This document shows positions 1 to 64,000 of a DNA stretch of 64,000 bases, one piece after another. Position 1 is the stretch's first letter, and the number at the start of each line of letters is the position of its first letter. Source of the DNA: Bacteroidia bacterium. GTDB lineage: Bacteria; Bacteroidota; Bacteroidia; Flavobacteriales_D; Cryomorphaceae. The translations under genes and the position numbers were made by a program. The notes under the pieces are model-generated. The model made no database searches and was not told the DNA's origin. It worked only from the letters and a program-made list of their open reading frames with translations. The stretch spans positions 151,722 through 215,721 of the forward strand of contig JAUICL010000004.1 in NCBI GenBank assembly GCA_030427905.1. The letters are read 5' to 3'.

Positions 1-25
1 TCTTGAACTGACCTTTCCACCATCC

Positions 26-604
26 TTGAAAAATTTGACGATTGAATGGAAGTCGAAGTTTAAATTTATTCAATACCCGTCTAGGCTTGAGCGCCTTACA
101 ATTATTAAAGGGGCTAAAATAAACTGGCCAGAACTCTTTGGCTCAAATTCGAACTTGGTCAAGTTGGAGCTTGAGAAATGTGATATCAAGGATATCCAGA
201 GCATTACAGTTTTACCAAAATTGCGATTTTTATATGTACAGGAGTGCAAAAATCTTTCCTTCTCTTTGCCTAAAATCGCAAATACTGCATTGAAATACTT
301 ATACTTTTACAAAGTACCAACTGCCCATCTTGATTTCCTTAAAGGATTCTCAAGGCTTGAAGTAGTAATTTTAGAATCTTGTGGGAAAGTAGATTCAATT
401 TCTCCAATTTCTGAATTGGTACACTTGAAAGGCTTGATGCTTTCTGGGAATACCATAATAGAGGGTGGAGATTTTGATTTTTTAAAAGATTTAAAAGACT
501 TGCGGAATTGTTTTATAGCTCCAAAGAAGCACTACTCTTTGAAAACAAAAGAGCCATGGAACTGGAAGAATTTTGGCCAGGTAAAAAAGGATCTATTCAA
601 GTAA
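26..604 (+). CDS. leucine-rich-repeat-like protein, possibly 5' truncated by the window edge
   Basis: ORF track. Repeated LxxLxL-type units are present (LVKLELEKCDI, LPKLRFLYVQECKNL, LEVVILESCGKV, LKGLMLSGN). The frame stays open back to position 2. Confidence 0.5.
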   Translation: MKNLTIEWKSKFKFIQYPSRLERLTIIKGAKINWPELFGSNSNLVKLELEKCDIKDIQSITVLPKLRFLYVQECKNLSFSLPKIANTALKYLYFYKVPTAHLDFLKGFSRLEVVILESCGKVDSISPISELVHLKGLMLSGNTIIEGGDFDFLKDLKDLRNCFIAPKKHYSLKTKEPWNWKNFGQVKKDLFK

Positions 605-819
605 TTATTTGTTCAATGAGGACTTTTACAACCTTCTCCCTAGCAGTTACTTCCTACGGTCGTGATCTCACAAGCTGAGATACACCCGCTCCCCAGCATT
701 TCCAAAACTAGGACCCGCTTCAACACATTTACTTCCTTTGGTCGTGATATCGCTTGCTGAGATGTAAAGCTGCGCTTCATCGCAATTAGCGAACAGCCTT
801 CGCCTAACCTACACCAATT

Positions 820-1488
820 TTAAAGGATGGATTGATCTGAAAAATCAAACCCTGTCAGATTATTCTCTTGAATTGAGTTTTTCAGTTCCTGCGAAATCAA
901 AATTTTCGAATGAAGTGGTGGGAACATTGTTACATGATGCTTGCGTTCTTCAGAATTTGAAAAAAGAGTCAACTTATCTGCTCTCACATGTTTCATTCTA
1001 TTTTCAGCCTTAACCTGGATATAGTCAGCTTGAGAAGAAATATGCAGATCTCTGATTTTTACCATAGCGAGATTTGCCAGATGAAATTGAGAATTAGAAA
1101 AATCAATTGAATCGAAACTTTCTCTAACGGGATGAAGCCAAAAGTATTCGTAGATAACTCCGGAATGTTTAAGCTGAGCTGAATAGAATTTATGGGGCAT
1201 CATCGGAAACACTTGTAACACCATCTTGGCTCTTTTACTAAGTAAAAGTCCTCTGGCTGAAATGTTACTAGGACTTACGAGATCTGTCAGGATGGAATCT
1301 TCTTCTAGTTCGAATCTCAGATCAGGTTCAATTTTAGGGAATGTTCGATTGTTGAGTTTTGTCATAGAGTCGGGCATGTCGAACCAGTCCTTTGTTAGGC
1401 CTTCACCACTTGGCATACCTTTACATTGAGGGTATGAAGCGCCAATCACATTATCATCTGTTGAAGCAGTAAGAAGGTAAAAGGTCAT
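820..1488 (-). CDS. hypothetical protein
   Basis: Supported by the ORF track only (222 aa). I cannot name any motif with confidence. Confidence 0.45.
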   Translation of the reverse strand: MTFYLLTASTDDNVIGASYPQCKGMPSGEGLTKDWFDMPDSMTKLNNRTFPKIEPDLRFELEEDSILTDLVSPSNISARGLLLSKRAKMVLQVFPMMPHKFYSAQLKHSGVIYEYFWLHPVRESFDSIDFSNSQFHLANLAMVKIRDLHISSQADYIQVKAENRMKHVRADKLTLFSNSEERKHHVTMFPPLHSKILISQELKNSIQENNLTGFDFSDQSIL

Positions 1489-1704
1489 TTTGATGGAATT
1501 CTATTTCAGTTCGAACAAATTTGAGTTCCCTTCCAAAGTTGGGGCTTTGCAGCCAATTTAAGAACAAGAACTATTTCCCAATACAATATCTAAAGCACTA
1601 TTGATTATCAGTTAGTTATGTGCTTCTAGGTACAAATCAGTAACAAAAAGTCCTGAAATAGAGCTAATTAACCGCTAAACAAGTGCAAACACAAAGGTAA
1701 GGGA

Positions 1705-1737
1705 ATAAAAAAACCGCCCTAGAATTAGAGCGGTTTT
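1705..1737 (-). terminator. rho-independent terminator downstream of 1758..2396
   Basis: A 7-bp stem (AAACCGC at 1711-1717 pairing with GCGGTTT at 1730-1736) is followed by a T-run on the minus strand (the A-run at 1706-1712 on plus). Confidence 0.6.
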
Positions 1738-1757
1738 CGAGAGAGAACCAATTGCTA

Positions 1758-2396
1758 TTAAGCAACTGTTACAGAACCGATATAAACGCTGTTAGCGACT
1801 TCTTTACCGTCTTCTGATAAGAAACCTATGAAGGCTTCTACATCATCACCTACGTAGCTTGCAGGCATTCCTAAGTTCTGAGAAGTGGCACTTCTTACAG
1901 CTCCTGCGGAATCATAGATTGATTCGTCCTTGGTTGGGTTGTAAACAACTAGCAACGCCTTGTCAGTTGCCTGAGCGTTTCCGCTGCCTGTATTGTCGTC
2001 CCATGTGAACTCAACCAATCCACCTGAAGAACTAACAGCTGCGTTTGCTGCGCCTACTAATCCACCACGACTAACGAGCGCATTGGCGTAGTCAATGGTG
2101 AAGTTGGGATATGATCCCGTGATTGCGTTGTTCAAGTTGTAAGACATTGCAGCGTTGAACTGCGTCATCTTGTTTGCGTACAACTTGAAACCTACTCTCA
2201 AGAAGTCAGTCATTGACTGCAAGAATTTAAGAGTAGTTGAGAATTTAGAACGTTGGTCAACCTGACCTGCAGTTCTTGGATTCGATACGTTGGCAGGCTT
2301 GATTCTCATGTAATCAATACCTTTCCATGTACCACCTACGACATTTCCGACCTTGCCGGAGAAGCCGCCTAAGACACCTTGTGAAATTTTACCCAT
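1758..2396 (-). CDS. conserved Bacteroidota hypothetical protein (DUF6266-like, recalled from memory)
   Basis: ORF track. The N-terminal motif GVLGGFSGKVGNVVGGTWKG matches my recollection of that family. A hairpin terminator follows. Confidence 0.55.
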   Translation of the reverse strand: MGKISQGVLGGFSGKVGNVVGGTWKGIDYMRIKPANVSNPRTAGQVDQRSKFSTTLKFLQSMTDFLRVGFKLYANKMTQFNAAMSYNLNNAITGSYPNFTIDYANALVSRGGLVGAANAAVSSSGGLVEFTWDDNTGSGNAQATDKALLVVYNPTKDESIYDSAGAVRSATSQNLGMPASYVGDDVEAFIGFLSEDGKEVANSVYIGSVTVA

Positions 2397-2572
2397 TATC
2401 TTTAAATTTTTAGGGGTTAAACATTAGTTACTTGGACTTGACTCGGACTTGGTACGGCCTTGTCACTTTCCACCAAGATTACGTCAATAATTGGGCAAAG
2501 TGGTTTCTTTCGGTTTCTTAGCTCTTTCTTGCTTCGGTTTGCTTAAACTCCTATGACAAAAGGGAATGCAGG

Positions 2573-3034
2573 TCATAGCAACTCCCTGAAAAATGCCATT
2601 CTTGCGGTTTCAATCATTCTTAATGAAACATGGATTTTTTGTTCTTGAATCTCTAAGAGCTTGAAGCTCTGAATGAGTTTTTCAAGTTGTTTTTCCTTCT
2701 CTTCAGCAGCCTTTATGGTCCTTAGAAAATGCTTTCTGTATTCTCCAATGGTTATGAATGGAATCACTGAACCACGTAGAAACATTTCAAGCTGTCTTGA
2801 CTTCCAAAGTGCGTATGCTATCCAATACACCTGGTCAACCGAATCAGGATTTTCGAGGAGACAAACAAAGCAATTCGGGCAGGGTGCTTTCAATGGTTTG
2901 CCGCTATTCAATCCTTTATTCAGAATAAAGAAATGGGGCTGTGTGTAGGTGGTTTTCGGTCTGTGTGTCTTTATCAGAAGCGTTTTCATATAGCAAGCCA
3001 TTAGAATTATGCTCGCTGCGCTTCGCACAGACAT
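2573..3034 (-). CDS. hypothetical protein; the true start is probably the internal Met at 2989 (MKTLLIK...)
   Basis: ORF track. The C-terminal part looks coiled-coil-like (EKEKQLEKLIQSFKLLEIQEQK). No family assigned. Confidence 0.45.
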   Translation of the reverse strand: MSVRSAASIILMACYMKTLLIKTHRPKTTYTQPHFFILNKGLNSGKPLKAPCPNCFVCLLENPDSVDQVYWIAYALWKSRQLEMFLRGSVIPFITIGEYRKHFLRTIKAAEEKEKQLEKLIQSFKLLEIQEQKIHVSLRMIETARMAFFRELL

Positions 3035-3220
3035 TTTTAAAAGAGAAAAGAAAAAAGGGAAAAAAAGAAAAGAGAAAGCTCTCTTTGAATGTGGGGAGGG
3101 ATTGTGAACAAGGTTTTTGGATCAAATACTACCCGAAGGGTGGAGATTTTATTCAAAACCCGCAGGGCTTGACCTTGTGAAACAATACCTAGTGCTAACG
3201 ACCCACTTAAATTTGCTTTT

Positions 3221-3448
3221 CTATTTTTTTGTTTGACAACATGAACTCCCATTATCATTTTGAATAGGTGGACAGGGAGTTGAGCCATAACTGCAGTAAA
3301 CACAACAATCACCTTGTTGAGGTTTCAGTACTTTCTTACAGTTCTCGCACTCATAGAAAAATTGACATGCGTCTGTAGGCATGGTTTCTTCTTTCTTGTG
3401 ACCACATTCAGGGCAAGTAATTGTCGATTGTAGGATTATTTCGCTCAT
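3221..3448 (-). CDS. GDCCVxC-motif small cysteine-rich metal-binding protein
   Basis: Contains CPECG, CENC and the literal GDCCVYC motif. Its start overlaps the stop of the merTP-like gene (3445-3448). Confidence 0.75.
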   Translation of the reverse strand: MSEIILQSTITCPECGHKKEETMPTDACQFFYECENCKKVLKPQQGDCCVYCSYGSTPCPPIQNDNGSSCCQTKK

Positions 3449-4056
3449 TTTAATTTATTCACTGATTTAACTTTATAACCTGTATTACCGATTGCCGATT
3501 TAATTTCTTCAATATTCGTTTGAGATTCATCAAAGGATACTACGGCATTCTCATCTTCATAGGAAACTTCTAATTGTGTAATACCCGGAAGCTTACCAAT
3601 TTCTACCTTGACGTGTTCTTCGCATCCTGTACAGGTCATACCTTTAATTGAGATTTGATAGTTAGATTCAAGGGTTCTATCAACGGAATTTGAAAACTTT
3701 GTCTCAGGAAAAAAGGAGTCGGCATAGTATGGAAATGCAAGCATAATTGCGGCAAATACTGTAACAATGCCAAGGAATCTTTGCGATTGCCAAAGGCTTG
3801 GTTTTTCGACATCATCACAAGCGCATTCAATTTCTTCTTTTGACTGAGGTTTTAGTTTCTGATACCATGCAAATGCTAGAACTAGCAGTGTTATTGCTAT
3901 TAACCATGGACGAAAGGGTTCTAACCATGAAAAGGAAGCTGCTATGCCGCTAGACCCTGCAATAAGAGCTAGTACAGGTGTGATACAGCAGAGTGAAGCA
4001 CTGACGGCAGTCAGGACGCTTGTTAAGGCCAAGGATTTTGATTTATTAGGTTTCAT
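3445..4056 (-). CDS. merTP: MerT/MerP fusion-type mercuric (heavy-metal) transport protein
   Basis: An N-terminal TM region with a CC pair (SLCCITPV) is followed by a C-terminal HMA domain with GMTCTGCEEHV. Confidence 0.75.
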   Translation of the reverse strand: MKPNKSKSLALTSVLTAVSASLCCITPVLALIAGSSGIAASFSWLEPFRPWLIAITLLVLAFAWYQKLKPQSKEEIECACDDVEKPSLWQSQRFLGIVTVFAAIMLAFPYYADSFFPETKFSNSVDRTLESNYQISIKGMTCTGCEEHVKVEIGKLPGITQLEVSYEDENAVVSFDESQTNIEEIKSAIGNTGYKVKSVNKLK

Positions 4057-4421
4057 ATAGCTAGTTGTTTTTCTGAAGCCAATAGATTGAATATTGGATT
4101 GAGTATGTGGCTATTGGATTCTGCAAGTGAATAAAAAACTGTTTGTCCAATTTTTTCATACTTCACTATTCCCGCTTCCTTGAGTTTTTTTAAATGCTGA
4201 GAGATTGCAGGTACAGTCATACCGAGGACATCACTTAAATCACAAGGGCACATTTGGGATTCTTTGTCCAATAGGAATAAGATTTTTAAACGAACTTCAT
4301 TACCTGCAAGGTTTAATGCCTTTGAAATACGTGTTACTGACGCTGAGACATCTTCAATGCTTTGTTTACAGTCATCTATTTGTGCCTGATTAGCATAAAC
4401 CCTGATACATGATTTTACCAT
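4053..4421 (-). CDS. ArsR/SmtB-family metalloregulatory transcription factor
   Basis: Winged-HTH signature CPCDLSDVLGMTVPAISQHLKKLKEAGIV. It is the first gene of the merTP operon and overlaps the start of the next gene. Confidence 0.85.
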   Translation of the reverse strand: MVKSCIRVYANQAQIDDCKQSIEDVSASVTRISKALNLAGNEVRLKILFLLDKESQMCPCDLSDVLGMTVPAISQHLKKLKEAGIVKYEKIGQTVFYSLAESNSHILNPIFNLLASEKQLAI

Positions 4422-4431
4422 AATTGAGCGT

Positions 4432-4451
4432 ATTTAAGTGATTGCTTAAAT
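4432..4451. promoter_or_regulatory. 7-6-7 palindrome ATTTAAG-tgattg-CTTAAAT; candidate ArsR-family operator
   Basis: A perfect inverted repeat lies 11 nt upstream of the arsR-like start codon. A second similar palindrome sits 49 bp away. Confidence 0.5.
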
Positions 4452-4480
4452 TAACGCAAATAAAAGAAAAGAAGTTTATT

Positions 4481-4500
4481 GTTTAAGCAAATACTTAAAC
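4481..4500. promoter_or_regulatory. 7-6-7 palindrome GTTTAAG-caaata-CTTAAAC; second candidate operator
   Basis: A perfect inverted repeat with the same half-site core (TTTAAG) as 4432-4451. Confidence 0.45.
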
Positions 4501-4529
4501 ATTAAATCTACAACTGTCTTTCTTGGTTA

Positions 4530-5335
4530 GGAGTGGGGAAACGCAGGTAAACTAAGGCGAAGCCGATTTCGCGAGCCGCCTGCGAGCGGAGCAAGGGTGG
4601 TGTAGGAAAAAGCCTGAATCCCTTTAGGGTGAAGGCGACCTACGCCTATGTAGGAACTACACAGGGCTGGCGTGATTTTTTGCAACCGTGTCGGGAGAGG
4701 CAAGTGTAGTGAACGAATTGAAAGGAATGACGAGGCACAAGGAATGAATAGAAATGAGTGAACTGCTCTTGTGAGCGGAGGTGAAAGGGGCTAAGTAGAA
4801 GGAGTGGATTGAAAAGAATCGACTGAAACGCAGCGCCTGTAGCCGTGGAGGTAAGCAAAAAGCATGACAGCCCGATTAGCCCGCAGCGACCCGCAGGCGA
4901 GCAAAACAATAAGCAGCGATAACCCCCCAATTAAATATATGTGAGTTTAGCGAACACCTTAATCGGGGTTTGGGGGGATAGAAAAGCTGCGAATGAGGAT
5001 TGAGTGGAATGTGTGAAACAAAACAAATGAACGACTTGAAGTGAGCACCCACTGGAGCGCAAACTGAAAGGTAGTGAGTGGTATATGCAAGGGCGACCGT
5101 AGGGAGTGCATTTACCCTTGCAGATATGTTTTTGTGAAACTAAATGGAGCGATTGACGAATACCGCTTTACCTGCGTTGGGGTTGTGCGTTGGCAAAAAG
5201 CAAGTGTAGCACGATATGGAATGTAGCCTTGCGGAATGGAATAACGGGCTTCTCTTGCTGTGCGGTGCTAAAGGTTGGTAAATGGAATGAGGAACGAATG
5301 AAATGCACCTACCGTAGGCACATGGCCGTGGGAGG
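4530..5335. other. ORF-free, GC-richer, purine-skewed block of unknown nature (candidate structured RNA or decayed insert)
   Basis: No credible ORF. It is G+A rich on the plus strand and contains many local hairpins (CCTAC-GCCTAT-GTAGG, GCAAGGG...CCCTTGC, CCCCCCAA...TTGGGGGG) and at least six GGAATG words. Confidence 0.3.
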
Positions 5336-5337
5336 GA

Positions 5338-6144
5338 TTACTTTGCTAATTTAAGTATTCGGAAAGCACCCTGAATGACTATCAAAAAGACTATCGAACC
5401 AATTGCAAGGTCAGGAATCTGACTGCTGGTAAAATAGACAAGGGTGCCTGCTACAATCACACCAATATTTATAATAATATCATTGGAAGTAAAAATCGCT
5501 GAAGCCTGCATGTGAGCTTCTTTGCTTTTGGATTTTTGAATAAGATATAGCGAAAGACTATTGGCTATTAAGGCAAGAAATGAGATTATAATCATGGTTT
5601 GAAATACAGGCATTTCTTCCGATCCTATAAATCGCCTTATCACTTCAATTAATCCTATTAGGGCTAGGAGTAATTGAAAATATCCACTCCATTTCGCAAC
5701 GTTCTTTTTGCGGATAGCAGATTGCCCCACTGCCATTAAACTGAGCGCATATACAATTGAATCAGCCAACATATCTAATGAATCAGCCACTAAACCCATT
5801 GACCTAGAAAACCAACCAAAGAGTATCTCAATTACAAAAAATGAGAAATTAATAAGTAGTACTGCCCATAGTAGTTTTCGCTCTTTTTTGGAGTCTTTAG
5901 AGTAGTTTATTGACTCTGTCGTTTTTGATTCGAAAACTAATTTTGTATCCAATTTCAGCTCTTCTAGCAGATTCAATATTTCAGTTGAATTGCCAAGGTG
6001 CATTACAGTTAGTTTTCTGTCTTGAATTTCAAAATCAAGTTGCTGTATGGAATCATAATCGGAAAGCTTCATACGAATCATTTGCTCTTCCGAAGGGCAG
6101 TCCATTTTAGAAATGTGGAATATTGCTTTTCGCATCAAATCCAT
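5338..6144 (-). CDS. HMA-domain-fused cation efflux transporter (paralog of 22479..23270)
   Basis: The N-terminal motif ISKMDCPSEEQMIRMKL (an HMA-like variant) is followed by about six TM segments. It shares long identical stretches with the paralog (HMQASAIFTSNDII, GAFRILKLAK). Confidence 0.7.
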   Translation of the reverse strand: MDLMRKAIFHISKMDCPSEEQMIRMKLSDYDSIQQLDFEIQDRKLTVMHLGNSTEILNLLEELKLDTKLVFESKTTESINYSKDSKKERKLLWAVLLINFSFFVIEILFGWFSRSMGLVADSLDMLADSIVYALSLMAVGQSAIRKKNVAKWSGYFQLLLALIGLIEVIRRFIGSEEMPVFQTMIIISFLALIANSLSLYLIQKSKSKEAHMQASAIFTSNDIIINIGVIVAGTLVYFTSSQIPDLAIGSIVFLIVIQGAFRILKLAK

Positions 6145-6734
6145 CGTCTCACACTATTTTTATATGCTTGGTATGCTTCACCATGTGTTTCAAGTAAATA
6201 CTCTTCTTCTAATCTTACTTGAACTTGTACGGTTATGAACATCACTACTACCAATGTAAAGCTCAGGGTGTTTGGAAGAATGAGGAAAATGCCAATGTAA
6301 AATACCACTACGCCTAGGAATACTGGATTTCTTGAGATAGCAAATATCCCTTTATCAACTAATTCAGTCTTTTCGTCATAGTCTATTCCAATACGCCAAG
6401 AATCTGACATTTGAACTTGAGATATTAATGTCCAAAGAAATGAGATTAGCAGGAGGGCTATACCGACCATTTGTATTGAGTCCTGTGATAAAAAAGTGAT
6501 AGGATTCAAAAACTGATAAACAGCTGGTAGGTAGGAGTAGCAGACAATTGTTATAGCCATAAAAAGAACGGCCATTTTGTAAATGAAACCGAGGTAGTCA
6601 TGTGCTTTCTCGGTTGAACTGAAAACAAAAGGATTAACACCCGATTGCCGCCATACTATGATTGAGCGAAGCACAAAGACTATGAGCAAATACGCAACGG
6701 TGATAATTGGAGTTATGATTTGGTAAAAGTCCAT
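6135..6734 (-). CDS. isoprenylcysteine carboxyl methyltransferase (ICMT/PEMT)-family membrane protein
   Basis: A multi-TM protein with ISRNPVFLGVV and the C-terminal EEEYLLETHGEAYQAYKNSVRRWI, both typical of this family. Confidence 0.65.
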   Translation of the reverse strand: MDFYQIITPIITVAYLLIVFVLRSIIVWRQSGVNPFVFSSTEKAHDYLGFIYKMAVLFMAITIVCYSYLPAVYQFLNPITFLSQDSIQMVGIALLLISFLWTLISQVQMSDSWRIGIDYDEKTELVDKGIFAISRNPVFLGVVVFYIGIFLILPNTLSFTLVVVMFITVQVQVRLEEEYLLETHGEAYQAYKNSVRRWI

Positions 6735-6737
6735 GAT

Positions 6738-8912
6738 TTAGAAAATGTTAATCTTCACACCACCATTAAATACAAAGCCTGGAGTGGGTGCCCATATATC
6801 ATTAAAGGTTGGATTGGAAATTGGAGCATTTACAAGTGGTTCAAAATTGGTTTGTATTGTGTTGGTGAAATTCTCGAAGTTGGCAAATAGGGTAATGTGT
6901 TCAAAGTGCTTCATCACCATAAAACCCATTGTCCAATAATCAGGTTTTTGATCAAAGCTGTTATCAAATTGCTGGCCTGTGTAGTAGAGTTCGTAGCCAA
7001 CTGACCAATTGTCTTCTAATTCATACATCAGAATGAAACCTGCCATACTCTCAGGGGTTAAGGGCTGCTGCTTATTTATATTGTCGTATTTCAGTTGTGT
7101 GTTGGTATAGGTGTAATACATAAATAATTTAAAGTCTTCGTATGTGGTTCTAATCGAAGTTTCAAAACCTGAACTTTGAATTGGGCCATCGGCATTTTCA
7201 TAAAAGTATGTGCTGCTTGGTACATCTTCTCTTAGGACTAATGCTTGGTTGAGCTGTGTGAAAAAGAAGAGTTGGTTAATGGCAAACGTGAATTTGTCTA
7301 GTACAATAGTTTTATAGTTGAAGTCAATATTCCCACCAATGGAGGTTTCGGGATTGAGTGAACTTGTGCTAATCGGTGCTATATCTTTATAATAAATACG
7401 CTCCGCATCTTCTGTAAATAGCGTTGGGAGTTTATAACCCATTGCACCGCTTATCCTTGAAGAAAACTTATTGCTGTGCTTGTAAAGTAGTGCAAGTCTT
7501 GGCAGTACAAAGGGGCCATGTTCAATGTTGTAATCGGTACGTAAGCCACCTTCAAAAACAAATCTTTCACCTAAATTCCTTGTGTTCTGGACAAAAGCAC
7601 CAAACGTATTGAATGTGTAATCCTGAGAGCCAAGGCTATCAGGATTGTTGTCTGTAAAAGACTCGTAATAATGATTCACTCCTAAGTGCCATTCGTTTTC
7701 ATCTGATTTGTCGAGTTTTAGAAATGCTTCTGAAAAACTGGATAGCTGCTGTCCGTCAAATAGATAGTCGGGAATAGTTAATTCCCGGTTGAACAGGCTT
7801 ATATTATTTTTTAAAATTATTTCACGGTTTTCCTTTTGGTTCTTCAAGAGGAATTGAGAATTATACCTTTCGGATTTATTTACTTCCGTAAAGACATTTT
7901 CTATCTCGGGATTGCCGTCAATCACTTTCATATCTCCACCTGTTCTTTCATCAAGGGTTGCACCTACACCAAGCGAAACTTCTGTGTTGTTGCTGGGATA
8001 ATAAAATAATCGTGGATTTAGAGTGAGAGACTGTGATTGAGGCATGTTCGAGAAACCATCATCATCTGGGTCGTATGCTATTTGATTGTTTCCTGACCCA
8101 TACATGGTTAGTCCAAACTTTCCATACTTCTGGGCATAGAAGATATTTCCTGTAGTTCCCAATGCGCTTGTTTGGTCAATCATTATGGTAAGTTCAGGTT
8201 CTTCTTCTGGGGGTTTGGAAACCAAGTTTACTATACCTGCAATGGCTCCACCCCCGTAGAGTGTAGAATTTCCGCCTTTAATTATTTCAAATTGCTTTAA
8301 GTCAAGTGGCGGGATCTGTAAGATTGATAGCCCACCTGCAAAGCCGCCATATATCGGTGCTCCATCACGGAGCATTTGGGTATATCTACCGTCAAGTCCC
8401 TGAATACGTATGTTCATGTTTCCTGAACTCAAAGAGGTTTGTTGCATCATTATACCTGGAGACTCTCTAAGTACCATGCTTATGTTACTTGAGTTCATTG
8501 CTGCTTTCTCTCCAAGTTCTTCTAAGGTTACAGCTTCTATACGTGTTGGAATGGTCTCTATTGTTCTTGAAGAACGTGTAGCAGACACAATTACTTCTTC
8601 AAGCTCTTCACCGGATTCCATGACAATAACAATCGTTTGACCATCAGATTTAGGAAAAAGTAGTGTTTTGGATTGCGGTTCATACCCTACATAACTTATA
8701 AAAAAGTTGATTGAGCCGTTGGGAATATTTTGAAAGTGATACTTGCCTTCCGCATTTGTTGTACCACCATTTGTCGTTCCATCAATAACAATAGTTGCTC
8801 CAATGAGGCTTTCACCTTCTTCATCATTTACCTGAAAGTAAATGTTGTTTTGTGCAATAGCAGATACGCTAAATAGAATGAAAAGTGATAGAAATGCGTG
8901 CTTCATGTTCAA
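6738..8912 (-). CDS. TonB-dependent receptor with N-terminal carboxypeptidase-regulatory-like domain
   Basis: Signal peptide, a CarbopepD-like N-terminus (GATIVIDGTTNGGTTNAEGKYHFQNIPNG), a plug region, and a C-terminal beta-barrel ending in an aromatic residue (NIF). Confidence 0.85.
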   Translation of the reverse strand: MNMKHAFLSLFILFSVSAIAQNNIYFQVNDEEGESLIGATIVIDGTTNGGTTNAEGKYHFQNIPNGSINFFISYVGYEPQSKTLLFPKSDGQTIVIVMESGEELEEVIVSATRSSRTIETIPTRIEAVTLEELGEKAAMNSSNISMVLRESPGIMMQQTSLSSGNMNIRIQGLDGRYTQMLRDGAPIYGGFAGGLSILQIPPLDLKQFEIIKGGNSTLYGGGAIAGIVNLVSKPPEEEPELTIMIDQTSALGTTGNIFYAQKYGKFGLTMYGSGNNQIAYDPDDDGFSNMPQSQSLTLNPRLFYYPSNNTEVSLGVGATLDERTGGDMKVIDGNPEIENVFTEVNKSERYNSQFLLKNQKENREIILKNNISLFNRELTIPDYLFDGQQLSSFSEAFLKLDKSDENEWHLGVNHYYESFTDNNPDSLGSQDYTFNTFGAFVQNTRNLGERFVFEGGLRTDYNIEHGPFVLPRLALLYKHSNKFSSRISGAMGYKLPTLFTEDAERIYYKDIAPISTSSLNPETSIGGNIDFNYKTIVLDKFTFAINQLFFFTQLNQALVLREDVPSSTYFYENADGPIQSSGFETSIRTTYEDFKLFMYYTYTNTQLKYDNINKQQPLTPESMAGFILMYELEDNWSVGYELYYTGQQFDNSFDQKPDYWTMGFMVMKHFEHITLFANFENFTNTIQTNFEPLVNAPISNPTFNDIWAPTPGFVFNGGVKINIF

Positions 8913-8947
8913 GTTTTAATTCGAACACAAAGCAAGCTATTAAGGAG

Positions 8948-8962
8948 TGCAATGCCATTGCA
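8948..8962. promoter_or_regulatory. palindrome TGCAAT-gcc-ATTGCA between Fur paralog 1 and the TonB receptor gene; candidate Fur-family box
   Basis: An inverted repeat. A homologous copy, TGCAA-cctgt-TTGCA followed by the same AAGTTTA, lies at 31982-32003 after Fur paralog 2. Confidence 0.4.
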
Positions 8963-8966
8963 AAGT

Positions 8967-9377
8967 TTAGGTACATGTAGAACAAATGCCTTCAATCAGA
9001 TAATTAGCAAAGTTTGCTCTAAATCCATTTGGTAAATTCGGAGTTGCGATAGGGGTATCCTTTAGGCAATAGGTTTTCTCGCATTTAGTACACAAGAAAT
9101 GAATGTGGTTATCTTCCAAACTGCAAATACAGTCATCATCACAAAGCGCATATTTGATTGCTCCACTACCGTCATTGATTCTGTGTACCAAGTAGTTTTC
9201 TTGAAATGTTTTGAGCGTTCGGAATATGGTTGACTTATCAGCATTTTCGAAAAGCACTTCTAGTTCATTCAAACTTAATGCGCGATTTTGCTCCATTAAG
9301 TATTGTAAAACCAAAAGGCGCATGGCTGTTGGTTTAATAGATTTTTTTCTAAGTTTTTCTTCTTGTAAGGTGCTCAT
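8967..9377 (-). CDS. Fur-family metal-responsive transcriptional repressor (paralog 1)
   Basis: KPTAMRLLVL...FRTLKTF winged helix plus C-terminal Cys clusters (CxxC). I use the ATG at 9377; the ORF track starts at a TTG at 9386. Confidence 0.8.
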   Translation of the reverse strand: MSTLQEEKLRKKSIKPTAMRLLVLQYLMEQNRALSLNELEVLFENADKSTIFRTLKTFQENYLVHRINDGSGAIKYALCDDDCICSLEDNHIHFLCTKCEKTYCLKDTPIATPNLPNGFRANFANYLIEGICSTCT

Positions 9378-9430
9378 AAAAACCAAAGATTCGTTTTACC
9401 ATATTCGGGAATGTCGTTTGCGTTGAAATG
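9374..9430 (-). pseudogene. relic of the last 18 codons of a pAgo gene (HFNANDIPEYGKTNLWFL-stop)
   Basis: 52/53 nt identical to 32418-32470, the 3' end of the intact pAgo gene. An in-frame TAG lies immediately upstream. The relic TGA overlaps the Fur ATG as ATGA. Confidence 0.75.
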
Positions 9431-9506
9431 CCCCTACTGAAACGACATGGGCGTAGAAAGGGTTTAATACCCCAAGCATTACACTTGAGGCATTAATTGA
9501 ACCTAG

Positions 9507-10025
9507 TTACAATTCTTCTTTTACACTTCCACAATGCAACATTTTATCACCAAAATAGGGATTGTTCACTTCTTTTTCGGCACTGAGCCAATAGGCACCT
9601 TCGTTGTTGAATGCCATCGGACAATACTGCTTATATAGCTTTTGATCATTTACATTAGTTTCTTTTACCCATTTGTAAACATTTTCTGACAAGCTGTTGA
9701 AATGATCTCGCTGAGTCTTGACATCTTTTGTTTCAGCGATCAGTTTGGCGTTAAGCAGGATAATTTTCATCAAATCAGTTCGTTCGCTGCCGATTCCGTT
9801 CATGAGTTTTTTTGCGGCTTTGCTCGCTGCTTCACTATCGGTTTGCACGAGGGCATCCTTTATTTCAAGGTAGTGGTCTAATATTTCAGAAGCTTTCGCA
9901 TCAGTACTAGATAATCTTTCAGTTTTGTTTTTTGTATCACTAGTCCCTGAGCTCTCACAGGAAGATAGGAATATTAAACATCCAAGTGCGATGGTTGGGA
10001 TAAATAGAGTTTTGAGTATTCTCAT
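9507..10025 (-). CDS. DUF3347-like lipoprotein
   Basis: Lipobox-like LSSC. Its C-terminus (YKQYCPMAFNNEGAYWLSAEKEVNNPYFGDKMLHCG) parallels the C-terminus of the adaptor 10685..12466. Confidence 0.65.
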   Translation of the reverse strand: MRILKTLFIPTIALGCLIFLSSCESSGTSDTKNKTERLSSTDAKASEILDHYLEIKDALVQTDSEAASKAAKKLMNGIGSERTDLMKIILLNAKLIAETKDVKTQRDHFNSLSENVYKWVKETNVNDQKLYKQYCPMAFNNEGAYWLSAEKEVNNPYFGDKMLHCGSVKEEL

Positions 10026-10097
10026 TTTGTTGAATTTTAGAATTTTGATTAAGAAAAATTTGATGTGTTTGTATTTCGGTACTTGCTTGATTTTAAG

Positions 10098-10661
10098 TTA
10101 ATTATTTAGGTTTCGAGTTTCTTCTTCAAGTGAACCTTTGAATTGCGGCAGGGGTCGTTTCATTTTTTCTTCTTCAGATAGAACCACACCGTTTTCTTTG
10201 ATATCGTTGATTAGCCACTCCATTTCCATGATTTCTCTTCGTTGAGCTTTGACAATTTCATCGGCCAGCTCCCTTACTCTTATATCCTTAATTTGGGCTC
10301 GCTCGCTCGTAAGTATAGCGATAGAATGATGAGGAATCATCCCTTCCATATAGTCCACACCAGTAACTGTAACTTGGCTTCTCACCAGACCTATACCCCC
10401 AGCAATGAATACGATTCCTAGAAGAATTATGGCAATATTGACGTTGCGTTTTTTATACATATTTAGCATAAACAGCAGCATTATTAGAATCATGGAGCCA
10501 CCCATAATAACGGTCATGAACAAGCGTGTTTCACTAAACCAGAAATGATCAAGAACCTGGTATGAGTGGGTATACATTAAAAAAAACATTGCCACCATAG
10601 ATGTGGTGATCATTGCAAAAAATTTTAGGTAACTACTGTTGTGATTCTCTTGGTTTTCCAT
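10098..10661 (-). CDS. DUF305-like membrane protein
   Basis: TM segments are followed by the motif GMIPHHSIAILTSERA (MxxHHxxAI). Confidence 0.55.
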   Translation of the reverse strand: MENQENHNSSYLKFFAMITTSMVAMFFLMYTHSYQVLDHFWFSETRLFMTVIMGGSMILIMLLFMLNMYKKRNVNIAIILLGIVFIAGGIGLVRSQVTVTGVDYMEGMIPHHSIAILTSERAQIKDIRVRELADEIVKAQRREIMEMEWLINDIKENGVVLSEEEKMKRPLPQFKGSLEEETRNLNN

Positions 10662-10684
10662 TGCTATTGATTTTTAGTGAATAA

Positions 10685-12466
10685 TTATTTGATTTCTTTC
10701 GTTACTTCTCCGCAGGTAAGCATTGACTCTCCGAAGTACGGGTTGCGAATTTCTTTCTCTTTGCTTAGCCAATCTGCCCCTTTATTAGAATCTGCCATTG
10801 GACAATGCTGTATATAAATTGGAGATCTATTGGGTTCAAAAGACTCTGCAATTTCTATCATCCCGTTTGAAATATGGATAAAGCTTTCTCGCAGGGAGGC
10901 TATGTTTTCTTGGTGTTCAATGTGTTGTAAAGAATTTTTCAGGGAAGATGATAACTCCATCCAAACAGCATGAGCATCGCCTTTGAAAAGGTTCATATCC
11001 ACATTAGCAAGTGCAGACTTCAGTGCCAAACTTGATTGCCTTGCTTTTTTGAAATCGTCAGAAGCAAGGGCGGTTTTAAAGCTAAAATAAGACTCGAAAA
11101 GAGGCTCTATGGATTTCTTTGCAGAGGGGGATAAGGAAGTCTTCTTAATGGCAGAGGGCTTATTCTCCCTTGGAGAATTTTTTGTGCCACCATGATTATG
11201 CCCCGTCATAGCCACCCCGCCTTGAGGGTTCATCATGCTAGGTTTTCCAGCCAATTGAGCTGCTGCATCAATGCTAAAGGTACCGTGAACTGCAATCTCT
11301 TCCCCAGCTTCTAAACCTGACTCAATTACGTAACTATCTCCTAATTCTGGTCCCAACGTAACCACACGCATCATAAAACTAACACCTTGTGAGCTCTTTT
11401 GCATGACGTAAACAACAGAACGAGTGCCTGTCCACATAACGGCTGATTTAGGTACCGTTATTGATTGCTTTTTAGTTGAACTACTTGCTTCCACAATTCC
11501 ACTGGCAAACATTTCGGGCTTTAGCAATAAGTCGGCATTGCTTCGTTCTACTCTTGCTTTGGCCACTCTTGTTTTGGGATCTATTACAGGGTCGATGTAG
11601 CTGATTGTACCATTGAATGCTTTACCTGGTATTGATTGGATGGTGTATTTGACTTCATCTCCTTGGTTTATTAAACCCATGTCCGTCTCATAAATATCAA
11701 ACAATACCCAGACCTTTGTCAAGTCCGCTATTTGATAAATTGGTTCACCTTGTCTTACGTAATCTCCAAGGTTGACCATTTTTTCAGTAACATAACCTGA
11801 TACATCCGCAAGAATAGGAAATGACTCAATAGCCTGACCTGAAGTCAGCACCTGATCTATTTGCTTTTCAGTGAGCTTCCACTTCTTTAATTTTTCCTTG
11901 GCTGCATTGAATAGAGCAGGCTGTGTCGTGGCAATTTTTTGCGCTTCGAGAAGTTCTTCCTGAGCTGTCACTAATTCGGGCGAATAAAGCCTTGCAATGG
12001 TCTGACCTTTTGAAACAACATCTCCTGTAAACGTTACCGCTAGTTCTTCAATACGACCTGATACATGGGAAGATTGCGTATGCAGTAATCGTTCATCTGC
12101 CTGCACTTTGCCATTCAGTTGAATGGATTTTGTGACATTTCCCTTACCCACCGTGAGCGTTTGAATCTGTGCCAACTGCATAGCGGTAGCAGACATACTT
12201 ACTGCCATGGGGTCTAATTCTTCGTTTTGGTCTGACTTCAGCGGAATTAAGTCCATTCCACAGATCGGGCAATCACCTGGCTCGCCCTGTCTGATTTGCG
12301 GATGCATAGAACAAGTCCAGATGGTCTCTTTATCCGCATTGGTTATATGCTGATGCTCGGTTAGAGAAGTGCTATTTGATCCACCAAAAAGTAGCCATCC
12401 AATAAGTACACCGATGATCAGTGTACTTAATGCTGTGATTAGGGTAGTTTTATTCAACGTTTTCAT
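10685..12466 (-). CDS. efflux RND periplasmic adaptor (CusB-like) with an N-terminal heavy-metal-binding domain and a C-terminal DUF3347-like extension
   Basis: WTCSMHPQIRQGEPGDCPICGMDL motif, a barrel-sandwich hybrid core, and a C-terminal CPMADSNKGADWLSKEKEIRNPYFG. Confidence 0.8.
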   Translation of the reverse strand: MKTLNKTTLITALSTLIIGVLIGWLLFGGSNSTSLTEHQHITNADKETIWTCSMHPQIRQGEPGDCPICGMDLIPLKSDQNEELDPMAVSMSATAMQLAQIQTLTVGKGNVTKSIQLNGKVQADERLLHTQSSHVSGRIEELAVTFTGDVVSKGQTIARLYSPELVTAQEELLEAQKIATTQPALFNAAKEKLKKWKLTEKQIDQVLTSGQAIESFPILADVSGYVTEKMVNLGDYVRQGEPIYQIADLTKVWVLFDIYETDMGLINQGDEVKYTIQSIPGKAFNGTISYIDPVIDPKTRVAKARVERSNADLLLKPEMFASGIVEASSSTKKQSITVPKSAVMWTGTRSVVYVMQKSSQGVSFMMRVVTLGPELGDSYVIESGLEAGEEIAVHGTFSIDAAAQLAGKPSMMNPQGGVAMTGHNHGGTKNSPRENKPSAIKKTSLSPSAKKSIEPLFESYFSFKTALASDDFKKARQSSLALKSALANVDMNLFKGDAHAVWMELSSSLKNSLQHIEHQENIASLRESFIHISNGMIEIAESFEPNRSPIYIQHCPMADSNKGADWLSKEKEIRNPYFGESMLTCGEVTKEIK

Positions 12467-14490
12467 TGTAAGTCTTTTTTAAATTTTAATCTCAACAACT
12501 GTGCATTGGCGGCACAGATTATGGTGCTTAAGCTCATGAGAGCGGCACCTAATGCGGGATTGATCATAATGCCTTGATAGAATAGAACTCCCGCTGCAAG
12601 TGGAATAGCCACCACGTTGTAGCCAGTGGCCCAAATGAGATTTTGAACCATTTTCTTATAAGTTGCTCTTCCGAACAGAATCAAAGTAGCTATGTCGGAT
12701 GGGCTGCTTTCGGTGAGAATGATGTCAGCTGTTTCTGCGGCTACATCTGTACCTGATCCTACTGCAATACCTATATCTGCTGTGGCCAAGGCAGGAGCAT
12801 CGTTAACACCATCGCCAGTCATTGCAACGAACTCACCTTGCGTTTGAAGCTTCTCAATCAGTTCAGACTTTTCATGTGGCAGTACCTGACTGTAATACCC
12901 GTCAAGGTTTAATTCGTCTGATACTGCTTTGGCGGTTTGTTCATTATCGCCAGTAGCCATTAATACTTTTATGCCTTTTTCTTTAAGCGTTTCAATAGCG
13001 GATTTACTTTCTTTTCTGATTTGATCAGCCAATGCGATGAAACCTATCAAGTTGCCTTCTTTGAGAATGAACACCACAGTTTCAGGCTTGTCTGAGTTGG
13101 CTTCATTCGGAAGGTCTATACCTTCTTCTTTCAGGTATCCAGGACTTACTATTTGAAAAGTGATTCCTTCAATTTTTGCACTTACGCCTTTTCCCTTCGT
13201 GGAACCGAAATCGGAAATTGAAGGTAGTTTGAGGTCACGGCTTTTAGCTTCCTTTACAATACCCTTGGCGATGGGATGCTCGGAACTTTGCTCGATAGCA
13301 GCCGCTTTTGAAAGCAAATCTTCTTCTGATTTATCGGCTAGTGAAACTACTCGGTTTACTCCGAAACTTCCTTCCGTCAGTGTTCCTGTTTTATCAAATA
13401 CGATAGCCGTTATTTTGCGGCTGTTTTCAAAAGCTGTTCGGTTTCTGATCAACAATCCATTCTTGGCCGATAGCGCAGTAGAAATAGCTACCACCAAGGG
13501 AACAGCCAATCCCAAAGCATGGGGACAAGTAATGATCATCACAGTTACCATACGCTCAAGTGCAAAGTCCATTCCCTGTGAACTGAAGAAAGCCCACGCA
13601 ATGAATGTAATTACTCCAACACCGATGGCGATATAGGCTAACCATCCTGCAGCTTTATCGGCCAAATTCTGTGTTTTTGATTTGGTCTGCTGAGCTTCTT
13701 CTACAAGTTTTATAACCTTGTTCAGGTAGCTATCTTCACCAGATGATTTAACTTCAACTTTTAGGCTTCCATCTCCATTGATGGCCCCACCAATGACTTC
13801 ATCACCTTTAGATTTCTGAACGGGCTTGCTTTCTCCTGTTAAGGCACTTTCGTTTAGTTCGCTATCTCCTTCTACAATCTTACCATCAGCAGGCACTTTT
13901 TCTCCTGGCTTAATCAGGATCAGATCACCTTTTTTGATGTCACTTATTTTCATGTCATGAATATTGTCACCGTCTATTTTGTGAGCTTCTGAAGGCATCA
14001 ATTCAGCTAATTTTTCCAATGCTTTAGATGCTCCCATAATGGAACGCATCTCTAGCCAATGTCCTAAGAGCATAATGTCAATGAGCGTGACTAGCTCCCA
14101 ATAGAACACTTTACCTTCCAGCCCGAATACTACTGCCGTGCTGTAAGCCCATGCTACGGTAATGGCAATGGCAATAAGAGTCATCATACCAGGACCGCCT
14201 TCAGAAAGTTCATCCTTTAATCCTTTAAGGAATGGCCAGCCACCATAAATGAATATGAATGTTGCTAAAGCGCCTGCTACATAGCCCATGCCTGGAAAAC
14301 TGATCGAAAAGCCAAGTATGTCTTGAATCATTTCAGAAAAGGCCAAAACAGGTATGGAAAGCGCAGTATTGATATAAAAGCGCTTTTTGAAGTCTTCTAT
14401 CATATGGGCATGGTGATCATGATGACCGCCATGTGAATCATGATTATTGTGTGAGTGTTCGTGCTGTTTATGATCGTGTTGATGTTCCAT
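12463..14490 (-). CDS. copB: heavy-metal P1B-type ATPase, CopB-like (CPH motif, His-rich N-terminus)
   Basis: DKTGTLT, ITCPHALGLA, GDGVNDAP, and an N-terminal HQHDHKQHEHSHNNHDSHGGHHDHHAH stretch. Confidence 0.85.
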   Translation of the reverse strand: MEHQHDHKQHEHSHNNHDSHGGHHDHHAHMIEDFKKRFYINTALSIPVLAFSEMIQDILGFSISFPGMGYVAGALATFIFIYGGWPFLKGLKDELSEGGPGMMTLIAIAITVAWAYSTAVVFGLEGKVFYWELVTLIDIMLLGHWLEMRSIMGASKALEKLAELMPSEAHKIDGDNIHDMKISDIKKGDLILIKPGEKVPADGKIVEGDSELNESALTGESKPVQKSKGDEVIGGAINGDGSLKVEVKSSGEDSYLNKVIKLVEEAQQTKSKTQNLADKAAGWLAYIAIGVGVITFIAWAFFSSQGMDFALERMVTVMIITCPHALGLAVPLVVAISTALSAKNGLLIRNRTAFENSRKITAIVFDKTGTLTEGSFGVNRVVSLADKSEEDLLSKAAAIEQSSEHPIAKGIVKEAKSRDLKLPSISDFGSTKGKGVSAKIEGITFQIVSPGYLKEEGIDLPNEANSDKPETVVFILKEGNLIGFIALADQIRKESKSAIETLKEKGIKVLMATGDNEQTAKAVSDELNLDGYYSQVLPHEKSELIEKLQTQGEFVAMTGDGVNDAPALATADIGIAVGSGTDVAAETADIILTESSPSDIATLILFGRATYKKMVQNLIWATGYNVVAIPLAAGVLFYQGIMINPALGAALMSLSTIICAANAQLLRLKFKKDLQ

Positions 14491-14492
14491 AA

Positions 14493-15725
14493 TTATTTCG
14501 TTTTTGCCGTTATATAGTCCAACTCAGCCAAAGCGATATGATAATCCGACAGGGCAGTGGCTTTCATTCGTTGATACTTTAAAATTTGCTGTTGCATCCG
14601 CAGTACTTCTTCAAACTCTTTCCCTGAGTTGCTGTAGGCTGAGAAAAGGAGGTTGAGGGATTGCTCTGATTCCTGAATTTGCTCTTCGAATAATTCAATG
14701 AGTTTAAGCTGTTTCTGAATCTCAAACCAAATCATTTCATAGGAGCTAATAAGCCGATTAGATACTTCTTCCTTTTGAAACTCATAGGATTCTTGCATCA
14801 ATTGCGCTTCATTTTGGGCAGCTTTATATTTCCCACGAAAAATGGGAAGGCTCATGGTAACCATGGGCATCAATACATCCTTGCCATTATCAGATATGGT
14901 GGCGTCCGTTCTTTCTCCAACAATCACATAGTCAAGACCTACCCCAAACTTGGGTAGCCCTTGTTTGATAGCCGCCCGTTCCTGGGCTTGGCTTGCCTGA
15001 ACCTTCAGATCCAGTTCTTCTAATAAAGGATTTGCCAACAGCAATGAATCCTTTCTAAAATCTGGTATGATTCTTTTTATTTGAAGCGAGTCAATTATCT
15101 CAATGGATTCGTTTTCATCTCGATTTAAAAGCTTATTAAAGCGGGTTTCCAGAGGCTTTTTCTTTTGATTGAGAATAGATAGTTCAGTGGTTGCATCCTT
15201 TAGCATGATGTCTACACGCAGCGCATCTACCATCGACCCTTTATCATTTTGAAACTGAACAGTGGCTATCTCCTTGTAAGAAGATAGAATGCGTTGATTT
15301 TCTGCTTCAATCGAAATCAGCTTTTCTAGTTCATAGAGCGGATAATAGGAGGCGGCCACCTGATAATAGAGCTTGTTTCGAGCATCCAGAAATTCCTGAT
15401 ACTTCGCTTCCGCCAACAGGGAAGCGGCATCTTTTTGGGCACTTAGCGTTCCAAACCAGGGAAACATTTGGGTTAAAGAGAATCTGGCTTGTTGAGGGCC
15501 AACTCTGGTTTCAACAGGAGAGATGAAGTAACCAAAAGACAAATTTGGATCAGGTAAGGTACTCACCTGTGTGACCCTTTGTATTGCTGCTTCAAAGTTT
15601 TTGTATTTAGCCAAAAGCCCAGGGTTATTTTCTGCGGCTATTTGGAAATAGTCTTCTAGCGTTTGAGCATTTCCTGAAAAGTGAAAGCCCATGGCAATGC
15701 ATATGATTAAGATAAATTTCTTCAT
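14493..15725 (-). CDS. TolC-family outer membrane efflux protein
   Basis: Signal peptide from MKKFILIICIAMGF. Its ATG overlaps the RND pump stop as ATGA (15722-15725). It has the repeated alpha-helical/beta pattern of OMFs. Confidence 0.8.
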   Translation of the reverse strand: MKKFILIICIAMGFHFSGNAQTLEDYFQIAAENNPGLLAKYKNFEAAIQRVTQVSTLPDPNLSFGYFISPVETRVGPQQARFSLTQMFPWFGTLSAQKDAASLLAEAKYQEFLDARNKLYYQVAASYYPLYELEKLISIEAENQRILSSYKEIATVQFQNDKGSMVDALRVDIMLKDATTELSILNQKKKPLETRFNKLLNRDENESIEIIDSLQIKRIIPDFRKDSLLLANPLLEELDLKVQASQAQERAAIKQGLPKFGVGLDYVIVGERTDATISDNGKDVLMPMVTMSLPIFRGKYKAAQNEAQLMQESYEFQKEEVSNRLISSYEMIWFEIQKQLKLIELFEEQIQESEQSLNLLFSAYSNSGKEFEEVLRMQQQILKYQRMKATALSDYHIALAELDYITAKTK

Positions 15726-18700
15726 GATTGAGCTTTTTTGATTTTGCGTTCTTCTCTCCAACAGTAAAGCACTGGAACAATGAAATATGTGATAGCCGCA
15801 AATAGCATCCCGCCAAAGGCGGGTATTGCCATGGGTATCATTATATCGGACCCACGGCCTGTTGAAGTGAGGATAGGGAGCAAGGCAATAATGGTAGTGG
15901 CAGAAGTCATCACAGCAGGTTTTATTCTTCGCTGACCTGCTTCTACAGTAGCTGCTCTAATACCTTTAAGGTGGTCTGTTTTGTTTCGCTTAAAACTCTG
16001 ATCTAAATAAGTGGCCATCAAAACGCCATCATCAGTTGCGATACCAAATAGGGCTATAAAACCGACCCAAACTGCTACACTGAGATTGATGGTGTGAATT
16101 TGGAATAGGTCTCTGAAATTGGTGCCGAATATGGAAAAGTCGGCAAACCATGTTTGACCGTACAACCAAAGGATAATGAAACCACCACTAAAGGCCATGG
16201 CAATACCTGTAAACACCATTAAGGATGTGGATACAGATTTGAACTGAAAATAGAGAATTAAGAAAACGATTCCAAGAACCAACGGCACGATTATGGACAG
16301 CCGCTTTTCTGCTCTAACCTGATTTTCGTAGCTTCCTGAAAATTTGTAGCTCACTCCTGAGGGAACTGTCAATTCTCCTGAATCTATTTTTTTCTGAATA
16401 GCTTGTTGCGCATCATTTACTACAGTTACTTCAGAGAAACCATCCATTTTATCGAACAGAACATAACCAACCAAAAAGGTTTCTTCACTCTTGATGGCTT
16501 GAGGCCCCCTTACGTATTTAAAATCTATAATTTGAGATAGCGGGATTTGGGCGCCTGTAGGTGTTGCCATTAATATTTTGCCAAGAGCTGAAGGGTCATC
16601 CCTAAGTTCTCTTGGATAGCGAACTCTAACAGGAAAGCGCTCACGTCCTTCTACCGTTGAGGTAATCTTCATACCACCAATAGCGGTTTCGATGGTCTGT
16701 TGAACATCTTCGATGTTTAGCCCATACCGTGAAATTTCATCGCGATTGATATTTAGATGTAGGTAAGGTTTACCCACTATCCTGTCGGCAAAGACCGCTT
16801 CTCGTTTTACCGATGGAACTTCTTTGAGGATGCTTTCAAGCTGCAAGCCAAAGTCTTCTATCGTTCTCAGTTCTGGGCCATAAACTTTTATTCCCATAGG
16901 AGCACGCATACCCGTTTGAAGCATTACCAACCGCGTTTCTATAGGCTGAAGCTTAGGGGCTGAAGTAACCCCTGGAATCTTGGTGACTTTTATAATTTCA
17001 TTCCAAATATCATCTGGTGATTGTATGTATTCACGCCAATTACGGTAGTATTTACCATTATCATCTGCAATTAAATCGCTCGCATCAATTCCCTGTTCTA
17101 GACCTTCTTGGTTACTCAGGGTATCACCCGAAACGGTGATGAAGTGATTGTTATCACCTACTTTAAACCTTTGTCTATGCCCCTTTTTGTTGAGAATGTA
17201 TTCGGACTTGTAATTGATGACGTTTTCATACATCGAAATGGGTGCAGGGTCAAGAGCAGATTCTACCCGTCCTAATTTACCTACCGTCAATTCCACTTCA
17301 GGTATATTGGTTAGCAACATATCCAATTGCCCGACCACTCTTCGATTGTACTCCATACCTGAGTGTGGCATGGAGGTGGGCATGAGTAGGAAACTGCCTT
17401 CATCTAGTGAAGGCATGAACTCCTTACCAATTCCTGGAAAGGTATGCGCCAATTCAGACCAAGCTTTAGTCTTATTTATGTTCCAGCCTACGGATTCAAA
17501 TCCTTTGGAGACAAAGCCGAAAACGGTATTGAAACCAAGCCAAATGTTGGCAGCCAACAGAATAAGCAAAGAAGGAATGACAAGAAACTTTGTTTTATTA
17601 TTGAGGCACCAATGCAGAATTCTTTTGTATTCATATTCTAATAGAGTGAAGCTGCCCAAGATTACAGCTACTAAAATGGCTACAAATGCGAAGTTGATGG
17701 GGAGAGACTTTGATGCCCCCAGTGGTAACCAGTATTTTGCCAAGAGCCAGGTAACGCCTATTAATACGATGATTAACTCTGCGTACTGGTATAAAAAGAA
17801 AACGGGTTTCGGAAAGTTCTTGCTGTTGGCATTTAAGAATTGTTTGAGAATGCCTATTACACCAAAGAGAAATAGCATCACTCCACCCCAAACCTGACCA
17901 AAAGCAAGTGCGACTACCCCAATGATGACAAGTGAGTAGCTACCGTACTTTTTGAGCAGATTGTTCTTGATTTTGAACCCGAAAAACCAATGTGCCAGGG
18001 TAGGCATAATTAACAGACTCACGAGCAGTGCAGCAATCAGGGCAAAGGTTTTGGTAAAGGCCAAAGGCCCAAATAGCTTTCCTTCGGCTGCTTGCATGGT
18101 GAATACAGGAATGAAGCTCACAATGGTGGTAGAAACTGCTGTTAAAATAGCGGTAGCCACTTCTGACGCTCCGTTGTAAATAGTGTTAATCAGTTTCTGC
18201 CCAGGTGGGGCTTCATCAATGTGTTTGATGATATTCTCTGAGAGAATCACGCCTAAATCGACCATCGTTCCAATGGCAATGGCAATACCCGATAGCGCAA
18301 CGATGTTGGCATCCACTTCAAAGTATCGCATGGCGATAAACACCATGAGCACAGCAATAGGTAGTATGCTTGAAATGAGAAAAGAAGCTCTAAGATTATA
18401 CACCATTACAATCACTACTAAAATGGTAATGAGTACTTGCAGTGAAATGGCTTCTTCGAGCGTGCCTAAGGTTTCGTAAATCAATTCCGAACGATCGTAG
18501 AAGGGCACAATGGTTAATTGAGATTCTCTGCCATCTGCTAAAATTTTCTGCGGAAGCCCAGGTGCTATTTCTTTTATCTTCTCTTTTACATTGTTGATGA
18601 CCTGCAAAGGGTTGGCGCCATAGCGTGCCACAACTACTCCACCCACTACTTCTGCGCCATCTTTATCTAGCAAGCCCCTGCGGGTAGCAGGGCCGAGCGA

Positions 18701-19546
18701 AACCACGCCAATATCTTTTATTCGTACAGGCACATTGTCCTGCACGGCAACAACGGCCTTTTCAATGTCTTCGACTTTTTTAACATAGCCCAAACCACGT
18801 ACTAAGTATTCTGCTTGGTTGATCTCTATGGTTTTTGCTCCTACATCTTTATTCGATTTTTGAACTGCCTGCATTACTCTGTGCAAAGGGATGTCGTAAG
18901 CTTTGAGTGCATCAGGATTCACGTCTATTTGATACTCTTGCACAAATCCACCAATAGAGGCTACTTCTGAAACTCCTTCTGTTGCATTGAGTCCATACTT
19001 CACATAGAAGTCCTGAACCGTGCGGATTTCGTGTAAATCCCAACCACCAGTTGGGTTACCGTTTTTGTCTCTTCCTTCAATGGTGTACCAGTACACCTGA
19101 CCTAAAGCTGTAGCGTCAGGACCTAAGCTTGGCTGAACTCCATCGGGCAATAGTCCTGATGGTAATGAACTCAGTTTCTCCAGGATACGGGAGCGTGACC
19201 AATAGAACTCTACATCTTCCGAGAAGATGATATAGATGCTTGAAAAACCGAATATGGATGAGCTACGAATGGATTTTACACCAGGTATACCCAGCAAATA
19301 GGTGGTTAAAGGATAGGAGATTTGATCTTCAATGTCTTGTGGCGATCGACCTTGCCATTGGGTAAAAACGATTTGCTGGTTTTCGCCAATATCAGGTATA
19401 GCATCAACGGGTACAGGGTCAGACGGGAGAACGCCCACCTGCCAACCGAAAGGTGCGGTGATGATACCCCAGGCCACAAAACCTGTAAGGACAAGAACAG
19501 TAACCAACTTGTTCTCCAAGAAATATTTAATGATTCTATTAAGCAT
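15722..19546 (-). CDS. CusA/CzcA-family heavy-metal efflux RND permease (extended, 1274 aa)
   Basis: RND-type N-terminus (MLNRIIKYFLENKLVTVLV), 12 or more TM segments, and operon context with adaptor and OMF genes. Confidence 0.85.
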   Translation of the reverse strand: MLNRIIKYFLENKLVTVLVLTGFVAWGIITAPFGWQVGVLPSDPVPVDAIPDIGENQQIVFTQWQGRSPQDIEDQISYPLTTYLLGIPGVKSIRSSSIFGFSSIYIIFSEDVEFYWSRSRILEKLSSLPSGLLPDGVQPSLGPDATALGQVYWYTIEGRDKNGNPTGGWDLHEIRTVQDFYVKYGLNATEGVSEVASIGGFVQEYQIDVNPDALKAYDIPLHRVMQAVQKSNKDVGAKTIEINQAEYLVRGLGYVKKVEDIEKAVVAVQDNVPVRIKDIGVVSLGPATRRGLLDKDGAEVVGGVVVARYGANPLQVINNVKEKIKEIAPGLPQKILADGRESQLTIVPFYDRSELIYETLGTLEEAISLQVLITILVVIVMVYNLRASFLISSILPIAVLMVFIAMRYFEVDANIVALSGIAIAIGTMVDLGVILSENIIKHIDEAPPGQKLINTIYNGASEVATAILTAVSTTIVSFIPVFTMQAAEGKLFGPLAFTKTFALIAALLVSLLIMPTLAHWFFGFKIKNNLLKKYGSYSLVIIGVVALAFGQVWGGVMLFLFGVIGILKQFLNANSKNFPKPVFFLYQYAELIIVLIGVTWLLAKYWLPLGASKSLPINFAFVAILVAVILGSFTLLEYEYKRILHWCLNNKTKFLVIPSLLILLAANIWLGFNTVFGFVSKGFESVGWNINKTKAWSELAHTFPGIGKEFMPSLDEGSFLLMPTSMPHSGMEYNRRVVGQLDMLLTNIPEVELTVGKLGRVESALDPAPISMYENVINYKSEYILNKKGHRQRFKVGDNNHFITVSGDTLSNQEGLEQGIDASDLIADDNGKYYRNWREYIQSPDDIWNEIIKVTKIPGVTSAPKLQPIETRLVMLQTGMRAPMGIKVYGPELRTIEDFGLQLESILKEVPSVKREAVFADRIVGKPYLHLNINRDEISRYGLNIEDVQQTIETAIGGMKITSTVEGRERFPVRVRYPRELRDDPSALGKILMATPTGAQIPLSQIIDFKYVRGPQAIKSEETFLVGYVLFDKMDGFSEVTVVNDAQQAIQKKIDSGELTVPSGVSYKFSGSYENQVRAEKRLSIIVPLVLGIVFLILYFQFKSVSTSLMVFTGIAMAFSGGFIILWLYGQTWFADFSIFGTNFRDLFQIHTINLSVAVWVGFIALFGIATDDGVLMATYLDQSFKRNKTDHLKGIRAATVEAGQRRIKPAVMTSATTIIALLPILTSTGRGSDIMIPMAIPAFGGMLFAAITYFIVPVLYCWREERKIKKAQS

Positions 19547-19649
19547 AATACAATTGATGTTGATTGAACAGAAAAGGAATGTTCAATGGCAAGAAATGCC
19601 AAATTGCTCAGCGATCTATTGACCGAGAGCATCAAATTGTATTAATGGC

Positions 19650-20078
19650 TTAAATCAAGAAGGTTTGAAAAAGAACTTGAACGTCTCTTTCAAAGAAGGG
19701 AGGGGGATATTCTGAATATAGTGATTGCCCTTTGTCAACAAAGAACAGAGGTTGTATAAAAACCTGAACAAAGGCAGCAAAGAAAAAAGGATTAACTACA
19801 GATGTAGAGGGCTGAGTTTTTGCAATGTCATCTGTTTGAATTACTTGATGCTGATTTTCACAGCAAGGCTTAGCTTTAATCTGCTCTTCTTCAGATGGCA
19901 TGTTCTCGCATTCCTGTTCCATATCTTCCATGCCGCAGTCAGGATTTCCTAAGCCCAGGGTAAAAGTAGTCTCTACCGCTTGACCGCCACAAAAATGTGT
20001 ATTCATAGCAAAACCAATGTTGGAAACCAACATGAGTAAAGCGAGTGATATGGCAATTACTTTTTTCAAGATTTTCAA
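19650..20078 (-). CDS. small secreted Cys/His protein upstream of the RND pump (HYC_CC_PP-like, recalled from memory)
   Basis: Signal peptide, then HFCGG, KPCCENQH and YPPPFF motifs in that order. Confidence 0.5.
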   Translation of the reverse strand: MKILKKVIAISLALLMLVSNIGFAMNTHFCGGQAVETTFTLGLGNPDCGMEDMEQECENMPSEEEQIKAKPCCENQHQVIQTDDIAKTQPSTSVVNPFFFAAFVQVFIQPLFFVDKGQSLYSEYPPPFFERDVQVLFQTFLI

Positions 20079-20125
20079 AGATACGAAATTACAAATTGAG
20101 TGTTTTACAGAATTTTGACTTTGGT

Positions 20126-20881
20126 TTACAAGATTTGGTAACTAAAAAGCATAAATACGGCCATTCCTACCATGGTTAAATCTTCGACAATGGTTACAGT
20201 ACTCATGGGTAAGTTAAATACATCTCCAAGGCAGGCACATCTGATTTTTTTCTTATCAAGGTTGCTCTTTATAACTCCAATACTGCTTACTCCTAAAATA
20301 ATGGCAGTACTGATGTTCGTTGCAAGTGGTGCCAGGTTAATTAAATATAAAACTCCAAGGGTTAATTCCACGAAGGGGTAGATATATCCCCAAGCCGACC
20401 ATCTAGCAGCAATTATGTCATACATTTTGTAGGAGTCTGCAAAGCCTTTTAGGTTTAATAGTTTAAAAAAGGCGAAGACAATGAAAAAGCCCGCCATAAA
20501 GTGGCGCATCCACAACATCCCCGAAAATTCATTGAATGGGTATTGGCTCAAAGCTGTTACCACAGCAATGAACCCTACAATAAGGATCAGTGGTTTGTAG
20601 GTGGTAATGGACTTCTCAGCGAGTGGTTCTTGTTTTTTGATCTTAGGGAGCGGAGCTTGTACGGTCTCTTGATATTCTTCAGAAATGGCATAGTTCCCTA
20701 CCTTTTTTAATGCCAGATTAATTTCTCCAAGGTCTAAAGATTCATCGGAGATAATCTTTGCCTGTGGGTATTCCAGTTGAATAGCGGCTTCTTGTATCTC
20801 TTCGATTCCATTGATCGTTCTCTTCACTTTGGCCAAACAGCCAGTGCAAGTCATTCCGGTAATTGTATATTCTTTGGTCAT
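20126..20881 (-). CDS. HMA domain fused to a MauE/DoxX-like membrane protein
   Basis: N-terminal YTITGMTCTGCLAKVK, then four to five TM helices with a conserved Cys pair (CAC). Confidence 0.65.
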   Translation of the reverse strand: MTKEYTITGMTCTGCLAKVKRTINGIEEIQEAAIQLEYPQAKIISDESLDLGEINLALKKVGNYAISEEYQETVQAPLPKIKKQEPLAEKSITTYKPLILIVGFIAVVTALSQYPFNEFSGMLWMRHFMAGFFIVFAFFKLLNLKGFADSYKMYDIIAARWSAWGYIYPFVELTLGVLYLINLAPLATNISTAIILGVSSIGVIKSNLDKKKIRCACLGDVFNLPMSTVTIVEDLTMVGMAVFMLFSYQIL

Positions 20882-20886
20882 CTTGT

Positions 20887-20908
20887 TATCGTATTAATTG
20901 TCACGATA
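20887..20908. promoter_or_regulatory. inverted repeat TATCGT-n10-ACGATA just upstream of 20126..20881
   Basis: A 6-bp perfect arm pair lies 6 nt upstream of the start codon and downstream of the AraC-family gene. Function unknown. Confidence 0.25.
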
Positions 20909-20973
20909 CAAAGATGATCGGTAAGCTGCTTGTGGCTGTTACACAATTTTGAAAAAGGCTTATGAGATTTTGA

Positions 20974-21543
20974 TCACAGCTGATCCAGTGATTGCCGTCC
21001 CGGATTTCTCATTTTCTTAAAAGCTGTGGGGGTCATGCCCGTCTCTTTTTTGAATTGGGCGGATAGATGGGCTACACTGCTGTAGTCCATTTGATGAGCA
21101 ATCTCTGAGAGCGTTAGCTCATTGTAAAAGATGAGCTCTTTCACTCGCTCTACTTTTTGTTTAAGGATAAACCGCTCAATAGTGACTCCTTCGACAGAAG
21201 AGAAAAGCCTGCTGAGAGAAGAATACTCCTGGTGCAGTTTATCAGCTATTAGGGTAGAGAAATTGATATTTAAGGCTTCTTTGTTGTGATGAATTTGATC
21301 TACAATGATCGCTTTGATCTGTCCGATCAGTTTCGACTTTTGATCTTGAAGCAACTCAAAGCCTCGTGCTGCCAGTAGTTCCTCCAGCTGTGATTTCTGA
21401 TCACTCGTGATGTTGTTTGGTGTATGAACTTCTCCGAGTTCAATGGAGGAGGTTTCTATATTCAGGTTATCCAAAATGTCCTTCACTGTGTCAATACAGC
21501 GAGGACAAACCATGTTTTTTATGTAGAGGGTGTTTAGCTTCAT
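20974..21543 (-). CDS. AraC-family transcriptional regulator with an HMA-like N-terminal domain
   Basis: N-terminal MVCPRCIDTVKDIL; C-terminal AraC HTH (LSEIAHQMDYSSVAHLSAQFKKETGMTPTAFKK). Confidence 0.8.
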   Translation of the reverse strand: MKLNTLYIKNMVCPRCIDTVKDILDNLNIETSSIELGEVHTPNNITSDQKSQLEELLAARGFELLQDQKSKLIGQIKAIIVDQIHHNKEALNINFSTLIADKLHQEYSSLSRLFSSVEGVTIERFILKQKVERVKELIFYNELTLSEIAHQMDYSSVAHLSAQFKKETGMTPTAFKKMRNPGRQSLDQL

Positions 21544-21588
21544 TTTGTTTTAATCTGATATTTTTTCATCACTTATCAAATGATTTGA

Positions 21589-22482
21589 TCAACAATCCTC
21601 CAACTCACAGTTTTCACCCTGTGCTTCAAACTCTATGGTAATGTGATTAATCGATTCATCTTTTAATTGTGTTCTTACTTGCTCTTTGAGCTTAGCTTGT
21701 TCTGAAAGTTTGTAGTCTTTATCTAGTCGAAGGTGAAGTGTAAGAATGTTGTACTGGCCGTCCATCGACCATGCGTGGCAGTCATGGATGTCAGTAACTT
21801 TTGATATGTTCTTGAGCTTTTGCCGAATGTCGTCAATGGAAATTTCCTCGGGAATGCCCTGAAGAATTACTAAAAGGCTCTTTTTGAGGTTTTTGTAAAC
21901 ATTGTACAAAACAAAAAGCGAGATTAGTACTGAGAGTAACGGATCTATAAATGGTGCATCTGTATACATCATAATGACACTACCTATAAGAACGGCCACC
22001 CATCCCAAGACATCTTCTAAAAGATGTAGTGAAACTACTTTTTCATTCAGAGATTCTCCTTTTCGGAGTTTGAAAACAGCTGCACCATTTACTACTATTC
22101 CCAAAATCGATAGATAGAGCATGCCTTCAACATTTGTTTCCCCAGGATTAAAGAGTTCAGGAATCGCTTTTGTCAGGATGAATATTGACCCTGCCACTAA
22201 CACAATCGAATTGATTATCGCACCAAGCAATGAGAATCGTTTGTACCCGTAAGAGAATGTCTTGGTTCTACCTTTCTTGGATAGCTTCTGAAAGTACCAC
22301 GAAAGTCCTAAACTGAGGCTATCTCCTAAATCATGCAGTGCATCCGACAGGATAGCCAAACTATTGGTATAGAGACCACCAATGATCTCAATGATTGTAA
22401 AGGCAAGGTTGAGAAAGAAGGCTACTTTTACATTGCCCTCTGAATAATTATGTGAATGATTGTGATTATGTCCCATAATCAT
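21589..22482 (-). CDS. czcD: cation diffusion facilitator (CzcD/ZitB-like) transporter
   Basis: His-rich N-terminus (GHNHNHSHNY), six TM segments with HDLGDS, and a C-terminal cytoplasmic domain. The start at 22482 overlaps the upstream stop as ATGA. Confidence 0.8.
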   Translation of the reverse strand: MIMGHNHNHSHNYSEGNVKVAFFLNLAFTIIEIIGGLYTNSLAILSDALHDLGDSLSLGLSWYFQKLSKKGRTKTFSYGYKRFSLLGAIINSIVLVAGSIFILTKAIPELFNPGETNVEGMLYLSILGIVVNGAAVFKLRKGESLNEKVVSLHLLEDVLGWVAVLIGSVIMMYTDAPFIDPLLSVLISLFVLYNVYKNLKKSLLVILQGIPEEISIDDIRQKLKNISKVTDIHDCHAWSMDGQYNILTLHLRLDKDYKLSEQAKLKEQVRTQLKDESINHITIEFEAQGENCELEDC

Positions 22483-23270
22483 TTTGCCAATTTCAGTATT
22501 CGAAAAGCACCACGCATAACAAAGGAGAAAACAACACCACCAACAACCAGATCCGGCCATTTACTTTTTAGAAAATAAACCAGAATCCCAGCTAGTATTA
22601 CCCCTCCATTCACTATAATATCATTAGATGTAAATATCGCACTGGCCTGCATGTGAGCTTCATCACTTTTAGCTTTGTTGATCAGCCAAAGCGAGACCAA
22701 GTTACCAATTAAGGCAAGTACCGAAATGATGATCATCCATTGAAACAGCGGTGTTTCGCTTTCGCTGAAAAACCTGCGCAAAACTTCTGAAAAACCTAAC
22801 AGAGCCAATCCCATCTGAAAATAGCCACTGATTTTGGCTACTTTCTTCTTACGAGAAATAGCTGCACCGACAGCAAATAAGCTCAGGCCGTAGACGATGG
22901 AATCTGCCAGCATATCCAGCGAGTCAGCCACCAGACCCATGGAGCTGGATATCCATCCGGTGGTCATTTCGGCTACAAAAAAACCAAAATTGATGCCCAG
23001 CACCCACCACAGTATTTTCTTGTGCTTGGTCTCGTCTTCGGCAATGGGCATTTCTGCCTCAGAGGTACCTTGTAGTTGATCGTTGAGGTTTAGTTCACTG
23101 ATAGCATTTTGTATAGGCAATACTTCATCCTGATGAAATACTTCCAGCTTGCGTGCCGGGATATCAAACTCCAGGTGCTTTACCTGGCTCAGAGGTTCCA
23201 GCTTCATACGGATCATTTGCTCCTCGGAGGGGCAGTCCATCTTGGTTATTTTGAATGTGCTTTTATTCAA
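22479..23270 (-). CDS. HMA-domain-fused cation efflux transporter (paralog of 5338..6144)
   Basis: ITKMDCPSEEQMIRMKL followed by a TM core that is highly similar to the paralog. Confidence 0.7.
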   Translation of the reverse strand: MNKSTFKITKMDCPSEEQMIRMKLEPLSQVKHLEFDIPARKLEVFHQDEVLPIQNAISELNLNDQLQGTSEAEMPIAEDETKHKKILWWVLGINFGFFVAEMTTGWISSSMGLVADSLDMLADSIVYGLSLFAVGAAISRKKKVAKISGYFQMGLALLGFSEVLRRFFSESETPLFQWMIIISVLALIGNLVSLWLINKAKSDEAHMQASAIFTSNDIIVNGGVILAGILVYFLKSKWPDLVVGGVVFSFVMRGAFRILKLAK

Positions 23271-23275
23271 TTTTC

Positions 23276-25774
23276 TTATTCTTTATAAGCTAACAATCTC
23301 AGCGCATTAAAGACTACAACCAAGGTTGAACCTTCATGAATAAGCACTGCAATACCGATATTTGCAAATCCGAAAATTGTGGCAGGTATTAATAGAGCAA
23401 CTATTCCCAGACTCACCCACAGGTTTTGCTTGATAATGCCTTTTGACTTCCTGCTTAAACCGATAGCGAAGGGCAGTGTTTCCAGCTTATCGGCCATCAG
23501 GGCAATGTCAGCTGTTTCCAGAGCCACATCACTTCCTGCCGCTCCCATGGCTATGCCCACCGTACTGTTGGCCATGGCCGGGGCATCATTCACGCCATCG
23601 CCTACCATGGCTACTTTGTCTTCTTTTTGTCTAAGCTCTTTAATGGCTTCTACTTTTTCTTCTGGTAGCAAACTGCCCCAGGCATCTGTAAGGCCTATTT
23701 CTTTAGCTACCGCATCGGCCACTTTCTGGTTGTCACCGGTGAGCATGATCATGCGTTTGATACCGATCTTTTTCAATTGCTCTAAGGTATTTTTTGCTTC
23801 TTCTCTTGGCGTATCCATCAGGGCGATGATGCCTATGTAATCGTCATTCTGCCGGATGAGCATGGTAGTATTGCCATCAGACTCTAAGGATTTTACTTTT
23901 TCTTCTATTTCCTCTGGTGGCTTCTTATCATCCAGCGACTCAAACAGGTCCAGGTTGCCAATGTAGACTTTGTCACTTCCCAATGTGGCCTTGATCCCTT
24001 TCCCAAGCACTGCCTCAAGGTCTTTCGCCTCAGGTATGTCAGCACCCTTCAGTCGTTCTTTCCCGTCACGCACTACGGCCTTTGCAAGTGGGTGATCACT
24101 AAGACCCTCTACCGCAACTGCTATCCTCAGTAGTTCCTCTTCATTCACATCACCCAGGGCTACCACTTCGGTTAACTTAGGCTTCCCTTCTGTTAGGGTG
24201 CCGGTCTTATCAAAAGCCAGGGCAGTAAGTACGCCTAAGTCTTCCAATGGCCGGCCACCTTTGATAAGCACCCCACTTTTGGCTGCTCGGGCTACTCCAC
24301 TGAGCACCGCACTCGGAGTGGCAATAGCCAAAGCACAAGGGCTGGCAGCTACCAGCACGGCCATGGCACGGTAGAAGCTTTCGCTAAAAGTTTCATCAAT
24401 AACTAAAAAAGCGAAATGGAGCAATACTACCAGTACCAATACAGCAGGCACAAAATATTTCTCAAACTTATCTGTAAGTTGCTGGGTAGGCGATTTCTGG
24501 GTCTGGGCTTCATTGACCAGTTTCACCAGACGAGAGAGTGTAGAGTCCTTCGCTACTTTTATCACTTTGATTTCCAGTGTATTGTTTCCATTGATTGTAC
24601 CAGAAAAGGCACGGTTCTCGTCCTTAATGTCTTTTTCCTGTGACCAGTCTTTATCGGGATCATCCACAGGTTCTTTATCCACTGGTACACTTTCCCCGGT
24701 AATAGGTGCTTGATTTACGCTACTCCGACCATCCACTACTACACCATCGGCTGAAATTTTGCTATTAGGCTTCACTACGATGATGTCTCCAATGCTCAGT
24801 TCTTCTATACCTACTTCTTCTGTTTTTCCATTTCTCTTGAGCAAGCCGGTTTTGGGGGCCAGTTCTGCCAAAGCAGCAATAGATTTACGGGCCTTGTTCA
24901 TGGTATAATGCTCCAGAGCATGACCCATGCTGAACAGGAACAGTAACAGGGCACCTTCTGCCCATTCACCCAGAATAGCCGCACCAATTGCTGCAACCAG
25001 CATTAGGAAATCTATCTCAAAGCCGCCTTTGGTAACTGTTTGAATAGCTTCTTTAGCGGTAAAAAAGCCACCAAAGAAATATGCTGCGATGTAGAGCGTC
25101 AAGCTTACCCATGAAGGAATAGCTTCAACAAAGGACAGCCCAAAACCAGTGCCGAGCAGTGCCCCGCAGATGATGGAAAAGATCAGCTCTGTATTTTTGC
25201 CAAAAATACCACCGTGTGAGTGGTCATGATCTTCACTTTCCTCATGTGAATGCTCATTCTCCTTTTCTTGGGTTTCCTGTTGTTCAGATTTCTTGGCTTG
25301 CTGAAGAAATCGCTCAGCACTTACCTGCGTATCCGGTATATCAAGACCGTCCTTCCTTAACGATTTCAGTATCTCCGCTTCATCTATTTTGGTGGTATCA
25401 AATTCCAAACGCACCATGCCGGAACCCGAGACAGCCGCTTCCAGAATGCCCGCTTTGCTTCTAATGTTTCGCTCTATGTTACGGGCATGGCGGGTATGCC
25501 GTATCCCCTCTACTTCTATGAGTTTATGCCCAAATATTTTGGTGATCTCTGCCCCGGTTTGCTCCGCTAGTTTTTGGATTCGGTCAATTGATATTACCTC
25601 AGGATCATAATGGAAGCAGAGTTGTGGCACACCATTGTCGGTTTCATCTGCTACATGTACTTTTTCAAGACCGTCCTTGTCCTGAAGCTTTTGGATTAGT
25701 TTATTAACACATTGATCTTTTTCATCCGGTACTTCGGGCAGGATGAGTGGTATTTTTATTTGTAGTTTTTTCAT
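23276..25774 (-). CDS. heavy-metal P1B-type ATPase (SPC motif; Zn/Cd/Co-type candidate)
   Basis: DKTGTLT, AASPCALAIATP, GDGVNDAP, N-terminal metal-binding-like domains and an HSHEESEDHDHSH stretch. Confidence 0.85.
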   Translation of the reverse strand: MKKLQIKIPLILPEVPDEKDQCVNKLIQKLQDKDGLEKVHVADETDNGVPQLCFHYDPEVISIDRIQKLAEQTGAEITKIFGHKLIEVEGIRHTRHARNIERNIRSKAGILEAAVSGSGMVRLEFDTTKIDEAEILKSLRKDGLDIPDTQVSAERFLQQAKKSEQQETQEKENEHSHEESEDHDHSHGGIFGKNTELIFSIICGALLGTGFGLSFVEAIPSWVSLTLYIAAYFFGGFFTAKEAIQTVTKGGFEIDFLMLVAAIGAAILGEWAEGALLLFLFSMGHALEHYTMNKARKSIAALAELAPKTGLLKRNGKTEEVGIEELSIGDIIVVKPNSKISADGVVVDGRSSVNQAPITGESVPVDKEPVDDPDKDWSQEKDIKDENRAFSGTINGNNTLEIKVIKVAKDSTLSRLVKLVNEAQTQKSPTQQLTDKFEKYFVPAVLVLVVLLHFAFLVIDETFSESFYRAMAVLVAASPCALAIATPSAVLSGVARAAKSGVLIKGGRPLEDLGVLTALAFDKTGTLTEGKPKLTEVVALGDVNEEELLRIAVAVEGLSDHPLAKAVVRDGKERLKGADIPEAKDLEAVLGKGIKATLGSDKVYIGNLDLFESLDDKKPPEEIEEKVKSLESDGNTTMLIRQNDDYIGIIALMDTPREEAKNTLEQLKKIGIKRMIMLTGDNQKVADAVAKEIGLTDAWGSLLPEEKVEAIKELRQKEDKVAMVGDGVNDAPAMANSTVGIAMGAAGSDVALETADIALMADKLETLPFAIGLSRKSKGIIKQNLWVSLGIVALLIPATIFGFANIGIAVLIHEGSTLVVVFNALRLLAYKE

Positions 25775-25848
25775 TGAGTTTAGCTTGATAATGCATATTG
25801 TCTTTCAGTCCGTTTACTGAGTAATCACGTTATCAGTAGGTTTGACAT

Positions 25849-27120
25849 TTAATGCTCATGGGATGTTTCTCCTTTTTTCATCTCCGAAATGAGATAGTAG
25901 GCATTGTTCCAAGCTACCTTTGTACCCTTGGGCAGCGGTTCCAGCAGATTGATTTCTATCCACCCTTCATCGGAGTTACCTGTCCGTATTTCCACCGGCT
26001 TAAAGGCCCATTCGGTTTCGCCATCTTCATTGTGCTGTTCTGCGATAAAAATGTAAGGCTTGCCATCTTCTTCAATTACAGCCCCTTCGGGCAATGCGGT
26101 AATCGCATCATTAGAGGTATGTATTTTCCCATTGATGTACATGCCCGGAATCAGGAAATCCTTCTTTTGGTCTATCTCGGCATGAACATGCACTGCTTTA
26201 GGGTTTTCCTCAAACTGCTTGCCCACCGAATAAATTTTGGCGGTAAGCTGGGTACCCGGAACAGACTCCACGGTGAATGAGATTTTTTGGCCTTCTTTTA
26301 CCTTATGCACGTCTTTTTCAAAAACCATTAAATCTGCGTGGATGTGCTTGGTATTTACAATTTGGAACATACCCGTTTGGGGCTGGATATACTGCCCGAT
26401 TTGTACCAGCACTTTTTCAATATAGCCGTCAATGGGGCTCACCACCGGGATGTTGTCATAAATTTCCCCCTTGCGGATTTTATCTACAGTGAGGTTCAGT
26501 TGTTTCAATTGTGATTCATAGCCCTTCACTTCACCTTTCAGAGATAGGTATTCGGCTTTGGTTTCCTGAAAGGTTTTTCCAGAACCAACTTCTTCCTCAT
26601 AAAGCTTCTTCTGTCTATTAAATTCCTGCTCAAGGTATTCACTGCTGTTGTAGGCACGTAAATACTCGGTCTGCACTTTAGAAAGATCAGGATGGCTGAG
26701 ATAAGCCAACACCTGCCCCTTGCTCACTTTGTCTCCCTCTATCACCTTTATGGCTGTAATGTTTCCACCTAAAATGGCCGTCACCGTAGCCTCGTGCTGT
26801 GGTGGTACCTCCAGCTGACCATTGGCGTACACAACCCCCGATAATGGCCGTGTGGGCAGGGTGTCCACTTTCACGCCAAGGCTCTGAAACTTGAGGTTGG
26901 AAAGATGCACTTCGCCCATGCCTTCTTCGCCTCCATGCTCTTCATGGCCTTCTTCACCGTGGCCCTCATGGCCGCCTTCCTCATCATTGTGGCCATCGTG
27001 TAATTCTTGTTGTTCACCCTCCTTGTGATCGTGGCCTTCTTCCGAAGCATTGTTTCCACAAGCCCCTATAAATATGGCCAGTAGAGCCAGCGCGAAAAAA
27101 TTTATGATTTGCTTTTTCAT
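25849..27120 (-). CDS. efflux RND periplasmic adaptor subunit with a His/Glu-rich N-terminal region
   Basis: Lipoprotein-like start (MKKQIINFFALALLAIFIGACGN at 27120), an HDHKEGEQQELHDGHNDEEGGHEGHGEEGHEEHGGEEG stretch, and a typical MFP core. Confidence 0.8.
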   Translation of the reverse strand: MKKQIINFFALALLAIFIGACGNNASEEGHDHKEGEQQELHDGHNDEEGGHEGHGEEGHEEHGGEEGMGEVHLSNLKFQSLGVKVDTLPTRPLSGVVYANGQLEVPPQHEATVTAILGGNITAIKVIEGDKVSKGQVLAYLSHPDLSKVQTEYLRAYNSSEYLEQEFNRQKKLYEEEVGSGKTFQETKAEYLSLKGEVKGYESQLKQLNLTVDKIRKGEIYDNIPVVSPIDGYIEKVLVQIGQYIQPQTGMFQIVNTKHIHADLMVFEKDVHKVKEGQKISFTVESVPGTQLTAKIYSVGKQFEENPKAVHVHAEIDQKKDFLIPGMYINGKIHTSNDAITALPEGAVIEEDGKPYIFIAEQHNEDGETEWAFKPVEIRTGNSDEGWIEINLLEPLPKGTKVAWNNAYYLISEMKKGETSHEH

Positions 27121-27148
27121 GTCGTTTATATTTAATCCGTTTCCAGTT

Positions 27149-30100
27149 TTAGTTTGTTGTTTGTAAATAGTATTCAAGTTCATAGCGGCTATCGAGATAA
27201 TTACCTAAGGCATCCCAGGAGCTTATTTCTATGCGTATAGCATCCCTTATGTTCTGCAGGAATGTGACATAGTCTATCGCCCCTTCGCGATAGGCTGTAA
27301 TGGAACCAGTCCTTTGTTCCTTTGCCAATGGCAGGGCCTGCTCACGGTAATAGGTCCATGAATTGCGCCACTTCAGGTATTCTTCGCGCATAGACAGGTA
27401 TCTGGCATTAAGCTCAAACTGATTTTGTCTGAAATTCTCGTTGGCGATTTCCCGTTGAATTTTCGCCTCTTGGGTACGGCCAAGTTCAGGGGCAAAGAAT
27501 AAGGGTATTTGAATACCAATCTGATAGGTATAAAAACCAGTTTGCCCATCTACTTTTTGTTGACCGTACTGGCCTTGAAGTTGGGGAAGGAACTGAGCTC
27601 TTCTTTCCTTTATTTGTGCTTCTGCCACTTCTATTTGTTGTTTATAAACATTGAGCAGGGGGTGTGTGCTTAATGAATCCGTATTAATGTTGAGCATCTC
27701 GGTCAACTGGTCGGTGGGTACGTCTGGCACCGTATAGAGCGTATCGCTTACTAACCATAAGTTGAGCCGCTGCAAGGCACTCAGATAATTGCGGTATGCC
27801 TGTTCCTTTTGAATGCGCACCTCATTGGCTTGGTTTTTAGTGGCCAAATACGCCAGTTTCGAAGTTTCTTCCACTTCCAACCTTATATCTGCCGCCCTTT
27901 CAATATCAGTAAAGAGCGAATCAAGACGGTTAAAAACCTGATACGTGTTTTTGGCAGTATATAACTGGCCCCAGGCCAATTTCACTTCCCTTTTAATTTC
28001 TGCCAGCGAAAGGTTAAGGGCCGTTTCAGCAAGAGCTACTTTCTCTTTTTGTAAACGAAGACGCGGGGCGATGCCAAAAATGTCAATATTCTGCTGCTGA
28101 ACGCCAATTTGGGTATAAACCCCATTGGAATTGCTAGTGGCCTCCTCGGCCCCGGTGAAGATTTGCGTATTCCCAAAATCCCAGGCAGTTTTCTTTAAGG
28201 CTTCTTCACTTTCTATTTGCAGTTTTTTTGCCTTTATCTGGGGAAAATATTCAATGGCTCTGTTTTGTGCCTGCTCAAGACTGATGGTTTGCAATGTATC
28301 AGGGTTTATTCCTTGCGCGCCTGCCGTTTGGGAAAAACCGAGGAAACCACCTACTCCTAACATGAGCACGATGGTGCTCATGGACATTCCGCGACTACGG
28401 TTTTCCAAATTCTTTTCCTTTCTTTTTTCTACAAAAGTGTACAGCACCGGCAGCACTACGAGCGTAAGCAGCGTGGCAGTAAGCATACCGCCAATTACCA
28501 CCGTGGCCAATGGGCGCTGTACTTCAGCACCGGCCGAAGCCGAAAACGCCATAGGCAGGAAGCCAAAAATATCAGTAGTAGCCGTAAGCATTATCGGGCG
28601 TATCCGCTCTTTGGTGCCCGTAAGGATTCGGTCCTTTATACTTGTTACCCCTTTTTCTTTCAGGGAATTGAAACGATTGATCAGCACCAAGCCATTGAGT
28701 ACTGCAACTCCAAAGAGCACGATGAATCCAACCCCGGCTGAAATGCTAAAGGGCATATCTCTCATCCAAAGTGCGAAAACACCTCCAATTGCCGCCAATG
28801 GAATGGCCATATAAATCATAATGGATTGGGAAACCGAGCCCAAGGCAAAATAGAGGAGAATAAAAATGAGAAACAGTGCAATGGGCACTACAATCGTCAG
28901 CCTTTTTTTAGCACTCTGTAGGTTTTCAAATTCTCCACCGTAGGAAATGTAATAACCCGAAGGCAGATTTAGCTGCTCATCCAGCTTGGCCTGTATGTCG
29001 TTTACTACAGATTCCACATCGCGCCCCCGAACATTTACGCCTACGTAAGTTCTTCTATAGGTATTGTCGCGGCTTATCTGCATAGGGCCGGGCTGATAAC
29101 TTATATCTGCTACTTCCTTAATGGGAATTTGGGTCCCGTCCTGGAGGTCAATGTAAAGATTACGGAGGTCGTCTATACTTTGTCGGTGGGCTTCATCAAA
29201 ACGGATGACCATATCAAAGCGTTTTTCACCTTCAAAAATTACTCCTGCTGTGCCTCCTGCGAAAGCAGAACTTATGTATTCGTTTACTTTTTCAATATCC
29301 AGGCCGTACTGTGCCATTTTTTTGCGGTTATAGCGCACAGTCATTTGCGGAAGGCCCGATGTCCTTTCGGGGTTTACATCACTCGCACCTTCTACGGTTT
29401 CTATAATATCAGCCATTTCCTGAACTTTTGTAGAAAGGATTTCCAGGTCTTCTCCATAGAGTTTAACAGCAATGTCTTCACGTACTCCCTCCAGCAGTTC
29501 GTTAAAACGAAGCTCCACTGGCTGGGTAAAGACAAGGTTCACTCCAGTCAACTGTTCTTCCAAAAGTTCTTTGATATTATCAATTAACTCTTCCTTGGTT
29601 TCGGCCGTAACCCATTTGTCCTTATCTTTTTCTAAAATCAGGTACATATCCGCAATGTCCATCGGCATAGGGTCTGTAGGGATGTCTGCTACTCCGATTC
29701 GGGCTGTAACCGTTTTGATTTCCGGAAAATTTTCCAACAAAAGGTTTTCAATTTTATAGGAAACTTCTGTTGCTTCACTCAGTGAACTACCAGGACGGAT
29801 TAAAGCCTGCATTGCGAGGTCACCTTCATCCAGTTGAGGCACGAATTCGCCACCCATCTTCGAAAAAGTAAACCCGGCAATACCCAATAGAATAACGGCC
29901 ACAACAATCACAGCAACTTTAAAGCGCATTGCACTTTTAAGCAATGGCAGGTAGGCACGATGAATGCCTCCAATGATTTTATCGCTGATTTTCTCCAACC
30001 ATCGCTCAAACCGGCCAAACCAATTTTTCTTGTTTTCAACAGGCTTCATAAAAAGCGCAGACATCATAGGGACGTATGTGAGGCACAAAACAATAGCCCC

Positions 30101-31561
30101 AATCATGGCAAATCCAAAGGTGTAGGCCATAGGCTGAAACATTTTACCCTCTACACCCGTGAGGAATAGAATAGGGGCAAACACAATGAGTATAATGACC
30201 TGACCGAAAAAGGCAGAGCCCATCATGGTGCTTCCTGCTTCGTAGGCCAACTCATCCATCACCCCTTGGTTAAACTTAATCTTTCCTGAGCGTATGCGCT
30301 TCTGAATTTCATAAACGGTTCCTTCAATGATTATCACTGCACCATCAATGATGATCCCAAAGTCGATGGCACCCAGGCTCATCAGGTTGGCCCACACATT
30401 AAACTGCTTCATCAAAATGAAGGCGAACAATAGGGAAAGTGGGATAGTCGTGGCTGTAATAAGCCCCCCGCGTAAACTTCCCAGTAAAATTACCAAAGCA
30501 AAAATGACAATTAATGCCCCTTCAATCAGGTTGGTTTTAACTGTATCAGTAGTTCGTGCAATAAGCGCGCTACGGTCAATAAAAGACCCGATTGTCAGTC
30601 CTTCAGGAAGTGATTTTTCCACTTCCTTCATGCGCTCTTTTACATTTTGAATCACCGCATTTGGGTTCGCTCCTTTGAGCATCATAATCATACCGCCAAC
30701 TGCTTCTTTTCCATCCTGTGTGAAAGCTCCGTAACGTACCTGATGACCAAAATGGACTTTTTCAGCCACATCATTAATGGTGATAGGAATGCCATTGTTA
30801 TTGCGAATGACAGTGTTACGTATGTCATCCAGGGAGCGTACCAGACCTTCGCCACGTATAAAATTGGACATTCGGTTTTTTTCGATATACGCCCCTCCAG
30901 TATTCACATTGTTCCGTGCAAGCGCTTCATATACCTCAGAAATGCCCACGTCCATTGCATTGAGCTTTTCGGGGTTAATAGAAACTTCGTACTGTTTGAT
31001 GTAGCCGCCAAATGAATTTACCTCCACTACACCTTCCAGTAAGGTCAGTTGCCGTTTTACAATCCACTCCTGAATGGTGCGAAGTTCCATTGGACTATAC
31101 ACAGAATCATAGCCTGGCTTCGGTTGAATGGTGTACTCGTAGATCTGGCCAAGACCTGTGGAAATAGGTCCCATTGTTGGGGCTCCAAATTTTTCGGGGA
31201 TGGTTTCCTGCAATTCGTTTAGCTTTTCCTGAACCAGTTGACGTGGCAGGTAGGTGCCCATATCGTCTTCGAATACGATGGTTACCACTGAAAGGCCAAA
31301 CCTTGAAATAGACCGTATTTCATCAACTCCCGGCAGGTTTCCCATTGCGAGTTCTACCGGGTATGTCACAAATTGCTCTATATCTTCGGTGGCCAGGTTT
31401 TCGGATACTGTGATTACCTGCACCTGGTTATTTGTAATGTCTGGAACAGAGCCCAGATTTACCGTGTACATGGAGTGGAGTCCTACCCCAATAATGGCAA
31501 GCGTAAGCAGGCCCACGATAGACTTGTTCTTTATTGAGAACGAGATGATTCTATTGATCAT
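27149..31561 (-). CDS. CzcA-family RND permease fused in frame to a TolC-like outer membrane factor (1470 aa)
   Basis: About the first 1058 aa are an RND pump. From the in-frame MSMSTIVLMLGVGGFLGF (Met at 28387) a signal-like segment and about 410 aa of OMF-like sequence follow, with no stop between the two parts. Confidence 0.8.
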   Translation of the reverse strand: MINRIISFSIKNKSIVGLLTLAIIGVGLHSMYTVNLGSVPDITNNQVQVITVSENLATEDIEQFVTYPVELAMGNLPGVDEIRSISRFGLSVVTIVFEDDMGTYLPRQLVQEKLNELQETIPEKFGAPTMGPISTGLGQIYEYTIQPKPGYDSVYSPMELRTIQEWIVKRQLTLLEGVVEVNSFGGYIKQYEVSINPEKLNAMDVGISEVYEALARNNVNTGGAYIEKNRMSNFIRGEGLVRSLDDIRNTVIRNNNGIPITINDVAEKVHFGHQVRYGAFTQDGKEAVGGMIMMLKGANPNAVIQNVKERMKEVEKSLPEGLTIGSFIDRSALIARTTDTVKTNLIEGALIVIFALVILLGSLRGGLITATTIPLSLLFAFILMKQFNVWANLMSLGAIDFGIIIDGAVIIIEGTVYEIQKRIRSGKIKFNQGVMDELAYEAGSTMMGSAFFGQVIILIVFAPILFLTGVEGKMFQPMAYTFGFAMIGAIVLCLTYVPMMSALFMKPVENKKNWFGRFERWLEKISDKIIGGIHRAYLPLLKSAMRFKVAVIVVAVILLGIAGFTFSKMGGEFVPQLDEGDLAMQALIRPGSSLSEATEVSYKIENLLLENFPEIKTVTARIGVADIPTDPMPMDIADMYLILEKDKDKWVTAETKEELIDNIKELLEEQLTGVNLVFTQPVELRFNELLEGVREDIAVKLYGEDLEILSTKVQEMADIIETVEGASDVNPERTSGLPQMTVRYNRKKMAQYGLDIEKVNEYISSAFAGGTAGVIFEGEKRFDMVIRFDEAHRQSIDDLRNLYIDLQDGTQIPIKEVADISYQPGPMQISRDNTYRRTYVGVNVRGRDVESVVNDIQAKLDEQLNLPSGYYISYGGEFENLQSAKKRLTIVVPIALFLIFILLYFALGSVSQSIMIYMAIPLAAIGGVFALWMRDMPFSISAGVGFIVLFGVAVLNGLVLINRFNSLKEKGVTSIKDRILTGTKERIRPIMLTATTDIFGFLPMAFSASAGAEVQRPLATVVIGGMLTATLLTLVVLPVLYTFVEKRKEKNLENRSRGMSMSTIVLMLGVGGFLGFSQTAGAQGINPDTLQTISLEQAQNRAIEYFPQIKAKKLQIESEEALKKTAWDFGNTQIFTGAEEATSNSNGVYTQIGVQQQNIDIFGIAPRLRLQKEKVALAETALNLSLAEIKREVKLAWGQLYTAKNTYQVFNRLDSLFTDIERAADIRLEVEETSKLAYLATKNQANEVRIQKEQAYRNYLSALQRLNLWLVSDTLYTVPDVPTDQLTEMLNINTDSLSTHPLLNVYKQQIEVAEAQIKERRAQFLPQLQGQYGQQKVDGQTGFYTYQIGIQIPLFFAPELGRTQEAKIQREIANENFRQNQFELNARYLSMREEYLKWRNSWTYYREQALPLAKEQRTGSITAYREGAIDYVTFLQNIRDAIRIEISSWDALGNYLDSRYELEYYLQTTN

Positions 31562-31651
31562 GTATAGAATGTTTTAGTATCGATAAAAATGATATAGTTT
31601 CAACTTTAGTGAAAGTCGAAAAGGACAGAGTTGTCCTGAGAAATACTGATA

Positions 31652-31957
31652 CTAAACTTGTGGTGGTTGAAGGATAGAGTCTAGATAGCCTTTAGTAAAA
31701 AAGGCACGATACAATGTGATTTCACCCTTATAGTGAATGGATATCAGGTGTGGGTAAGACACATGATTTATCACAAAATGAGAATGGCAGCAATGACATA
31801 CGCAGAAAGGTGAGCAAGGATTTTCAGTGTCGCTATGATCGTGATCTGCTTCTGTATTGTATGAAATTTCCATATTGTCAGTTACTGGCACATCTGCGCA
31901 TGGCGCAATGGAAAGCCCTAGAATGAAAAGAGACAATATGAGTGATATGAATTTCAC
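31652..31957 (-). CDS. small secreted Cys/His-rich protein upstream of the RND pump (DUF6660-like, recalled from memory)
   Basis: Signal peptide and the motif CSPFCVCHCCHSHF. Confidence 0.5.
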   Translation of the reverse strand: MKFISLILSLFILGLSIAPCADVPVTDNMEISYNTEADHDHSDTENPCSPFCVCHCCHSHFVINHVSYPHLISIHYKGEITLYRAFFTKGYLDSILQPPQV

Positions 31958-31981
31958 AATGCAATAATAACGAAAAAAAAA

Positions 31982-31996
31982 TGCAACCTGTTTGCA
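31982..31996. promoter_or_regulatory. palindrome TGCAA-cctgt-TTGCA after Fur paralog 2; candidate Fur-family box
   Basis: An inverted repeat homologous to 8948-8962 and followed by the same AAGTTTA. It lies upstream of the DUF6660-like/RND operon. Confidence 0.4.
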
Positions 31997-32000
31997 AAGT

Positions 32001-32402
32001 TTAAGAGCAGTTGGCGCAAGCCCCTTTATATACCATACTTGCGCTCGAAGCTCTAAATCCAGCAGGAATTTTTGTTTGTGGTATTTTAGATTGTGTTAGA
32101 CAATAAGTCTCACCGCAATTTACGCAATGAAAGTGAACGTGTTGGTCTTGCGGTTCACACTCGCAACCTTCTTCGCAAAGTGCGTACTTGACCGAACCTG
32201 TGCCATCATCGATGCTGTGAATTAGCTTTTTGTCTTCAAAAGTCTTCAGGGTTCGATAAAGGGTTGCTTTATCTGCTCTTTCAAACTTGGCTTCTAAATC
32301 ACCGAGACTGATCGCTGCTCCACATTCGATCAATTGCCTCAACACGAGCAATCTCATGGTAGTGGGTTTGATGTTTCGATTTTCTAATTTTTCTTCGAGC
32401 AT
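32001..32402 (-). CDS. Fur-family metal-responsive transcriptional repressor (paralog 2)
   Basis: KPTTMRLLVL...YRTLKTF plus Cys clusters. I use the ATG at 32402 (MLEEKL); the ORF track uses a TTG at 32426 that would overlap the pAgo stop. Confidence 0.8.
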   Translation of the reverse strand: MLEEKLENRNIKPTTMRLLVLRQLIECGAAISLGDLEAKFERADKATLYRTLKTFEDKKLIHSIDDGTGSVKYALCEEGCECEPQDQHVHFHCVNCGETYCLTQSKIPQTKIPAGFRASSASMVYKGACANCS

Positions 32403-32413
32403 AGTTTGATCAG

Positions 32414-34510
32414 TTACAAAAACCAAAGATTAGTTTTACCATATTCGGGAATGTCGTTTGCGTTGAAATGTGGGGCGATTTGAGCCACCATTTCAGGGTA
32501 TTTGATTGTAACAGGCAGATTCTGTTGGCGTACTGACTTCCAATACATTCTGCTGAACTGATAGACTTGTTCTATCAGGTTCTTAATCACTTTCGTGTCT
32601 TTCAATTCTTCCTTATCAGTACAATCAATTTTGAGCTTTACAGGAAATGGATAGCCGTCTTTTGGTTTGGGTAATGAAGTGGCGTACCTGGTACTGTTGA
32701 ACAACAAATACTGCTTGCCACCTAAATTGATAAATGTGCCGCTCATTGGCATTCTGCCGTTCCATTTCTTGTCAAAGGCTAGTATGTCTCTTGATTCGGT
32801 TTTGTTGATTGTGATAATGAATACTGGAATGTCTAAGCCAAGATTCTTTAGTTCGTGTTGTATGGGTTCAATTTCCGCTTTACTCATGGTTTTGTAGAAG
32901 TGGATAATGAGTCTGGAAGGTTCGCCATGTGCCGCTGCATATTGACGAACTGAATCTGCTATTGAACCTGCAAGTACATCAATCTCATTTTTCATGAAAT
33001 ACTCAAAGCGATTGAAGCGGCCATGATTGGTGAAGCTGAAAGACGAACCTATGTACTGAATGTTTTCTTCTTTATGGAGGAAAGCTCCAATACCTACAAT
33101 CAATTCACTCTGTTCAGTTTGTTTGAGTTGCCAAGGAATGCCATTGAGCTTTGCGAGCATGGCAATAGAAATGTTGGGTAAGCTATACACCCAATCTTCA
33201 CCTTGCTCTTCCATCTTGGCAGGATCTATAGCCTGAGAAGTAATGTTGCGTTTGAGTAAGAGTTCTTTGACCTGATAATAGATTTCTCGGTGTTGCTTGT
33301 CTGTATCAAACTTGCCAAATGGCGTAATATAAACTGCTATGTATTGTACCGAAGGGTCAAATGTTCTCTTAGTTAGTATTTCTTCTATCTGCTCAATAGG
33401 ATTCTCTCTGTTCTTAAAGCGAATACTGAATCCTTCCTGCGTATGGAACATGATTTTGGCATAACGCTCTAAGCCTTTGAAAAAGCCGAAACCATTCTTG
33501 AAACGACTGTCAAGGTCTTTGACAGTTTCGTAATCATCTTCATGGAAGATATAGAATAGGTTGACGGCTGAATGTGGGCTTTTCTTGTAGGGCTTATGCA
33601 GCTTGATTCCTGTGTAGGGTACTTTCTCGGTATTGCCATTGCCAAAGAGCAATTCATTACTTTCTTCTGAGGTGGAATCAATAGAAGTGGGCTTTACCTT
33701 GATAAAACCGCTTTTGTGTAGGTCTATGACCTTTTTGAAGTCTTCAACATTGATATTCTGCTTGTAGAACTTAACAATCAGGTCTAAATAATCAGAATAC
33801 TTGTTGGTAGGTTTGATTGGCTCATAAGGATAACCCATGGCGTTTTCAATGTCTGCATTGAGCACTGGAAACACTTCTGCATTATCAACGTCTTCTTCAG
33901 ATTCTTGTAGATTATCCCATTTTTGTATCGCACCTTCATACATTACCCAATTGAATGCCGCTGCACTTACAGAATGGACTAGCTCGTTGGCTGGCTGTTT
34001 AAAGACTTTTGACCTACCATCAAAGGAGAGTAGGATTTCAGGATAACCGCTAAAATGCTTGATTTGAACTTTGAGCGTGTACTTTTCATAAACTGTAAAA
34101 TCGGTGTAGGGCTGTTTGGTTGCAGGAATCCAAACGTTGGTATCTGAAATGAATGTAGAGCGAACCAAGGTGTCTTCTTTGCTCAAAAAGTGGTTACGAA
34201 TGAGCCAATTGAAATATCGCTTGGCGAAACTGTATTTGCTCTTGCTAAGGTTGAGCGAGACATGAACGGAACCTTCACTAGCCACCGTATAGGTGGTGTA
34301 AAGGTGTTCTTGCTCTTGGCTGCCAAGGTTTGGAAATTGCTCTTTGATTTCATCAGGAACTACCGTATGGTAGATCCGTTCTGCTCCTGGTATTTCATCT
34401 TCGAAGAAGTGAAATTCTAGTGCTTCTGTAGGCCAATCGAATTTAAGTACATTGAAAAATAGCTCTTGGTTAGATTGATTGATATTTTGATTTGGCCTAT
34501 TGCTATTCAT
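32414..34510 (-). CDS. prokaryotic Argonaute (long pAgo; MID-PIWI present, catalytic tetrad apparently degenerate)
   Basis: MID-type 5'-end pocket residues YYQVK...TSQ...LAKLNGIPWQL. PIWI-like blocks are ELIVGIGAF, RLIIHFYKT and NLPVTIKYPEMVAQ, with G/Y/P where the D/D/H-type catalytic residues are expected. Confidence 0.75.
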   Translation of the reverse strand: MNSNRPNQNINQSNQELFFNVLKFDWPTEALEFHFFEDEIPGAERIYHTVVPDEIKEQFPNLGSQEQEHLYTTYTVASEGSVHVSLNLSKSKYSFAKRYFNWLIRNHFLSKEDTLVRSTFISDTNVWIPATKQPYTDFTVYEKYTLKVQIKHFSGYPEILLSFDGRSKVFKQPANELVHSVSAAAFNWVMYEGAIQKWDNLQESEEDVDNAEVFPVLNADIENAMGYPYEPIKPTNKYSDYLDLIVKFYKQNINVEDFKKVIDLHKSGFIKVKPTSIDSTSEESNELLFGNGNTEKVPYTGIKLHKPYKKSPHSAVNLFYIFHEDDYETVKDLDSRFKNGFGFFKGLERYAKIMFHTQEGFSIRFKNRENPIEQIEEILTKRTFDPSVQYIAVYITPFGKFDTDKQHREIYYQVKELLLKRNITSQAIDPAKMEEQGEDWVYSLPNISIAMLAKLNGIPWQLKQTEQSELIVGIGAFLHKEENIQYIGSSFSFTNHGRFNRFEYFMKNEIDVLAGSIADSVRQYAAAHGEPSRLIIHFYKTMSKAEIEPIQHELKNLGLDIPVFIITINKTESRDILAFDKKWNGRMPMSGTFINLGGKQYLLFNSTRYATSLPKPKDGYPFPVKLKIDCTDKEELKDTKVIKNLIEQVYQFSRMYWKSVRQQNLPVTIKYPEMVAQIAPHFNANDIPEYGKTNLWFL

Positions 34511-34785
34511 TTTATTCGACTTTTTACAATTTCAAGGGCGGCTTCAGCAACTTCTTCATCCATGACAAGCTCATATACCTGATCCGCTAACCAAATTGTG
34601 AGTAATTCATTGGCATCAGCTTCTAACAGTTCAGCAAGTAAGAGAACTTGCTCTCGTTTCGCACGCCTTTCGCCACGTTCTATTTTACTGAACATTGGAG
34701 TGTCTATTTCAAGACTGGCAGCTAATTGGCGTTGCAAAAGTTCTTTACTCTCACGCAGCTCTTTTATTCGTTCACCAAATTGCAT
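34507..34785 (-). CDS. XRE-family helix-turn-helix transcriptional regulator
   Basis: IKELRESKELLQRQLAASLEIDTPMFSKIERGERR is a classic Cro/C1-type HTH. Its stop overlaps the pAgo ATG (ATGA at 34507-34510). Confidence 0.85.
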   Translation of the reverse strand: MQFGERIKELRESKELLQRQLAASLEIDTPMFSKIERGERRAKREQVLLLAELLEADANELLTIWLADQVYELVMDEEVAEAALEIVKSRIK

Positions 34786-34956
34786 GACCTTTCTATTTAT
34801 GACTTGTCAAATTTTGGCTAATTTACCATTTTAAGAATAAGAAAGAACTATACAAGAGAAGAAATCTTTGATAAAATGTGAAAGGACTTTAAGGAAGCTA
34901 AGGAAACAAAGGACTTGAGAATATTTTTCCTTGAAATCCTTAACATCCTGAGTTTC

Positions 34957-36714
34957 CTACTTCCCCGATTTGGTGTAATGGTCTTGCTTTGGGTGGTGAA
35001 TCAATCCTTTCTTTTTGAATTGCCCTATGTAGCCTTCTGCCGTTTTTGGATTGATACCCAATGTTTCAGCCAACTTCAAATAGGCTTGCCTATTGAAGGT
35101 TGGGGGTAAGGCATCAAAGAATTGTTCTTTGGTGGTCTTGTGAATCGGTAAATGGGTTTCTTCAGGCAATTCTGAAAAGATATGGCTAGAATGCTTCATC
35201 AAAACCGCAATGATTGAAAGCGCAGCTTGAAAATCTTCATCAGCGCAAACCAAAGGGTTTGCAGCTTCACCCGTTTCAAAACTTCTGAGCACAGTAAAAA
35301 TCATGGATAAGCGAAAGGTGATTAAACCTAAACGCCTTATTGAGCCTAAGAAATCATCACCGAGCAATGCGAGGTATTTCTGTTGCATTTGAGCGAAGTA
35401 TTGATTGAACTCTTGCTGCTGCCCTGGAGACAATTTGAAACAAATTGGCGGTGTGGCTTTCAGGTATTTATAGTACTCATAAAAGGTATCACCAAGTCCT
35501 TTGTAGTAGTCTTCTAATGCTCCGCTTTCTGTGTTCGCAAATACATCTAACCATTCATATTTCGTATTCATGTAATAGAACATAAAGCGGCTGAATAAGC
35601 CGTTTTCAGAACTAGGAATGAGACTGGTAATTTGCTTGGGTGTACCTGAGAGCATTGCAGAAATGCAAGGCTTCTCTATCTCTACAAACTCTTTATCGGT
35701 TCTGCGGAAATAGGAAATGGTTTCATGGTGAAAGGCTTTCCTGAATCCGTCTGAGTAGTTTCCGTAATCTGATTTGAAAGATTGGGCAAGCGTGTCGCCT
35801 TCTGTTTCAAATATCAATCCTTTGCCGCCACTGTCGGCCAATAGTTGATAGGCTCCTGTACTGCTATTGTTGGCAGGAATGTAGAGCATCATTTCAGGTG
35901 GTTTGGCTGGTTTCTGTACACTGGTGTCAGATCCTTTGGATTGATTGTAAGCTGCCAATTCTATTTCATATTCCTGTTTGGCTCTTGCTGCCTGTTCTCG
36001 TAAATCATTGTGTACCGGGTTTACCAAGTGCTTGCAATGATTCAATACGCCTTTACCTGCTGAGGCTCTACCTGTAACGAATACAAATAGATTGGGGTGA
36101 ACCTTGCTATTGCCATATATGCCGTAAACATTGGGCATACATGCACTTAAACAGACTACTGCACCTAATAGGAGAATGTCTCTTTCTTCATTGGAATTGG
36201 CGTACATGGTTACGTTTTGCAGAAACTCAGGAAGCTGCGGAAATACAGTATCAGGAATGGTTGGCATATCCATTGGCTTTACTTCAATGGTGGTTTCTAC
36301 TTTGCCAATCTTTATTCCTACCTGTTTCGCCAAATAGAAGAACGTACTGATATTAACTCCATGCCCTTTGGATTGTAGGCATTTATCAAACTGCTCATCA
36401 CATTCTTTCTGATTGTATTCTGCATGAAACCTACTGACACGGTGAAACAGGTCTCGACCTGATTCGCCTAACTCATCAGCGAAAGCGAAACCAATGTTTC
36501 GCCAATCGCTGTAAGTGCCTGTAATGTCTTGCTGTGCTTCTTCAAGTTTAGCAACAACTGTTTCCACTTCTGAAAGCTCAACAGAATGTTGAGGTGCTTC
36601 CTGCTTGGGCTGTGCCTTGCTTGATTTGTTAGTGGTTTCTTGCTTGGGTTCTGTATCTATTGCTTGTTGCTTGGGTGTATCTACCCAATCGTTCAAATTG
36701 AATTTCTCTCTCAT
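34957..36714 (-). CDS. DUF3987-like protein with an N-terminal primase-C-terminal (PriCT)-like region (mobile-element replication/helicase-like)
   Basis: The N-terminal segment SDWRNIGFAFADELGESGRDLFHRVSRF matches the PriCT-like pattern, and a P-loop-like TGRASAGKG is present. Typical neighbour of Bacteroidota integrases. Confidence 0.6.
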   Translation of the reverse strand: MREKFNLNDWVDTPKQQAIDTEPKQETTNKSSKAQPKQEAPQHSVELSEVETVVAKLEEAQQDITGTYSDWRNIGFAFADELGESGRDLFHRVSRFHAEYNQKECDEQFDKCLQSKGHGVNISTFFYLAKQVGIKIGKVETTIEVKPMDMPTIPDTVFPQLPEFLQNVTMYANSNEERDILLLGAVVCLSACMPNVYGIYGNSKVHPNLFVFVTGRASAGKGVLNHCKHLVNPVHNDLREQAARAKQEYEIELAAYNQSKGSDTSVQKPAKPPEMMLYIPANNSSTGAYQLLADSGGKGLIFETEGDTLAQSFKSDYGNYSDGFRKAFHHETISYFRRTDKEFVEIEKPCISAMLSGTPKQITSLIPSSENGLFSRFMFYYMNTKYEWLDVFANTESGALEDYYKGLGDTFYEYYKYLKATPPICFKLSPGQQQEFNQYFAQMQQKYLALLGDDFLGSIRRLGLITFRLSMIFTVLRSFETGEAANPLVCADEDFQAALSIIAVLMKHSSHIFSELPEETHLPIHKTTKEQFFDALPPTFNRQAYLKLAETLGINPKTAEGYIGQFKKKGLIHHPKQDHYTKSGK

Positions 36715-37676
36715 TGTCCTAAGTATTTTGAATGAATGAATATCTCTGGGTCATGGGGTAGGAAACAGGCTCTTGAAATGTCTTTTCCTGATTCATCTAC
36801 CTGCAACTGGTAAGTTGCGTTGAGGTAGTTGGCTATGCCCCTGAACCATGTTTGGTGATCGGCTTCCTGAATGTCGATAGCAATTACCCATTTTAACCCA
36901 TCACCTGAAGGTGAGGTAAAGAGTAGTTCAGTATCAAAGTGCTTATCATTCAGTAGTTTATCCTTGAGACCGTTTAGGTCTTCAAGGTGGTCAAAGTCAA
37001 TCACTATCAGTCCTGAATGTGCTTTCAGGTTCTTGTCGCTTCTCGAAGAGAATGCGCCTGAGAAGGTGACGTAATCAAAGCTGAAGGCTTTGTATTTACG
37101 TGCTTCTTTTACATCCGTAAGCGAACGCAGCTTTGCTGTGTGAGCTTTGAATGTTTCACCTTTAATCAGTTCATAGACTTCAAGTAAGCTCTTGGTTCCA
37201 TAAGGATTGACATTGGTAATTGGCTTTTTGAAGTAGCTGAATACAGGAATCTTGATTTCTTCCTTCTTGGCAACTGGCTCCTTCTCTTTGTCAAATTCCT
37301 TGTAGTCATAGAACGGGTGTTTGGTGTCAATTCGCAAGTGCATTTCTTCATTCAATACATCGAACAGGGCTTGCCCCTGGACTTTGAAATGAAGTGCTGC
37401 AAAATCAAAGGCATCACCGTTTTCAATGGCTCTTTCAGTATCAACATGAGTGGCCATTCCTTCTACAATCTTTATCCAAAGGGTAGCCTTGGAGTTGTTG
37501 AAAGGATTTTTCGCAGGTTTACAGTCCCTTCCCGCAAGGGAAAGGACGGTTTCACCCGGATAGTATTTGCGTAGCACATGGGCGTAGATATTTAGCCCGT
37601 AGTGCGTTCTCTCTAGGACTGACTCTCTACTTATTTCCATGGCTCTTGCTTTTAAAGGTTGAGTAATTGGATTCAA
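36711..37676 (-). CDS. primase-like protein (BT4734-type N-terminal domain family, recalled from memory)
   Basis: Acidic motif GLIVIDFDHLED and SPSGDGLKWV. It overlaps the downstream DUF3987-like gene. Confidence 0.5.
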   Translation of the reverse strand: MNPITQPLKARAMEISRESVLERTHYGLNIYAHVLRKYYPGETVLSLAGRDCKPAKNPFNNSKATLWIKIVEGMATHVDTERAIENGDAFDFAALHFKVQGQALFDVLNEEMHLRIDTKHPFYDYKEFDKEKEPVAKKEEIKIPVFSYFKKPITNVNPYGTKSLLEVYELIKGETFKAHTAKLRSLTDVKEARKYKAFSFDYVTFSGAFSSRSDKNLKAHSGLIVIDFDHLEDLNGLKDKLLNDKHFDTELLFTSPSGDGLKWVIAIDIQEADHQTWFRGIANYLNATYQLQVDESGKDISRACFLPHDPEIFIHSKYLGQ

Positions 37677-37923
37677 GTAGTTTCTCTAGGTCAGAAACCT
37701 TGTAGTAGAACTTGCCATTGATTCGGCTGTATGGCAGTGTTCCATTGTCTCGCAAAGTCTGTAGTGTGCGCTTGCTGATATGCAAGGCCATCATTACATC
37801 TTGTCCATCAATCCAAGCATCTTTGAAATGCTCTAATTGGCTCTTCTGAAACTGACCTAAGTAGGCTCTAATCCATTTGATTTCCTGAGAGAGCTTCAGG
37901 ATCATGTCTATCAACTCACTCAT
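37627..37923 (-). CDS. excisionase-family helix-turn-helix DNA-binding protein
   Basis: ISKRTLQTLRDNGTLPYSRINGKFYYKVSDLEKLL. Confidence 0.65.
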   Translation of the reverse strand: MSELIDMILKLSQEIKWIRAYLGQFQKSQLEHFKDAWIDGQDVMMALHISKRTLQTLRDNGTLPYSRINGKFYYKVSDLEKLLESNYSTFKSKSHGNK

Positions 37924-38219
37924 AGCTTCACTCTCCCTTTTTTGATTAGATAATCCGCTGCTCTTTGGTCTATCTCAGCATCCGTTTCATTTCGGTTGCG
38001 CAGCAACCATTCTTCTAACTCTACTCGGTTGAAGTATATCTTCTTACCATTCGGTTTATAGAATGGCACTTTGCCCGAGCTGGTGAGCTTGTACAGGTGC
38101 GAATGCGACACTTCAATGAATTGTGCTGCTTCGTTGAAGTTGAGTACATTCTTTAGTATTAGATTTTGGCCTAATACGTGTTTTTCTATGATTTCTAGTC
38201 TTTTTAAAATCTCTTCCAT
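37920..38219 (-). CDS. excisionase-family helix-turn-helix DNA-binding protein
   Basis: SHSHLYKLTSSGKVPFYKPNGKKIYFNRVELEEWL. I chose the start at the internal Met MEEILKRLE (38219); the ORF track extends to 38324. Confidence 0.65.
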   Translation of the reverse strand: MEEILKRLEIIEKHVLGQNLILKNVLNFNEAAQFIEVSHSHLYKLTSSGKVPFYKPNGKKIYFNRVELEEWLLRNRNETDAEIDQRAADYLIKKGRVKL

Positions 38220-38443
38220 TTTTATTGGATTTTGAAAATTTGAAAAAGACTTCAGCGCTAAAGTCACCAACGATTTCCGTTGACAAGACCAAAGGAAAAT
38301 AAAGGCAAATGGTAAGGTTCTCAATGGTAATTCGAGACACCAAAAACCATTGAATAACAGAATGTTATGAAATGAAGTGGTAATTTGAAATGGTAAAATC
38401 GAGCGACTTTACCATACTAAAAATCAGGGCAAAATGAAGCGGA

Positions 38444-39469
38444 TTAACGAAGGGTCGGAAGGCTGTCCAACCAATATTGGCTGTCAAGGTATTCCTTGTG
38501 CTTTTCTTCGTTCTGTTTGTATCTCCTGAATTGCTGGCTAAGGTTGGTGTTGTATCGGTAATCCAAGAAAACCCGAATGTCAGTAGGTTGGATTGGCTTC
38601 ATGGGCTGAAAGGTTCTTTCATTGAAATATCCTTTCTCAATAATCCTGTGATAGATCGCTGCTAGTTTCCCTTTAGAGCCGTGCGATTCAATGGCATTGT
38701 ATTCTGAATCAATAAAGCCACTTTGGAATAGCTTCTCTTCAAATAGGGCGAATTTGCTGCCGTCCTTAATTACTACTTTGTAGCTGAGAATAGAATCCTT
38801 CTCGGTTCTAAAGTCTCGTTTCAGTACTTGCAAGGCTTTATTGGTAGCCTTTACTTTTTGCTCAGCTATTGGCTTTTCAATCTCAAGGGTAGGAGCGTCT
38901 GTGATAACCGGCACAGGCGGTTGAACATGCTTATAAAATTTGATATAGAGTTTGTTTACGTCCATCTCAGCATCCTTCGCATAATCGGGGTAGTGTTCAA
39001 TTACTTCAAGATATAAGCGAATGAGTTCATGCTTTAAGTAGTGGAGGATATAAGAGTTATCATATTCATTGGTCAAATTGATTCTACCGCTTGCATCAGG
39101 TTCAAATTTTGGGTTGGTGAGATCCAAAGTTTCAAGTGTGTTGTGGAGGTCATTCATCAGACCTGGTAATGTTCGAGATAGTGGAAAATACACTTGGTAA
39201 AGTCTCGCTTTGTCTTTGGATTCAGAAACAATGCTGTGGAAGCTGTTCAACTCCTGAACTGCGTATTGATCTATCAGCTTCTTGTAGTAGGTGGTCTTTT
39301 CAGTCAGTGGATCTGGAAAAGTGAGTTCGTACAATGGTTGGGTATTGTAATTGGGAATGGTCACTGCAAGGGCTTGTTCCTTGTATTTGGCATCTGTAAA
39401 GTTTGCCTTCCAAGGCTCTTTACCATTGTGAATGAAGTCTCTGAAACTGCTGAAAAATGTATTGCTCAT
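38444..39469 (-). CDS. hypothetical protein of the integration module
   Basis: A 341-aa ORF whose stop region overlaps the integrase start (39466-39469). No recognisable motif. Confidence 0.5.
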   Translation of the reverse strand: MSNTFFSSFRDFIHNGKEPWKANFTDAKYKEQALAVTIPNYNTQPLYELTFPDPLTEKTTYYKKLIDQYAVQELNSFHSIVSESKDKARLYQVYFPLSRTLPGLMNDLHNTLETLDLTNPKFEPDASGRINLTNEYDNSYILHYLKHELIRLYLEVIEHYPDYAKDAEMDVNKLYIKFYKHVQPPVPVITDAPTLEIEKPIAEQKVKATNKALQVLKRDFRTEKDSILSYKVVIKDGSKFALFEEKLFQSGFIDSEYNAIESHGSKGKLAAIYHRIIEKGYFNERTFQPMKPIQPTDIRVFLDYRYNTNLSQQFRRYKQNEEKHKEYLDSQYWLDSLPTLR

Positions 39470-40560
39470 AGGTCTAACTTGATTTTGTTTGCAGCTTCTT
39501 TCTTCTTGTCGTCAATGATTTTGGCATAAATCTGAGTGGTTTTGAGTTCTCTATGTCCTAAGAGCTTTGAAACGGTGTAAATGTCTGTTCCTGCTGAAAG
39601 CTGTAAAGTAGCGTAGGTATGCCTTGCACAGTGAAATGAAATGGTCTTACTGATTCCTGCTCTCATCATCCATTGTTGCAGTTTCACATTGTGCCAAGAA
39701 GAGTATTTCAATCCTTTGAATACTCGTTCATCCTTATCTTGTCTTTCACCGAGCAAGCCAAAGGCTTGTTCTGAAATGGGTAAGGTTTCCGCTCCTTTGG
39801 TTTTCTTCTGCCTGAATCGAATATAATAGCCCATATCATTTGAGTGCTGTACTTCTGACCAAAGTAGCTTCTGAATATCGGACCATCTTAATCCTGTAAG
39901 AGCCGAGAATAAAAAGGCTGTCTTAATCGCAGGAATTTCACATTCCGCTTGTGCTGCAGCTTGTAGCTCTTCTAATGTTAGAAACTCTCGCTGAGGTTCT
40001 CCTTGCTTAAAGGCTTCAACTCCTTCACTAGGGTTGCTTGGTATGATACCGTCCTTTACCGCTTGTTTGAGTGCTGCTCTGAGCTTGTTGAAGTAGGAGT
40101 ACTTTGAGTTTTGGGAAAGCGGTTGACCGCTTGACTTCTTAGCATCATGGTCAAGGTATTCCTTGAAACCCATTACGAATTGTCTGTCTATTTCTTCAAA
40201 GGTCTTGTCATAAGGAATGTAGCCTTTCAAGTGTTTGAGCATACTATCCCAATTCCCGTAATTGCCTTTGCTATTGTGCCGCTTGTTGGTTAAGAGTTGA
40301 ATGTACTCTAGGAAACTGCCTTTCAGCTTTTCATTGTCTCGGAATCCATACACACCGTTTTGAATTTCAATCAGGCGTTTAGCTCGGATTGATTCTGCAA
40401 GCTGCATTGTCTTTTTATTGAGTTCCCTTTCAGCTTTGGTTTTCGGGTTTGGCTCAATGTATAGTTTCAGGTACTCAGCTTTGCGTTTTCCTTTATGGTA
40501 GTAGTCAAGGTATAGGCTGATCTTGCCGCCCTGGTGGCGTTCTCTCAATGTTACTTTCAT
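39466..40560 (-). CDS. int: site-specific tyrosine recombinase (integrase)
   Basis: SAM-like N-domain. The catalytic region has LTGLRWSDI, HCARHTYAT, LLGHRELKTTQIYAKI (R...HxxR...H...Y). Confidence 0.9.
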   Translation of the reverse strand: MKVTLRERHQGGKISLYLDYYHKGKRKAEYLKLYIEPNPKTKAERELNKKTMQLAESIRAKRLIEIQNGVYGFRDNEKLKGSFLEYIQLLTNKRHNSKGNYGNWDSMLKHLKGYIPYDKTFEEIDRQFVMGFKEYLDHDAKKSSGQPLSQNSKYSYFNKLRAALKQAVKDGIIPSNPSEGVEAFKQGEPQREFLTLEELQAAAQAECEIPAIKTAFLFSALTGLRWSDIQKLLWSEVQHSNDMGYYIRFRQKKTKGAETLPISEQAFGLLGERQDKDERVFKGLKYSSWHNVKLQQWMMRAGISKTISFHCARHTYATLQLSAGTDIYTVSKLLGHRELKTTQIYAKIIDDKKKEAANKIKLDL

Positions 40561-40910
40561 GCTGTAAACAGTTTTTCAATATCGGTTCTCTTAATAATGG
40601 TACGGGCTCCAACTTTGGCCGCAGGGATAGTTCCGCTCTTGATTTGGCGGTAAAGGGTCATTCTACTTGTGCCTAATAGCTGACAAGTTTCTTTAATGCT
40701 TAGAAACTCTTTGTCGCCAACTATCTCTTTGGAGTGATTGACCTTTTGCTGTGAAAGGGTGGGAACAGCTTCAACCTTCTGTTTGCGCTTGCGCTTCTTG
40801 TAAGCTCGCTTAGCACATCTGTCACTGCAATATTGAGTAACGGTGGTTTTGGCGATAAAATCGCTACCACATTCTTGACAGATTTTCGGAATACGAAGAT
40901 TGCTACTCAT
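40557..40910 (-). CDS. zinc-ribbon plus excisionase-type HTH DNA-binding protein
   Basis: CQECGSDF...CSDRC followed by LLGTSRMTLYRQIKSGTIPAAKVGARTIIKRTDIEKL. It overlaps the integrase start. Confidence 0.65.
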   Translation of the reverse strand: MSSNLRIPKICQECGSDFIAKTTVTQYCSDRCAKRAYKKRKRKQKVEAVPTLSQQKVNHSKEIVGDKEFLSIKETCQLLGTSRMTLYRQIKSGTIPAAKVGARTIIKRTDIEKLFTA

Positions 40911-40930
40911 GTTCTCTCTCTTTCGTGTTT

Positions 40931-40976
40931 CTGTATCAGGGTGTATCGCTATGTATCAGAATGTATCTGTATGTAA
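40931..40976. repeat. four TGTATC copies at exact 10-bp phasing plus a fifth degenerate copy (TGTAAC); candidate recombinase/excisionase arm sites or operator
   Basis: TGTATCaggg TGTATCgcta TGTATCagaa TGTATCtgta TGTAAC lies directly upstream of 40557..40910. An inverted GATACA lies in the mnmE 3' end (41159-41164). Confidence 0.5.
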
Positions 40977-41029
40977 CATAATCTCCCCCTTGATACTTCT
41001 AATCTGTTGCTAGAAACAAAAATGGTGTT

Positions 41030-41084
41030 CTCAGTAACAAATTAGTAACGAAAGATACGAAAAAATAGGCAATTCAGTAACAAA
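41030..41084. repeat. 12-bp perfect direct repeat TCAGTAACAAAT (41030-41041 and 41073-41084) in the junction region
   Basis: Seen directly in the sequence. There is an extra partial copy, TAGTAAC, at 41042-41048. Confidence 0.45.
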
Positions 41085-41149
41085 TAAGAGAAAGAAAAAC
41101 AGTCTAAAAGGCACTAAAAGAAGGGATTAACTAACCAAGTGAAAAGTAA

Positions 41150-42535
41150 TCACTTTCCGATACAGAACTTCGAAAAGATGTTACCTAACAAATCGTCGGT
41201 AGTGATCTCGCCAGTGATTTCACCCAGGTGGTGCAGGGCGCGGCGGATATCGATCGCTAGAAAGTCGCCGGTGATGCGGCTTTCAAGTCCGTGTAAAACG
41301 CCGTCTAGTGCTTTGTTGGTATTGGCTAGTGCTTCGTAGTGACGGATATTGGTTACCACCACATCCGAGCCTTCGTTTTGGAGGCTTCGCGCTTCCTCGG
41401 CCAGGGTCTTTTTTAAGTCGTCCAGACCTGTGCCATGGGCAGCAGAGATCAGGTAGGCGTTCTTAAAGTCGGCCGCAAGTGCCTTGGCTTGCGCTGGGTC
41501 CGTGATCTGATCCACTTTATTGATCAATAAGTAAACTTTGGCATCGCTTCCCACGCGGCTGCGGAGTTCATCGAGATTTTCCTTCACCCTGGCTTCGTCC
41601 ATAGTAGCGGCTTCCACAAGGTAAAGCACAATCTGTGCCTTCTGTGCCTTGTCCCAGGCGCGGTCTATCCCGATGGTTTCTATTTCATCAACCGTTTCGC
41701 GGATTCCCGCCGTGTCGATAAACCGAAAGCGCACACCTTCAATCACCGTCTCATCTTCGATGGTGTCGCGAGTGGTACCGGCAATGCTGCTCACAATGGC
41801 GCGTTCATCACCGAGCAGGGCGTTGAGAAGGGTGGACTTACCCATATTGGGAGCGCCGAGAATAGCTACAGGCACCCCGTTTTTGATAGCATTCCCTGTG
41901 GCAAAACTGGCCATCAATTCGCGGACAACGCCTTGAATTTCGACCACGAGGGTGCGTAGTTCGTTTCGATCGGCAAATTCTACATCTTCTTCCGAGAAGT
42001 CGAGCTCCAGCTCGATCAGCGAAGCAAAGTGAATCAGCTTCTCCCGGAGCTCGTTGATTTTTCTGGAGAACTGTCCCCGCATCTGGTTCATGGCCAGCTT
42101 GTGCGCAGCTTGTGATGAAGAAGCGATCAGGTCGGCAATGGCTTCGGCCTGACTCAAATCCACCTTTCCATTCATAAAGGCGCGCATGCTGTACTCGCCC
42201 GGCTCGGCCATCCGGCACCCATTTTCGATCAGGAGTTGGAGTATGCGCTGACGGATGTAAGGCGACCCGTGGCAGGTGAGCTCCACCGTGTCTTGACCCG
42301 TAAACGAACGCGGGCCCTTGAACACCGACAGCACCACTTCATCGATCCACACATCGCCGTCTTTGATGGCTCCGTAGTGCACGGTGTGCGTATCCACCTT
42401 GCTCAAGTCCTTTTTGAAATAGGGCTTTAGGACGGTGAGTGCTTCGGGGCCAGAAATCCGGATAATGGCGAGCGCACCAACACCTTCGGGCGTTGATAGG
42501 GCGCAGATCGTATCGTTTGGGTTGCCAAATTGCAT
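41150..42535 (-). CDS. mnmE: tRNA modification GTPase MnmE (TrmE)
   Basis: DTICALSTPEGVGALAIIRISG, G-domain GAPNMGKSTLLNAL and DTAGIR, and a C-terminal CIGK. I use the start at MQFGNP (42535). Confidence 0.9.
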   Translation of the reverse strand: MQFGNPNDTICALSTPEGVGALAIIRISGPEALTVLKPYFKKDLSKVDTHTVHYGAIKDGDVWIDEVVLSVFKGPRSFTGQDTVELTCHGSPYIRQRILQLLIENGCRMAEPGEYSMRAFMNGKVDLSQAEAIADLIASSSQAAHKLAMNQMRGQFSRKINELREKLIHFASLIELELDFSEEDVEFADRNELRTLVVEIQGVVRELMASFATGNAIKNGVPVAILGAPNMGKSTLLNALLGDERAIVSSIAGTTRDTIEDETVIEGVRFRFIDTAGIRETVDEIETIGIDRAWDKAQKAQIVLYLVEAATMDEARVKENLDELRSRVGSDAKVYLLINKVDQITDPAQAKALAADFKNAYLISAAHGTGLDDLKKTLAEEARSLQNEGSDVVVTNIRHYEALANTNKALDGVLHGLESRITGDFLAIDIRRALHHLGEITGEITTDDLLGNIFSKFCIGK

Positions 42536-42704
42536 GGCGCAAAGATAAGGCGATTCCAAAGAGAATTTGACATGGTTTGGACCAGCAGCCGTTATTGAAA
42601 AGGGCCATGTGAATTAATCCGCGAAAATGACCGAAAAGGGCTTGGCAGAACTATGGGAATCAACTAAGTTTGTGGCGCTGAAAAAACGAATTTAACAAGC
42701 CGAA

Positions 42705-43574
42705 ATGAGCGTTCTAGTAAATAAAGATTCTAAAATCATCGTTCAAGGTTTCACAGGTGGAGAAGGAACTTTCCACGCTGGCCAGATGATTGAGTACGGT
42801 ACCAATGTAGTTGGTGGAGTAACTCCGGGTAAAGGTGGACAAACCCACCTCGACCGTCCAGTTTTTAACACAGTAGCTGAAGCTGTTGAGAAAACGGGAG
42901 CCGATGTTTCCATCATATTTGTTCCACCAGCATTCGCAGCTGATGCCATTATGGAAGCAGCCGACGCGGGAATTAAAGTAATCGTAACGATTACCGAAGG
43001 AATTCCTGTAAATGACATGGTGAAGGTGAAGAGCTACATCGACCAGAGAGACTGCACGCTTATCGGGCCAAACTGTCCGGGTGTGATGACTGCCGGAGAA
43101 GCAAAAGTAGGTATCATGCCAGGCTTTATCTTCAACAAAGGAACTGTAGGAATCGTGTCTAAGTCGGGAACTTTGACTTACGAGGCGGTTGACCAAATCA
43201 CAAAGGCAGGATTGGGACAAACGACAGCTATCGGAATCGGTGGAGATCCTATCATCGGAACAACGACCAAAGAAGCCGTTCAGATGTTGATGAACGATCC
43301 AGAGACCGAAGGAATCATCATGATCGGTGAGATCGGTGGTAACTTGGAAGCAGAAGCTGCACGTTGGATCAAAGAAAACGGAACGAAGCCTGTAGTTGGA
43401 TTTATCGCTGGTGAAACTGCGCCTAAAGGACGTACAATGGGTCACGCTGGAGCCATCGTAGGTGGTGCTGAAGACACAGCCGAAGCGAAGAAGGCTATTA
43501 TGCGTGAATGTGGAATCCACGTTGTGGATAGCCCAGCACACATCGGAGCTAAAATGGCTGAGCTACTGGCTTAA
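42705..43574 (+). CDS. sucD: succinate--CoA ligase subunit alpha
   Basis: [33 protein letters not shown], and the GHAGAIV active-site His loop. Confidence 0.95.
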
Positions 43575-43597
43575 TACTGACAAGAAACCTTCTGATG

Positions 43598-43650
43598 AAG
43601 TCACATCGAGTGGCCGAGAGAATGGAGGCTGTATCGAGATGGACGACAAG
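43598..43650 (+). repeat. solo A arm of the GIY-YIG-associated element family, wedged between the sucD stop and its terminator
   Basis: AAGTCACATCGAGTG-GCCGAGAGAATGGAGGC-TGTATCGAGATGGACGACAAG. Confidence 0.7.
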
Positions 43651-43706
43651 GTTTGTGCTGTTTCCATTTAAAGACAGCCCTAACAATATTAGATTTTTCA
43701 TAAGTA

Positions 43707-43737
43707 AACCCTGACGAATCTCGTCAGGGTTTTTTCT
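43707..43737 (+). terminator. rho-independent terminator of sucD
   Basis: CCCTGACGA-atc-TCGTCAGGG stem (43709-43729) followed by TTTTTT. Confidence 0.8.
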
Positions 43738-43779
43738 TGCTATAAAAGTTAAATGATGTTAGCCTATTTGGAGAGAACT

Positions 43780-43954
43780 AAGTCACATTAAGCGACAGTC
43801 CTGATCGCTAGCGTCGGGGATGGACGTCATCAATTTAGTGAACTATTAAATTCAACCACTCTAAGCCGTCGTTCTCGATACACTCCTAACCCTTCCTTTG
43901 GTCGGTTAGGACTACCATTGACGCTACGGTCAAGACATATGCTCGAACTGACTT
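43780..43954 (+). repeat. gene-less element copy (degenerate A arm plus B arm)
   Basis: AAGTCACATTAAGCG...GGATGGACGTCATC, then CCGTCGTTCTCGATACA...GCTCGAACTGACTT. Confidence 0.6.
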
Positions 43955-43967
43955 TAAGCAATAAATA

Positions 43968-44142
43968 AAGTCACATCGAGTGCCTGTGACCGACCAACGG
44001 GTAGGTCTGAGGCGTATCGAGATGGACGGCAAGACTTGTATACAACTTGACTCCGACATATTTTCCCGTCGTTCTCGATACATCCCGAAAGCTTTCGGGA
44101 TACCCTGACGTTCTCAGTCAGGGCAGGTGCTCGAACTGACTT
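43968..44142 (+). repeat. gene-less element copy (A arm, about 32-bp spacer, B arm with two hairpins)
   Basis: All four conserved boxes are present. The hairpins are TCCCGAAAGCTTTCGGGA and CCCTGACGTTCTCAGTCAGGG. Confidence 0.7.
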
Positions 44143-44158
44143 AAAACCGTAAAATTTA

Positions 44159-44223
44159 GTCACATCGAGTGCCTGTGACCGACCAACGGGTAGGTCGGAG
44201 GTGTATCGAGATGGATGGCAAAG
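44159..44223 (+). repeat. solo A arm, followed by a diverged duplicate of the sucD terminator segment
   Basis: Near-identical to the A arm at 43968-44033. The downstream 44224-44313 is homologous to 43651-43737. Confidence 0.65.
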
Positions 44224-44282
44224 TTTGTACTGTTTCCATTTACTTTCTTATCCCTAGAAATATTAGCCTTTTCAAAAGAAAA

Positions 44283-44316
44283 CCCCAACGAATCTCGTCA
44301 GGGTTTCTTTTTTGCT
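44283..44316. terminator. degenerate copy of the sucD terminator hairpin; may terminate the convergent gene 44330..45124
   Basis: CCCCAACGA-atc-TCGTCAGGG with two stem mismatches, and T-runs on both strands. Confidence 0.35.
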
Positions 44317-44329
44317 TAAACCTTCCGGT

Positions 44330-45124
44330 CTATTTGCTTACAATCAGTTTTTCCACGTATCGGTTTCCTTCACGATCTTCAGCCGAAACGATATAAGTTC
44401 CATTCGGCAGCTCAGAAACATCCATGCGGCGGTTCAGCTCATTGATTGAGCTTTCCATCACCAACACACCCAGGGTATTGTAAATGCGAACGCTCTCTAA
44501 TTGATGGTCGCCATCAATAGTGAAGTGATCAACTGTAGGGTTGGGGTAAATGCTCAGATCGCTGATGTTGGGATCGAAGGTAGAAGTCACCGCATCAAAC
44601 TCCATGGCATCGACAGAGATGATGGCGTCGCCAGCCACCAGGTCTCCAACTTGAGCTGTAACGACGATCTCAGCATCGGTTATGATCGGATCAATTCCAT
44701 CCATTTCGATGGTGATTTGGGTCCAATCTTCTATAGTCTCCGATGTAAACCATTCGTAGTAGGCTACGATGGCTTCCTGCTCATAGAAGTAGATGGTCAC
44801 CTGTACCGCACCGAATTCGCAGAGCGTTTTCACATAAAAACTCAGGTTACTCGGAATGTAGTCAATCTCAAAAAGGGCTGATGCCGAAGCGTACTCACCA
44901 ATTCCCGTTGTCGGTTGTGATGTGACGCGCATGGCGTAGTCGCCTTCGTAAGCATCGAAATCCCGATCAACTGGCTCCCAGAGCTGGGAGTTTTCTGTCA
45001 TCCAACCATCAGGGGTGTAGTTCCAAGTGTTTGATGTCCAGTTTTCAAACCCTGGGTTGGGGATTGATTGCCCCAGCAGGGTCAGGCTTATAATAGAGAA
45101 TAAAAAGGTAGAAATGGATTTCAT
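44330..45124 (-). CDS. secreted protein with a T9SS C-terminal sorting domain
   Basis: Signal peptide. C-terminal IYPNPTVDHFTIDG...VRIYNTLGVLV...LPNGTYIV...KLIVSK. Confidence 0.75.
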   Translation of the reverse strand: MKSISTFLFSIISLTLLGQSIPNPGFENWTSNTWNYTPDGWMTENSQLWEPVDRDFDAYEGDYAMRVTSQPTTGIGEYASASALFEIDYIPSNLSFYVKTLCEFGAVQVTIYFYEQEAIVAYYEWFTSETIEDWTQITIEMDGIDPIITDAEIVVTAQVGDLVAGDAIISVDAMEFDAVTSTFDPNISDLSIYPNPTVDHFTIDGDHQLESVRIYNTLGVLVMESSINELNRRMDVSELPNGTYIVSAEDREGNRYVEKLIVSK

Positions 45125-45302
45125 GTCTATATGTTTAGTTTGCTTGTGTTCATTTTCAATAGTGCAGGAATGATCAGAAAGGTTACAGTTAAATTACGAA
45201 TGTTTGAATTAGGAATTACGAGTGGGGAATGGGGAATTCGGAATTGGAGTGCTGAATCAAACTTTTCCAGAGCATTGTCAGTTAATTTAGAACGCCAAAA
45301 TC

Positions 45303-45450
45303 AAGTCACATCGAGTGATCGACTGAAAGGAGATTGTATCGAGATGGACGACACTATTTTTACAACATTTCAATACCGAAGAACATTCCCGTCGTTCTCG
45401 ATACATTCCTGACACTCTTTATAGTCGGTCAGAAATACTCGAACTGACTT
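45303..45450 (+). repeat. gene-less element copy (A arm, 35-bp spacer, short B arm)
   Basis: AAGTCACATCGAGTG...TGTATCGAGATGGACGACAC ... CCGTCGTTCTCGATACA...CTCGAACTGACTT. Confidence 0.7.
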
Positions 45451-45465
45451 AATGTCCTAAGATGC

Positions 45466-45995
45466 AGTCACATCGAGTGGCTCTGCCCGACCAGCGGAAA
45501 GGGTAGAGCTGTATCGAGATGCGACGGCAACCAATGAACACATCTCATATCTCGAAACATATATTCTCAACTATCACTTTTCCCCAGTCAAAACTTCTTT
45601 TTTGCCAAATCCACCAGTTTCCCAAATTCCCCATCTACTAGAGCTTGCTTTTTTGCATGGCTCCACTTTTTGATTCTTTTTTCCATTGCAATAGCTGCTT
45701 CGGGCGATGTAAAGCCTTCCGAATAAACGAGCTGCACAGGCCTCCGGCTGAATGTGTAAGAGTTAGGGTCTTTTCCTGATTGGTGTTCTCCAAACCGATG
45801 CTCGAGATCATTCGTAACACCGGTATAAAAAGTCTCATCAGTACAAAGTAAGATGTACAAATACATTCGTGAGCCTGCTTCTTTCATGTTTTAAAAATAA
45901 AGGAATTGAGGTCACTTGCCGTCGTTCTCGATACACCCCGAAGGCTTTCGGGGTACCCTAACGTTCTCAGTCAGGGCATGTGCTCGAACTGACTT
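45466..45995 (+). mobile_element. full-length element: A arm, GIY-YIG gene (antisense), B arm
   Basis: A arm at 45466-45530, ORF at 45588-45887, B arm at 45919-45995. The architecture matches 55711-56265. Confidence 0.55.
45588..45887 (-). CDS. small stand-alone GIY-YIG nuclease-family protein (YhbQ/COG2827-like)
   Basis: YLYILLC...FYTGVTNDLEHRFGEH...YSEGF...E: GIY and YIG blocks with the conserved Arg and Glu. 87 of 99 residues are identical to 55859..56158. Confidence 0.85.
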   Translation of the reverse strand: MKEAGSRMYLYILLCTDETFYTGVTNDLEHRFGEHQSGKDPNSYTFSRRPVQLVYSEGFTSPEAAIAMEKRIKKWSHAKKQALVDGEFGKLVDLAKKKF

Positions 45996-46010
45996 AAAAC
46001 AGTAAAATGT

Positions 46011-46186
46011 AGTCACATCGAGTGGCTCTAGCCGACCAGCGGAAAGGGTAGAGATGTATCGAGTTTTAGATCCCGACCGTTAGCGTCGGGGATGGACGAC
46101 AAGTCTTTTAGAATTGTTCATTATCGAAAAACATTCCCGTCGTTCTCGATACACCCCGAAGGTATTCGGGGTACTCGAACTGACTT
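46011..46186 (+). repeat. gene-less element copy (long A arm with an extra CCCGAC...GTCGGG hairpin, 33-bp spacer, short B arm)
   Basis: All boxes are present and it ends CTCGAACTGACTT at 46186. Confidence 0.7.
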
Positions 46187-46307
46187 CTTTACCGTCGTGA
46201 TTCACAATTTCTCGAATCACGAGCCAACCCAAAAAGCTATAATTTCTAAATTCCCGTATTCCATATACCTGAGTTTTTAACTTTGTTGGCTGTTTAATAT
46301 CTAGACT

Positions 46308-47054
46308 ATGAAATTACTGGAAGGAAAAGTAGCCATCATAACAGGTGCATCGCGAGGAATCGGGAAAGCCATCGCTCAATCATTCGTTAATCAGGGAGCC
46401 ATTGTATGCTTCACATACCGCAGCTCTGACGAGAAAGCCAGGGAGTTTGAAGCGGAGCTTACCGCTCAAGGTGGAGTAGCGCAAGGATTCAAATCTGACG
46501 CGGGCGATTTCGACGCCGCTCAAAAATTAGTTGATGAGGTGATCGAAGCCCACGGATCTATCGACGTATTGGTTAATAACGCCGGTATCACACGCGACAA
46601 TTTGCTGATGCGAATGAACGAAGAGCAGTGGGATGAAATCATGGCTGTTAACCTCAAGTCTGTTTTCAACCTGACCAAAGCCGTTTTGCGCCCTATGCTA
46701 AAGGCGCGTGGTGGGTCTATCATCAATATGAGTTCTGTAGTAGGGGTGAAGGGTAATGCCGGTCAGGCCAACTACGCCGCTTCAAAAGCAGGAATTCTAG
46801 GGTTTACCAAGTCGGTTGCCTTGGAGCTCGGTTCGCGAAACATTCGTTGCAACGCCATCGCTCCCGGATTTATCGAAACGGAAATGACCGATGCCCTCGA
46901 TGAGAAGACAGTTCAGGAATGGAGAGATGCCATCCCGCTCAAGCGCGGTGGTACACCAGAAGACGTGGCAAACTTGACGCTCTTCCTAGCTTCTGATATG
47001 AGTAATTACATCACCGGCCAAACCATCAATGTGGATGGTGGAATGCTAACCTAA
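46308..47054 (+). CDS. fabG: 3-oxoacyl-[acyl-carrier-protein] reductase
   Basis: TGASRGIGKA, NNAG, and the YAASKAG catalytic YxxxK. The length is typical. Confidence 0.9.
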   Translation: MKLLEGKVAIITGASRGIGKAIAQSFVNQGAIVCFTYRSSDEKAREFEAELTAQGGVAQGFKSDAGDFDAAQKLVDEVIEAHGSIDVLVNNAGITRDNLLMRMNEEQWDEIMAVNLKSVFNLTKAVLRPMLKARGGSIINMSSVVGVKGNAGQANYAASKAGILGFTKSVALELGSRNIRCNAIAPGFIETEMTDALDEKTVQEWRDAIPLKRGGTPEDVANLTLFLASDMSNYITGQTINVDGGMLT

Positions 47055-47055
47055 T

Positions 47056-49140
47056 TTGGAGAATTTAGCGATCGGATATCCGCTGTGGGCCATATTGCTA
47101 TGCCCCACGATTGGATTGGTTTACGCCTTGATTCTCTACTATCAGAATCGGCGAAACCAGTCTTTTGGCCAGACCCTGGTCTGGGCTTTGGGTATCGGTA
47201 GGTTTCTGCTCGTGACTGGGCTTTGCTTTTTGCTGCTCGAGCCTTTTCTCACTTACCTCGATATCGAAATCGAACCGCCCATCGTGGTGGTGGCCGTGGA
47301 TGAATCGCAGTCGATGGTACTGGGACCCGATTCGGCTCAGGTCAAGGCCGATGTCCGCGAATCGCTTGCTCTTTTGAATCGGGAATTGGGAGCTGAATTC
47401 GAACTGGCCGTATATGGTTTTGGGCAGGAAGTCCGCAATCAGATCGATTCGAGCTATGCCGATCCCGTGACCGATTTTTCCGATCTCTTTTCATCGCTCT
47501 CTGGACGTTACGCCAACCGAAATTTAGGAGCTGTGGTGGTGATCTCTGATGGAATCTACAACCGTGGCCGAAACCCGCGGTATGCCGTGGATCAACTGGC
47601 CACGCCGGTTTACACCATTGGAACGGGCGACACCATCCCACGCCGCGATTTAAAGATCGCCGAAGTAGCGGCCAACCGAATCGCCTTTTTGGGCAATCAG
47701 TTCCCAATAGAAGCCACAATCAGAGCCAGAAAATGCGAAGGTGAAAACGCCAACTACAGACTGGTGGGCCCAAGTGGAACCATTGAAGAAGGTGTGCTGC
47801 CGATCAACTCCGATGAGTTTGAAGCGACCGTTCGCTTTCTTGTGAATGCTTCAGAAATTGGCCTGCAGGCTTATCGGGTGGAAGTGAGCGGAGTGAGCAA
47901 TGAGATCACCAACTCAAACAATGCCCAGACGGTGTTTGTGGATGTGATCGACAGCCGACAAAAAATAGCCATCGTGGCTAAGGCGCCACACCCCGATTTG
48001 GCGGCTATCCGCAATGCGATTGCCACGAATGAAAACTACGAAGTCGAGATCATTTTTGAGTCCGACTTGAAGAAGGGAACCGAGAGTCCCGATCTCTGGA
48101 TTCTTCACCAGGTTCCTAATCGAAATACATCCCAAGACTGGATTCAGACCTGGGCTTCAGGCAAAACACCGATCTGGCTCTTCGGCGGAATCGATTCGGA
48201 TATTACCAACTGGGCCAGGCTGGGAGCAGGGGTGCGTCTTTCTGGTGGAAATGGAAGTTGGAATGACGTGGGCGGTTTGCTTTTGTCGGGATTCAATGCT
48301 TTTAAAGTCGATACCGAGATCAAATCCTTGCTGGCCGATGCCCCACCTGTGAAAGTGCCTTTTGGAAAGTGGATGACTTCTGGGGGAACACAGGTATTGC
48401 TGGATCAAAAAGTCGGTCAGATTGAAACGGGAGACCCGCTTCTGACTTTCTCAGAAAACACAAACCACAAGACGGCCGTGTTTATCGGCGAGGGAATTTG
48501 GAGATGGCGTCTGTTCAACTTTGCCATGAGCGAAAATCATCAGATCTTCGACGGAATGGTTTCGGGCATTGTTCAGTACCTATCGCTTAAGGAAGACAAA
48601 AGGCTGTTTCGCGTTTTTGGTCCATCTGAACTGATGGAAAACGAGCACGTGGTCTTCAACGCTGAGCTATACAACGACGCCTACCAACCCATAAACGACG
48701 AAGAAGTGGAACTTCGCATTGTCGATGCCGACGGTGTGGAATACCCTTTTAATTTCTCTCGAACGGGATCGGCCTACCGACTAGATGCGGGTGTTTTGCC
48801 GGTTGGTTCCTACACCTACCAGGGAAAGGTGGTGAAGAATGGGGAAGTCTTAACCGATGGTGGAAAGTTTGCCATTCTCCCATTCGCGCTTGAAGGCGGA
48901 AATCTGACAGCCAATCACCGTTTGCTTTTCCAAGTGTCAGAGCGGAGTGGGGGAACCTTTTATACCAGCGCTGGCACAAGCGACCTGATCGCCAATCTTA
49001 AAGCCGAATCGAAACTTGCACCGCGTAGCTTTAGCACCGAGCGCCGTAGCTCCGTACTCGATTTTAAATGGATTTTCTTCGTTCTACTCGGTATCATGAC
49101 CTTGGAGTGGATCGCCCGAAAATGGGCTGGTGGGTATTGA
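47056..49140 (+). CDS. conserved membrane-anchored hypothetical protein (possibly vWA-like N-terminal region)
   Basis: A 694-aa ORF with a TTG start, N-terminal TM helices, VVVAVDESQSM, and a C-terminal TM segment. Confidence 0.55.
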   Translation: MENLAIGYPLWAILLCPTIGLVYALILYYQNRRNQSFGQTLVWALGIGRFLLVTGLCFLLLEPFLTYLDIEIEPPIVVVAVDESQSMVLGPDSAQVKADVRESLALLNRELGAEFELAVYGFGQEVRNQIDSSYADPVTDFSDLFSSLSGRYANRNLGAVVVISDGIYNRGRNPRYAVDQLATPVYTIGTGDTIPRRDLKIAEVAANRIAFLGNQFPIEATIRARKCEGENANYRLVGPSGTIEEGVLPINSDEFEATVRFLVNASEIGLQAYRVEVSGVSNEITNSNNAQTVFVDVIDSRQKIAIVAKAPHPDLAAIRNAIATNENYEVEIIFESDLKKGTESPDLWILHQVPNRNTSQDWIQTWASGKTPIWLFGGIDSDITNWARLGAGVRLSGGNGSWNDVGGLLLSGFNAFKVDTEIKSLLADAPPVKVPFGKWMTSGGTQVLLDQKVGQIETGDPLLTFSENTNHKTAVFIGEGIWRWRLFNFAMSENHQIFDGMVSGIVQYLSLKEDKRLFRVFGPSELMENEHVVFNAELYNDAYQPINDEEVELRIVDADGVEYPFNFSRTGSAYRLDAGVLPVGSYTYQGKVVKNGEVLTDGGKFAILPFALEGGNLTANHRLLFQVSERSGGTFYTSAGTSDLIANLKAESKLAPRSFSTERRSSVLDFKWIFFVLLGIMTLEWIARKWAGGY

Positions 49141-49251
49141 TAGATCCATTGGTCTTTTTGTAGAGTTTTCTTAAAGTCCGGGCTGATCAGCACATTAAAA
49201 GGAGATTTGTCCACATTTCTTACTACTTTCAGTAGAAATGAAAGAACTCAG

Positions 49252-50229
49252 ATGAAAGCCCAGAGAAAGTTTTGCGTTCCTTTTTTGGTAGTCGCTTTAC
49301 TCCAAGTCGCAGGTGTTCGAGATATCTACGCCCAGAATTTAGTCCCCAATGGTAGTTTTGAAGAAGGGATAAACTGTCCGACTCAGGCTGGAAATGTTAC
49401 ATTAGAGTGTGCTGAATGGTATGCTAGTGTGCAGAACTCTGCTGGGACTTCGCCAACTCCTGACTGGTTTCATGGTTGTTCTGAAAATGACGGGTACGTT
49501 CCACCGGAAGTTTGGATTGGTTTTCAAGAGCCGGTAGATGGTGATGGGTATGTTGGGTTGTTTGCGTTTTCAACCACGGTTAGCAATGGTAGAGAAATTG
49601 TTGCTGTACAATTGTCATCACCTCTTGAAATAGGTTCAGTATATCAAGTTGAGTTTTCTGTTTCTAATATGGCAGAACCAGAGATAGCCATTGAAACAAA
49701 TCAAATTGGATTTAATTTTTCCACACATCAGTATTACAACTACGATCAATTCCCTATTAATCAGAGCCATTTTTCAGTTGAAGAGATTATTCCATGGTCA
49801 TTGGATTGGTATCACGTCTCTTATCAATTCGAGGCAGACTCGGCATATGAATTTTTACACATTGGAAATTTTTATGATGACCAAAACACGCTAACCAACT
49901 TTTTAAATGATAGTGCAACTAGAGCGTATTATGCTATTGATAATGTCAGTGTCTCACACGTGCTGAACACTTCAGAAAATGGTCGAAGTTCAACCGTTAC
50001 CGTTTATCCAAATCCAGCTCATTCCAGTATTCAAATAAATGCTCAATCTGAATTGAGAGAAGCGATAATTTCGATCTATTCCGCTACAGGGAATAAGGTT
50101 TTTGAAGAATACTACAGGGATTGGGCGCCAGGCGATCAGATTGATGTTTCTGACTTCGAGCAGGGGATGTATTGTCTAAGAATTATTAGTCCACAGGGAG
50201 TTTACTTCGAGTCTTTTATCAAGAACTAA
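49252..50229 (+). CDS. secreted protein with a T9SS C-terminal sorting domain
   Basis: Signal peptide from MKAQRKFCVPFLVVALL. C-terminal VYPNPAHSSIQINA...IYSATGNKV...GMYCLRII. Confidence 0.7.
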   Translation: MKAQRKFCVPFLVVALLQVAGVRDIYAQNLVPNGSFEEGINCPTQAGNVTLECAEWYASVQNSAGTSPTPDWFHGCSENDGYVPPEVWIGFQEPVDGDGYVGLFAFSTTVSNGREIVAVQLSSPLEIGSVYQVEFSVSNMAEPEIAIETNQIGFNFSTHQYYNYDQFPINQSHFSVEEIIPWSLDWYHVSYQFEADSAYEFLHIGNFYDDQNTLTNFLNDSATRAYYAIDNVSVSHVLNTSENGRSSTVTVYPNPAHSSIQINAQSELREAIISIYSATGNKVFEEYYRDWAPGDQIDVSDFEQGMYCLRIISPQGVYFESFIKN

Positions 50230-50292
50230 AACCGCATTCAAACTCAAAAGAATGTCTCTGCTCTACTTGAATTGAGCAGGAACAAGGGCATT

Positions 50293-50330
50293 AAAAAACC
50301 CTGACAGCTCAAGACTGTCAGGGTTTCTTT
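50293..50330. terminator. bidirectional rho-independent terminator between convergent genes
   Basis: AAAAAA-CCCTGACAG-ctcaaga-CTGTCAGGG-TTTCTTTT. Confidence 0.8.
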
Positions 50331-50351
50331 TGGTTTCAATTTCCCTTGAAA

Positions 50352-52631
50352 TTATTTGATCAAGAGTTTCTTTGTCAATGCACCGTGATTTACCGTGTTG
50401 ATCTGAATCAGGTAAAGCCCCGGAGCAAAATCGTTGGTTTCGAGCTTGATCATCGTCTCCCCAATTCCAATGTTTTTCTCAGCTACTTTTCTTCCTTGGA
50501 TATCTACCAAAGTAAGCGAAGTAGATTCTCCCGCCAGATCTCCAATTTCAATGCGAACGGCGTCAGTGGCTGGGTTAGGGTATACGTTGATGTCGTTTAG
50601 AAGTTCGGCGTTTGCGACACTATTTATGATGATGCAGAACTCAACTTCATCCATATCTCCAAACTGACCACCCGTTCCAAGTACAGTCCCAAATTCATCC
50701 GTCAGGGTATAGCTACCGTTTCCTTCACCACAGCAAATACCATCGCCCCAGCTATCTTCGATCACGAAAGTGTAGCATCCTTCACCAAAACAGATTTCTT
50801 CTGAAATAGTAGCTCCTGGCTGTGAGTAACCTCCACCAGAAACCAAAATATCATTGCTCTCATCCATGATAAACCAGCTGGTTTCACCAGGGTATTGATC
50901 AAACGTAATTTCAAGGGTAATGTCTTGCGATTCTTCATATGCGATCATGGAACGATCAACCGTATTTCCGTTCGGATCCACGTCTTCACTACCATTCACC
51001 GTTACAACAGAAACCTGAATGGTGTTTTCGCCATAAACCAAGGCGAGCGCACCGAGATCGATATTTGTCGATTCTCCGTTACCCAGATTGAGTCCGTTTA
51101 CTTCGATCGTTTCTGGACTTCCTCCGTTGGTGATCACTTCTAGCTCAACAGATGTTACATTGTTTAACCCTGTATTGATCACTGTTACGAATGGCTCAAT
51201 AGTCTCTAGTTCGCAATAGCGGCTCTCAACATCTCCAATTTGGCTTAAGATTACGTTGTTGTCAACGAGAATAGCACAAGAGTTTGGAACAATCATTTGA
51301 CCCGTTCCAGCCGGATCGAGCCAATGCTCGAGTTGTTCGTCGTTGTTTGACGAAAAGTCCCACGACACACCGAATCTTCCATAGTAATCTTCCTGTCCAT
51401 TATTGACCGTTCCACTGCACGCGGCAAGTCCACCAGCGAGTTGACCAATGATATTACCACTTTGGTTGAAGAGTGGAGATCCCGAAGAACCACCTTCCGT
51501 AACACCCAATTCCCATTGGTTGATAAACCAAACCTGGTTTACAAAGGATCCTTGGTTTGCGTGAAAAGGCGCATCATCTTCAAAGCAGATTTTCTTGTAA
51601 TCTCCACTTGGGTGGTGAATTCCATATGCGTTAGTAACGTTCAGCGCATCGGTGGCATCCCACCCGGAGTAACACACATTGTAGCTCGCTGGGACGTCAT
51701 CGTGCAATTCCAAAAGTGCAAAATCTGATTCGTCATTTGATGCCAATAGGTCGCTTCCAGATACCGTTTGGTTGGTTGGTCCATCTTCAGTCCCTTCACA
51801 ATCTGGCGTTTCGTGGTTGAAAATGAAAATCCAGTTATTCAATGTGTTTTCGCTGAACGGAAGACAGTGATTTGCTGTAAGGAAGTAAGGCAATTGTTCA
51901 GTGGAAGTGGTGTTGATCATGGCTCCGCTACATACCGAATTATTGCCTACAACAATCAGGGCCACGCTTCGCTTTTGGATGTCAAAGGGGATTCCTTCCG
52001 GACAGTTTACATTAATGTTACAAGCACCAGAATTACCGTAAGGGCCTGCTTTTTCTTCAGAAACGATGTTTCCACCCAAAACGCTTCGGTAACCGTGCAC
52101 GATATTGCTGATGTGGATGTATCCTTCACCGGCAACGCCAGCGGGCTCAAGGTATTCGATCACGGCTTCGTCCCCTTTCAGAAGGCCGATAGCCAGAGAG
52201 TTAATTTTGCTTTTGTTTTCATGGGTGAAACTTCCAAGCATCTGTTTGCGGTCGGGTGAGTAGACGAATACTTGTCCGCCAACGGGAATTTCGAAGGCAT
52301 CGAGCACGAAATTGAGCGTAAGCGCTCCTTCCGATTTGATTCCCAATTGCCAAATGCGGTCTCCATTTTCCAATTCTGTCCAAACCCCATTTGTACTTGA
52401 AGATAGATCTACCGATAGGTCAACCCCATAGCGGTAAGGGATGTCTTTGTGCTTGTCTGTCATTTCATCTTCGCGGTGGAGTGGGGCTAAATCTGGTTTT
52501 TCAAGTGTTTCCCAAATCACGTCGGTGGTGATTTCTTGCGTCCATGAAGCGGGCTGCCCACCATGGCTTATTTGGGCTTGCGAAAGCGTTGAAATCAACG
52601 CGAATAAAAGAACGAGTCGAATCGTTTTCAT
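50352..52631 (-). CDS. secreted trypsin-like (S1 family, lysyl-endopeptidase-like) serine protease with a T9SS C-terminal sorting domain
   Basis: His motif LTANHC, Ser motif GGSSGSPLF, signal peptide, and C-terminal VYPNPATDAVRIEI...GLYLIQI. Confidence 0.8.
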   Translation of the reverse strand: MKTIRLVLLFALISTLSQAQISHGGQPASWTQEITTDVIWETLEKPDLAPLHREDEMTDKHKDIPYRYGVDLSVDLSSSTNGVWTELENGDRIWQLGIKSEGALTLNFVLDAFEIPVGGQVFVYSPDRKQMLGSFTHENKSKINSLAIGLLKGDEAVIEYLEPAGVAGEGYIHISNIVHGYRSVLGGNIVSEEKAGPYGNSGACNINVNCPEGIPFDIQKRSVALIVVGNNSVCSGAMINTTSTEQLPYFLTANHCLPFSENTLNNWIFIFNHETPDCEGTEDGPTNQTVSGSDLLASNDESDFALLELHDDVPASYNVCYSGWDATDALNVTNAYGIHHPSGDYKKICFEDDAPFHANQGSFVNQVWFINQWELGVTEGGSSGSPLFNQSGNIIGQLAGGLAACSGTVNNGQEDYYGRFGVSWDFSSNNDEQLEHWLDPAGTGQMIVPNSCAILVDNNVILSQIGDVESRYCELETIEPFVTVINTGLNNVTSVELEVITNGGSPETIEVNGLNLGNGESTNIDLGALALVYGENTIQVSVVTVNGSEDVDPNGNTVDRSMIAYEESQDITLEITFDQYPGETSWFIMDESNDILVSGGGYSQPGATISEEICFGEGCYTFVIEDSWGDGICCGEGNGSYTLTDEFGTVLGTGGQFGDMDEVEFCIIINSVANAELLNDINVYPNPATDAVRIEIGDLAGESTSLTLVDIQGRKVAEKNIGIGETMIKLETNDFAPGLYLIQINTVNHGALTKKLLIK

Positions 52632-52637
52632 AGGCTA

Positions 52638-53072
52638 TTAGTAAGAGTAATCGATGGTTTTATTGGTGTTGGTGACCACGAAAAGCACCTGGCTGGTGCT
52701 CGGGTTTTGAAATGGTGTCACGTCGAAGAAAAGTCGCTTGTCAATCAATGATCTGCATCTATCACCATTGGCATTGTGCTCTAGGTGTATTTCTAATTCT
52801 ACGGGGTAGGTTGGCGTGAACTTTCCATTGGAAACGAGATTGAACTCGTGCTCTTCACATCCACCCGAATACGATACATCTATCTGGAGAAAATCCCCAA
52901 CAGTTTCCACGTGTTTTATGTTGACTGGATCGGTGTATCCGTGCATCGAAGCACTTAAATCGATGATGGCTTTGGGTGCAGATTCGGGAATGTGGGTGTT
53001 GGCAGTATGCATGTTGACGCCACATCCGACAAATAAGCCGGCCAGAATGATGATGGTGAGCAGGTTTTTCAC
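52638..53072 (-). CDS. hypothetical lipoprotein
   Basis: Lipobox-like LFVGCG. The 144-aa ORF abuts the protease gene. Confidence 0.5.
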   Translation of the reverse strand: MKNLLTIIILAGLFVGCGVNMHTANTHIPESAPKAIIDLSASMHGYTDPVNIKHVETVGDFLQIDVSYSGGCEEHEFNLVSNGKFTPTYPVELEIHLEHNANGDRCRSLIDKRLFFDVTPFQNPSTSQVLFVVTNTNKTIDYSY

Positions 53073-53160
53073 TTCGACAAATTAAACCCGAATGAACGGA
53101 AGAATAGCATAAAGATGAAGGGTGCCATTGGAATCTTAAGAAGATGAACCTGTTGAAACA

Positions 53161-53189
53161 AAAAATCCCCCCGGTTTAGCGGGGGGATT
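53161..53189 (-). terminator. rho-independent terminator of dnaA
   Basis: ATCCCCCCG-gtttag-CGGGGGGAT stem, with a T-run on the minus strand (AAAAA at 53161-53165 on plus). Confidence 0.75.
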
Positions 53190-53192
53190 GGA

Positions 53193-54623
53193 TTATTGAA
53201 TGCTTAGCTTTTTCTCCAGGTCTTCCAGATACTTCCGGAATTGCTTATCGGTTTCCTGCAGGTTGTTTACCGTTCGGCAGGCGTGCAGCACCGTAGCGTG
53301 GTCTTTCCCACCGCAGTGCATCCCGATATTCGCCAGACTGCTTTTGGTCATCTTCTTGGCAAAGTACATAGCGATCTGACGGGCCTGTACCACTTCTCTC
53401 TTTCTGGTTTTAGATTTGAGAAGCTCAATAGGCAAGTCGAAATAATCGCACACCACTTTTTGAATGTAGTCGATAGACACTTCGCGGGCCGTATTCTTCA
53501 CAAACTTGTCGATCATCTGTTTTGCGAGTTCCAGATTCACGGCCTTCTTGTTTAGTGAAGAGTGGGCAATTAGAGAAATCAAGGCTCCTTCGAGTTCGCG
53601 AATGTTTGTCGTAACGCTGTAGGCAAGGTACTCTACCACATCTTTGGGTAGGTCTATACCATCGGCGTACATTTTCTTTTCCAAAATGGCGATTCGCGTC
53701 TCGAGACTTGGTGTTTGCAAATCGGCTGACAATCCCCACTTGAAGCGCGAAAGAAGGCGTTGCTCCATTCCCTGCATTTCTACAGGTGCTTTATCACTTG
53801 TTAGAACGATCTGTTTGCCGGTTTGGTGCAAATGATTGAAGATGTGGAAGAACATGTCTTGCGTTTTTTCCTTTCCTGCAAGGAATTGCACATCGTCAAT
53901 GATTAGCACATCAATCATTTGATAGAAATGACTGAAGTCGTTGACATTATTGTTTTTAACGGCGTCGATAAACTGGTGAATAAACTTCTCAGATTCGACG
54001 TAAAGCACAGTCTTGTTCGGAAATCTGTTCTTGATTTCAATTCCGATAGCTTGTGCCAAATGCGTTTTTCCCAGTCCAACACCTCCATATATCAAGAGAG
54101 GGTTGAATGCTGTACCACCAGGGTTTTTGGCAACTGCAAATCCAGCCGAACGGGCCAGTCTATTGCAATCTCCTTCTACCAGGTTTTCAAACGAGTAGTT
54201 GGGTTTAAGATTCGAATCCACGTTGATCTTTCTAAGACCAGGGATCACAAAAGGGTTTTTGATCTGCTTGCTCCCGATGTCCATTGGGGCAGATACAGGA
54301 TGATTCTTGACGGCGCGCTTATTGGATGTCGGAATCTTCACGGTATAAGGGCTAGAGCCATTATAGTTGTTTTCCATGATGATGCTGTACTCCAATCTCC
54401 CCTCATCTCCTAACTCCTTCTTGATGATCTTCTTAAGTAAGTGGATGTAGTGTTCTTCCAACCATTCGTAAAAAAACTGAGAAGGTACCTGGATGGTCAA
54501 AACCTGGTTGTCCAATTTGACAGGTTTGATCGGTTCAAACCAAGTTTTGTATCCCTGAAGGCTAACATTGTCTTTTATTAACGAAAGACAGTTATCCCAT
54601 ACTTCCTCATGTTTATTACTCAT
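53193..54623 (-). CDS. dnaA: chromosomal replication initiator protein DnaA
   Basis: Walker A GGVGLGKTHL, the box VII region, and the C-terminal DNA-binding signature RQIAMYFAKKMT...GGKDHATVLHA. Confidence 0.95.
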   Translation of the reverse strand: MSNKHEEVWDNCLSLIKDNVSLQGYKTWFEPIKPVKLDNQVLTIQVPSQFFYEWLEEHYIHLLKKIIKKELGDEGRLEYSIIMENNYNGSSPYTVKIPTSNKRAVKNHPVSAPMDIGSKQIKNPFVIPGLRKINVDSNLKPNYSFENLVEGDCNRLARSAGFAVAKNPGGTAFNPLLIYGGVGLGKTHLAQAIGIEIKNRFPNKTVLYVESEKFIHQFIDAVKNNNVNDFSHFYQMIDVLIIDDVQFLAGKEKTQDMFFHIFNHLHQTGKQIVLTSDKAPVEMQGMEQRLLSRFKWGLSADLQTPSLETRIAILEKKMYADGIDLPKDVVEYLAYSVTTNIRELEGALISLIAHSSLNKKAVNLELAKQMIDKFVKNTAREVSIDYIQKVVCDYFDLPIELLKSKTRKREVVQARQIAMYFAKKMTKSSLANIGMHCGGKDHATVLHACRTVNNLQETDKQFRKYLEDLEKKLSIQ

Positions 54624-55109
54624 TAGTTGATCTGTGTAGTAACGGTTAATAACTATGGTTTCCGATAGCGGCTTCTTGCCTATCTATCACCTTCGAAAAG
54701 CGTGACAAATATTTGAGAAAAAAAGTGAAAAAAAAAGCCGTTTTGCTATTGTCAGAAATAAAAGTTTTACAGGGCGGAGAAAAACTGTCATTCTCGCGAT
54801 AAACCCTGTTCTGGCACGGTTTTAATTTCAGGCTGTAAACCCTATCAGTACTAGGGTTCTAGCGTTTTTCATGACGTCATTTTTTGCATCCTTTTGAGAA
54901 GCAAAAACCAGGAAAACATCCTGATAATGAGTGTTTAAAATGGCATGCTTTATAACAACTCTAGACGGGGTTGATTTAGTGTGTTCGTGAATGAAAAAAA
55001 TTCACTTTCCACTTCATCAACGAAGCGTTGAAGATAGTCCATTTTGGTGGGTAATAAAAGAGGAATCCAAAACTTAATTTTGGTCAGAGAAGGATATATC
55101 TTTGGCTGC

Positions 55110-55517
55110 ATGATCGTAAACAATACAAGATTTAGAGTGCGGTATGCCGAAACCGACCAAATGGGGTATGTCTATTATGGTAATTACGCCGCTTTTTTTG
55201 AAGTAGGGCGTGTAGAGCTCCTCAGAGATTTGGGGACGAGCTATAAATCGCTGGAGGATGAAGGTGTTATGCTCCCCGTCCGCGATTTCACGACGCGTTA
55301 TTTTCGTCCGGCGAAATACGATCAGGAGATTTTTCTCGAAACGCGCTTGGAAGAAATGCCGGGATCGCGGATTACCTTCCACTACACTCTAAAGTCTGCC
55401 GAAGACGAAGTGCTCACCACCGCAGTAATTACACTGGTTTTTGTGGATATGAAAACCCAGCGCCCGATGAAGATCCCGGAGTCTTTAGCCAAGCTGATGC
55501 AGCCGCATTTTGGGTAG
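55110..55517 (+). CDS. acyl-CoA thioesterase (4HBT/YbgC hot-dog family)
   Basis: RVRYAETDQMGYVYYGNYAAFFEVGR. I chose the start at MIVNNTRF (55110); the ORF track begins at 55044. Confidence 0.8.
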   Translation: MIVNNTRFRVRYAETDQMGYVYYGNYAAFFEVGRVELLRDLGTSYKSLEDEGVMLPVRDFTTRYFRPAKYDQEIFLETRLEEMPGSRITFHYTLKSAEDEVLTTAVITLVFVDMKTQRPMKIPESLAKLMQPHFG

Positions 55518-55535
55518 GGTTTATGCACTTAAGGT

Positions 55536-55695
55536 AAGTCACATCGAGTGGCTCTGGCCGACCAGTGGAGAGGTCAGAGGTGTATCGAGATGCGGCGACA
55601 CTAATTGTACAACATTTCAATTCTGGGAACTTTGCCGTTGTTCTCGATATATTCTTCACATCTTGTTAGTCGGTAAAGAATACTCGAACTGACTT
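55536..55695 (+). repeat. gene-less element copy (A arm, spacer, short B arm), starting 18 nt after the thioesterase stop
   Basis: AAGTCACATCGAGTGGCTCTGGCCGACC...TGTATCGAGATGCGGCGACAC ... CCGTTGTTCTCGATATA...CTCGAACTGACTT. Confidence 0.7.
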
Positions 55696-55710
55696 AGAAT
55701 CGTAAACTGC

Positions 55711-56265
55711 AGTCACATCGAGTGGCTCTGCCCGACCGGCGGGAAGGGTAGAGGTGTATCGAGTCTTGATCCCGACCGTAAGCGTCGGGGATGGACGACA
55801 ACCAATGAACACATCTCTTATTTCAAAGCTTAAATTCTCATTTACCACTTTACCCCAGTCAAAACTTCTTTTTCGATAGTTCAACCAGTCTCCCAAAGTC
55901 CCCATTTACCAGGGCTTGCTTTTTAGCATGGCTCCACTTTTTTACTCTTTTTTCCATTGCAATAGCTGCTTCAGGAGATGTAAAGCCTTCTGAATAAACG
56001 AGTTGCAATGGTCGTCGGCTGAATGTGTATGAGTCCGGGTGTTTTCCCGATTGATGTTCTCCAAACCGATGCTCAAGATCATTCGTGACACCTGTATAAA
56101 AAGTGTTGTCAGAACAGAGTAAGATGTACAAATACATTCGTGCGCCTGCTTCTTTCATGTTTTAAATTTAAAGAATTGGGGTTGCTTGTCGTCGTTCTCG
56201 ATACACCCCGAAGGCTTTCGGAATACCCTGACGTTCTCAGTCAGGGCAGGTGCTCGAACTGACTT
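55711..56265 (+). mobile_element. full-length element: A arm, GIY-YIG gene (antisense), B arm
   Basis: A arm at 55711-55801, ORF at 55859-56158, B arm at 56189-56265. The flanks between the arms and the ORF are homologous to those of the copy at 45466-45995. Confidence 0.55.
55859..56158 (-). CDS. small stand-alone GIY-YIG nuclease-family protein (second copy)
   Basis: Same motifs as 45588..45887, with 12 substitutions over 99 aa. Confidence 0.85.
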   Translation of the reverse strand: MKEAGARMYLYILLCSDNTFYTGVTNDLEHRFGEHQSGKHPDSYTFSRRPLQLVYSEGFTSPEAAIAMEKRVKKWSHAKKQALVNGDFGRLVELSKKKF

Positions 56266-56279
56266 TAATCAATTAAATT

Positions 56280-56469
56280 AAGTCACATCGAGCGACAGTC
56301 CTGATCGAAAGCATCAGGATGGCCGACTGCAAGGAGGCTGTATCGAGATGCGACGACAATAGATGTATACAACTTGATTCCACCATACTTTGCCGTTGTT
56401 CTCGATACACCCCGAAGGCTTTCGGGGTACCCTAACGTTCTCAGTCAGGGCAGGTGCTCGAACTGACTT
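56280..56469 (+). repeat. gene-less element copy (A arm with an extra TCCTGAT-cgaaagc-ATCAGGA hairpin, spacer, long B arm)
   Basis: All boxes are present. It is preceded by the 14-bp linker TAATCAATTAAATT. Confidence 0.7.
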
Positions 56470-56483
56470 TAATCAATTAAATT

Positions 56484-56618
56484 AAGTCACATCGAGTGGC
56501 CGACTGCAAGGAGGCTGTATCGAGATGCGACGACAATAGATGCATTCAGCTTGGTTCCCACATATTTTGCCGTTGTTCTCGATACATCCCGAAGATTTTT
56601 GGGATACTCGAACTGACT
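56484..56618 (+). repeat. gene-less element copy (A arm, spacer, short B arm)
   Basis: All boxes are present. It is preceded by an identical 14-bp linker, TAATCAATTAAATT (56470-56483). Confidence 0.7.
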
Positions 56619-56679
56619 CGAGCTTTGGGTTGTTAGGTTATATCTTCCACAAGCTTCACCGACAAACCATTAAAACCAA

Positions 56680-57288
56680 CTAAAAAATCCCCACCAATTT
56701 AGCCTCCACACCACTAAATGCTTCAAAGCTTCCCGGCACTTGATCTTGGTTCTCTGGAAGCACCACAACATCCACTGTACAAGTGTCTCTAAAATCTTGA
56801 TTCATCGACTCCCAGCCATTGGTGCGGATTATGCGCATCACATCGCTCATGCGGTCATAGCCGAAGTGTATAGTGAAGTGCGCCATCAATTGGCGTTCGA
56901 TGATGGTAGCGTCTTCAATGGCCATGTCGGCGGCGGTGCGGTAGGCATCTATCAGTCCACCTACGCCTAACTTCGTTCCACCGAAATAGCGGACTACGGC
57001 AATCAGGACATTGGTGAGATCGTATTTTTCAATCTGGCCGAGAATCGGTTTCCCGGCAGAGTTTGACGGCTCCCCATCGTCGTTGGCACGGTATTGCTCT
57101 TTATCTGCTCCGAGTCGCCAGGCGTAGCAAACGTGTCGGGCGCTGTGGTGTTCTTCTTTGATTTCATTGAGACGCTCCTGAATGTCTTCTGCCGTTTTTA
57201 CATGGATGGCATAACCAAAATGCTTGCTGCCTTTCACCTTGTACAGGCTTTTCCCGGTTTTCGAAAGTGTCAGATAGTTATAGTGCAT
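56680..57288 (-). CDS. yigZ: IMPACT-family protein YigZ
   Basis: KGSKHFGYA, HVCYAWRLG, DDGEPSNSAGKPILGQI. Confidence 0.8.
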   Translation of the reverse strand: MHYNYLTLSKTGKSLYKVKGSKHFGYAIHVKTAEDIQERLNEIKEEHHSARHVCYAWRLGADKEQYRANDDGEPSNSAGKPILGQIEKYDLTNVLIAVVRYFGGTKLGVGGLIDAYRTAADMAIEDATIIERQLMAHFTIHFGYDRMSDVMRIIRTNGWESMNQDFRDTCTVDVVVLPENQDQVPGSFEAFSGVEAKLVGIF

Positions 57289-58162
57289 GCGTATCGATCA
57301 TTAAGAGAGCAATGGCTGCAATAGCCAATACGATTCCCAGATTTCGTTTCCAATTGGGCTTTTCTTTGAAAAAGAGAATACCCATCACCGTGGAGAGCGC
57401 CACCACGCCCATATTATTCACCGGTATGGTGTCTGAGCGGTGTAAGATATCGGCATTAAGCGCTTTTAGCAAAAAGAATATCGAGCCGTAGTTTACCAGT
57501 CCAAGTGCTAGGCCGCCAATCAAAGCCTTAGATTTGAACTGCACTCCGCGCTTCGCCACTTGTAAACCAATTCCGATAATTCCTAAAAAGCCCGAGATCA
57601 AAAAAGGAAAAGGGGTGAATGTGAGAAACGCTTCGGGGCTGTCCAGATAATCTCGTTCGGCAGTGGCGAAGAGAATGTCGATGATTCCACTCCCCAGAAA
57701 AACCATCAAAGGCAGCCAAATCCACCTTTTTCCAATTTCAGATTTTTGACCAGAAGCCGTCATCATCCAAACCGAGATGAGTCCACTCGCGATACCGAGA
57801 ACTTTTAGGGCGGAAAAGCGCTCCAGTGGATCGACGAGCACAAAGAATACGGCGGGGATTATAAGCGACATCTTCGTCGCTACGCTGGCAGTAGAAATGC
57901 CCATTTTTTGGGATGTAATCGCCATCAGGTAGAAAATGGAAATAAGCGAGCACCCGGTGATTAATCCAATTCCCAACCAAGGGCTTTCGTTAGATGGTAG
58001 GGCGGGAGCACCATTGGCACTAGCGTAAATCATTCCAAATCCGGCGGCAACAAAATAGTTGACCACAATGGCGTGGAAACTATTGATGTCATAGGTTTTC
58101 AGAAGTTCGAAAACGGCGTAGATCAGGGTGGAACAAAGAATACTGAGAAGGAGAAATGTCAT
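57278..58162 (-). CDS. DMT-superfamily (EamA-like) membrane transporter
   Basis: About ten predicted TM helices with a two-fold internal repeat pattern. No sharper motif. Confidence 0.5.
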   Translation of the reverse strand: MTFLLLSILCSTLIYAVFELLKTYDINSFHAIVVNYFVAAGFGMIYASANGAPALPSNESPWLGIGLITGCSLISIFYLMAITSQKMGISTASVATKMSLIIPAVFFVLVDPLERFSALKVLGIASGLISVWMMTASGQKSEIGKRWIWLPLMVFLGSGIIDILFATAERDYLDSPEAFLTFTPFPFLISGFLGIIGIGLQVAKRGVQFKSKALIGGLALGLVNYGSIFFLLKALNADILHRSDTIPVNNMGVVALSTVMGILFFKEKPNWKRNLGIVLAIAAIALLMIDTHAL

Positions 58163-59196
58163 GCTTTGTCCTTCCGGTATGTGTAAATGCGATCTGGGCC
58201 AAACTCGTCCTGATTCATTGGACGAAGGTGACGAATGTCAGGTGCTGGAATTCCTTTTTTGATTTCAGTTTTTCCAATGAGTCGCCTGATTTCATCCCAA
58301 CGACCAGCCTTCAAAAAGGAGTTTAGAGTTGTTGCGCCGCCTTCCACCAAAATGCTTTGAATTCCGTTTTCAAAAGCCCAGTTGAGAGCGGCTTGAATGA
58401 GATCACCTTCTGTGTAAAAGTGTGATTCTTTTCCTTTTAATTCTTCACGCTGGTGAAATACCATGGTGGGTGCTTCGCCGTTTAAGATGGCTGCATCAGA
58501 AGAAATGCCATTTGGAGCGATCACCATTCTTACGGGGTTTTTTCCGTGATATTCCCTTACGGTTAGGCTTGGGTTGTCGATCTCCACCGTATTGGCACCG
58601 ACCAATATTCCCGCTTCTTCGCTCCGCCATTTGTGAACCAATACTTTCGTTCCGGGAGCAGTTATCCAAAAAACTCCTTTCTGATCGGCATCGCGATCAA
58701 TGTCCATAAATCCGTTTACAGATTCTGCCCATTTCAAAATGGTGTACGGGCGTTTCTCTTGATGAAAAGTAATGAAACGTCGATTGAGCTCCAAAGCCGC
58801 CTTTTCGCAAACACCCTCGATCACTTCAATGCCCTGTTTTTTCATCCGATCGATTCCTCGGCCTCCGACCAACGGATTTGGATCGCGCATCGCCAATACT
58901 ACTCTGGGTATTTGGTGAGAAATGATCAGGTCGGCACAAGGAGGTGTTTTTCCGTGGTGAGAACAAGGTTCTAGGCTCACGTATATCGTCGATTCTTTGA
59001 GAAGGTCCTTATTCTCAACAGCCGCTATGGCGTTGACTTCGGCGTGAGCACCACCGTATTGATGGTGATATCCTTCGCCGATGATGCGGCCTTCGTGCAC
59101 CACCACAGCACCTACCATCGGGTTTGGCGCAACAAGCCCTTTTCCTTTTTTAGCCAGGAAAAGGCAGCGATTCATAAATGACTCATGATGGTCCAT
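58159..59196 (-). CDS. ribD: bifunctional riboflavin biosynthesis protein RibD (deaminase/reductase)
   Basis: HAEVNAI and PCSHHGKTPPCADLI zinc motifs, plus a C-terminal reductase domain. Confidence 0.9.
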   Translation of the reverse strand: MDHHESFMNRCLFLAKKGKGLVAPNPMVGAVVVHEGRIIGEGYHHQYGGAHAEVNAIAAVENKDLLKESTIYVSLEPCSHHGKTPPCADLIISHQIPRVVLAMRDPNPLVGGRGIDRMKKQGIEVIEGVCEKAALELNRRFITFHQEKRPYTILKWAESVNGFMDIDRDADQKGVFWITAPGTKVLVHKWRSEEAGILVGANTVEIDNPSLTVREYHGKNPVRMVIAPNGISSDAAILNGEAPTMVFHQREELKGKESHFYTEGDLIQAALNWAFENGIQSILVEGGATTLNSFLKAGRWDEIRRLIGKTEIKKGIPAPDIRHLRPMNQDEFGPDRIYTYRKDKA

Positions 59197-59301
59197 CTCG
59201 ACAAAGAAAAGTGATGAAACAGGTTATTTCCAATTTTCTGTTTAAAAACATCCCAAAAGGTGATTGCGTAGCCTGTTGGTCTCGCTATTTTTGATGGAAT
59301 T

Positions 59302-60158
59302 TTGAAAAAGGGAACCAACATAGCTGAGTGGTCGCAGGTATACCGCGATGCCTTGAAAGAGCGATTCGATCGCCGTGAAATCGACGCGATGCTCGATATG
59401 ATTTGCGAAGCCAATCTAGGCTACTCCCGCATTGATACCATCTTAAATAAGGATACACCGATTGCTGACTCTGCGAATAAGAAGATTGCTGATGCACTCC
59501 AAAGGCTGCAAGATGGTGAACCCGTTCAGTACATTCTGGGCAAGGTCTTGTTTTACGGAATACCGCTTGATGTCAATCGGCATGTGCTAATCCCCAGACC
59601 CGAAACAGAAGAACTGGTCAGGTGGGTGCTCGACGAAACCGTTGGCAAAGAAGTGGAACTGCTCGATCTCTGCACGGGATCGGGTTGCATTGCTATTGCG
59701 CTCAAAAATATTTTGAAAGATAGCAGCGTTTATGGTCTAGATAATAGTGTGAAAGCCTTGAATGTAGCCACTGGAAATGCCCGGACAAATGAAATTGGCG
59801 TTGACTTTTTTCATTTTGATCTTCTCAAACAGGAGAGTCTGGCTTTTATGAGTTTTGATGTCATGGTGAGTAATCCGCCGTACGTGAGAGACGCTGAAAG
59901 CGGAGAGATGGAATCGCATGTGCTGGACTATGAGCCCCATCAGGCCCTGTTTGTTCGCGATGATGACCCGCTTATTTTTTACCGAAAAATTGTAGATCTC
60001 GCAGAAGGACACCTTAAAAAGGGTGGGCGCATTTACTTTGAGATTAACGAAGCCTTTGGTGGAGAGATTGTCCAGCTCTTGCGCGATCGGGGTTTTGTGG
60101 ACGTGGAGTTGCGGAAAGACTTGAATAGCCGGGACAGAATGGTAAGGGGGGTAAGAGC

Positions 60159-60162
<4 letters not shown>
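59302..60162 (+). CDS. prmC: peptide chain release factor N5-glutamine methyltransferase
   Basis: SAM motif DLCTGSGCIA and the NPPY motif (VSNPPYV). Confidence 0.85.
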
Positions 60163-63388
<3,226 letters not shown>

Positions 63389-63392
<4 letters not shown>

Positions 63393-64000
63393 ACGAGTTG
63401 AAGGGGATGGGTGTCGCTATGGTGACTCCGATGAATGAAGAGGGGAAAGTTGATTACAACGGTTTGCAAAAGCTGGTGAAACACCTACACGGTGGCGCTG
63501 ACTTTTTGGTGGTGATGGGAACGACGGGTGAAGCGGTGACGCTGTCTCACGAAGAGCAAATGTCCGTTCTCGATTTTGTGCTAGAAATCAATGCCGGAAA
63601 ACTTCCGGTCGTATTTGGAATAGGTGGAAACGATACCGCCGCAGTAGCCAAGGCTATGGTCGATTTTGATCGGAAGGGTGTTGTCGCATTTCTCTCGGCT
63701 AGCCCGAGCTACAATAAGCCAACACAAGAAGGGATTTTTCACCATTACAAGGCGATCAACGATGCTTCAAATCTCCCAATCATTCTTTACAATGTGCCGG
63801 GGCGTACGGCGAGCAACGTACTTCCAGCTACAGTAAAGCGCATAGCCGATGCCTGCGATAAGATCATCGGAATCAAAGAAGCTGCAGGCGATATAGAGCA
63901 AGTGCTGGAGCTGAAGCGCGTCCTTCCAAATGATTTTCTCCTCTTGTCGGGAGATGATATTCTCGTACTACCGCACATGGCCTGCGGTGGCCATGGGGTG
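63389..64000 (+). CDS. dapA: 4-hydroxy-tetrahydrodipicolinate synthase, 3' truncated by the window edge
   Basis: My own translation from the ATG at 63389 gives MNELKGMGVAMVTPM...VMGTTGEAVTLS...LYNVPGRT. The frame is open to the window end. The gene is absent from the ORF track because it has no stop. Confidence 0.85.

Follow-up and report, generated by a model that had tools for sequence, protein, structure and literature searches.

A pAgo 3′ remnant as a probable recombination scar between metal-resistance modules of an integrase-bearing island in Bacteroidota

Results

A pAgo gene stands between an integrase-bearing backbone and three metal-resistance modules

The window, i.e., the whole 64-kb stretch of DNA that was analysed, opens with a genomic island that spans positions 1 to about 41000 at a G+C content of 0.37–0.45. 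The mnmE gene (41150–42559) adjoins the island, and at ~41 kb the G+C content rises from ~0.40 to ~0.50. With a tyrosine integrase and an excisionase-like HTH gene beside mnmE and a composition shift at this point, the region bears the hallmark of an integrative element, and the mnmE–HTH_17–integrase layout recurs at two other loci (L009 and L143). The backbone occupies 34507–40910 on the minus strand and reads, in minus-strand order, HTH_17, the tyrosine integrase (39466–40560), DUF6617, two HTH_17 genes, a BT4734-like primase N domain, DUF3987/PriCT_2 and XRE, followed by an intact long pAgo gene with a Piwi domain (32414–34510, minus strand). The host of the island is a member of the Bacteroidota with T9SS-type proteins, and relatives of the island were found in Schleiferiaceae, Salibacteraceae and Acidiluteibacter. 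Comparison of 40880–41260 with 1–6000 gave no convincing att repeats of the whole island, and no transfer genes were recognised within the window; the far end of the island may lie beyond it.

Three cargo modules follow the pAgo gene on the same strand. M3 (21589–32402) comprises fur2, DUF6660, a CzcA-OEP fusion, HlyD, a P-type ATPase and two CDF genes. M2 (9507–21543) begins with an HMA-AraC regulator, HMA-MauE, a 142-aa ORF, CusA and OEP and continues with a P-type ATPase, CusB-DUF3347, DUF305 and a small DUF3347 gene. A 76-nt spacer (9431–9506, minus strand) then leads from the DUF3347 stop to the element studied here (the relic, 9374–9430), behind which M1 starts with fur1 (8967–9377), the gene of a 136-aa Fur-family regulator, and goes on (1575–8966) with a TonB-dependent receptor, PEMT-like, CDF, ArsR, MerT-HMA, DUF6943 and DUF6266 genes. 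The relic is placed exactly at the joint of M2 and M1.

Several features of the window are recorded for their own sake. An ORF of 1470 aa (27149–31561, minus strand) combines a full RND pump (ACR_tran) with an OEP domain, and this RND-OEP fusion is also present in L058 and L096 at 45% identity. The segment 9713–10655, which holds DUF305 and the 5′ two-thirds of the small DUF3347 gene, represents another allele (60% nucleotide identity) than most M2 copies; against Acidiluteibacter ferrifornacis (L084 and L095) the allele switch falls ~180 nt before the relic, and there is hence more mosaicism inside M2. The chromosomal part (43576–46185 and 55520–56618) carries a dense family of interspersed repeats of 30–150 nt with hairpin-forming cores (GTCACATCGAGTGGC...TGTATCGAGATG; CCCCGAAGGCTTTCGGGG) that match no Rfam family.

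The relic repeats the 3′ end of the intact pAgo gene

Positions 9378–9430 and 32418–32470 are identical at 52 of 53 positions and lie 23040 nt apart, start to start. The initial annotation had reported both figures, and they held in a repeat analysis with a shuffle control: with up to three mismatches allowed, the 53-mer has two matches in the 64-kb window and none in 100 shuffles, and the chance expectation of a 52/53 match in 64 kb is ~8e-21. Read on the minus strand, the intact copy (32470–32418) is the end of a 698-codon Piwi-domain ORF that closes with ...APHFNANDIPEYGKTNLWFL and then TAA (32416–32414); it encodes HFNANDIPEYGKTNLWFL, that is, the last 18 residues of pAgo, as had been proposed. 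The relic, also on the minus strand, consists of the 53 nt (9430–9378), the rest of the last Leu codon and a TGA, and it encodes HFNANDIPEYGKTNLWFL and a stop. Its frame is kept into TTA TGA (TGA at 9376–9374), and this stop overlaps the fur1 ATG (9377–9375) as ATGA, so that the earlier reading of an open frame ending in the Fur start codon (9374–9377) stands. Directly 5′ of the relic lies an in-frame TAG GGG (9436–9431). Upstream of it we found no similarity to pAgo, the sequence being spacer and the end of the DUF3347 gene; here too the initial annotation, which had noted a TAG and unrelated sequence, was right. The stub has no ORF upstream of it and is a truncated gene fragment: no ORF reads through it into the fur1 start, and the DUF3347 gene ends 76 nt before it.

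No integrase or transposase lies between the two repeat copies; in a Pfam scan, the large ORFs of this interval (9507–32402) code for metal transport and regulation only.

The 18 codons match the C-terminus of a pAgo family

The nearest solved relatives of the pAgo protein are AfPiwi (1w9h), RsAgo (5awh, 6d8a) and EcAgo, and a protein search returned 165 homologues at E≤1e-10. We compared the C-termini of 120 listed of the 165, which reach down to 42% identity, and nearly all of them end in ...KYPEMVAxxxPHFxxxxIPxxGKxNLWFL. Since this ending is so widely shared, the 18 relic codons are the intrinsic C-terminus of the pAgo family, and HFNANDIPEYGKTNLWFL fits the ending PHFxxxxIPxxGKxNLWFL in frame. 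A codon-degenerate scan for the C-terminus, run on one genome per species with loci taken as 8-kb blocks, gave at least 118 matches, almost all in Bacteroidota, and among the matches listed the pattern mostly closes an ORF of 670–700 codons. Neither the 53-mer nor the pattern occurred outside a pAgo end or stub among the listed genome matches or in a metagenome scan, and an Rfam scan of the window matched no family. We therefore rejected the idea that the repeat is a regulatory motif into which the pAgo gene happens to run: the 18 codons are the family C-terminus, and every copy found was a pAgo end or a stub. No 53-mer standing before a fur gene without a pAgo origin appeared among these copies, and the element is, judged by its sequence, a genuine pAgo gene fragment (a pseudogene stub), as the initial annotation had it, rather than a free-standing fur element.

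The same scar is carried by many diverged elements

The same stub with the same upstream flank (the DUF3347 gene end, the 76-nt spacer and TAGGGG) recurs in at least 12 further assemblies, among them MAGs of Schleiferiaceae (L087), Flavobacteriales (L088), Bacteroidia (L037) and Salibacteraceae (L124), the isolate Acidiluteibacter ferrifornacis S-15 (L095), and TARA, JGI and ENA contigs (L123, L125–L128 and L132); contigs L129 and L131 start inside the relic. The spacer accompanies the relic in all copies. A. ferrifornacis, in the adjacent blocks L084 and L095, has the order pAgo (97% aa identity)–ATGA–M2–relic–M1, with the repeats 11.5 kb apart and no M3, and the Salibacteraceae MAG (L110 and L124) shows this order, likewise without M3. 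Both versions are 92–94% identical to the window at the nucleotide level, and elements carrying the relic junction differ by 6–8% in DNA. A recent in-situ deletion was rejected on these grounds, the same scar with the same flanks being found in many assemblies that have diverged by 6–8%. The scar is inherited, and no pAgo was deleted in this genome.

Among the relic-bearing elements, identity to the window is 96–100% for the relic (53 nt), 96% for the 76-nt spacer, 93% for the DUF3347 3′ end and 98–100% for the fur1–TonB intergenic region. Conservation of the relic is not above that of its flanks (93–100%). The window and A. ferrifornacis relics differ at two of 53 positions, which is unremarkable at ~7% divergence (P=0.27), and the one position at which the resident pAgo departs from the relic is equally unremarkable at the 93.6% identity of related pAgo genes (P=0.14); this TTT/TTC difference is the only informative site that bears on concerted evolution. 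It is correct, as was pointed out initially, that the relic is far better conserved than the adjacent fur coding DNA, the Fur1 and Fur2 proteins sharing only 50% identity and their genes differing far more in DNA than the two 53-mers do. The contrast arises because fur1 and fur2 are old paralogues of different modules, their orthologues elsewhere being 85–100% identical for each. The conclusion once drawn from it, a very recent event or functional constraint, is not needed, as the relic is conserved to the same degree as its flanks.

Three observations accompany these copies. In L126 (~9770–10000) and L128 (~1440–1671), the DUF3347 gene in front of spacer and relic is reduced to its last 24 nt, and this nested scar is preceded by an unrelated MbnP/MauG copper module. 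The Logan contigs L137 and L138 both break off within the relic, ~105 nt beyond the DUF3347 stop codon, and L138 is 23,062 nt long, near the 23,040-nt repeat spacing; this suggests that the 53-nt repeat breaks short-read assemblies and that the M3 and M2 structure of the window exists in the L138 run. Finally, the 55 nt behind the fur1 stop, which form the fur1–TonB receptor intergenic region (8913–8966), show 98–100% conservation in all M1 copies, also in those whose fur is only 69–91% identical. At all three fur paralogue loci the stop is directly followed by CTTTGCAA-N5-TTGCA (also below 32001, and at 2873–2900 of L002), and the post-stop region with CTTTGCAA is a candidate for an operator or promoter of the gene behind it.

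Uninterrupted pAgo–fur1 junctions exist elsewhere

The initial annotation had suggested a search of related genomes for a pAgo in front of fur1, and we found two. L130, recovered by an exact Fur1 protein look-up, contains the C-terminal 392 aa of a pAgo up to the contig edge. The last 53 nt of this gene equal the relic at 53 of 53 positions and are followed by the ATGA overlap, an exact Fur1 and the complete M1; nucleotide identity to window 9430–1575 is 97.9%. The L130 pAgo itself is only 94.8% identical to the window pAgo at the nucleotide level and ~5% diverged from that of every relic-bearing element examined. L103, from Algoriphagus pacificus, carries a full-length, divergent pAgo (54% aa identity) whose 3′ 53-mer is 72% identical; the junction string TGGTTTTTATGAGCACCTTACAAGAAGAAAAACT has the same ATGA overlap, and behind it come a Fur1-like gene and an M1 with 92–95% aa identity. 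The order pAgo–ATGA–Fur1–TonB receptor is uninterrupted in both. The intact junctions of L130 and L103 establish the pAgo–fur1 arrangement, of which the relic is a leftover. In principle, L130 could be a loop-out product instead of an ancestor; such an origin is impossible for L103, and for L130 it is disfavoured by the ~5% pAgo divergence. The claim that a pAgo–fur junction once existed at the relic thus stands with these two loci, and its second part, a pAgo deletion, does not hold for this genome, which inherited the junction ready-made.

The pAgo stop codon marks a seam between backbone and cargo

A Fur-like gene lies directly 3′ of pAgo in 20 of 121 pAgo-end loci among the matches listed. 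The ATGA overlap was seen at 15 of the listed loci, its partner being a Fur-like or HMA-AraC regulator in all except L018, and overlap or abutment of a metal-regulator gene at the pAgo stop concerns about one listed locus in six. At the intact locus of the window, fur2 (32001–32402, minus strand) heads M3 with its ATG at 32402, separated from the pAgo TAA by 11 nt. Genes of the fur2 type stand behind other pAgos in L021, L056, L092 and L107, and genes of the fur3 type do so in L002, L083, L085 and L118; modules headed by fur2 also directly follow other pAgos elsewhere. M2 takes the same place, directly behind the pAgo stop, in A. ferrifornacis, the Salibacteraceae MAG and the TARA contig L122.

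Comparison of related elements places breaks at the same point. Between the window and A. ferrifornacis, similarity ends at the last two pAgo codons and resumes only inside HMA-MauE, and therefore the difference is a replacement and not a simple insertion. Between the window and the TARA contig L002, whose pAgo is 94% identical at the nucleotide level, the break falls ~70 nt before the stop, and L002 continues behind pAgo with a third Fur, DUF6660 and CzcA. Moreover, the first 15 codons of fur1 come in two unrelated versions, MSTLQEEKL... and MKDVIENKL..., behind an unchanged relic. The pAgo stop codon is, as far as these alignments tell, the boundary between a conserved backbone and variable cargo, and the breaks together with the mosaic fur 5′ ends would fit cargo exchange in which pAgo and backbone act as the left homology arm. 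As a separate observation, the last ~70 nt of the L002 pAgo switch allele (L002 2380–2465 against window 32414–32500), which makes its 3′ end a mosaic, and this tail is identical to those of pAgos that are only ~47% identical overall (P0082 and P0086).

pAgo 3′ stubs have arisen repeatedly

At least 10 further independent pAgo 3′ stubs, of different alleles and with breakpoints that range from ~19 to 87 codons, were found in other Bacteroidota. The shortest, in L111, retains ~19 codons. In L120 (1394–1625), a distance of 155 nt separates an intact pAgo from a 21-codon stub that comes from a different allele; this looks like replacement of the backbone or of the pAgo with the old tail left behind. 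L096 retains 23 codons before a fur2-type gene. L094, from a Marinoscillum MAG, keeps 25 codons: behind an M2-like module, the N-terminal 121 aa of a CDF transporter run in frame into the 25-aa stub (L094 6007–6426), and the two meet at a short common LVA motif. The remaining cases are L078 (~27 codons), L089 (34 codons, with HMA-AraC behind the stub), L049 (~40), L004 (62), L039 (65) and L114 (87).

Longer C-terminal pAgo fragments occur in L009, L011, L013, L042, L058 and L091. In L009, a Muribaculaceae MAG (570–4748), mnmE, HTH_17 and the integrase are followed by the C-terminal 322 aa of a pAgo; this is a member of the island family, inserted at the same site, from which an internal backbone deletion has removed primase, XRE and the 5′ part of pAgo. 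Stubs of at most 90 aa make up 11 of 17 fragments (P=1.4e-7 against uniform breakpoints), in a survey that was anchored on the 3′ end. The excess hints at selection or at a mechanism beyond random deletion. We treat it as a lead and not as a result because of this anchoring and because older fragments may erode to short ones.

Discussion

How did a pAgo 3′ end come to lie between two cargo modules? Most probably, 9374–9430 is a non-functional pAgo 3′ fossil, the scar of a recombination between two metal-resistance modules of an integrase-bearing island. Within the family, cargo modules whose first gene is a Fur-like or HMA-AraC regulator abut the pAgo stop, often through ATGA, and M1 would once have occupied this position directly behind a pAgo whose allele group was that of the resident gene. 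Illegitimate recombination 54 nt before the stop of this old pAgo would then have placed a unit of backbone, pAgo and M2 upstream, and all of the old gene except the last 18 codons would have been lost; the 76-nt spacer would be the M2 side of this junction. The likeliest route would bring related islands into tandem, with subsequent deletion of the inner backbone. The composite M2–relic–M1 would then have spread, and in the lineage of the window a later swap with one anchor in the pAgo end and the other in HMA-MauE would have put M3 behind the resident pAgo. No second, shorter pAgo stub was found at the M3/M2 joint (21543–21589).

We infer the order of these events, the passage through accretion and deletion and the M2-side breakpoint from the comparison of present-day elements. 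Breakpoint and route rest on inference because a donor, that is, M2 with its spacer running into its original downstream sequence, was not found. A metagenome scan gave one pAgo–ATGA–HMA-AraC junction, and all sufficiently long contigs with the exact DUF3347 protein have Fur downstream.

The relic itself is probably without a function of its own, and it plausibly keeps the native initiation context of fur1. That it was selected as an expression element, the pAgo tail being kept because the adjoining regulator gene has its promoter or translation-initiation region there, is in our view improbable. This idea draws on the start of fur1 inside the pAgo stop, which puts its initiation region within pAgo coding sequence, on the strong over-representation of short stubs, on L126 and L128, which lost most of the DUF3347 gene and kept 153 nt upstream of fur1, and on the wide occurrence of Fur1, whose exact protein is found in 61 blocks of the collection of assemblies and whose gene is evidently functional behind the stub. 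However, the relic is no better conserved than flanks that look neutral, inspection revealed no good match in it to the Bacteroidota −33/−7 promoter, five stubs (L004, L039, L049, L078 and L111) have no Fur-like gene directly downstream, and the nucleotide sequences upstream of fur2 and fur3 are unrelated to that of fur1. Metatranscriptome contigs also cross the upstream module, spacer, relic and fur1 unbroken, with no sign of a start inside the relic, which is weak evidence as these are assembled contigs. Even less credible are attL/attR sites of a site-specific element that targets the pAgo 3′ end, an origin that we consider highly improbable and have set aside. Its geometry, integration into a gene 3′ end with duplication of that end, does resemble what we see, but the 23-kb interval lacks an integrase or transposase, and independent stubs vary in breakpoint without a fixed core, differing breakpoints being an argument against one; moreover, paralogous fur genes lie on the same side of both repeat copies, and all copies of the relic have a single flank in common.

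Homologous recombination deserves more weight, since 53 nt are long enough for RecA-dependent exchange and the direct repeat with the live pAgo end could allow RecA to loop out or re-insert the 23 kb. A circular cargo with a pAgo end might integrate by a Campbell-type event, via RecA, into the 3′ end of a resident pAgo, restoring the pAgo ORF and leaving the other copy as the relic, with loop-out of the cargo as the reverse reaction. Several observations agree with such a shuttle: what lies between the direct repeats of 53–59 nt is cargo only, 23.0 kb in the window and 11.5 kb in A. ferrifornacis; it is the upstream repeat that makes the pAgo ORF whole; L130 represents an "empty" form; fur 5′ ends are mosaic behind an unchanged relic as if this were a left arm; and other swaps between related elements break within the pAgo 3′ end. 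Yet a prior illegitimate event is still needed to join spacer and 53-mer, so that the shuttle would explain the propagation of the scar and not its origin; the one upstream flank of all relic copies is consistent with a single event and inheritance, L130 has no recent origin in any relic-bearing element that we saw, and no circle or deletion junction was observed among the assembled contigs. We therefore hold the shuttle to be unlikely as the explanation of the relic. A stronger version, in which the pAgo 3′ end is a dedicated docking handle and cargo between live end and stub loops out and, by recombination over short homology, re-inserts at any related pAgo, seems to us quite doubtful. If true, pAgo islands would be a cassette-like platform for metal-resistance modules, with the excess of short stubs and the repeated breaks in the last 2–25 codons as its footprint. 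Recombination-stimulating activity has been reported for pAgos, and a contribution of this activity to docking is conceivable.

The fossil scar that we favour belongs to a known kind, in which the remnant of a gene marks a joint between modules of a mosaic integrative island. Remnants at module junctions that arise by tandem accretion and internal deletion are familiar from ICESt1/ICESt3 and CIME of Streptococcus thermophilus and from the variable regions of SXT/R391. The present island resembles these systems in its conserved backbone with variable cargo behind a fixed boundary, in its composite of several cargo blocks, and in a short non-coding backbone-gene stub that marks a lost second backbone. 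It differs from them in that it has no internal att site or second integrase remnant, a defence gene (pAgo) provides the boundary with its stop codon, and stubs have formed many times independently within the family. Integrase-mediated insertion at att sites in tRNA, tmRNA or protein genes similarly produces direct repeats of a gene 3′ end that flank the insert, with the proximal copy keeping the gene intact; unlike those inserts, the cargo here is free of recombinase genes, and independent cases differ in their breakpoints. For the repeat, a combination of homologous and illegitimate recombination is the simplest explanation. Like the RsAgo/AfPiwi-like long pAgos on mobile elements, the pAgo described here is a Piwi protein of ~690 aa beside an XRE gene, and it differs in that the stop overlaps or abuts Fur-like or HMA-AraC genes in about a sixth of the listed loci. 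The literature searched contained no description of this association of the pAgo stop with metal regulators, or of pAgos carried with metal cargo by Bacteroidota integrative elements. A seam at the stop of a long pAgo, its overlap with metal-regulator genes and recurring pAgo 3′ stubs are modestly new.

What does the scar tell us? With it, the assembly of a metal-resistance island from three modules can be dated and its steps put in order, and it shows that cargo swaps in a widespread island family of marine and aquatic Bacteroidota take place at a fixed seam, the pAgo stop. In practice, pAgo stubs are open to miscalling as small ORFs or regulatory motifs, and short-read assemblies apparently break at the 53-nt repeat, as in L137 and L138. 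The frequent ATGA overlap of pAgo with Fur-like or HMA-AraC genes is, finally, a hint that a defence gene and a metal-responsive regulator may be co-expressed.

Follow-up and report, generated by a model that had tools for sequence, protein, structure and literature searches.

The current explanation for most long-B prokaryotic Argonautes (pAgos) is that they act as sensors and trigger a nuclease, a SIR2 protein or a membrane effector, and the primase-associated subclade is the acknowledged exception to it (Song et al. 2023; Fu et al. 2025). In this subclade (og_54, AgaPP), the pAgo is a core gene of Bacteroidota integrative elements and has no dedicated effector (Song et al. 2023, PMC10620215; Fu et al. 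2025, PMC11724360). The pAgo was reported to co-evolve with the AgaPP primase-polymerase and the integrase, and a role in abortive infection was judged unlikely (Fu et al. 2025, PMC11724360). Long-B pAgos often have lambda-repressor-like HTH proteins nearby, and in several cases the two are fused (Ryazansky et al.).

Here we analyse a pAgo locus in a 64,000-nt stretch of DNA from a Bacteroidia bacterium, referred to below as the window. A first-pass annotation of this DNA had described an inactive Argonaute between an XRE and a Fur regulator, and had started from the premise that inactive pAgos work with an effector encoded in the same operon. This premise is at odds with the effector-less primase-associated long-B subclade already published (PMC10620215, PMC11724360).

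Results

An intact and catalytically dead long-B Argonaute

The 698-aa protein encoded at 32414-34510 on the minus strand is a catalytically inactive long-B pAgo, as indicated by Pfam, PADLOC, the AF2 model with its Foldseek matches, and mapping onto TtAgo. Pfam matches PF02171 (Piwi) over residues 406-679 (E=2.3e-14), and the PADLOC pAgo model covers the protein over its full length (E=2.4e-262). The MID and PIWI hallmarks that had been read from the sequence were reproduced. The best PDB sequence matches, AfAgo, EcAgo and RsAgo, are all long-B, and served as a proxy for the clade in place of a reference-set tree.

The MID motifs are YYQVK (Y411 to K415), TSQ (Q426) and LAKLNG (K454). In an alignment of 66 homologues, K415, Q426 and K454 are invariant and Y411 is nearly so, and hhalign pairs these three invariant residues with K422, Q433 and K457 of TtAgo. 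The earlier view that the 5'-phosphate pocket is intact is therefore borne out. The slicer tetrad, on the other hand, is lost, as had been claimed. In the hhalign alignment, D478 of TtAgo corresponds to G475 and D546 to Y539, while E512 falls within an 8-residue deletion after M506, where the glutamate-finger loop is gone. Because this alignment ended ahead of the fourth tetrad residue, the assignment of that position to E673, in PVTIKYPEMVA, rests on an alignment with RsAgo and AfAgo and on motif knowledge; E673 matches the glutamate of PVTIFYSERIA in RsAgo. The check thus found no intact DEDX tetrad. An active slicer using unconventional catalytic residues could be imagined, given that E673 holds the fourth place and that the acidic residues E572, D575 and D580 are conserved in the PIWI domain of the 66 homologues. 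However, both aspartates are replaced and the glutamate-finger loop is deleted, and the same residue pattern is shown by RsAgo and AfAgo, which are catalytically inactive, making such a slicer hardly conceivable. The gene shows a dN/dS of 0.04-0.06 against its relatives, and these analyses show an intact, strongly constrained and catalytically dead long-B Argonaute.

The N-terminal half resembles an ordinary Argonaute N-lobe

The possibility had been raised that the first 380 or so residues carry an unrecognised effector. Two observations are compatible with such a domain: Pfam finds no family in residues 1-405, and the similarity to solved Argonaute sequences begins only at about residue 270-290. 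The AF2 model of the protein (pLDDT 87.2, pTM 0.84) argues otherwise. Its best Foldseek match is full-length RsAgo (E about 1e-29, TM 0.66-0.68), and it aligns over ~815 columns with full-length RsAgo, PIWI-clade and other Argonautes, with TM values of 0.6-0.68; within the region in question, residues 21-220 contain blocks of pLDDT 86-95. The predicted architecture is full length, with N, L1, reduced PAZ, L2, MID and PIWI in a single chain. The domains comprise an N-lobe (~1-290) with a reduced PAZ-like insert (~172-232), MID (~298-430) and PIWI (~430-698), these bounds and the size of the PAZ remnant (~60 residues) being read from the secondary structure of the model rather than from a residue-level superposition. 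Since the whole model superposes on full-length RsAgo (TM 0.68), residues 1-380 are an ordinary N-lobe of the N-L1-(small PAZ)-L2 type, and a concealed effector domain is highly improbable. The longer relatives (723-767 aa) carry Piwi alone, with no fused HTH or effector domain.

The pAgo is carried on a Bacteroidota integrative element

Upstream of the pAgo and XRE genes lies the replication and mobility backbone of an integrative element, all on the minus strand. The PriCT-DUF3987 helicase of the AgaPH type (34957-36714; PF08707 and PF13148, E=1.2e-65) is immediately downstream of the BT4734/VirE-N primase-polymerase of the AgaPP type (36711-37676; PF08800), as in the published gene cluster, and the latter is the third gene upstream of the pAgo, within the published range of 2-8 genes. 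The rest of the backbone (37627-40910) was identified by Pfam as two HTH_17 proteins, a DUF6617 protein, a tyrosine integrase (39466-40560; Phage_integrase and Arm-DNA-bind_5) and an excisionase-like HTH_17 protein (40557-40910), after which the host gene mnmE follows (41150-42559). The element therefore reads, in order, excisionase-like HTH, integrase, DUF6617, two HTH_17, AgaPP, AgaPH, XRE, a variable defence slot, pAgo and variable cargo; all published backbone genes are present in the window, and the related loci L104-L109 show the same backbone order next to mnmE. These data show that the pAgo is carried on a Bacteroidota integrative element inserted beside mnmE, and they agree with the earlier placement of the operon between mobility genes and metal-resistance cargo, with integrase, primase-polymerase and helicase upstream and metal efflux downstream.

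Since a PF08800 primase-polymerase, a PriCT-DUF3987 helicase and an integrase lie upstream as published, the pAgo is assigned to the long-B subclade linked to the VirE-N/BT4734 primase-polymerase (og_54, AgaPP). It belongs to an already published, functionally uncharacterised group and does not represent a new type of system. A pAgo 97% identical to it is present in Acidiluteibacter ferrifornacis.

No far end of the element could be recognised in the window, and it may lie outside. The 64 kb contain no tRNA gene, no direct repeat of at least 13 nt that could mark att sites was found between 40881-41180 and the first 9 kb, and Rfam at the gathering threshold gave no match in the whole window. 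When searched against PLSDB plasmids, the pAgo protein matched remote Piwi proteins only (at most 27% identity), and against INPHARED phages it had no match; neither collection includes a known plasmid or phage form of the element.

A cassette slot separates XRE and pAgo in related elements

The overlap of the XRE stop with the pAgo ATG (ATGA), reported in the first-pass annotation, was reproduced, and proved to be a feature of one lineage. Comparison of the window with loci L001-L005 by BLASTN revealed 2.6-6.4 kb of restriction-modification (R-M) genes at the XRE/pAgo junction of the relatives; in the window this slot is empty, and the two genes therefore overlap. The junction segment (34471-34552, minus strand), made up of the last ~14 XRE codons and the first 13 pAgo codons, is unique to the lineage, and no sequence similar to the 81-nt junction was found in the related loci outside it; a deletion scar of a former cargo gene is one conceivable origin. 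While the pAgos of the relatives start with MQKNQELFF, that of the window has a lineage-specific N-terminal extension of 10 residues. The XRE-pAgo-only arrangement is intact in at least 10 metagenome contigs, in which the identical XRE always overlaps the 698-aa pAgo, and the window element has no R-M genes. Our data show the stretch between XRE and pAgo to be a cassette slot with conserved genes on either side, and elements exchange both what this slot contains and the pAgo allele.

A survey of 80 related loci from different species showed no conserved neighbour. The preceding gene encodes HsdR in 13, RhuM in 8, PIN in 7 and XRE in 7 loci, and the following gene Fur in 13, GmrSD in 7-9 and AraC in 6-7. 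The backbone lies within 8 kb in 35 of the 80, with type I/II/III R-M, PIN, RhuM or Abi genes in between. The lack of a recognisable effector, which had been noted for the window, holds for the clade: neither Pfam nor PADLOC finds an APAZ, TIR or SIR2 neighbour of the window pAgo, PADLOC has no match for the two downstream proteins, and none of 68 downstream (+1) neighbours of its relatives is a SIR2, a TIR or a BPAN-type nuclease. Regular flanking of the homologues by a known effector, which had been considered, is thus not seen.

The composition of these neighbourhoods raises the question of whether the pAgo acts as a sensor in trans with its variable neighbours (type I/III R-M, GmrSD, RhuM, PIN) or with host nucleases. 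Examples of such cooperation would be the marking of DNA for restriction, or the taking of guides from restriction fragments. R-M genes are present within 8 kb upstream of the pAgo in 52/80 loci, defence systems are found among the genes on both of its sides, and the pAgo is tightly packed behind the preceding gene (median gap 11.5 nt, same strand in 77/78). Against this, no single neighbour family exceeds ~16% of loci at either adjacent position, and the window lineage has no R-M genes in the slot or on the island, where the pAgo is still intact under purifying selection. We therefore regard a sensor in trans as rather unlikely.

A further alternative is that the pAgo works for the element that carries it, alongside the AgaPP primase-polymerase and the AgaPH helicase; it might control copy number, handle primers or ends, resolve replication products, or exclude sister elements. 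Integrase, AgaPP, AgaPH and pAgo are conserved components of one cluster, and their reported co-evolution could point to a role in the biology of the element, as could the low likelihood assigned to abortive infection (PMC11724360). In our data, however, the pAgos are only 47-48% identical between elements whose AgaPH proteins share 92-95% identity, the correlation between the identities of the two proteins is weak, though positive (0.33), and the pAgo lies up to eight genes of variable cargo away from the replication genes. Given this mismatch, a swappable module fits better than a co-adapted complex, and a service role is an unlikely one, while the occurrence of pAgo alleles only 48% identical on backbones with 93% identical AgaPH looks like the behaviour of a defence gene, as does the presence of defence systems among the surrounding genes.

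The XRE protein is a probable portable operon regulator

The operon leader (34507-34785, minus strand) encodes a 92-aa XRE-family HTH regulator, which matches Pfam HTH_31 (1.4e-10) and also HTH_3, as well as the PADLOC HTH_VI, CapH and control-protein models at 5e-8 to 1e-6. The palindrome TGACAAGTCA (34800-34809, strandless), 15 nt upstream of its ATG, is predicted to be the XRE operator. This TGAC-tt-GTCA palindrome had been pointed out previously and is far above chance: 1.3 Mb of related loci contain it 20 times, where ~1.8 occurrences would be expected, and XRE genes have 15 of these copies just upstream of them. It is exactly conserved before the XRE genes of diverged elements and of R-M loci outside elements. 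Further upstream, TAAATTAG (34818-34825, minus strand) is a candidate -7 promoter box, with one mismatch from the Bacteroidota consensus TAnnTTTG; the relatives have TATATTTG or TATATTAG at the matching place. From this resemblance we infer that the operator would fall just downstream of the likely transcription start. Between 31500 and 35100, a sigma-70 promoter scan, whose consensus does not suit Bacteroidota, remained at chance level, and a terminator scan found none between XRE, pAgo and Fur.

Away from the element backbone, type III R-M operons are led by relatives that share 79% identity with this XRE and have its operator, and these loci are mostly without a pAgo. The order XRE, Mod, Res is seen in L001, L003, L043 and L098-L103; in the window, the XRE heads the pAgo and not R-M genes. 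The conserved operator, the use of the same leader for type III R-M operons and the lack of co-variation with the pAgo indicate that the XRE protein is a portable operon regulator, not a pAgo partner. As for co-variation, the divergences of XRE and pAgo are uncorrelated, and XREs just 36-39% identical accompany pAgos that are 95-97% identical. The functional coupling to the pAgo suggested earlier also finds no support in the neighbourhoods, as the XRE is adjacent in only 7 of the 80 loci, and the closest relatives keep it 2.5-6.4 kb upstream, with R-M genes between.

Fur belongs to a swappable metal-resistance cargo

The ATG of the Fur-family regulator Fur1 (133 aa; 32001-32402, minus strand; Pfam FUR 4.7e-10) lies 11 nt past the pAgo stop, as described before. 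Fur1 is the first gene of a Fur-DUF6660-CzcA module, followed on the same strand by a DUF6660 protein (31652-31957; Pfam DUF6660) and an RND pump of 1470 aa to which an outer-membrane-factor domain is fused (27149-31561; ACR_tran and OEP). Both are cargo controlled by Fur1, outside the pAgo system. The module recurs after pAgos only ~48% identical to that of the window, and in the related loci Fur is always found together with DUF6660 and CzcA. In sister elements that have the identical XRE together with a pAgo likewise 698 aa long and in the same arrangement, AraC stands in Fur's place. Fur is the regulator of a swappable metal-resistance cargo, not a pAgo partner; its adjacency in 13/80 loci does not bear out the functional coupling that had been envisaged.

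The window also contains a relic of the last 53 nt of a pAgo gene (9378-9430, minus strand), a direct repeat 98% identical to 32418-32470 and ATGA-coupled to a Fur gene (8967-9383). The relic had been reported as a trace of the pAgo-Fur junction and is real; the Fur gene concerned is a different paralogue, 50% identical to Fur1. No other relic of the pAgo 3' end was found in the 8-kb downstream flanks of the 80 related loci.

Taken as a whole, the neighbourhood data largely refute the idea that XRE and/or Fur are DNA-binding partners acting in place of an effector. The ATGA overlap in the window lineage, the proximity of Fur, and the frequency of HTH proteins near long-B pAgos, sometimes in fused form, spoke for this idea. 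Constant adjacency was not observed for either regulator in the homologues, however, and the exchange of Fur for AraC, the constant company of Fur with DUF6660 and CzcA, the freedom with which XREs vary beside nearly identical pAgos, and the XRE and operator leading R-M operons that mostly lack a nearby pAgo make such a partnership very unlikely.

Discussion

The most likely function of the window pAgo, which we favour with moderate confidence, would be a stand-alone, guide-directed binding of foreign DNA without slicing, by analogy with RsAgo. In this mechanism, the pAgo would act alone, as RsAgo does, and short 5'-phosphorylated guides, probably RNA as in other long-B pAgos, would be loaded via the conserved Y-K-Q-K pocket. 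The guided pAgo would then bind the complementary DNA of plasmids, phages or rival elements that enter the cell, and may interfere without slicing or a dedicated suicide effector, by blocking its targets or by exposing them to host nucleases. For guide, target and outcome we extrapolate from RsAgo and EcAgo, both only ~15% identical to this pAgo. The XRE protein would be a controller-type autorepressor. Bound to the TGACAAGTCA operator, which would overlie the XRE promoter, it would set the expression of the downstream genes, here directly that of the pAgo.

A broader possibility, which we put forward tentatively and consider doubtful, is that a truly effector-less long-B Argonaute, as a core gene of a self-replicating integrative element, protects the element or excludes its rivals non-abortively and without slicing, under a switch of the C-protein type and possibly coupled to AgaPP/AgaPH or to the restriction cassettes. 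If this were true, the minimal XRE-pAgo operon of the window would be the simplest natural form of that element-protection system.

Whichever reading is adopted, the window offers the cleanest natural test case for the subclade: a two-gene XRE-pAgo unit with a defined putative operator, on an element without restriction genes, which is subject to strong purifying selection and occurs in many samples. Our analysis also clears two false leads, namely XRE and Fur as pAgo partners.

Comparison with known systems

Compared with the short pAgo systems (SPARTA, SPARSA, SPARDA), the window pAgo has a full N-lobe and no APAZ-effector partner. AfAgo is the top PDB sequence match for the MID-PIWI part; it is likewise inactive, and its PAZ is reduced or absent. 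However, in AfAgo/AfAgo-N the protein is split into two polypeptides, whereas the window protein carries N-L1-L2 and MID-PIWI in one chain. The BPAN, BPAS and BPAM systems share the long-B clade, and the nearest sequences with a solved structure include EcAgo of BPAN. One relative (P0133), 43% identical over residues 201-698, is followed by a SIR2_2 gene, although the N-lobe of the window pAgo differs from those of SIR2-linked relatives. The downstream nuclease, SIR2 or membrane effector of these systems is absent from the window, which has Fur instead, and from the 68 related loci.

RsAgo is the best structural match and shares the glycine at the first aspartate position, the glutamate at the fourth, the Y-K-Q-K MID pocket and, to our knowledge, the lack of an operonic effector. 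It differs in that it is only ~15% identical, longer (777 aa), with more extensive PAZ sequence, and has not been reported from such elements. On the regulatory side, the XRE protein resembles the controller (C) proteins of R-M systems: both are small HTH_3/HTH_31 operon leaders with a conserved palindrome over their own promoter, and close relatives of the window XRE directly precede R-M genes. In contrast, the window XRE precedes a pAgo, its operator, TGAC-AA-GTCA, is not the classical C-box, and its regulation is predicted.

The closest described systems are the AgaPP-associated elements (PMC10620215, PMC11724360), with which the window shares the integrase, the BT4734-like primase-polymerase, the PriCT-DUF3987 helicase and, some genes further downstream, a long-B pAgo, as well as the varying HTH and defence genes in between, the lack of a dedicated effector and the Bacteroidota host. 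The published example ends at a tRNA, a feature that does not define the group, whereas the window element abuts mnmE, with no tRNA in the window. The window element is further set apart by its empty slot, by the XRE gene that overlaps the pAgo start, by the 10-residue N-terminal extension of the pAgo, and by its metal-resistance cargo.

Results

All the reading frames of the first-pass annotation were reproduced in the sequence. The long-B Argonaute (pAgo) is encoded on the minus strand by a 698-aa ORF (32414-34510; Pfam Piwi, E=2.3e-14), and the PADLOC pAgo model covers the protein at full length (E=2.4e-262). The stop of a 92-aa XRE-type helix-turn-helix ORF (34507-34785, minus strand) lies within the ATGA that opens the pAgo gene, and the ATG of a Fur-like gene with a Pfam FUR match (Fur1, 32001-32402) follows 11 nt 3' of the pAgo stop. 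Because dN/dS against five relatives is 0.04-0.06, the pAgo gene is functional.

The proposed loss of slicing was checked by aligning TtAgo, whose gene was taken from plasmid pTT27, with a 66-sequence pAgo family profile (hhalign). The tetrad residues D478 and D546 of TtAgo correspond to G475 and Y539, and its glutamate finger, E512, falls inside an 8-residue deletion of the window pAgo, in agreement with a catalytically dead slicer. With one single sequence as the TtAgo template, hhalign returns a low probability (14%); the register fits the classical motifs as well as the HMMER alignments to RsAgo and AfAgo, which place E673 at the fourth tetrad position. The 5'-phosphate pocket, annotated as intact, is indeed preserved: K422, Q433 and K457 of TtAgo correspond to K415, Q426 and K454, which are invariant across the family profile, and Y411 is nearly so.

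A cryptic effector had been suspected in the first 380 or so residues. Queried with the AlphaFold2 model (mean pLDDT 87.2, pTM 0.84), Foldseek ranks complexes of full-length RsAgo first in the PDB (E about 1e-29, TM 0.66-0.68, about 815 aligned columns), followed by PIWI-clade and other full-length Argonautes. Residues 1-380 therefore form a regular Argonaute N-lobe in which PAZ is reduced to a small remnant, and the candidate was rejected. The solved proteins closest in sequence are AfAgo, EcAgo (a BPAN, or nuclease-effector, system) and RsAgo, all long-B.

At least 578 relatives, nearly all from Bacteroidota, were found by scanning one genome per species. For 80 loci with pAgo identities of 45-97%, ORFs were called and clustered, and the clusters annotated; no conserved pAgo neighbour was found among these loci. 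The gene directly upstream encodes HsdR (13 loci), RhuM (8), PIN, XRE or a DUF5655-type protein (7 each) or an M48 peptidase (6), and the gene directly downstream Fur (13), GmrSD (7-9) or AraC (6-7), so that neither XRE nor Fur is a constant companion of the homologues. The recurrent order on a single strand is primase-polymerase, helicase, XRE, variable restriction-modification or other defence genes, pAgo and variable cargo, with a median gap of 11.5 nt between the pAgo and whichever gene precedes it. Cooperation of the pAgo in trans with neighbouring restriction systems would suit this order and the tight spacing; given that the adjoining gene varies from locus to locus, we consider it unlikely.

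The annotated lack of a recognisable effector holds across the relatives, as none of the 68 downstream neighbours scanned encodes SIR2, TIR or a BPAN-type nuclease. A full HMMER scan returned 257 clusters (50% identity) with E<=1e-30, mostly of 670-710 aa; longer relatives differ in the N-lobe, and no fused domain was found in them. One of these, P0133 (745 aa), is 43% identical over residues 201-698 and looks like a BPAS-type (SIR2-effector) long-B system, because a SIR2_2 gene follows it; at its locus (L092, 2939-7985) it stands between that gene and a BrxL-like ATPase gene, apparently beside a BREX component. Another longer relative is followed by an overlapping 335-aa gene of no assigned family. 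The effector-less state is therefore a property of the subclade of the window pAgo, not a local loss.

The elements are strongly mosaic (L044 vs L046, L048, L050 and L075; L046 vs L049 and L059), and backbones exchange pAgo alleles as well as the contents of the slot. Helicases 92-95% identical are paired with pAgos only 47-48% identical, and pAgos 95-97% identical with XREs only 36-39% identical. That the pAgo serves the element's own replication together with the primase-polymerase and helicase would fit their joint conservation in these elements; set beside the exchange of pAgos between near-identical helicases, this reading seems slightly less probable still than cooperation with restriction systems.

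L002, the closest of the relatives that share this backbone (93% DNA identity to the window), carries a 2.6-kb methyltransferase and restriction-enzyme insert that is missing from the window. The only segment confined to the window lineage is 34471-34552, which takes in the end of the XRE gene and the first 13 codons of the pAgo; the pAgos of relatives begin MQKNQELFF. The XRE-pAgo overlap is no artefact, since at least 10 metagenome contigs show it between an identical XRE and a 698-aa pAgo, in every case beside mnmE.

The XRE, proposed as a partner, is not dedicated to the pAgo. Its family comprises 3580 clusters at E<=1e-10, and XRE and pAgo identities are uncorrelated (Spearman 0.13, 190 locus pairs). 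At the head of type III Mod-Res operons stands a 79%-identical XRE with the same promoter/operator leader, TAAATTAGCCAAATATTGACAAGTCA, lying directly before Mod and Res in L098-L103 (about 9910-14600); these sites are without the primase-polymerase or helicase, and mostly without a pAgo. They are often interrupted by transposases. The palindrome annotated upstream of the XRE gene (34800-34809) is present and is a real conserved element: 20 copies occur in 1.3 Mb of related loci vs about 1.8 expected, 15 of them adjoining XRE starts, and a Bacteroidota -7-like box lies just upstream. The XRE and its operator resemble a portable cassette that controls restriction systems, and we read the XRE as a putative controller-type autorepressor leading whichever cassette follows.

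Nor is Fur supported as a partner. The identical Fur protein always lies 11 nt 3' of a pAgo, of 688, 698 or 699 aa, the last belonging to a family branch only about 48% identical to the window pAgo. It is invariably accompanied by DUF6660 and a CzcA-type pump, and in sister elements with the identical XRE, 698-aa pAgo and overlap (L104-L107) an AraC-HMA module takes the place directly after the pAgo, which it overlaps by ATGA; Fur therefore regulates a metal-efflux module that can be swapped. The AraC-HMA module also occurs further down in the window (15722-21543), and the Fur1 module seems to have been inserted later, because the AraC module abuts the pAgo directly in L104-L107. The metal-resistance cargo (8967-32402) consists of stacked modules, each headed by one regulator: Fur1, an AraC-type protein (20974-21543) and a second paralogue, Fur2 (8967-9383). 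A single 1470-aa ORF (27149-31561) joins an RND pump (ACR_tran) to an outer-membrane-factor (OEP) domain, and a second RND pump (1274 aa) lies at 15722-19546.

The annotated relic of the pAgo 3' end is also present. A 53-nt direct repeat (9378-9430 vs 32418-32470; 98% identical, 23,040 nt apart) copies the 3'-terminal 53 nt of the pAgo gene, and the downstream copy is ATGA-coupled to Fur2, whose protein is only 50% identical to Fur1. On the simplest reading, a sister element had integrated in tandem and then lost its backbone, and the relic is probably the scar of this loss; no further such relics turned up in the 8-kb flanks of the 80 related loci. The integrase end of the element (40911-41149) adjoins mnmE (trmE, 41150-42559), with no tRNA gene there, a junction shared by L104 and L106-L108; a search of the first 9 kb of the window for a direct repeat (at least 13 nt) that would mark the opposite end found none. 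Between sucD-like and Por_Secre_tail genes (43576-44312) lie several diverged direct repeats (29-78 nt, 73-90% identity) at intervals of about 190 and about 570 nt, one family ending in a terminator-like hairpin. Neither a TRF array nor an Rfam match was found there, and the repeats may represent a repeated small RNA or REP-like element.

Discussion

The description of an Argonaute that has lost its slicer and has no effector was accurate; a partnership with XRE or Fur and a hidden effector are not supported. Our analyses revealed that the guide pocket is constrained while the active site is dead, that no partner is conserved, that the setting is a defence island and that near-identical backbones swap pAgo alleles. 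By analogy with RsAgo, we somewhat favour a pAgo that acts alone, its guides directing it to bind foreign DNA, and that needs no abortive effector. Its expression would be set by the XRE switch.

Previous work described a minority long-B subclade tied to og_54, a VirE-N protein encoded 2-8 genes upstream, and left its function open (Song et al. 2023, PMC10620215). The og_54 protein was then characterised as the primase-polymerase AgaPP, with the helicase AgaPH as its neighbour; the conserved set of the mobile element was stated to comprise integrase, AgaPP, AgaPH and long-B pAgo, with variable HTH and defence genes, and abortive infection was judged unlikely for this pAgo (Fu et al. 2025, PMC11724360). 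No later follow-up paper was found in the literature searched. Lambda-repressor-like HTH proteins had already been noted as common near long-B pAgos (Ryazansky et al. 2018). Every backbone gene of the og_54/AgaPP-associated element is present in the window: the AgaPP-type primase-polymerase (36711-37676; PF08800), the AgaPH-type helicase (34957-36714; PriCT-DUF3987) and the integrase (39466-40560). The window pAgo is thus one further member of this published, functionally open subclade, rather than the first of a new class.

Follow-up and report, generated by a model that had tools for sequence, protein, structure and literature searches.

A tagged, oriented hairpin repeat that accompanies single-domain GIY-YIG nuclease genes in Flavobacteriales resembles the Ssn nuclease and its repeats

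The inverted A and B arms that surround a small GIY-YIG nuclease gene in the window (the whole 64-kb stretch of DNA analyzed here) are one hairpin module in opposite orientations. Together, arms and nuclease look like a variant, new in its structure, of the partnership that Ssn nucleases form with hairpin repeats, and not like a new kind of mobile element. We estimate a probability of roughly 60% that the arm is an oriented DNA hairpin with an Ssn/NTS-like single-domain GIY-YIG partner and a REP/BIME-type organization.

The same arms form three arrays in the window, two of which (II and III) enclose a GIY-YIG gene (Table 1). A covariance model of the arm searched against all 64 kb gave matches confined to arrays I to III. 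The box AGTCACATCGAGTG, with up to three mismatches allowed, was found 17 times against 4.1 expected, a count reached in none of 100 shuffles, and the box CCGTCGTTCTCGATACA was found 13 times against 0.06 expected. The first-pass annotation had described structured arms, boxes, and units in array II; all of them are present there, with the boxes above chance, and the 99-aa GIY-YIG ORF is indeed nested between inverted arms. It had also seen a short spacer filling the slot of the gene in miniature units, and this holds as well: the interiors of units 1 and 3 measure 35-36 nt, as did the gene-less interiors in six of six units examined, and that of unit 2 holds the ORF. The linkers between units, read directly from the sequence, are of two or three types, as described. 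Gene-less interiors show weak similarity to the initial ~36 nt of interiors with a gene, from which they may derive by deletion. Throughout the window, + arms all carry a CA/TG clamp and - arms a GT/AC clamp, and the two gene copies sit in an identical slot and in identical orientation relative to the arm types. In array I, two modules of arm, tail, and terminator share 84% identity. A hammerhead-like CTGATGA ahead of the first arm of this array was dismissed as chance, because it occurs in one copy only.

Table 1. Arrays, arms, and nuclease genes in the window.
Feature	Position	Strand	Evidence and remarks
Array I, without gene	43598-44315	.	Sequence, regex arms, covariance-model matches
Array I, arm	43598-43649	+	Followed by tail and terminator-like hairpin to ~43740
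Array I, degenerate arm	43780-43829	+	
Array I, arm	43866-43954	-	
Array I, arm	43968-44032	+	
Array I, arm	44066-44142	-	
Array I, arm	44158-44221	+	Followed by second tail and terminator copy, to ~44315
Array II	45302-46187		
Array II, unit 1	45302-45450		
Unit 1, + arm	45302-45353	+	Covariance-model match 45302-45348, 37.1 bits; regex arm; tag AGTCA, clamp CA/TG, short hairpin, box TGTATCGAGA-TG, lineage-specific GACGACA extension
Unit 1, gene-less doublet interior, 35 nt	45354-45388	.	Same slot as gene in unit 2
Unit 1, - arm (B arm of the first-pass annotation), clamp GT/AC	45389-45450	-	Covariance-model match 45392-45451, 47.1 bits
Array II, unit 2	45464-45995		
Unit 2, + arm, CA/TG	45464-45529	+	Covariance-model match 45464-45523, 37.8 bits; DNA fold of clamp plus hairpin; downstream of gene in the gene's orientation
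GIY-YIG nuclease gene copy 1, 99 aa, single-domain	45588-45887	-	ORF; Pfam PF01541, E = 1.2e-16
Unit 2, - arm, GT/AC, two hairpins	45919-45995	-	Sequence, regex arm, DNA fold; upstream of copy 1 in the gene's orientation, ends 38 nt short of ATG
Array II, unit 3	46009-46187		
Unit 3, + arm, CA/TG	46009-46102	+	Covariance-model match 46009-46065; additional small hairpin (46072-46091) between GTATCGAG and ATGGACGACAA
Unit 3, - arm, GT/AC	46137-46187	-	Covariance-model match 46140-46187, 43.9 bits; DNA fold z = -3.5
Array III	55536-56619	.	Sequence, regex arms, covariance-model matches
Array III, arm pair 1	55536-55600 / 55635-55695	+ / -	
Array III, arm pair 2, gene inside	55711-55801 / 56189-56265	+ / -	
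GIY-YIG nuclease gene copy 2, 99 aa	55859-56158	-	88% identical to copy 1
Array III, arm pair 3	56280-56359 / 56393-56469	+ / -	
Array III, arm pair 4	56484-56536 / 56570-56618	+ / -	

Read 5' to 3', the arm has a tag, (C/T/A)GTCA, which is unpaired and leads into a clamp of 4 bp (N1N2TC against GAM1M2). The clamp is followed by an asymmetric internal loop that hardly varies (GAGTG facing TGTATCGA) and by a distal hairpin free in sequence and length. In total, the arms measure 45-90 nt (36-93 nt among the regex arms). Arms A and B mismatch at two positions (CA versus GT), each of which is compensated inside its own arm (CA/TG, GT/AC, CT/AG, GG/CC, and others). Thus, the selected structure is the hairpin within the arm and not the pairing of A with B, which we rejected on these grounds as the functional structure; the covariation lies within each arm and not where it should lie had the arms been selected to pair as terminal inverted repeats, as previously assumed.

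Selection acts on this intra-arm fold. In a set of 298 arms collected from 54 sources, the two bases that follow GTCA are the reverse complement of the two that follow GTATCGAGA, with the pairs GT/AC (146), CT/AG (84), CA/TG (28), GG/CC (9), GC/GC (3), and GA/TC (2), and the clamp was complementary in 231 of 272 arms of an independent metagenome sample. In the model-fitted arm alignment A3, paired cells amounted to 98.1% as compared to 80.7% in shuffles, the covariation score was 0.44 as compared to 0.13 in shuffles and 0.05-0.11 in slid registers, and five of five base pairs of the distal hairpin varied on both sides. The covarying clamp begins at the base directly after the tag. Across 150 arms of many genera, the GTC of the tag and the letters of the loop vary little or not at all: G is found in 149 arms and T and C in all 150, the base before GTC is mostly C (88 arms) or T (56 arms), and the base after it is A in 122. 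G·T wobbles exceed A·C mismatches by only 22 to 9; this excess is a weak pointer to the folding strand and compatible with DNA or RNA alike. An Rfam search of the whole window yielded no match at or above the gathering threshold, and between 43400 and 46400 only chance-level matches below it.

The 99-aa protein carries PF01541 at residues 8-80 as the sole domain found, and its AlphaFold2 model is a single compact domain (pLDDT 87) whose closest solved folds are UPF0213, Slx1, and the N-terminal domain of UvrC. In a search of solved structures by sequence, the best match was likewise UPF0213 (PDB 1zg2 and 1ywl, E = 4.8e-13), and no Ssn entry was found; NCBIfam, PADLOC, and PHROGs gave no match for the protein. 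Homologs are mostly 90-160 aa long and are named in COG2827/YhbQ style by JGI. The protein shares size, fold, and the motif YT.SRRP with UPF0213/YhbQ/YazA proteins, to which it is 33-38% identical in the plasmid search and 39-43% over two PDB fragments. Its closest repeat-flanked relatives, from Sphingomonas and Methylobacterium, reach 47-50% (48% by BLASTP), and repeat-flanked alphaproteobacterial proteins are also closer by score, with 85 bits as compared to 52-60 bits for UPF0213. The UPF0213 protein BH0048 (60.5 bits) and a 94-aa protein from Planktothrix (58.9 bits) are about equally close by BLAST. The latter agrees with Nm SsnA in length and in the reported Y17/E64 positions. In the window protein, the 58 residues from the GIY tyrosine to the catalytic glutamate equal the spacing of Y6 and E64, the residues mutated in Nm SsnA. 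Membership of the Ssn family is defined by CDD cd10448 or by a blastp match to Nm SsnA (CAX49033.1) with E < 1e-10 and 75% coverage.

The association between gene and arm is tight and widespread. A long arm lies within 150 nt of the gene in 55 of 84 homologous ORFs, mostly from Flavobacteriales. Long arms flank the gene on both sides in 48 of the 84, with 28 of these in the geometry of array II. Short hairpins of the same plan were found in 23 of 29 loci devoid of long arms, typically one per side of the gene; they follow YGTCA-N4-GAG...TCGA-N4', with covarying N4 and N4', and approximately no such sites occur in shuffled sequence. The same hairpin plan surrounds the genes of relatives on Sphingomonas, Methylobacterium, and Planktothrix plasmids, and the plan of tag, 4-bp clamp, GAG...TCGA loop, and optional inserted hairpin recurs in Flavobacteriales, Bacteroidales, Sphingobacteriia, Alphaproteobacteria, and Cyanobacteria. 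No repeats were seen at the Legionella and Xanthomonas plasmid loci. The position of the gene relative to the arms is variable, being (+,+) in nine loci and (-,+) in eight. In some lineages there is one gene copy, syntenic and adjoining recJ; recJ linkage was rejected as a general feature, as it was found at merely 5 of 80 loci.

The arms are also dispersed without the gene. In a metagenome sample anchored on arm sequence and not on the gene, 128 of 131 arm clusters lie outside long ORFs and only 5 have a GIY-YIG gene nearby; 82 clusters lack one at a distance of 500 bp or more from a contig end. Single arms account for 61 clusters and show no orientation bias toward flanking genes (16 co-oriented, 12 opposed). 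Among the doublets of this sample, 68 are gene-less and inverted with distal tags (tail-to-tail), 37 are head-to-head, and 19 are direct; the inverted ones mostly join two different clamp types.

Arrays are polymorphic among close relatives. Array III of the window is ~290 bp longer than the orthologous array in a close Cryomorpha MAG, which lacks its last two units. An orthologous arm shows a compensated CA/TG to TT/AA change between the window and the Cryomorpha MAG. Elsewhere, arrays are plain tandem duplications with 89-97% identity; because whole periods including their spacers are this similar, we rejected a CRISPR-like reading of direct arm arrays. Inspection of the ends of arrays I to III revealed no visible target-site duplications. 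Carriage by phages was also rejected, since the search of 2.9 million viral contigs returned only one arm match and phage tblastn matches were distant (38-47% identity).

The first-pass annotation knew of no described family that combines a GIY-YIG protein of ~100 aa with such arms, a statement that is out of date: Chenal et al. (2025, Nat Commun, PMC11893778) describe just such a partnership, the nearest among known systems. The enzyme characterized there has 94 aa and a single GIY-YIG domain; it binds its CGTCA-tagged hairpin solely as ssDNA and cuts just upstream of it. Its gene lies between copies of this repeat ("NTS-ssnA-NTS"), which also occurs in hundreds of extragenic copies (PMC11893778). 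The NTS/SRM repeats are inverted repeats of 20-50 nt, with an NTS motif of ~30 bp (PMC11893778). The present system is similar in its single-domain GIY-YIG protein (~94-100 aa, here 99 aa), in the tagged hairpin repeats that flank the gene 5' and 3' (within 500 bp for both window genes), in the unpaired 5' (C/T)GTCA tag with a stem starting directly after it, in its many clustered, gene-less extragenic copies, and in a repeat sequence that varies by lineage together with the protein. The difference lies in the arms, which are 45-90 nt long and composite (clamp, invariant loop, variable hairpin). The SRM expression HGTCWYN(0-2)YYVSBRHN(0-5)WNVSBRGN(0-2)RNCYNB, which recovers a canonical NTS, matched none of the arms and short hairpins in 80 loci and none in plasmid loci, and in the window it had one chance-level match, outside the arrays. 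The Sphingomonas, Methylobacterium, and Planktothrix proteins were discarded as SRM-flanked references, as their repeats are of the GAG...TCGA and not of the NTS type. A Cupriavidus plasmid match was discarded as well; this UPF0213/YhbQ-type locus, the one inspected, has no flanking repeats.

Two further repeat classes share features with the arms. The CGTC/TGTC-tagged REPs, for which no enzyme was known in 2013 (PMC3733652), likewise have a terminal CGTC/TGTC tag, are extragenic, form dimers of unlike units, and occur in Bacteroidetes with no transposase association. They have 8-9-bp stems with 4-5-nt loops, whereas the present arms have a 4-bp clamp and a long structured interior, and they are predominantly head-to-head, in contrast to the mostly tail-to-tail doublets found here (68 versus 37). 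The REP/BIME-RAYT systems (REPINs, REPtrons) were reportedly described by Nunvar in 2010, Bertels and Rainey in 2011, and Ton-Hoang in 2012. Common to these and the present system are tagged hairpins (read as ssDNA in REP/RAYT, here predicted to be), inverted doublets, mosaic arrays of two unit types in alternating orientation, and an enzyme gene between inverted repeats. However, the REP/RAYT enzyme is an HUH (Y1) transposase of the IS200/IS605 type and its tag is GTAG, while here we find a GIY-YIG hydrolase and (C/T/A)GTCA.

We propose that the arm would fold when DNA becomes single-stranded, be it in replication, repair, transformation, or conjugation, and that the nuclease would recognize the invariant loop and tag of the folded arm and nick the folded strand beside the tag. 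The constancy of the unpaired tag and the loop from genus to genus, together with their tight link to a single protein family, points to recognition by a protein. The arms behave like extragenic repeats of the REP/BIME type, present singly, as inverted doublets of two clamp types, and in arrays; the arrays grow and shrink by duplication and recombination, with the nuclease gene located in a doublet spacer. That the nuclease binds the arm, is restricted to single strands, cuts at the tag, and has a part in the spread of arms is what we infer only. A bolder version, which we regard as possible but doubtful, is a self-propagating REPIN/RAYT-like system of tagged hairpins in which a small hydrolytic GIY-YIG nuclease replaces the HUH transposase. 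Tag-adjacent nicks in ssDNA would then lead to copy-in by host repair and to the spread of doublets and gene. If this were true, the hairpin plan shared by these groups of bacteria would define a pan-bacterial repeat superfamily that present searches with the Ssn motif overlook, and the proteins would form a subfamily beyond cd10448.

Classical homing endonucleases are found among the GIY-YIG enzymes, and the nuclease gene may be selfish in the same way: a gene-less doublet would be an empty target that is cut, and repair would copy the gene into its spacer, so that gene-bearing units would be occupied sites and miniature units potential targets. This would fit the catalytic domain and possibly selfish lifestyle of such enzymes (e.g., I-TevI, from general knowledge), the same slot and orientation of both window genes relative to the two arm types, and the common occurrence of gene-less doublets with 35-36-nt spacers. 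We nevertheless consider homing improbable, because the protein consists of nothing more than a catalytic domain of 99 aa, with none of the DNA-binding modules that known GIY-YIG homing enzymes carry, and its genes are chromosomal and intergenic instead of residing in introns or phages. PHROGs gave no match, and the arms are essentially missing from viral contigs. Moreover, other genomes place the gene elsewhere relative to the arms, in (+,+) and (-,+) loci alike, some lineages keep a single copy at the syntenic recJ-adjacent position, and most arm sites have no gene.

The first-pass annotation favored a cut-and-paste transposon with composite terminal inverted repeats, the GIY-YIG protein as transposase, and MITE-like miniature units. 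The part of this autonomous-versus-miniature relationship that is supported is that gene and spacer share a slot, with 48 of 84 loci two-sided; the bounding of a mobile element by terminal repeats is not. Inverted arms do bound gene-bearing and gene-less units alike, and the number of units does vary between close relatives, but covariation occurs inside the arms and not between them, array ends lack visible target-site duplications, 61 of 131 arm clusters are lone arms, arrays elsewhere are tandem duplications, and 2.9 million viral contigs gave only one arm match. In addition, we know of no covalent intermediate and no joining or strand-transfer chemistry in GIY-YIG hydrolases, and we judge the transposon model highly improbable. 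The arms might instead act mainly as RNA, as REP-like stabilizers, terminators, or non-coding RNA, with the nuclease gene merely a frequent neighbor. The hairpin covariation would suit RNA just as well, REPs have known effects in transcripts (Di Nocera 2013, PMC3733652), and arms of array I adjoin terminator-like hairpins. This account seems to us distinctly unlikely, given that no Rfam family matches, that both orientations occur within one array and single arms are unbiased relative to flanking genes (16 versus 12), and that the unpaired tag and the loop are invariant across genera and tightly tied to one protein family.

Ssn enzymes are the sole known site-specific ssDNA nucleases and are under development as tools. 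As an Ssn-like partnership, the Flavobacteriales lineage may offer many natural candidate pairs of enzyme and substrate whose recognition element is structured and unusually long; the covariation of the clamp and the freedom of the distal hairpin mark its changeable parts. The published repeat expression misses this whole architecture class of tag, clamp, and GAG...TCGA loop, which flanks homologous genes in more than one phylum, so that the enzyme-repeat partnership probably reaches further than estimated. The partnership proposed here would also explain the conspicuous intergenic repeat arrays of marine Flavobacteria.

The three head-to-tail units that the first-pass annotation described in array II were present as described, and the 99-aa ORF inside the middle one matched Pfam GIY-YIG with E = 1.2e-16. 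The boxes on which these units had been defined were also real, both being far over chance expectation in the window: we counted 17 matches to AGTCACATCGAGTG vs 4.1 expected (up to three mismatches) and 13 to CCGTCGTTCTCGATACA vs 0.06. An arm covariance model, run with filters off over the 64 kb, returned 17 hits, all within three intergenic arrays. The GIY-YIG gene of array III is 88% identical to that of array II and occupies the same slot in the same orientation. The window matched no Rfam family, and the genes flanking the arrays are ordinary housekeeping genes, encoding the succinyl-CoA ligase alpha subunit, a type IX secretion sorting domain protein, an SDR/FabG-like reductase, and a thioesterase.

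Arm arrays and associated features in the window and at three comparison loci (L-numbers) from other genomes
Feature	Source	Position	Strand	Content
Array I	window	43598-44315		no gene
Array I module, copy 1	window	43598-43740		arm (+), ~60-nt tail, terminator-like hairpin
Array I module, copy 2	window	44158-44315		arm (+), ~60-nt tail, terminator-like hairpin
Array II	window	45302-46187		three units, the middle one with the gene
GIY-YIG gene of array II	window	45588-45887	-	
Array III	window	55536-56619		second GIY-YIG gene
GIY-YIG gene of array III	window	55859-56158		
Extra hairpins within arms	window	43799-43820, 46072-46091, 55771-55790, 56299-56319		
Direct tandem array	L027	4315-5066		
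Direct tandem array	L128	17-1212		
Direct tandem array	L064	4486-8117		

Because the boxes around Flagellimonas homologues of the window protein were recognisably the same as those of the window, we collected 80 loci encoding relatives (49-88% identity, one genome per species). Regular-expression extraction from these loci yielded 298 arms in 54 sources, following the pattern (C/T/A)GTCA-N1N2-TCGAG(T/C)(G/A)-variable segment-GTATCGAGA-M1M2. The decisive result was that M1M2 is the reverse complement of N1N2, with clamps GT/AC (146 arms), CT/AG (84), CA/TG (28), GG/CC (9), GC/GC (3), and GA/TC (2). The A arms of the window carry CA/TG throughout, and the B arms, read on the other strand, GT/AC throughout. 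Therefore, the two positions at which the first-pass annotation had found A and B boxes to differ (10 of 12 matching) are compensated inside each arm and not between arms.

The fold was further examined in the 150 best arms, where paired cells reached 98.1% vs 80.7% in shuffles and the covariation score was 0.44 vs 0.13 in shuffles and 0.05-0.11 in slid registers; these counts lean towards the model because the alignment was fitted to it. The outer clamp pair was G-C in 89 of these arms and C-G in 44; in the distal hairpin, each of the five modelled pairs varied on both sides. The clamp complementarity had been found by a plain regular expression before the model-fitted alignment, and it was found again in 231 of the 272 arms of an independent arm-anchored sample. 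Across genera, the loop letters GAG-T and GTAT-GA and the tag's unpaired GTC vary little or not at all, whereas the proteins share only 50-60% identity. DNA-parameter folds of single arms showed the clamp and the hairpin, with z down to -3.5. Thus, each arm, about 45-90 nt long, is a hairpin module complete in itself, with a tag and with an internal fold that is under selection. On the tag strand, G·T wobbles outnumbered A·C mismatches (22 vs 9), a weak hint that this is the strand that folds.

The window lineage carries an extra GACG(R) after the clamp. Some arms of the window also contain small extra hairpins, such as CCCGACCGTTAGCGTCGGGG, placed between GTATCGAG and ATGGACGACAA, or TCCTGATCGAAAGCATCAGGA, directly after box 1; nested insertion of hairpins is apparently how the arms evolve.

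The linkage between gene and arm is tight and phylogenetically broad. A long arm lay within 150 nt of 55 of the 84 GIY-YIG ORFs sampled, and on both sides of 48. The geometry of the window, with arms pointing inwards and tags distal, was the commonest (28 loci); the upstream arm then stops ~25-40 nt short of the ATG, and ~10-15 nt separate the stop codon from the downstream arm. Other arrangements were (+,+) in nine loci and (-,+) in eight. Long arms were lacking at 29 loci, and at 23 of these we found short hairpins of the form YGTCA-N4-GAG(N5-7)TCGA-N4' with covarying N4/N4', typically one + upstream and one - downstream of the gene, while shuffled sequence gave approximately no such sites. 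These loci came from Bacteroidales, Sphingobacteriia, Chitinophagaceae, Weeksellaceae, Ignavibacteriales, one Spirochaetes MAG, and Peribacteria MAGs. Plasmid-borne relatives are flanked by hairpins of the same plan in Sphingomonas (GTTCA-GGCT-GAGCGAAGTCGA-AGCC), Planktothrix (TGTCA-TTCT-GAGTGAAACGA-AGAA), and, with a hairpin inserted, Methylobacterium (CCTCA-TCCT-GAGGTG-hairpin-CCTCGA-AGGA). The long arm of Flavobacteriales, GTCA-(G/C)TTC-GAGTG-hairpin-TGTATCGA-GAA(C/G), is therefore one elaborated form within a far broader class, built from a tag, a 4-bp clamp, a GAG...TCGA loop, and, optionally, an inserted hairpin.

Relative to the clamp types, gene orientation in the window lineage (arrays II and III; upstream GT/AC, downstream CA/TG) is flipped with respect to most Flavobacteriaceae, L009 and L015 among the loci compared (upstream CT/AG, downstream GT/AC). 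Recombination between inverted arms, inverting the interior, is a possible cause.

In Maribacter, Allomuricauda, Flagellimonas flava, and related MAGs (L015, L017, L026, L073, and L075), the arm-flanked gene lies 74-105 nt upstream of recJ, which encodes an ssDNA-specific exonuclease (Pfam DHH, DHHA1, RecJ_OB); the gene is single-copy there and its synteny conserved, an arrangement confined to that clade (5/80 loci). On Planktothrix agardhii plasmid p1 (L212, NZ_LR882964.1), the 94-aa GIY-YIG gene with its flanking TGTCA-tagged hairpins lies between drmA, which encodes the DISARM helicase, and a type IIL MmeI restriction-modification gene, within a defence-gene neighbourhood. Among contigs binned to distant phyla, two carry the gene with Flavobacteriales-type long arms (L076, Candidatus Peribacteria; L038, Sulfitobacter) and three with short tagged hairpins (L011, Spirochaetes; L037 and L039, Candidatus Peribacteria), reflecting either mis-binning or horizontal transfer.

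An exact-pattern scan of metagenome contigs found arms at no fewer than 120 loci, and the viral collection gave one match in total. Among the metagenome matches listed, in which marine and aquatic samples were prominent, 272 arms formed 131 clusters (61 single arms, 43 doublets, the rest larger arrays). Of these clusters, 128 lay outside long ORFs and only five had a GIY-YIG gene nearby; 82 had none, with the contig end at least 500 bp away. Thus, gene-bearing copies are vastly outnumbered by gene-less ones, and the arms behave as extragenic repeats of the REP/BIME type do. When a single arm lay between co-directional genes, it was co-oriented with them in 16 cases and opposed in 12. Within the same set, tags-distal inverted doublets, the unit of the first-pass annotation, numbered 68 (median spacer 18 nt), head-to-head doublets 37, and direct pairs 19. 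Inverted doublets as a rule join unlike clamp types (51/68 tags-distal, 28/37 head-to-head), whereas direct neighbours mostly share one.

Comparison with the closest available genome, a Cryomorpha sp. MAG (L007) whose array III flanks are 85-90% identical to those of the window, revealed array turnover. Its array III is without the last two mini units, gene-less inverted doublets (~290 bp), and has longer linkers; its arm at the orthologous first position differs in its hairpin and has a TT/AA clamp, against CA/TG in the window. Therefore, presence/absence polymorphism exists, with the visible cases explained by duplication and recombination: the two extra units of the window have identical linkers, and in other genomes direct arrays of arms consist simply of entire periods duplicated in tandem. 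No target-site duplications were visible at the array ends. The first-pass interpretation was partly right, in reading the units as autonomous and miniature forms and in expecting polymorphism, and partly wrong, in its view of inter-arm pairing and in holding that no such family had been described.

The long direct tandem arrays that arms form in some genomes have periods of 148-190 nt; the L064 locus has 16 arms downstream of its gene. A CRISPR-like reading of the L027 and L128 arrays was rejected, as whole periods are 89-97% identical and thus satellite-like. In array I, the two module copies are 84% identical and bracket the rest of the array immediately after the succinyl-CoA ligase gene. 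Their hairpin, AAACCC(T/C)(G/A)ACGAATCTCGTCAGGGTTT, is followed by a T-rich run, and the pair has the look of a local segmental duplication in which the terminator of that gene was copied too.

AlphaFold2 predicted one confident GIY-YIG domain for the window protein (pLDDT 87), nearest among solved structures to UPF0213 BH0048 and EF2693, then Slx1 and the UvrC N-terminal domain. NCBIfam, PADLOC, and PHROGs gave no match for it. An exhaustive search found 1,424 homologue clusters (50% identity) at E <= 1e-10 and 9,788 at E <= 1e-3, the best 150 being mostly 90-160 aa; JGI names are COG2827 style. BLAST scores were 85 bits to the repeat-flanked Sphingomonas protein, 60 to BH0048, and 59 to the Planktothrix protein, which has the length of SsnA (94 aa) and its reported Y17/E64 positions.

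The claim that no described family pairs such a protein with such arms is out of date, given the Ssn/NTS system. N. meningitidis SsnA, a 94-aa single GIY-YIG domain protein (CDD cd10448), binds only the ssDNA form of a hairpin repeat with a CGTCA tag (NTS) and cuts just upstream of it, on one of the strands only, leaving dsDNA and RNA untouched (Chenal et al. 2025, PMC11893778). Its gene lies between repeats ("NTS-ssnA-NTS"), extragenic copies number in the hundreds, homologues from several phyla each come with cognate repeats, and the authors themselves draw the REP/BIME-RAYT parallel (PMC11893778). The Neisseria system modulates transformation. CGTC/TGTC-tagged REPs had also been catalogued, Bacteroidetes included, without a dedicated enzyme (Di Nocera et al. 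2013, PMC3733652). The window system shares with Ssn/NTS the protein size and fold, an extragenically dispersed repeat of tag and stem, and a gene between two inverted repeats; however, the published expression for Ssn-related motifs, which recovers canonical NTS, misses the long and the short hairpins alike. The window system is a structurally new variant within a kind of system that was described only recently, and it probably belongs with Ssn/NTS and works in the same way.

In such a mechanism, the nuclease would recognise the folded arm in ssDNA through the invariant loop and tag and nick near the tag, the variable hairpin would serve as a structural spacer, and the unlike clamps of each doublet may avoid long perfect palindromes. 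The original observation is confirmed and much broader than the first-pass annotation saw. In practice, it is of use as a source of new ssDNA nuclease/substrate pairs and as evidence that current motif searches under-detect such nuclease/repeat systems.

Follow-up and report, generated by a model that had tools for sequence, protein, structure and literature searches.

What are the repeat units that occupy the gap between a thioesterase gene and yigZ, and why does one of them carry the gene of a small GIY-YIG nuclease? The gap holds the third of three arrays (I to III), which together comprise 11 units or half-units in the 64-kb stretch of DNA analysed (hereafter the window).

Units, arms and linkers of the thioesterase-yigZ gap

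The interval between the stop codons of the thioesterase gene (55517) and yigZ/UPF0029 (56680) measures 1162 nt, of which 1082 nt (55537-56618) are filled by four co-oriented, hairpin-forming repeat units and the 16-nt linkers between them (array III; Table 1). Each unit starts with an exact copy of AGTCACATCGAG (at 55537, 55711, 56281 and 56485) and ends with an exact copy of CTCGAACTGACT (at 55694, 56264, 56468 and 56618), and the unit boundaries given in an initial annotation of this DNA agree with the positions of these terminal 12-mers to within 1 nt. When up to two mismatches were allowed, the 12-mers produced 23-24 matches in the whole window, relative to about 4 expected, and none of 100 shuffled sequences contained as many. 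The identical linker strings TAATCAATTAAATT reported at 56266-56279 and 56470-56483 are present, the full linker in both cases being two nucleotides longer, and linkers across all arrays of the window are 15-16 nt long.

Table 1. Features of array III, and of arrays I and II, in the window
Feature	Positions	Strand	Evidence
Array I: full units 43781-43953 (degenerate) and 43969-44141; 5' half-units starting at 43599 and 44158	43599-44312	+	
Array II: miniature unit, ORF-bearing unit (45466-45994; ORF 45588-45887, minus strand), miniature unit	45304-46185	+	
Unit 1, 158 nt, miniature doublet of inverted arms with no ORF	55537-55694	+	Terminal 12-mers; covariance model R1, 57 bits, E = 7e-12, + strand
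Linker, A/T-rich, 16 nt, TAGAATCGTAAACTGC	55695-55710		Sequence
Unit 2, ORF-bearing doublet, 554 nt	55711-56264	+	Terminal 12-mers; end-to-end alignment with array II unit
Unit 2, left arm	55711-55765		
Unit 2, extra hairpin after left arm	55770-55791		
GIY-YIG nuclease gene, 99 aa, single domain, in inter-arm spacer of unit 2	55859-56158	-	Pfam PF01541
Unit 2, right arm	56196-56264		
Linker, 16 nt, TTAATCAATTAAATTA	56265-56280		Identical to linker 56469-56484
Unit 3, miniature doublet, 188 nt	56281-56468	+	R1, 41.9 bits, E = 4e-8
Unit 3, pair of additional 27-nt hairpin modules	56293-56319 and about 56430-56456		
Linker, 16 nt, TTAATCAATTAAATTA	56469-56484		Sequence
Unit 4, minimal miniature doublet, 134 nt	56485-56618	+	Best R1 match in window, 71.9 bits, E = 1.4e-15

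A unit consists of two oriented sites (inverted arms) placed head to head, and the gene of unit 2 is located in the spacer between them. Read 5' to 3' on its own strand, a site consists of GTCA(C/G)NTCGAGT, a variable hairpin and GTATCGAGA; the arms are about 40-65 nt long, invariant TCGAG boxes are found on both sides of the freely variable hairpin, and units terminate as GTCA...TGAC. Left and right arms differ systematically, and conserved C·C, A·A and G·G mismatches occur between them. Within a unit, the hairpins of the left and right arm mostly resemble each other no more than shuffled sequence does, so that the inverted-repeat character of the arms resides in the boxes and does not extend to the hairpins. 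Folded with DNA parameters, unit 4 forms a cloverleaf (z = -3.9 for the + strand and -2.5 for the - strand). Units 3 and 4 had been described as differing by one extra hairpin module; the hairpin that was named (56293-56319) is indeed present in unit 3, while the difference in length between the units (188 versus 134 nt) corresponds to two modules and not to a single one. The comparison supports the proposed modular gain or loss of hairpins, and the miniature units stand as related copies without the gene. Scans for promoter-like and terminator-like sites returned frequencies at chance level, and GC skew across the window gave no signal of a replication origin.

Arrays I and III are located downstream of convergent genes, and one half-unit lies between the stop codon and the terminator of sucD; each half-unit of array I is followed by a duplicated terminator-like tail. 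Unit content turns over between close genomes: in a Cryomorpha metagenome-assembled genome (MAG), the locus orthologous to array II has flanks that are 91-94% identical to those in the window, a different content of units, and no nuclease gene. Solitary and arrayed copies were also found in Arcticibacter, Tenacibaculum, Cryomorpha and other Bacteroidota. Several genomes share a single ORF-bearing unit at one position upstream of recJ, an indication of vertical inheritance. Scanning a genome collection with a 20-base arm pattern produced 37 loci where about 34 were expected by chance (by our own estimate), and only the Bacteroidota loci among them are regarded as real. In Logan, the contigs of this organism are interrupted at the arrays and therefore yielded no population variants.

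The nuclease gene and its association with the arms

The ORF of unit 2 is intact, and the sole Pfam match of its product is the GIY-YIG domain (E = 7e-17, residues 8-80), with a second domain being absent according to Pfam; searches against NCBIfam, PADLOC models and PHROG families gave no match for the protein. Residues Y11, Y21, G23, R31, H35 and E69 are invariant among 45 homologues, and the catalytic residues are intact. The identity to the array II copy previously noted (87 of 99 residues) was confirmed, as was the suggestion that the whole arm-gene-arm unit had been copied: the two ORF-bearing units (554 and 529 nt) align end to end with 83.8% identity, and the non-coding stretches put forward as homologous, CCAATGAACACATCTC and CATGTTTTAAA...CTTG, are contained in this alignment. 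Between the two nuclease copies dN/dS was 0.106 (at a dS of 0.55), showing that they are under purifying selection and are not pseudogenes.

Homologous loci were collected from metagenomes and genomes (n = 82). Flanking arms were present at 75 of the 82 genes, 30 of them with the arm type of the window and 45 with a sister type (GTCA..TGAG..TCGAA); the ORF was in every case situated between the two arms, and units that lack an ORF adjoined it, separated by regular linkers. In 66 of 72 cases the nearest-neighbour protein was associated with the same arm type, a number reached in none of 2000 permutations, and arms and genes thus have concordant histories, as the initial annotation would have it. 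Both orientations of the ORF relative to the polar arms occur, and even closely related proteins differ in this respect. In this clade, repeats flank about 91% of the genes examined; the figure in a published survey is 71% of genes with any SRM (PMC11893778). These observations suggest that the nuclease-repeat partnership is common in Bacteroidota, in a form of repeat that is missed by the published SRM pattern. Viral contigs contained only relatives at 46% identity or less, and arm-box matches in 10 of 77 viral loci correspond to the rate expected by chance. Literature searches returned nothing relevant on the box or sister-arm sequences, on GIY-YIG proteins with MITEs or non-coding RNA (ncRNA), or on COG2827/UPF0213/YhbQ.

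Strand signature of the hairpins and competing explanations

G·T wobbles in the hairpins are distributed in mirrored fashion: left-arm hairpins had 26 for the top strand and 3 for the bottom strand, and right-arm hairpins had 4 and 32, respectively (Fisher p = 7e-11), the bias per locus being 13:0 for the left arm and 2:11 for the right arm. Because of this mirrored bias, each arm is optimised to fold on the strand on which the arm begins with 5'-GTCA, which fits a pair of oriented sites that are each recognised in folded single-stranded form, and not one RNA. Such a bias is simple to compute and points to a repeat being recognised as folded ssDNA on one particular strand; the test could be extended to other repeat families.

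The signature bears on the question of whether the units are genes for a structured ncRNA (with a four-way junction, or as an array of tandem ribozymes), with the ORF being a passenger in a variable loop. Every unit does fold as a stable cloverleaf (z of -3 to -8), with strongly conserved P1 and P3 and with P2 and P4 hairpins that change sequence while keeping their pairing, and the units of the window are all co-oriented with at least one flanking gene. However, with wobbles on opposite strands in the left and right hairpins, one transcript would contain C·A mismatches in one of its hairpins, and a single four-way-junction RNA is ruled out for that reason. Further arguments against an RNA are the two orientations of the ORF described above, the lack of Rfam matches, and promoter-like and terminator-like sites at no more than chance frequency, and we consider such genes highly improbable. 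In the window, nothing reached the Rfam gathering score and only a chance snoRNA match appeared at E values up to 10; among 20 related loci, Rfam matches were limited to tRNA and tmRNA. Specific candidates that were rejected are an ncRNA of about 100 nt with a four-way junction or a ribozyme array (on the mirrored wobbles, the variable ORF orientation and the negative Rfam result), and the Pedo-repair and Flavo-1 motifs (Weinberg 2010), both of which are in Rfam and had no match.

Ssn nucleases, described in 2025 (Chenal et al., Nat Commun), are GIY-YIG proteins of roughly 94 aa whose cleavage is restricted to ssDNA and takes place beside the matching hairpin repeats on either side of the nuclease gene; no enzymes with site-specific cleavage of ssDNA only had been known before, and the authors see uses in ssDNA technology (PMC11893778). 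Array III is probably a Bacteroidota version of this Ssn nuclease/SRM system, arranged in the manner of REP/BIME arrays and equipped with variant arms. By analogy with Neisseria SsnA, the locus would become single-stranded during replication, repair, or DNA uptake or transfer, upon which each arm would fold on its own strand. The nuclease would then bind the folded arm by way of the invariant flanking boxes and cut the same strand at a distance of a few nucleotides on the 5' side, so that at this locus the cut would fall within the 15-16-nt linker, while double-stranded DNA and RNA would be left uncut. Repeats and nuclease would evolve as a matched pair, and the arrays would be expected to grow, shrink and reshuffle through recombination between units. 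The gene would be retained by selection, and it may promote its own persistence and that of the repeats or perform a host function such as limiting the recombination of incoming ssDNA.

A different account would make the locus a conventional DNA transposon or homing element, in which the arms are terminal inverted repeats recognised in double-stranded form, the role of transposase or homing endonuclease falls to the GIY-YIG protein, and the miniature units are MITEs mobilised by it. Homing endonucleases of the GIY-YIG class are well known, and the gene between inverted repeats, the gene-less miniatures, the GTCA...TGAC termini, and the varying unit content between genomes with 91-94% identical flanks would all be in keeping with such an element. 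It is nevertheless unlikely, given that the protein is a bare catalytic domain of 99 aa without a DNA-binding domain, that GIY-YIG chemistry is established as DNA hydrolysis (GIY-YIG enzymes are not known to carry out strand transfer), that inspection by eye showed no target-site duplications around solitary units in the loci L013, L020, L023 and L032, that a strand-specific hairpin in each arm is needless for recognition of double-stranded DNA, and that the vertical inheritance of the ORF-bearing unit upstream of recJ is at odds with it. The transposon account overlaps with the Ssn one, as cleavage of the Ssn type could still help repeats to spread. The downstream location of arrays I and III relative to convergent genes, and the half-unit between the sucD stop codon and terminator, would also suit REP-like regulatory or structural elements (stabilisers of mRNA 3' ends, terminators or protein-binding sites) to which the nuclease is linked only incidentally. 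An incidental link is unexpected because 75 of 82 nuclease genes are flanked by arms whose type follows the protein phylogeny, and terminator-like sites are not in excess; we give this explanation very little credence. Even less probable is that the arms flank an invertible segment serving as a phase-variation switch of the nuclease gene. The two ORF orientations relative to the polar arms, with flips among close relatives, are what such a switch would produce, but no recombinase gene is present next to the arrays, the ORF has a single orientation in both window copies and in a Logan contig of the same organism, and rare recombination between inverted arms suffices to account for the flips.

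Relation to known nuclease-repeat systems

The closest relatives of the nuclease with solved structures are UPF0213/YhbQ proteins, namely BH0048 (PDB 1zg2; E = 6e-20 with the A2 profile, 44% identical over 77 aa) and EF2693 (PDB 1ywl; E = 4e-15). Counting against the Ssn reading, the window protein is by BLASTP bit score slightly closer to UPF0213 proteins (61.6 for BH0048, 52 for YhbQ) than to an SRM-flanked protein of Sphingobium (49). The UPF0213 proteins differ in that the close neighbours yhbP and yhbS leave no space for arms around E. coli yhbQ, and in that they do not possess the C-terminal K-x-W, which is invariant in the family of the window protein and present in SRM-flanked proteins. 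A possible, if rather unlikely, reading is that the family forms a Bacteroidota branch of its own between UPF0213/YhbQ and canonical Ssn, with REPIN-like doublets that would be excised and spread, aided by the nuclease, in the form of single-stranded units released by cuts within the fixed-length linkers. If so, the arrays would represent a second, independent origin of a nuclease-repeat partnership of the REP/RAYT style, with an enzyme unable to rejoin DNA, and UPF0213 proteins such as E. coli YhbQ would be suggested to be site- or structure-specific ssDNA nucleases.

The REP/BIME and REPIN-RAYT systems of E. coli and Pseudomonas resemble the arrays in having extragenic palindromic repeats organised as inverted doublets, tandem mosaic arrays with alternating short linkers, a single- or low-copy gene flanked by the same repeats, and sites that are thought to be recognised as ssDNA hairpins. 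The RAYT protein, however, is a Y1/HUH transposase (IS200/IS605 type) that cuts and rejoins DNA, whereas the enzyme here is a hydrolytic GIY-YIG nuclease. The attC sites of integrons are imperfect palindromes that work as folded single strands, in which unpaired bases mark the strand that is used, a possible parallel to the C·C, A·A and G·G mismatches that are conserved between left and right arms in the window. In integrons, a tyrosine recombinase recombines the sites, which carry gene cassettes; an integrase is absent here. The features of GIY-YIG homing endonucleases of the I-TevI or Seg type that were looked for (a DNA-binding domain, an intron or Rfam match, and a PHROG match) were not found.

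The relationship to the Ssn system is the closest in overall design, in our reading of array III as its Bacteroidota version, and was assessed by using the SRM-flanked Sphingobium protein as a proxy for SsnA of N. meningitidis (CAX49033.1). This plasmid-encoded GIY-YIG protein, the gene of which has inverted repeats matching the published SRM pattern on both sides, is 34% identical to the window protein over 90 aa (BLASTP E = 3e-14, hhalign probability 98.3%); in a protein search seeded with the Sphingobium homologue, all hits among the 120 matches listed were from Sphingomonadales. As a point against the Ssn reading, the SRM pattern itself, HGTCWYN(0-2)YYVSBRHN(0-5)WNVSBRGN(0-2)RNCYNB, matched nowhere in the arrays of the window, where it had one unrelated match (at 42289), and at none of 80 metagenome loci, while the positive control (L124) matched on both sides of the gene. 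What the pattern and the window arms have in common is the HGTCWY start (AGTCAC), in the left arm only. For the NTS of Neisseria, the hairpin sequence itself matters for recognition (PMC11893778), whereas the arms here have invariant TCGAG boxes around a free hairpin; because hairpins vary freely while the flanking boxes are invariant, recognition may differ from that in Neisseria. The window arms are also longer (about 40-65 nt), are unlike on the left and right, and form regular inverted doublets in tandem arrays with fixed-length linkers, and the host belongs to the Bacteroidota.

The locus offers a pair of candidate ssDNA substrates with a different recognition logic, that of invariant boxes around a free hairpin, and candidate roles of the system include plasticity of the genome around dnaA, dnaE and recJ, a limit on the recombination of incoming ssDNA, and plain selfish persistence. 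Both systems have single-domain GIY-YIG proteins of about 94-100 aa, a gene enclosed by inverted repeats that form hairpins and begin with (H)GTC(W)(Y), many gene-less, clustered and oriented copies of the repeat, and nuclease/repeat pairs that co-evolve. Homology (E = 3e-14) links the window protein to one that is encoded between pattern-positive SRMs, and the in-silico strand signature of its arms fits the strand-specific recognition of ssDNA only by which Ssn nucleases are distinguished.

Units and arms of array III

The four units that the initial annotation had described in array III were confirmed by the exact positions of the terminal 12-mers (see the table), which gave 23-24 matches at no more than two mismatches in the whole window, relative to about 4 expected; none of 100 shuffles produced as many. 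Of the 1162 nt that separate the thioesterase and yigZ stop codons, the units take up 1082, with linkers of 16 nt between them. The two identical linkers reported earlier are present, whereas the single extra hairpin said to distinguish units 3 and 4 was found to be two 27-nt hairpin modules.

Window coordinates of array III, its nuclease ORF and its flanking genes
Feature	Coordinates	Strand or orientation	Remarks
Thioesterase gene	55044-55517	+	One flank of array III
Unit 1	55537-55694	Co-oriented with units 2-4	Exact AGTCACATCGAG start, exact CTCGAACTGACT end
Unit 2, ORF-bearing	55711-56264	Co-oriented with other three	Exact AGTCACATCGAG start, exact CTCGAACTGACT end
GIY-YIG ORF (in unit 2)	55859-56158	-	99 aa, intact; Pfam E 7e-17
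Unit 3	56281-56468	Co-oriented with other three	Exact AGTCACATCGAG start, exact CTCGAACTGACT end
Unit 4	56485-56618	Co-oriented with units 1-3	Exact AGTCACATCGAG start, exact CTCGAACTGACT end
UPF0029/yigZ gene	56680-57288	-	Other flank of array III

In every unit the order of elements is GTCAC(A)TCGAGT, hairpin, GTATCGAGA, spacer, TCTCGATAC, hairpin and ACTCGAACTGAC, the four boxes being invariant. Since the right half is the inverted left half, a single strand could fold as a cloverleaf, with P1 and P3 formed by arm-arm pairing and P2 and P4 by the own hairpin of each arm; the nuclease ORF is located in the inter-arm spacer. Read on their own strands, the arms are not identical (left GTCAC(A/T)...GAGA(T/A)G, right GTCAGT...GAGAAC), which gives the unit a polarity conserved across genomes. 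All 11 units or half-units of the three arrays (43.6-44.3, 45.3-46.2 and 55.5-56.6 kb) share one orientation.

A small hairpin module, TCCYGAYCGnnAGCRTCRGGGA (copies at 56299-56319, 55770-55791, 46071-46092 and 43799-43820), was found either after the outer left box or inside the inner stem, and thus behaves as a separate insertable module. Array I contains two 5' half-units (43599-43738 and 44158-44312), and behind each of them comes a tail of about 80 nt. The two tails are homologous (84% identical) and terminate in a terminator-like hairpin, AAACCCTGACGAATCTCGTCAGGGTTTTTT; the arrangement resembles a segmental duplication of 'half-unit plus terminator' downstream of sucD. A 53-nt direct repeat (98% identical; 9378-9430 and 32418-32470, 23 kb apart) is unrelated to the arrays.

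Nuclease genes, arm types and turnover

As previously noted, the array III nuclease is identical to the array II copy (45588-45887) at 87 of 99 residues. Unit 2 can be aligned with the ORF-bearing unit of array II along its full length (83.8% identity), including the non-coding stretches cited in the initial annotation, in agreement with its proposal that the whole arm-gene-arm unit was copied. Neutral evolution as pseudogenes had been named as one of two outcomes that would count against the observation; the two genes differ at 38 nt with a dN/dS of 0.106 (dS 0.55), and are old paralogues under purifying selection. A TAnnTTT-like box (TAAATTTA, TATTTTTA) precedes each ATG by 6-13 nt on the minus strand (56159-56175 and 45888-45905), and is also present in several homologous loci; this suggests that the spacer contains a Bacteroidota-type promoter belonging to the nuclease gene itself, with a very short leader.

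When one genome per species was scanned with an arm pattern, compact units (about 100 nt), either single or tandemly arranged, were detected in Arcticibacter, Tenacibaculum, Cryomorpha and several Bacteroidota MAGs. The number of non-Bacteroidota matches was about that estimated for chance. Nuclease homologues at 48-66% identity were common. Out of 82 homologous loci, 30 carried the window's arm type, 45 a sister type ((T)GTCA..CTGAG..TCGAAG, with an inverted copy downstream) and 7 neither, some of these at contig ends; control sequence (43 kb) contained few or no matches to either pattern. In 66 of 72 cases a protein and its nearest neighbour shared their arm type (0 of 2000 permutations as high), so that arms and genes have concordant histories. 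In Maribacter and in a Bacteroidetes MAG (L039) the nuclease gene lies exactly between the inner boxes, surrounded in the latter by at least eight gene-less units. Linker length is constant within a genome, and varies from 12 to 27 nt between genomes. Viral contigs contained only distant relatives of the nuclease, near which arm boxes matched at chance level. Methylobacterium homologues (44-51% identity) have arms resembling the sister type, and the repeat-bearing clade therefore extends beyond Bacteroidota. On the Methylobacterium plasmids L122 and L123, which carry the closest plasmid-borne homologues, the arms are CTCATCCTGAGG...CCTCGAAGGAGG repeats, which also resemble a common Rhizobiales genome repeat.

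A Cryomorpha MAG syntenic with the window (88-94% identity) has a degenerate unit, a chimeric unit and a half-unit at the array II locus, without a nuclease gene, reflecting fast array turnover through inter-unit recombination. Long vertical retention is indicated by three Flavobacteriaceae-like loci (the Maribacter locus L038, 2439-2853; L066; L109) with one ORF-bearing unit at a shared site directly upstream of recJ. The L039 array adjoins dnaE and the window arrays are within a few kb of dnaA; such proximity to genes of replication and repair could be coincidental. A 340-aa ORF at 49207-50229, called as a Por_Secre_tail protein in a Logan contig of the same organism, has no counterpart in Cryomorpha MAG locus L008, which is otherwise syntenic and in which blocks 46226-49140 and 50288-53337 abut.

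Probable folding on single strands and alternative readings

The unit was first read as a four-way-junction RNA, but a structured RNA is unlikely: no Rfam family matched in the window or in 20 related loci, and the ORF is sense relative to the polar arms in 14 cases and antisense in about 10, both classes being mixed in the protein tree. Most tellingly, G·T wobbles are mirrored, with 26 on the top strand and 3 on the bottom in the left-arm hairpin, and 4 and 32, respectively, in the right-arm hairpin (Fisher p 7e-11; per-locus counts 13:0 and 2:11), so that any one transcript would always contain a damaged hairpin. Two inverted, oriented sites, each selected to fold on its 5'-GTCA strand, would give this pattern. 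A reading as a classical dsDNA transposon or homing element could be partly right, but the nuclease is a bare 99-aa domain, no target-site duplications are visible by eye around solitary units at four loci and the hairpins are strand-specific. An incidental REP-like regulatory role leaves the arm-protein association unexplained, and an inversion switch of the nuclease gene lacks a recombinase and, in the window organism, shows one orientation only.

Most likely, each arm would fold on its own strand when the locus becomes single-stranded, and the nuclease would recognise the invariant boxes around the hairpin and cut the folded arm's strand within the linker, immediately 5' of the site. Candidate roles are control of incoming-ssDNA recombination, selfish persistence or aid to repeat spread. 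Anatomy, arm-gene association, strand signature, selection and turnover are observed here; ssDNA-specific cleavage, cut position and biological role are suggested by analogy with the Neisseria work.

Relation to the Ssn/SRM system

Ssn proteins (CDD cd10448), described by Chenal et al. (Nat Commun 2025, PMC11893778), are single-domain GIY-YIG nucleases of about 94 aa that in vitro bind and cut only ssDNA, on one strand, a few nt upstream of the NTS/SRM hairpin repeat. This repeat flanks the nuclease's own gene ('NTS-ssnA-NTS') and is present in clusters totalling hundreds of copies; the authors noted a resemblance to REP/BIME repeats and RAYT transposases. The window system has the same design, and its nuclease shows homology (BLASTP E 3e-14; hhalign probability 98.3%) to a protein encoded on a Sphingobium plasmid by a gene with pattern-positive SRMs on both sides. 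Ssn membership is likely rather than proven: apart from the AGTCAC start, which fits HGTCWY, the arms do not conform to the published SRM pattern, and the SRM-flanked protein (bit score 49) is slightly more distant from the nuclease than are the UPF0213 proteins BH0048 (61.6) and YhbQ (52). E. coli yhbQ has no flanking arms. The difference from NTS may be important: in the window system the hairpins vary freely and the boxes are fixed, so that recognition may depend on the boxes or on arm-arm helices. The array III finding is real and reveals no new kind of system: it is best filed as a member of the recently described Ssn/SRM kind, with variant arms in a BIME-like arrangement. It extends Ssn/SRM to a large clade of Bacteroidota whose repeat form escapes the published pattern, and supplies computational support for strand-specific ssDNA folding.
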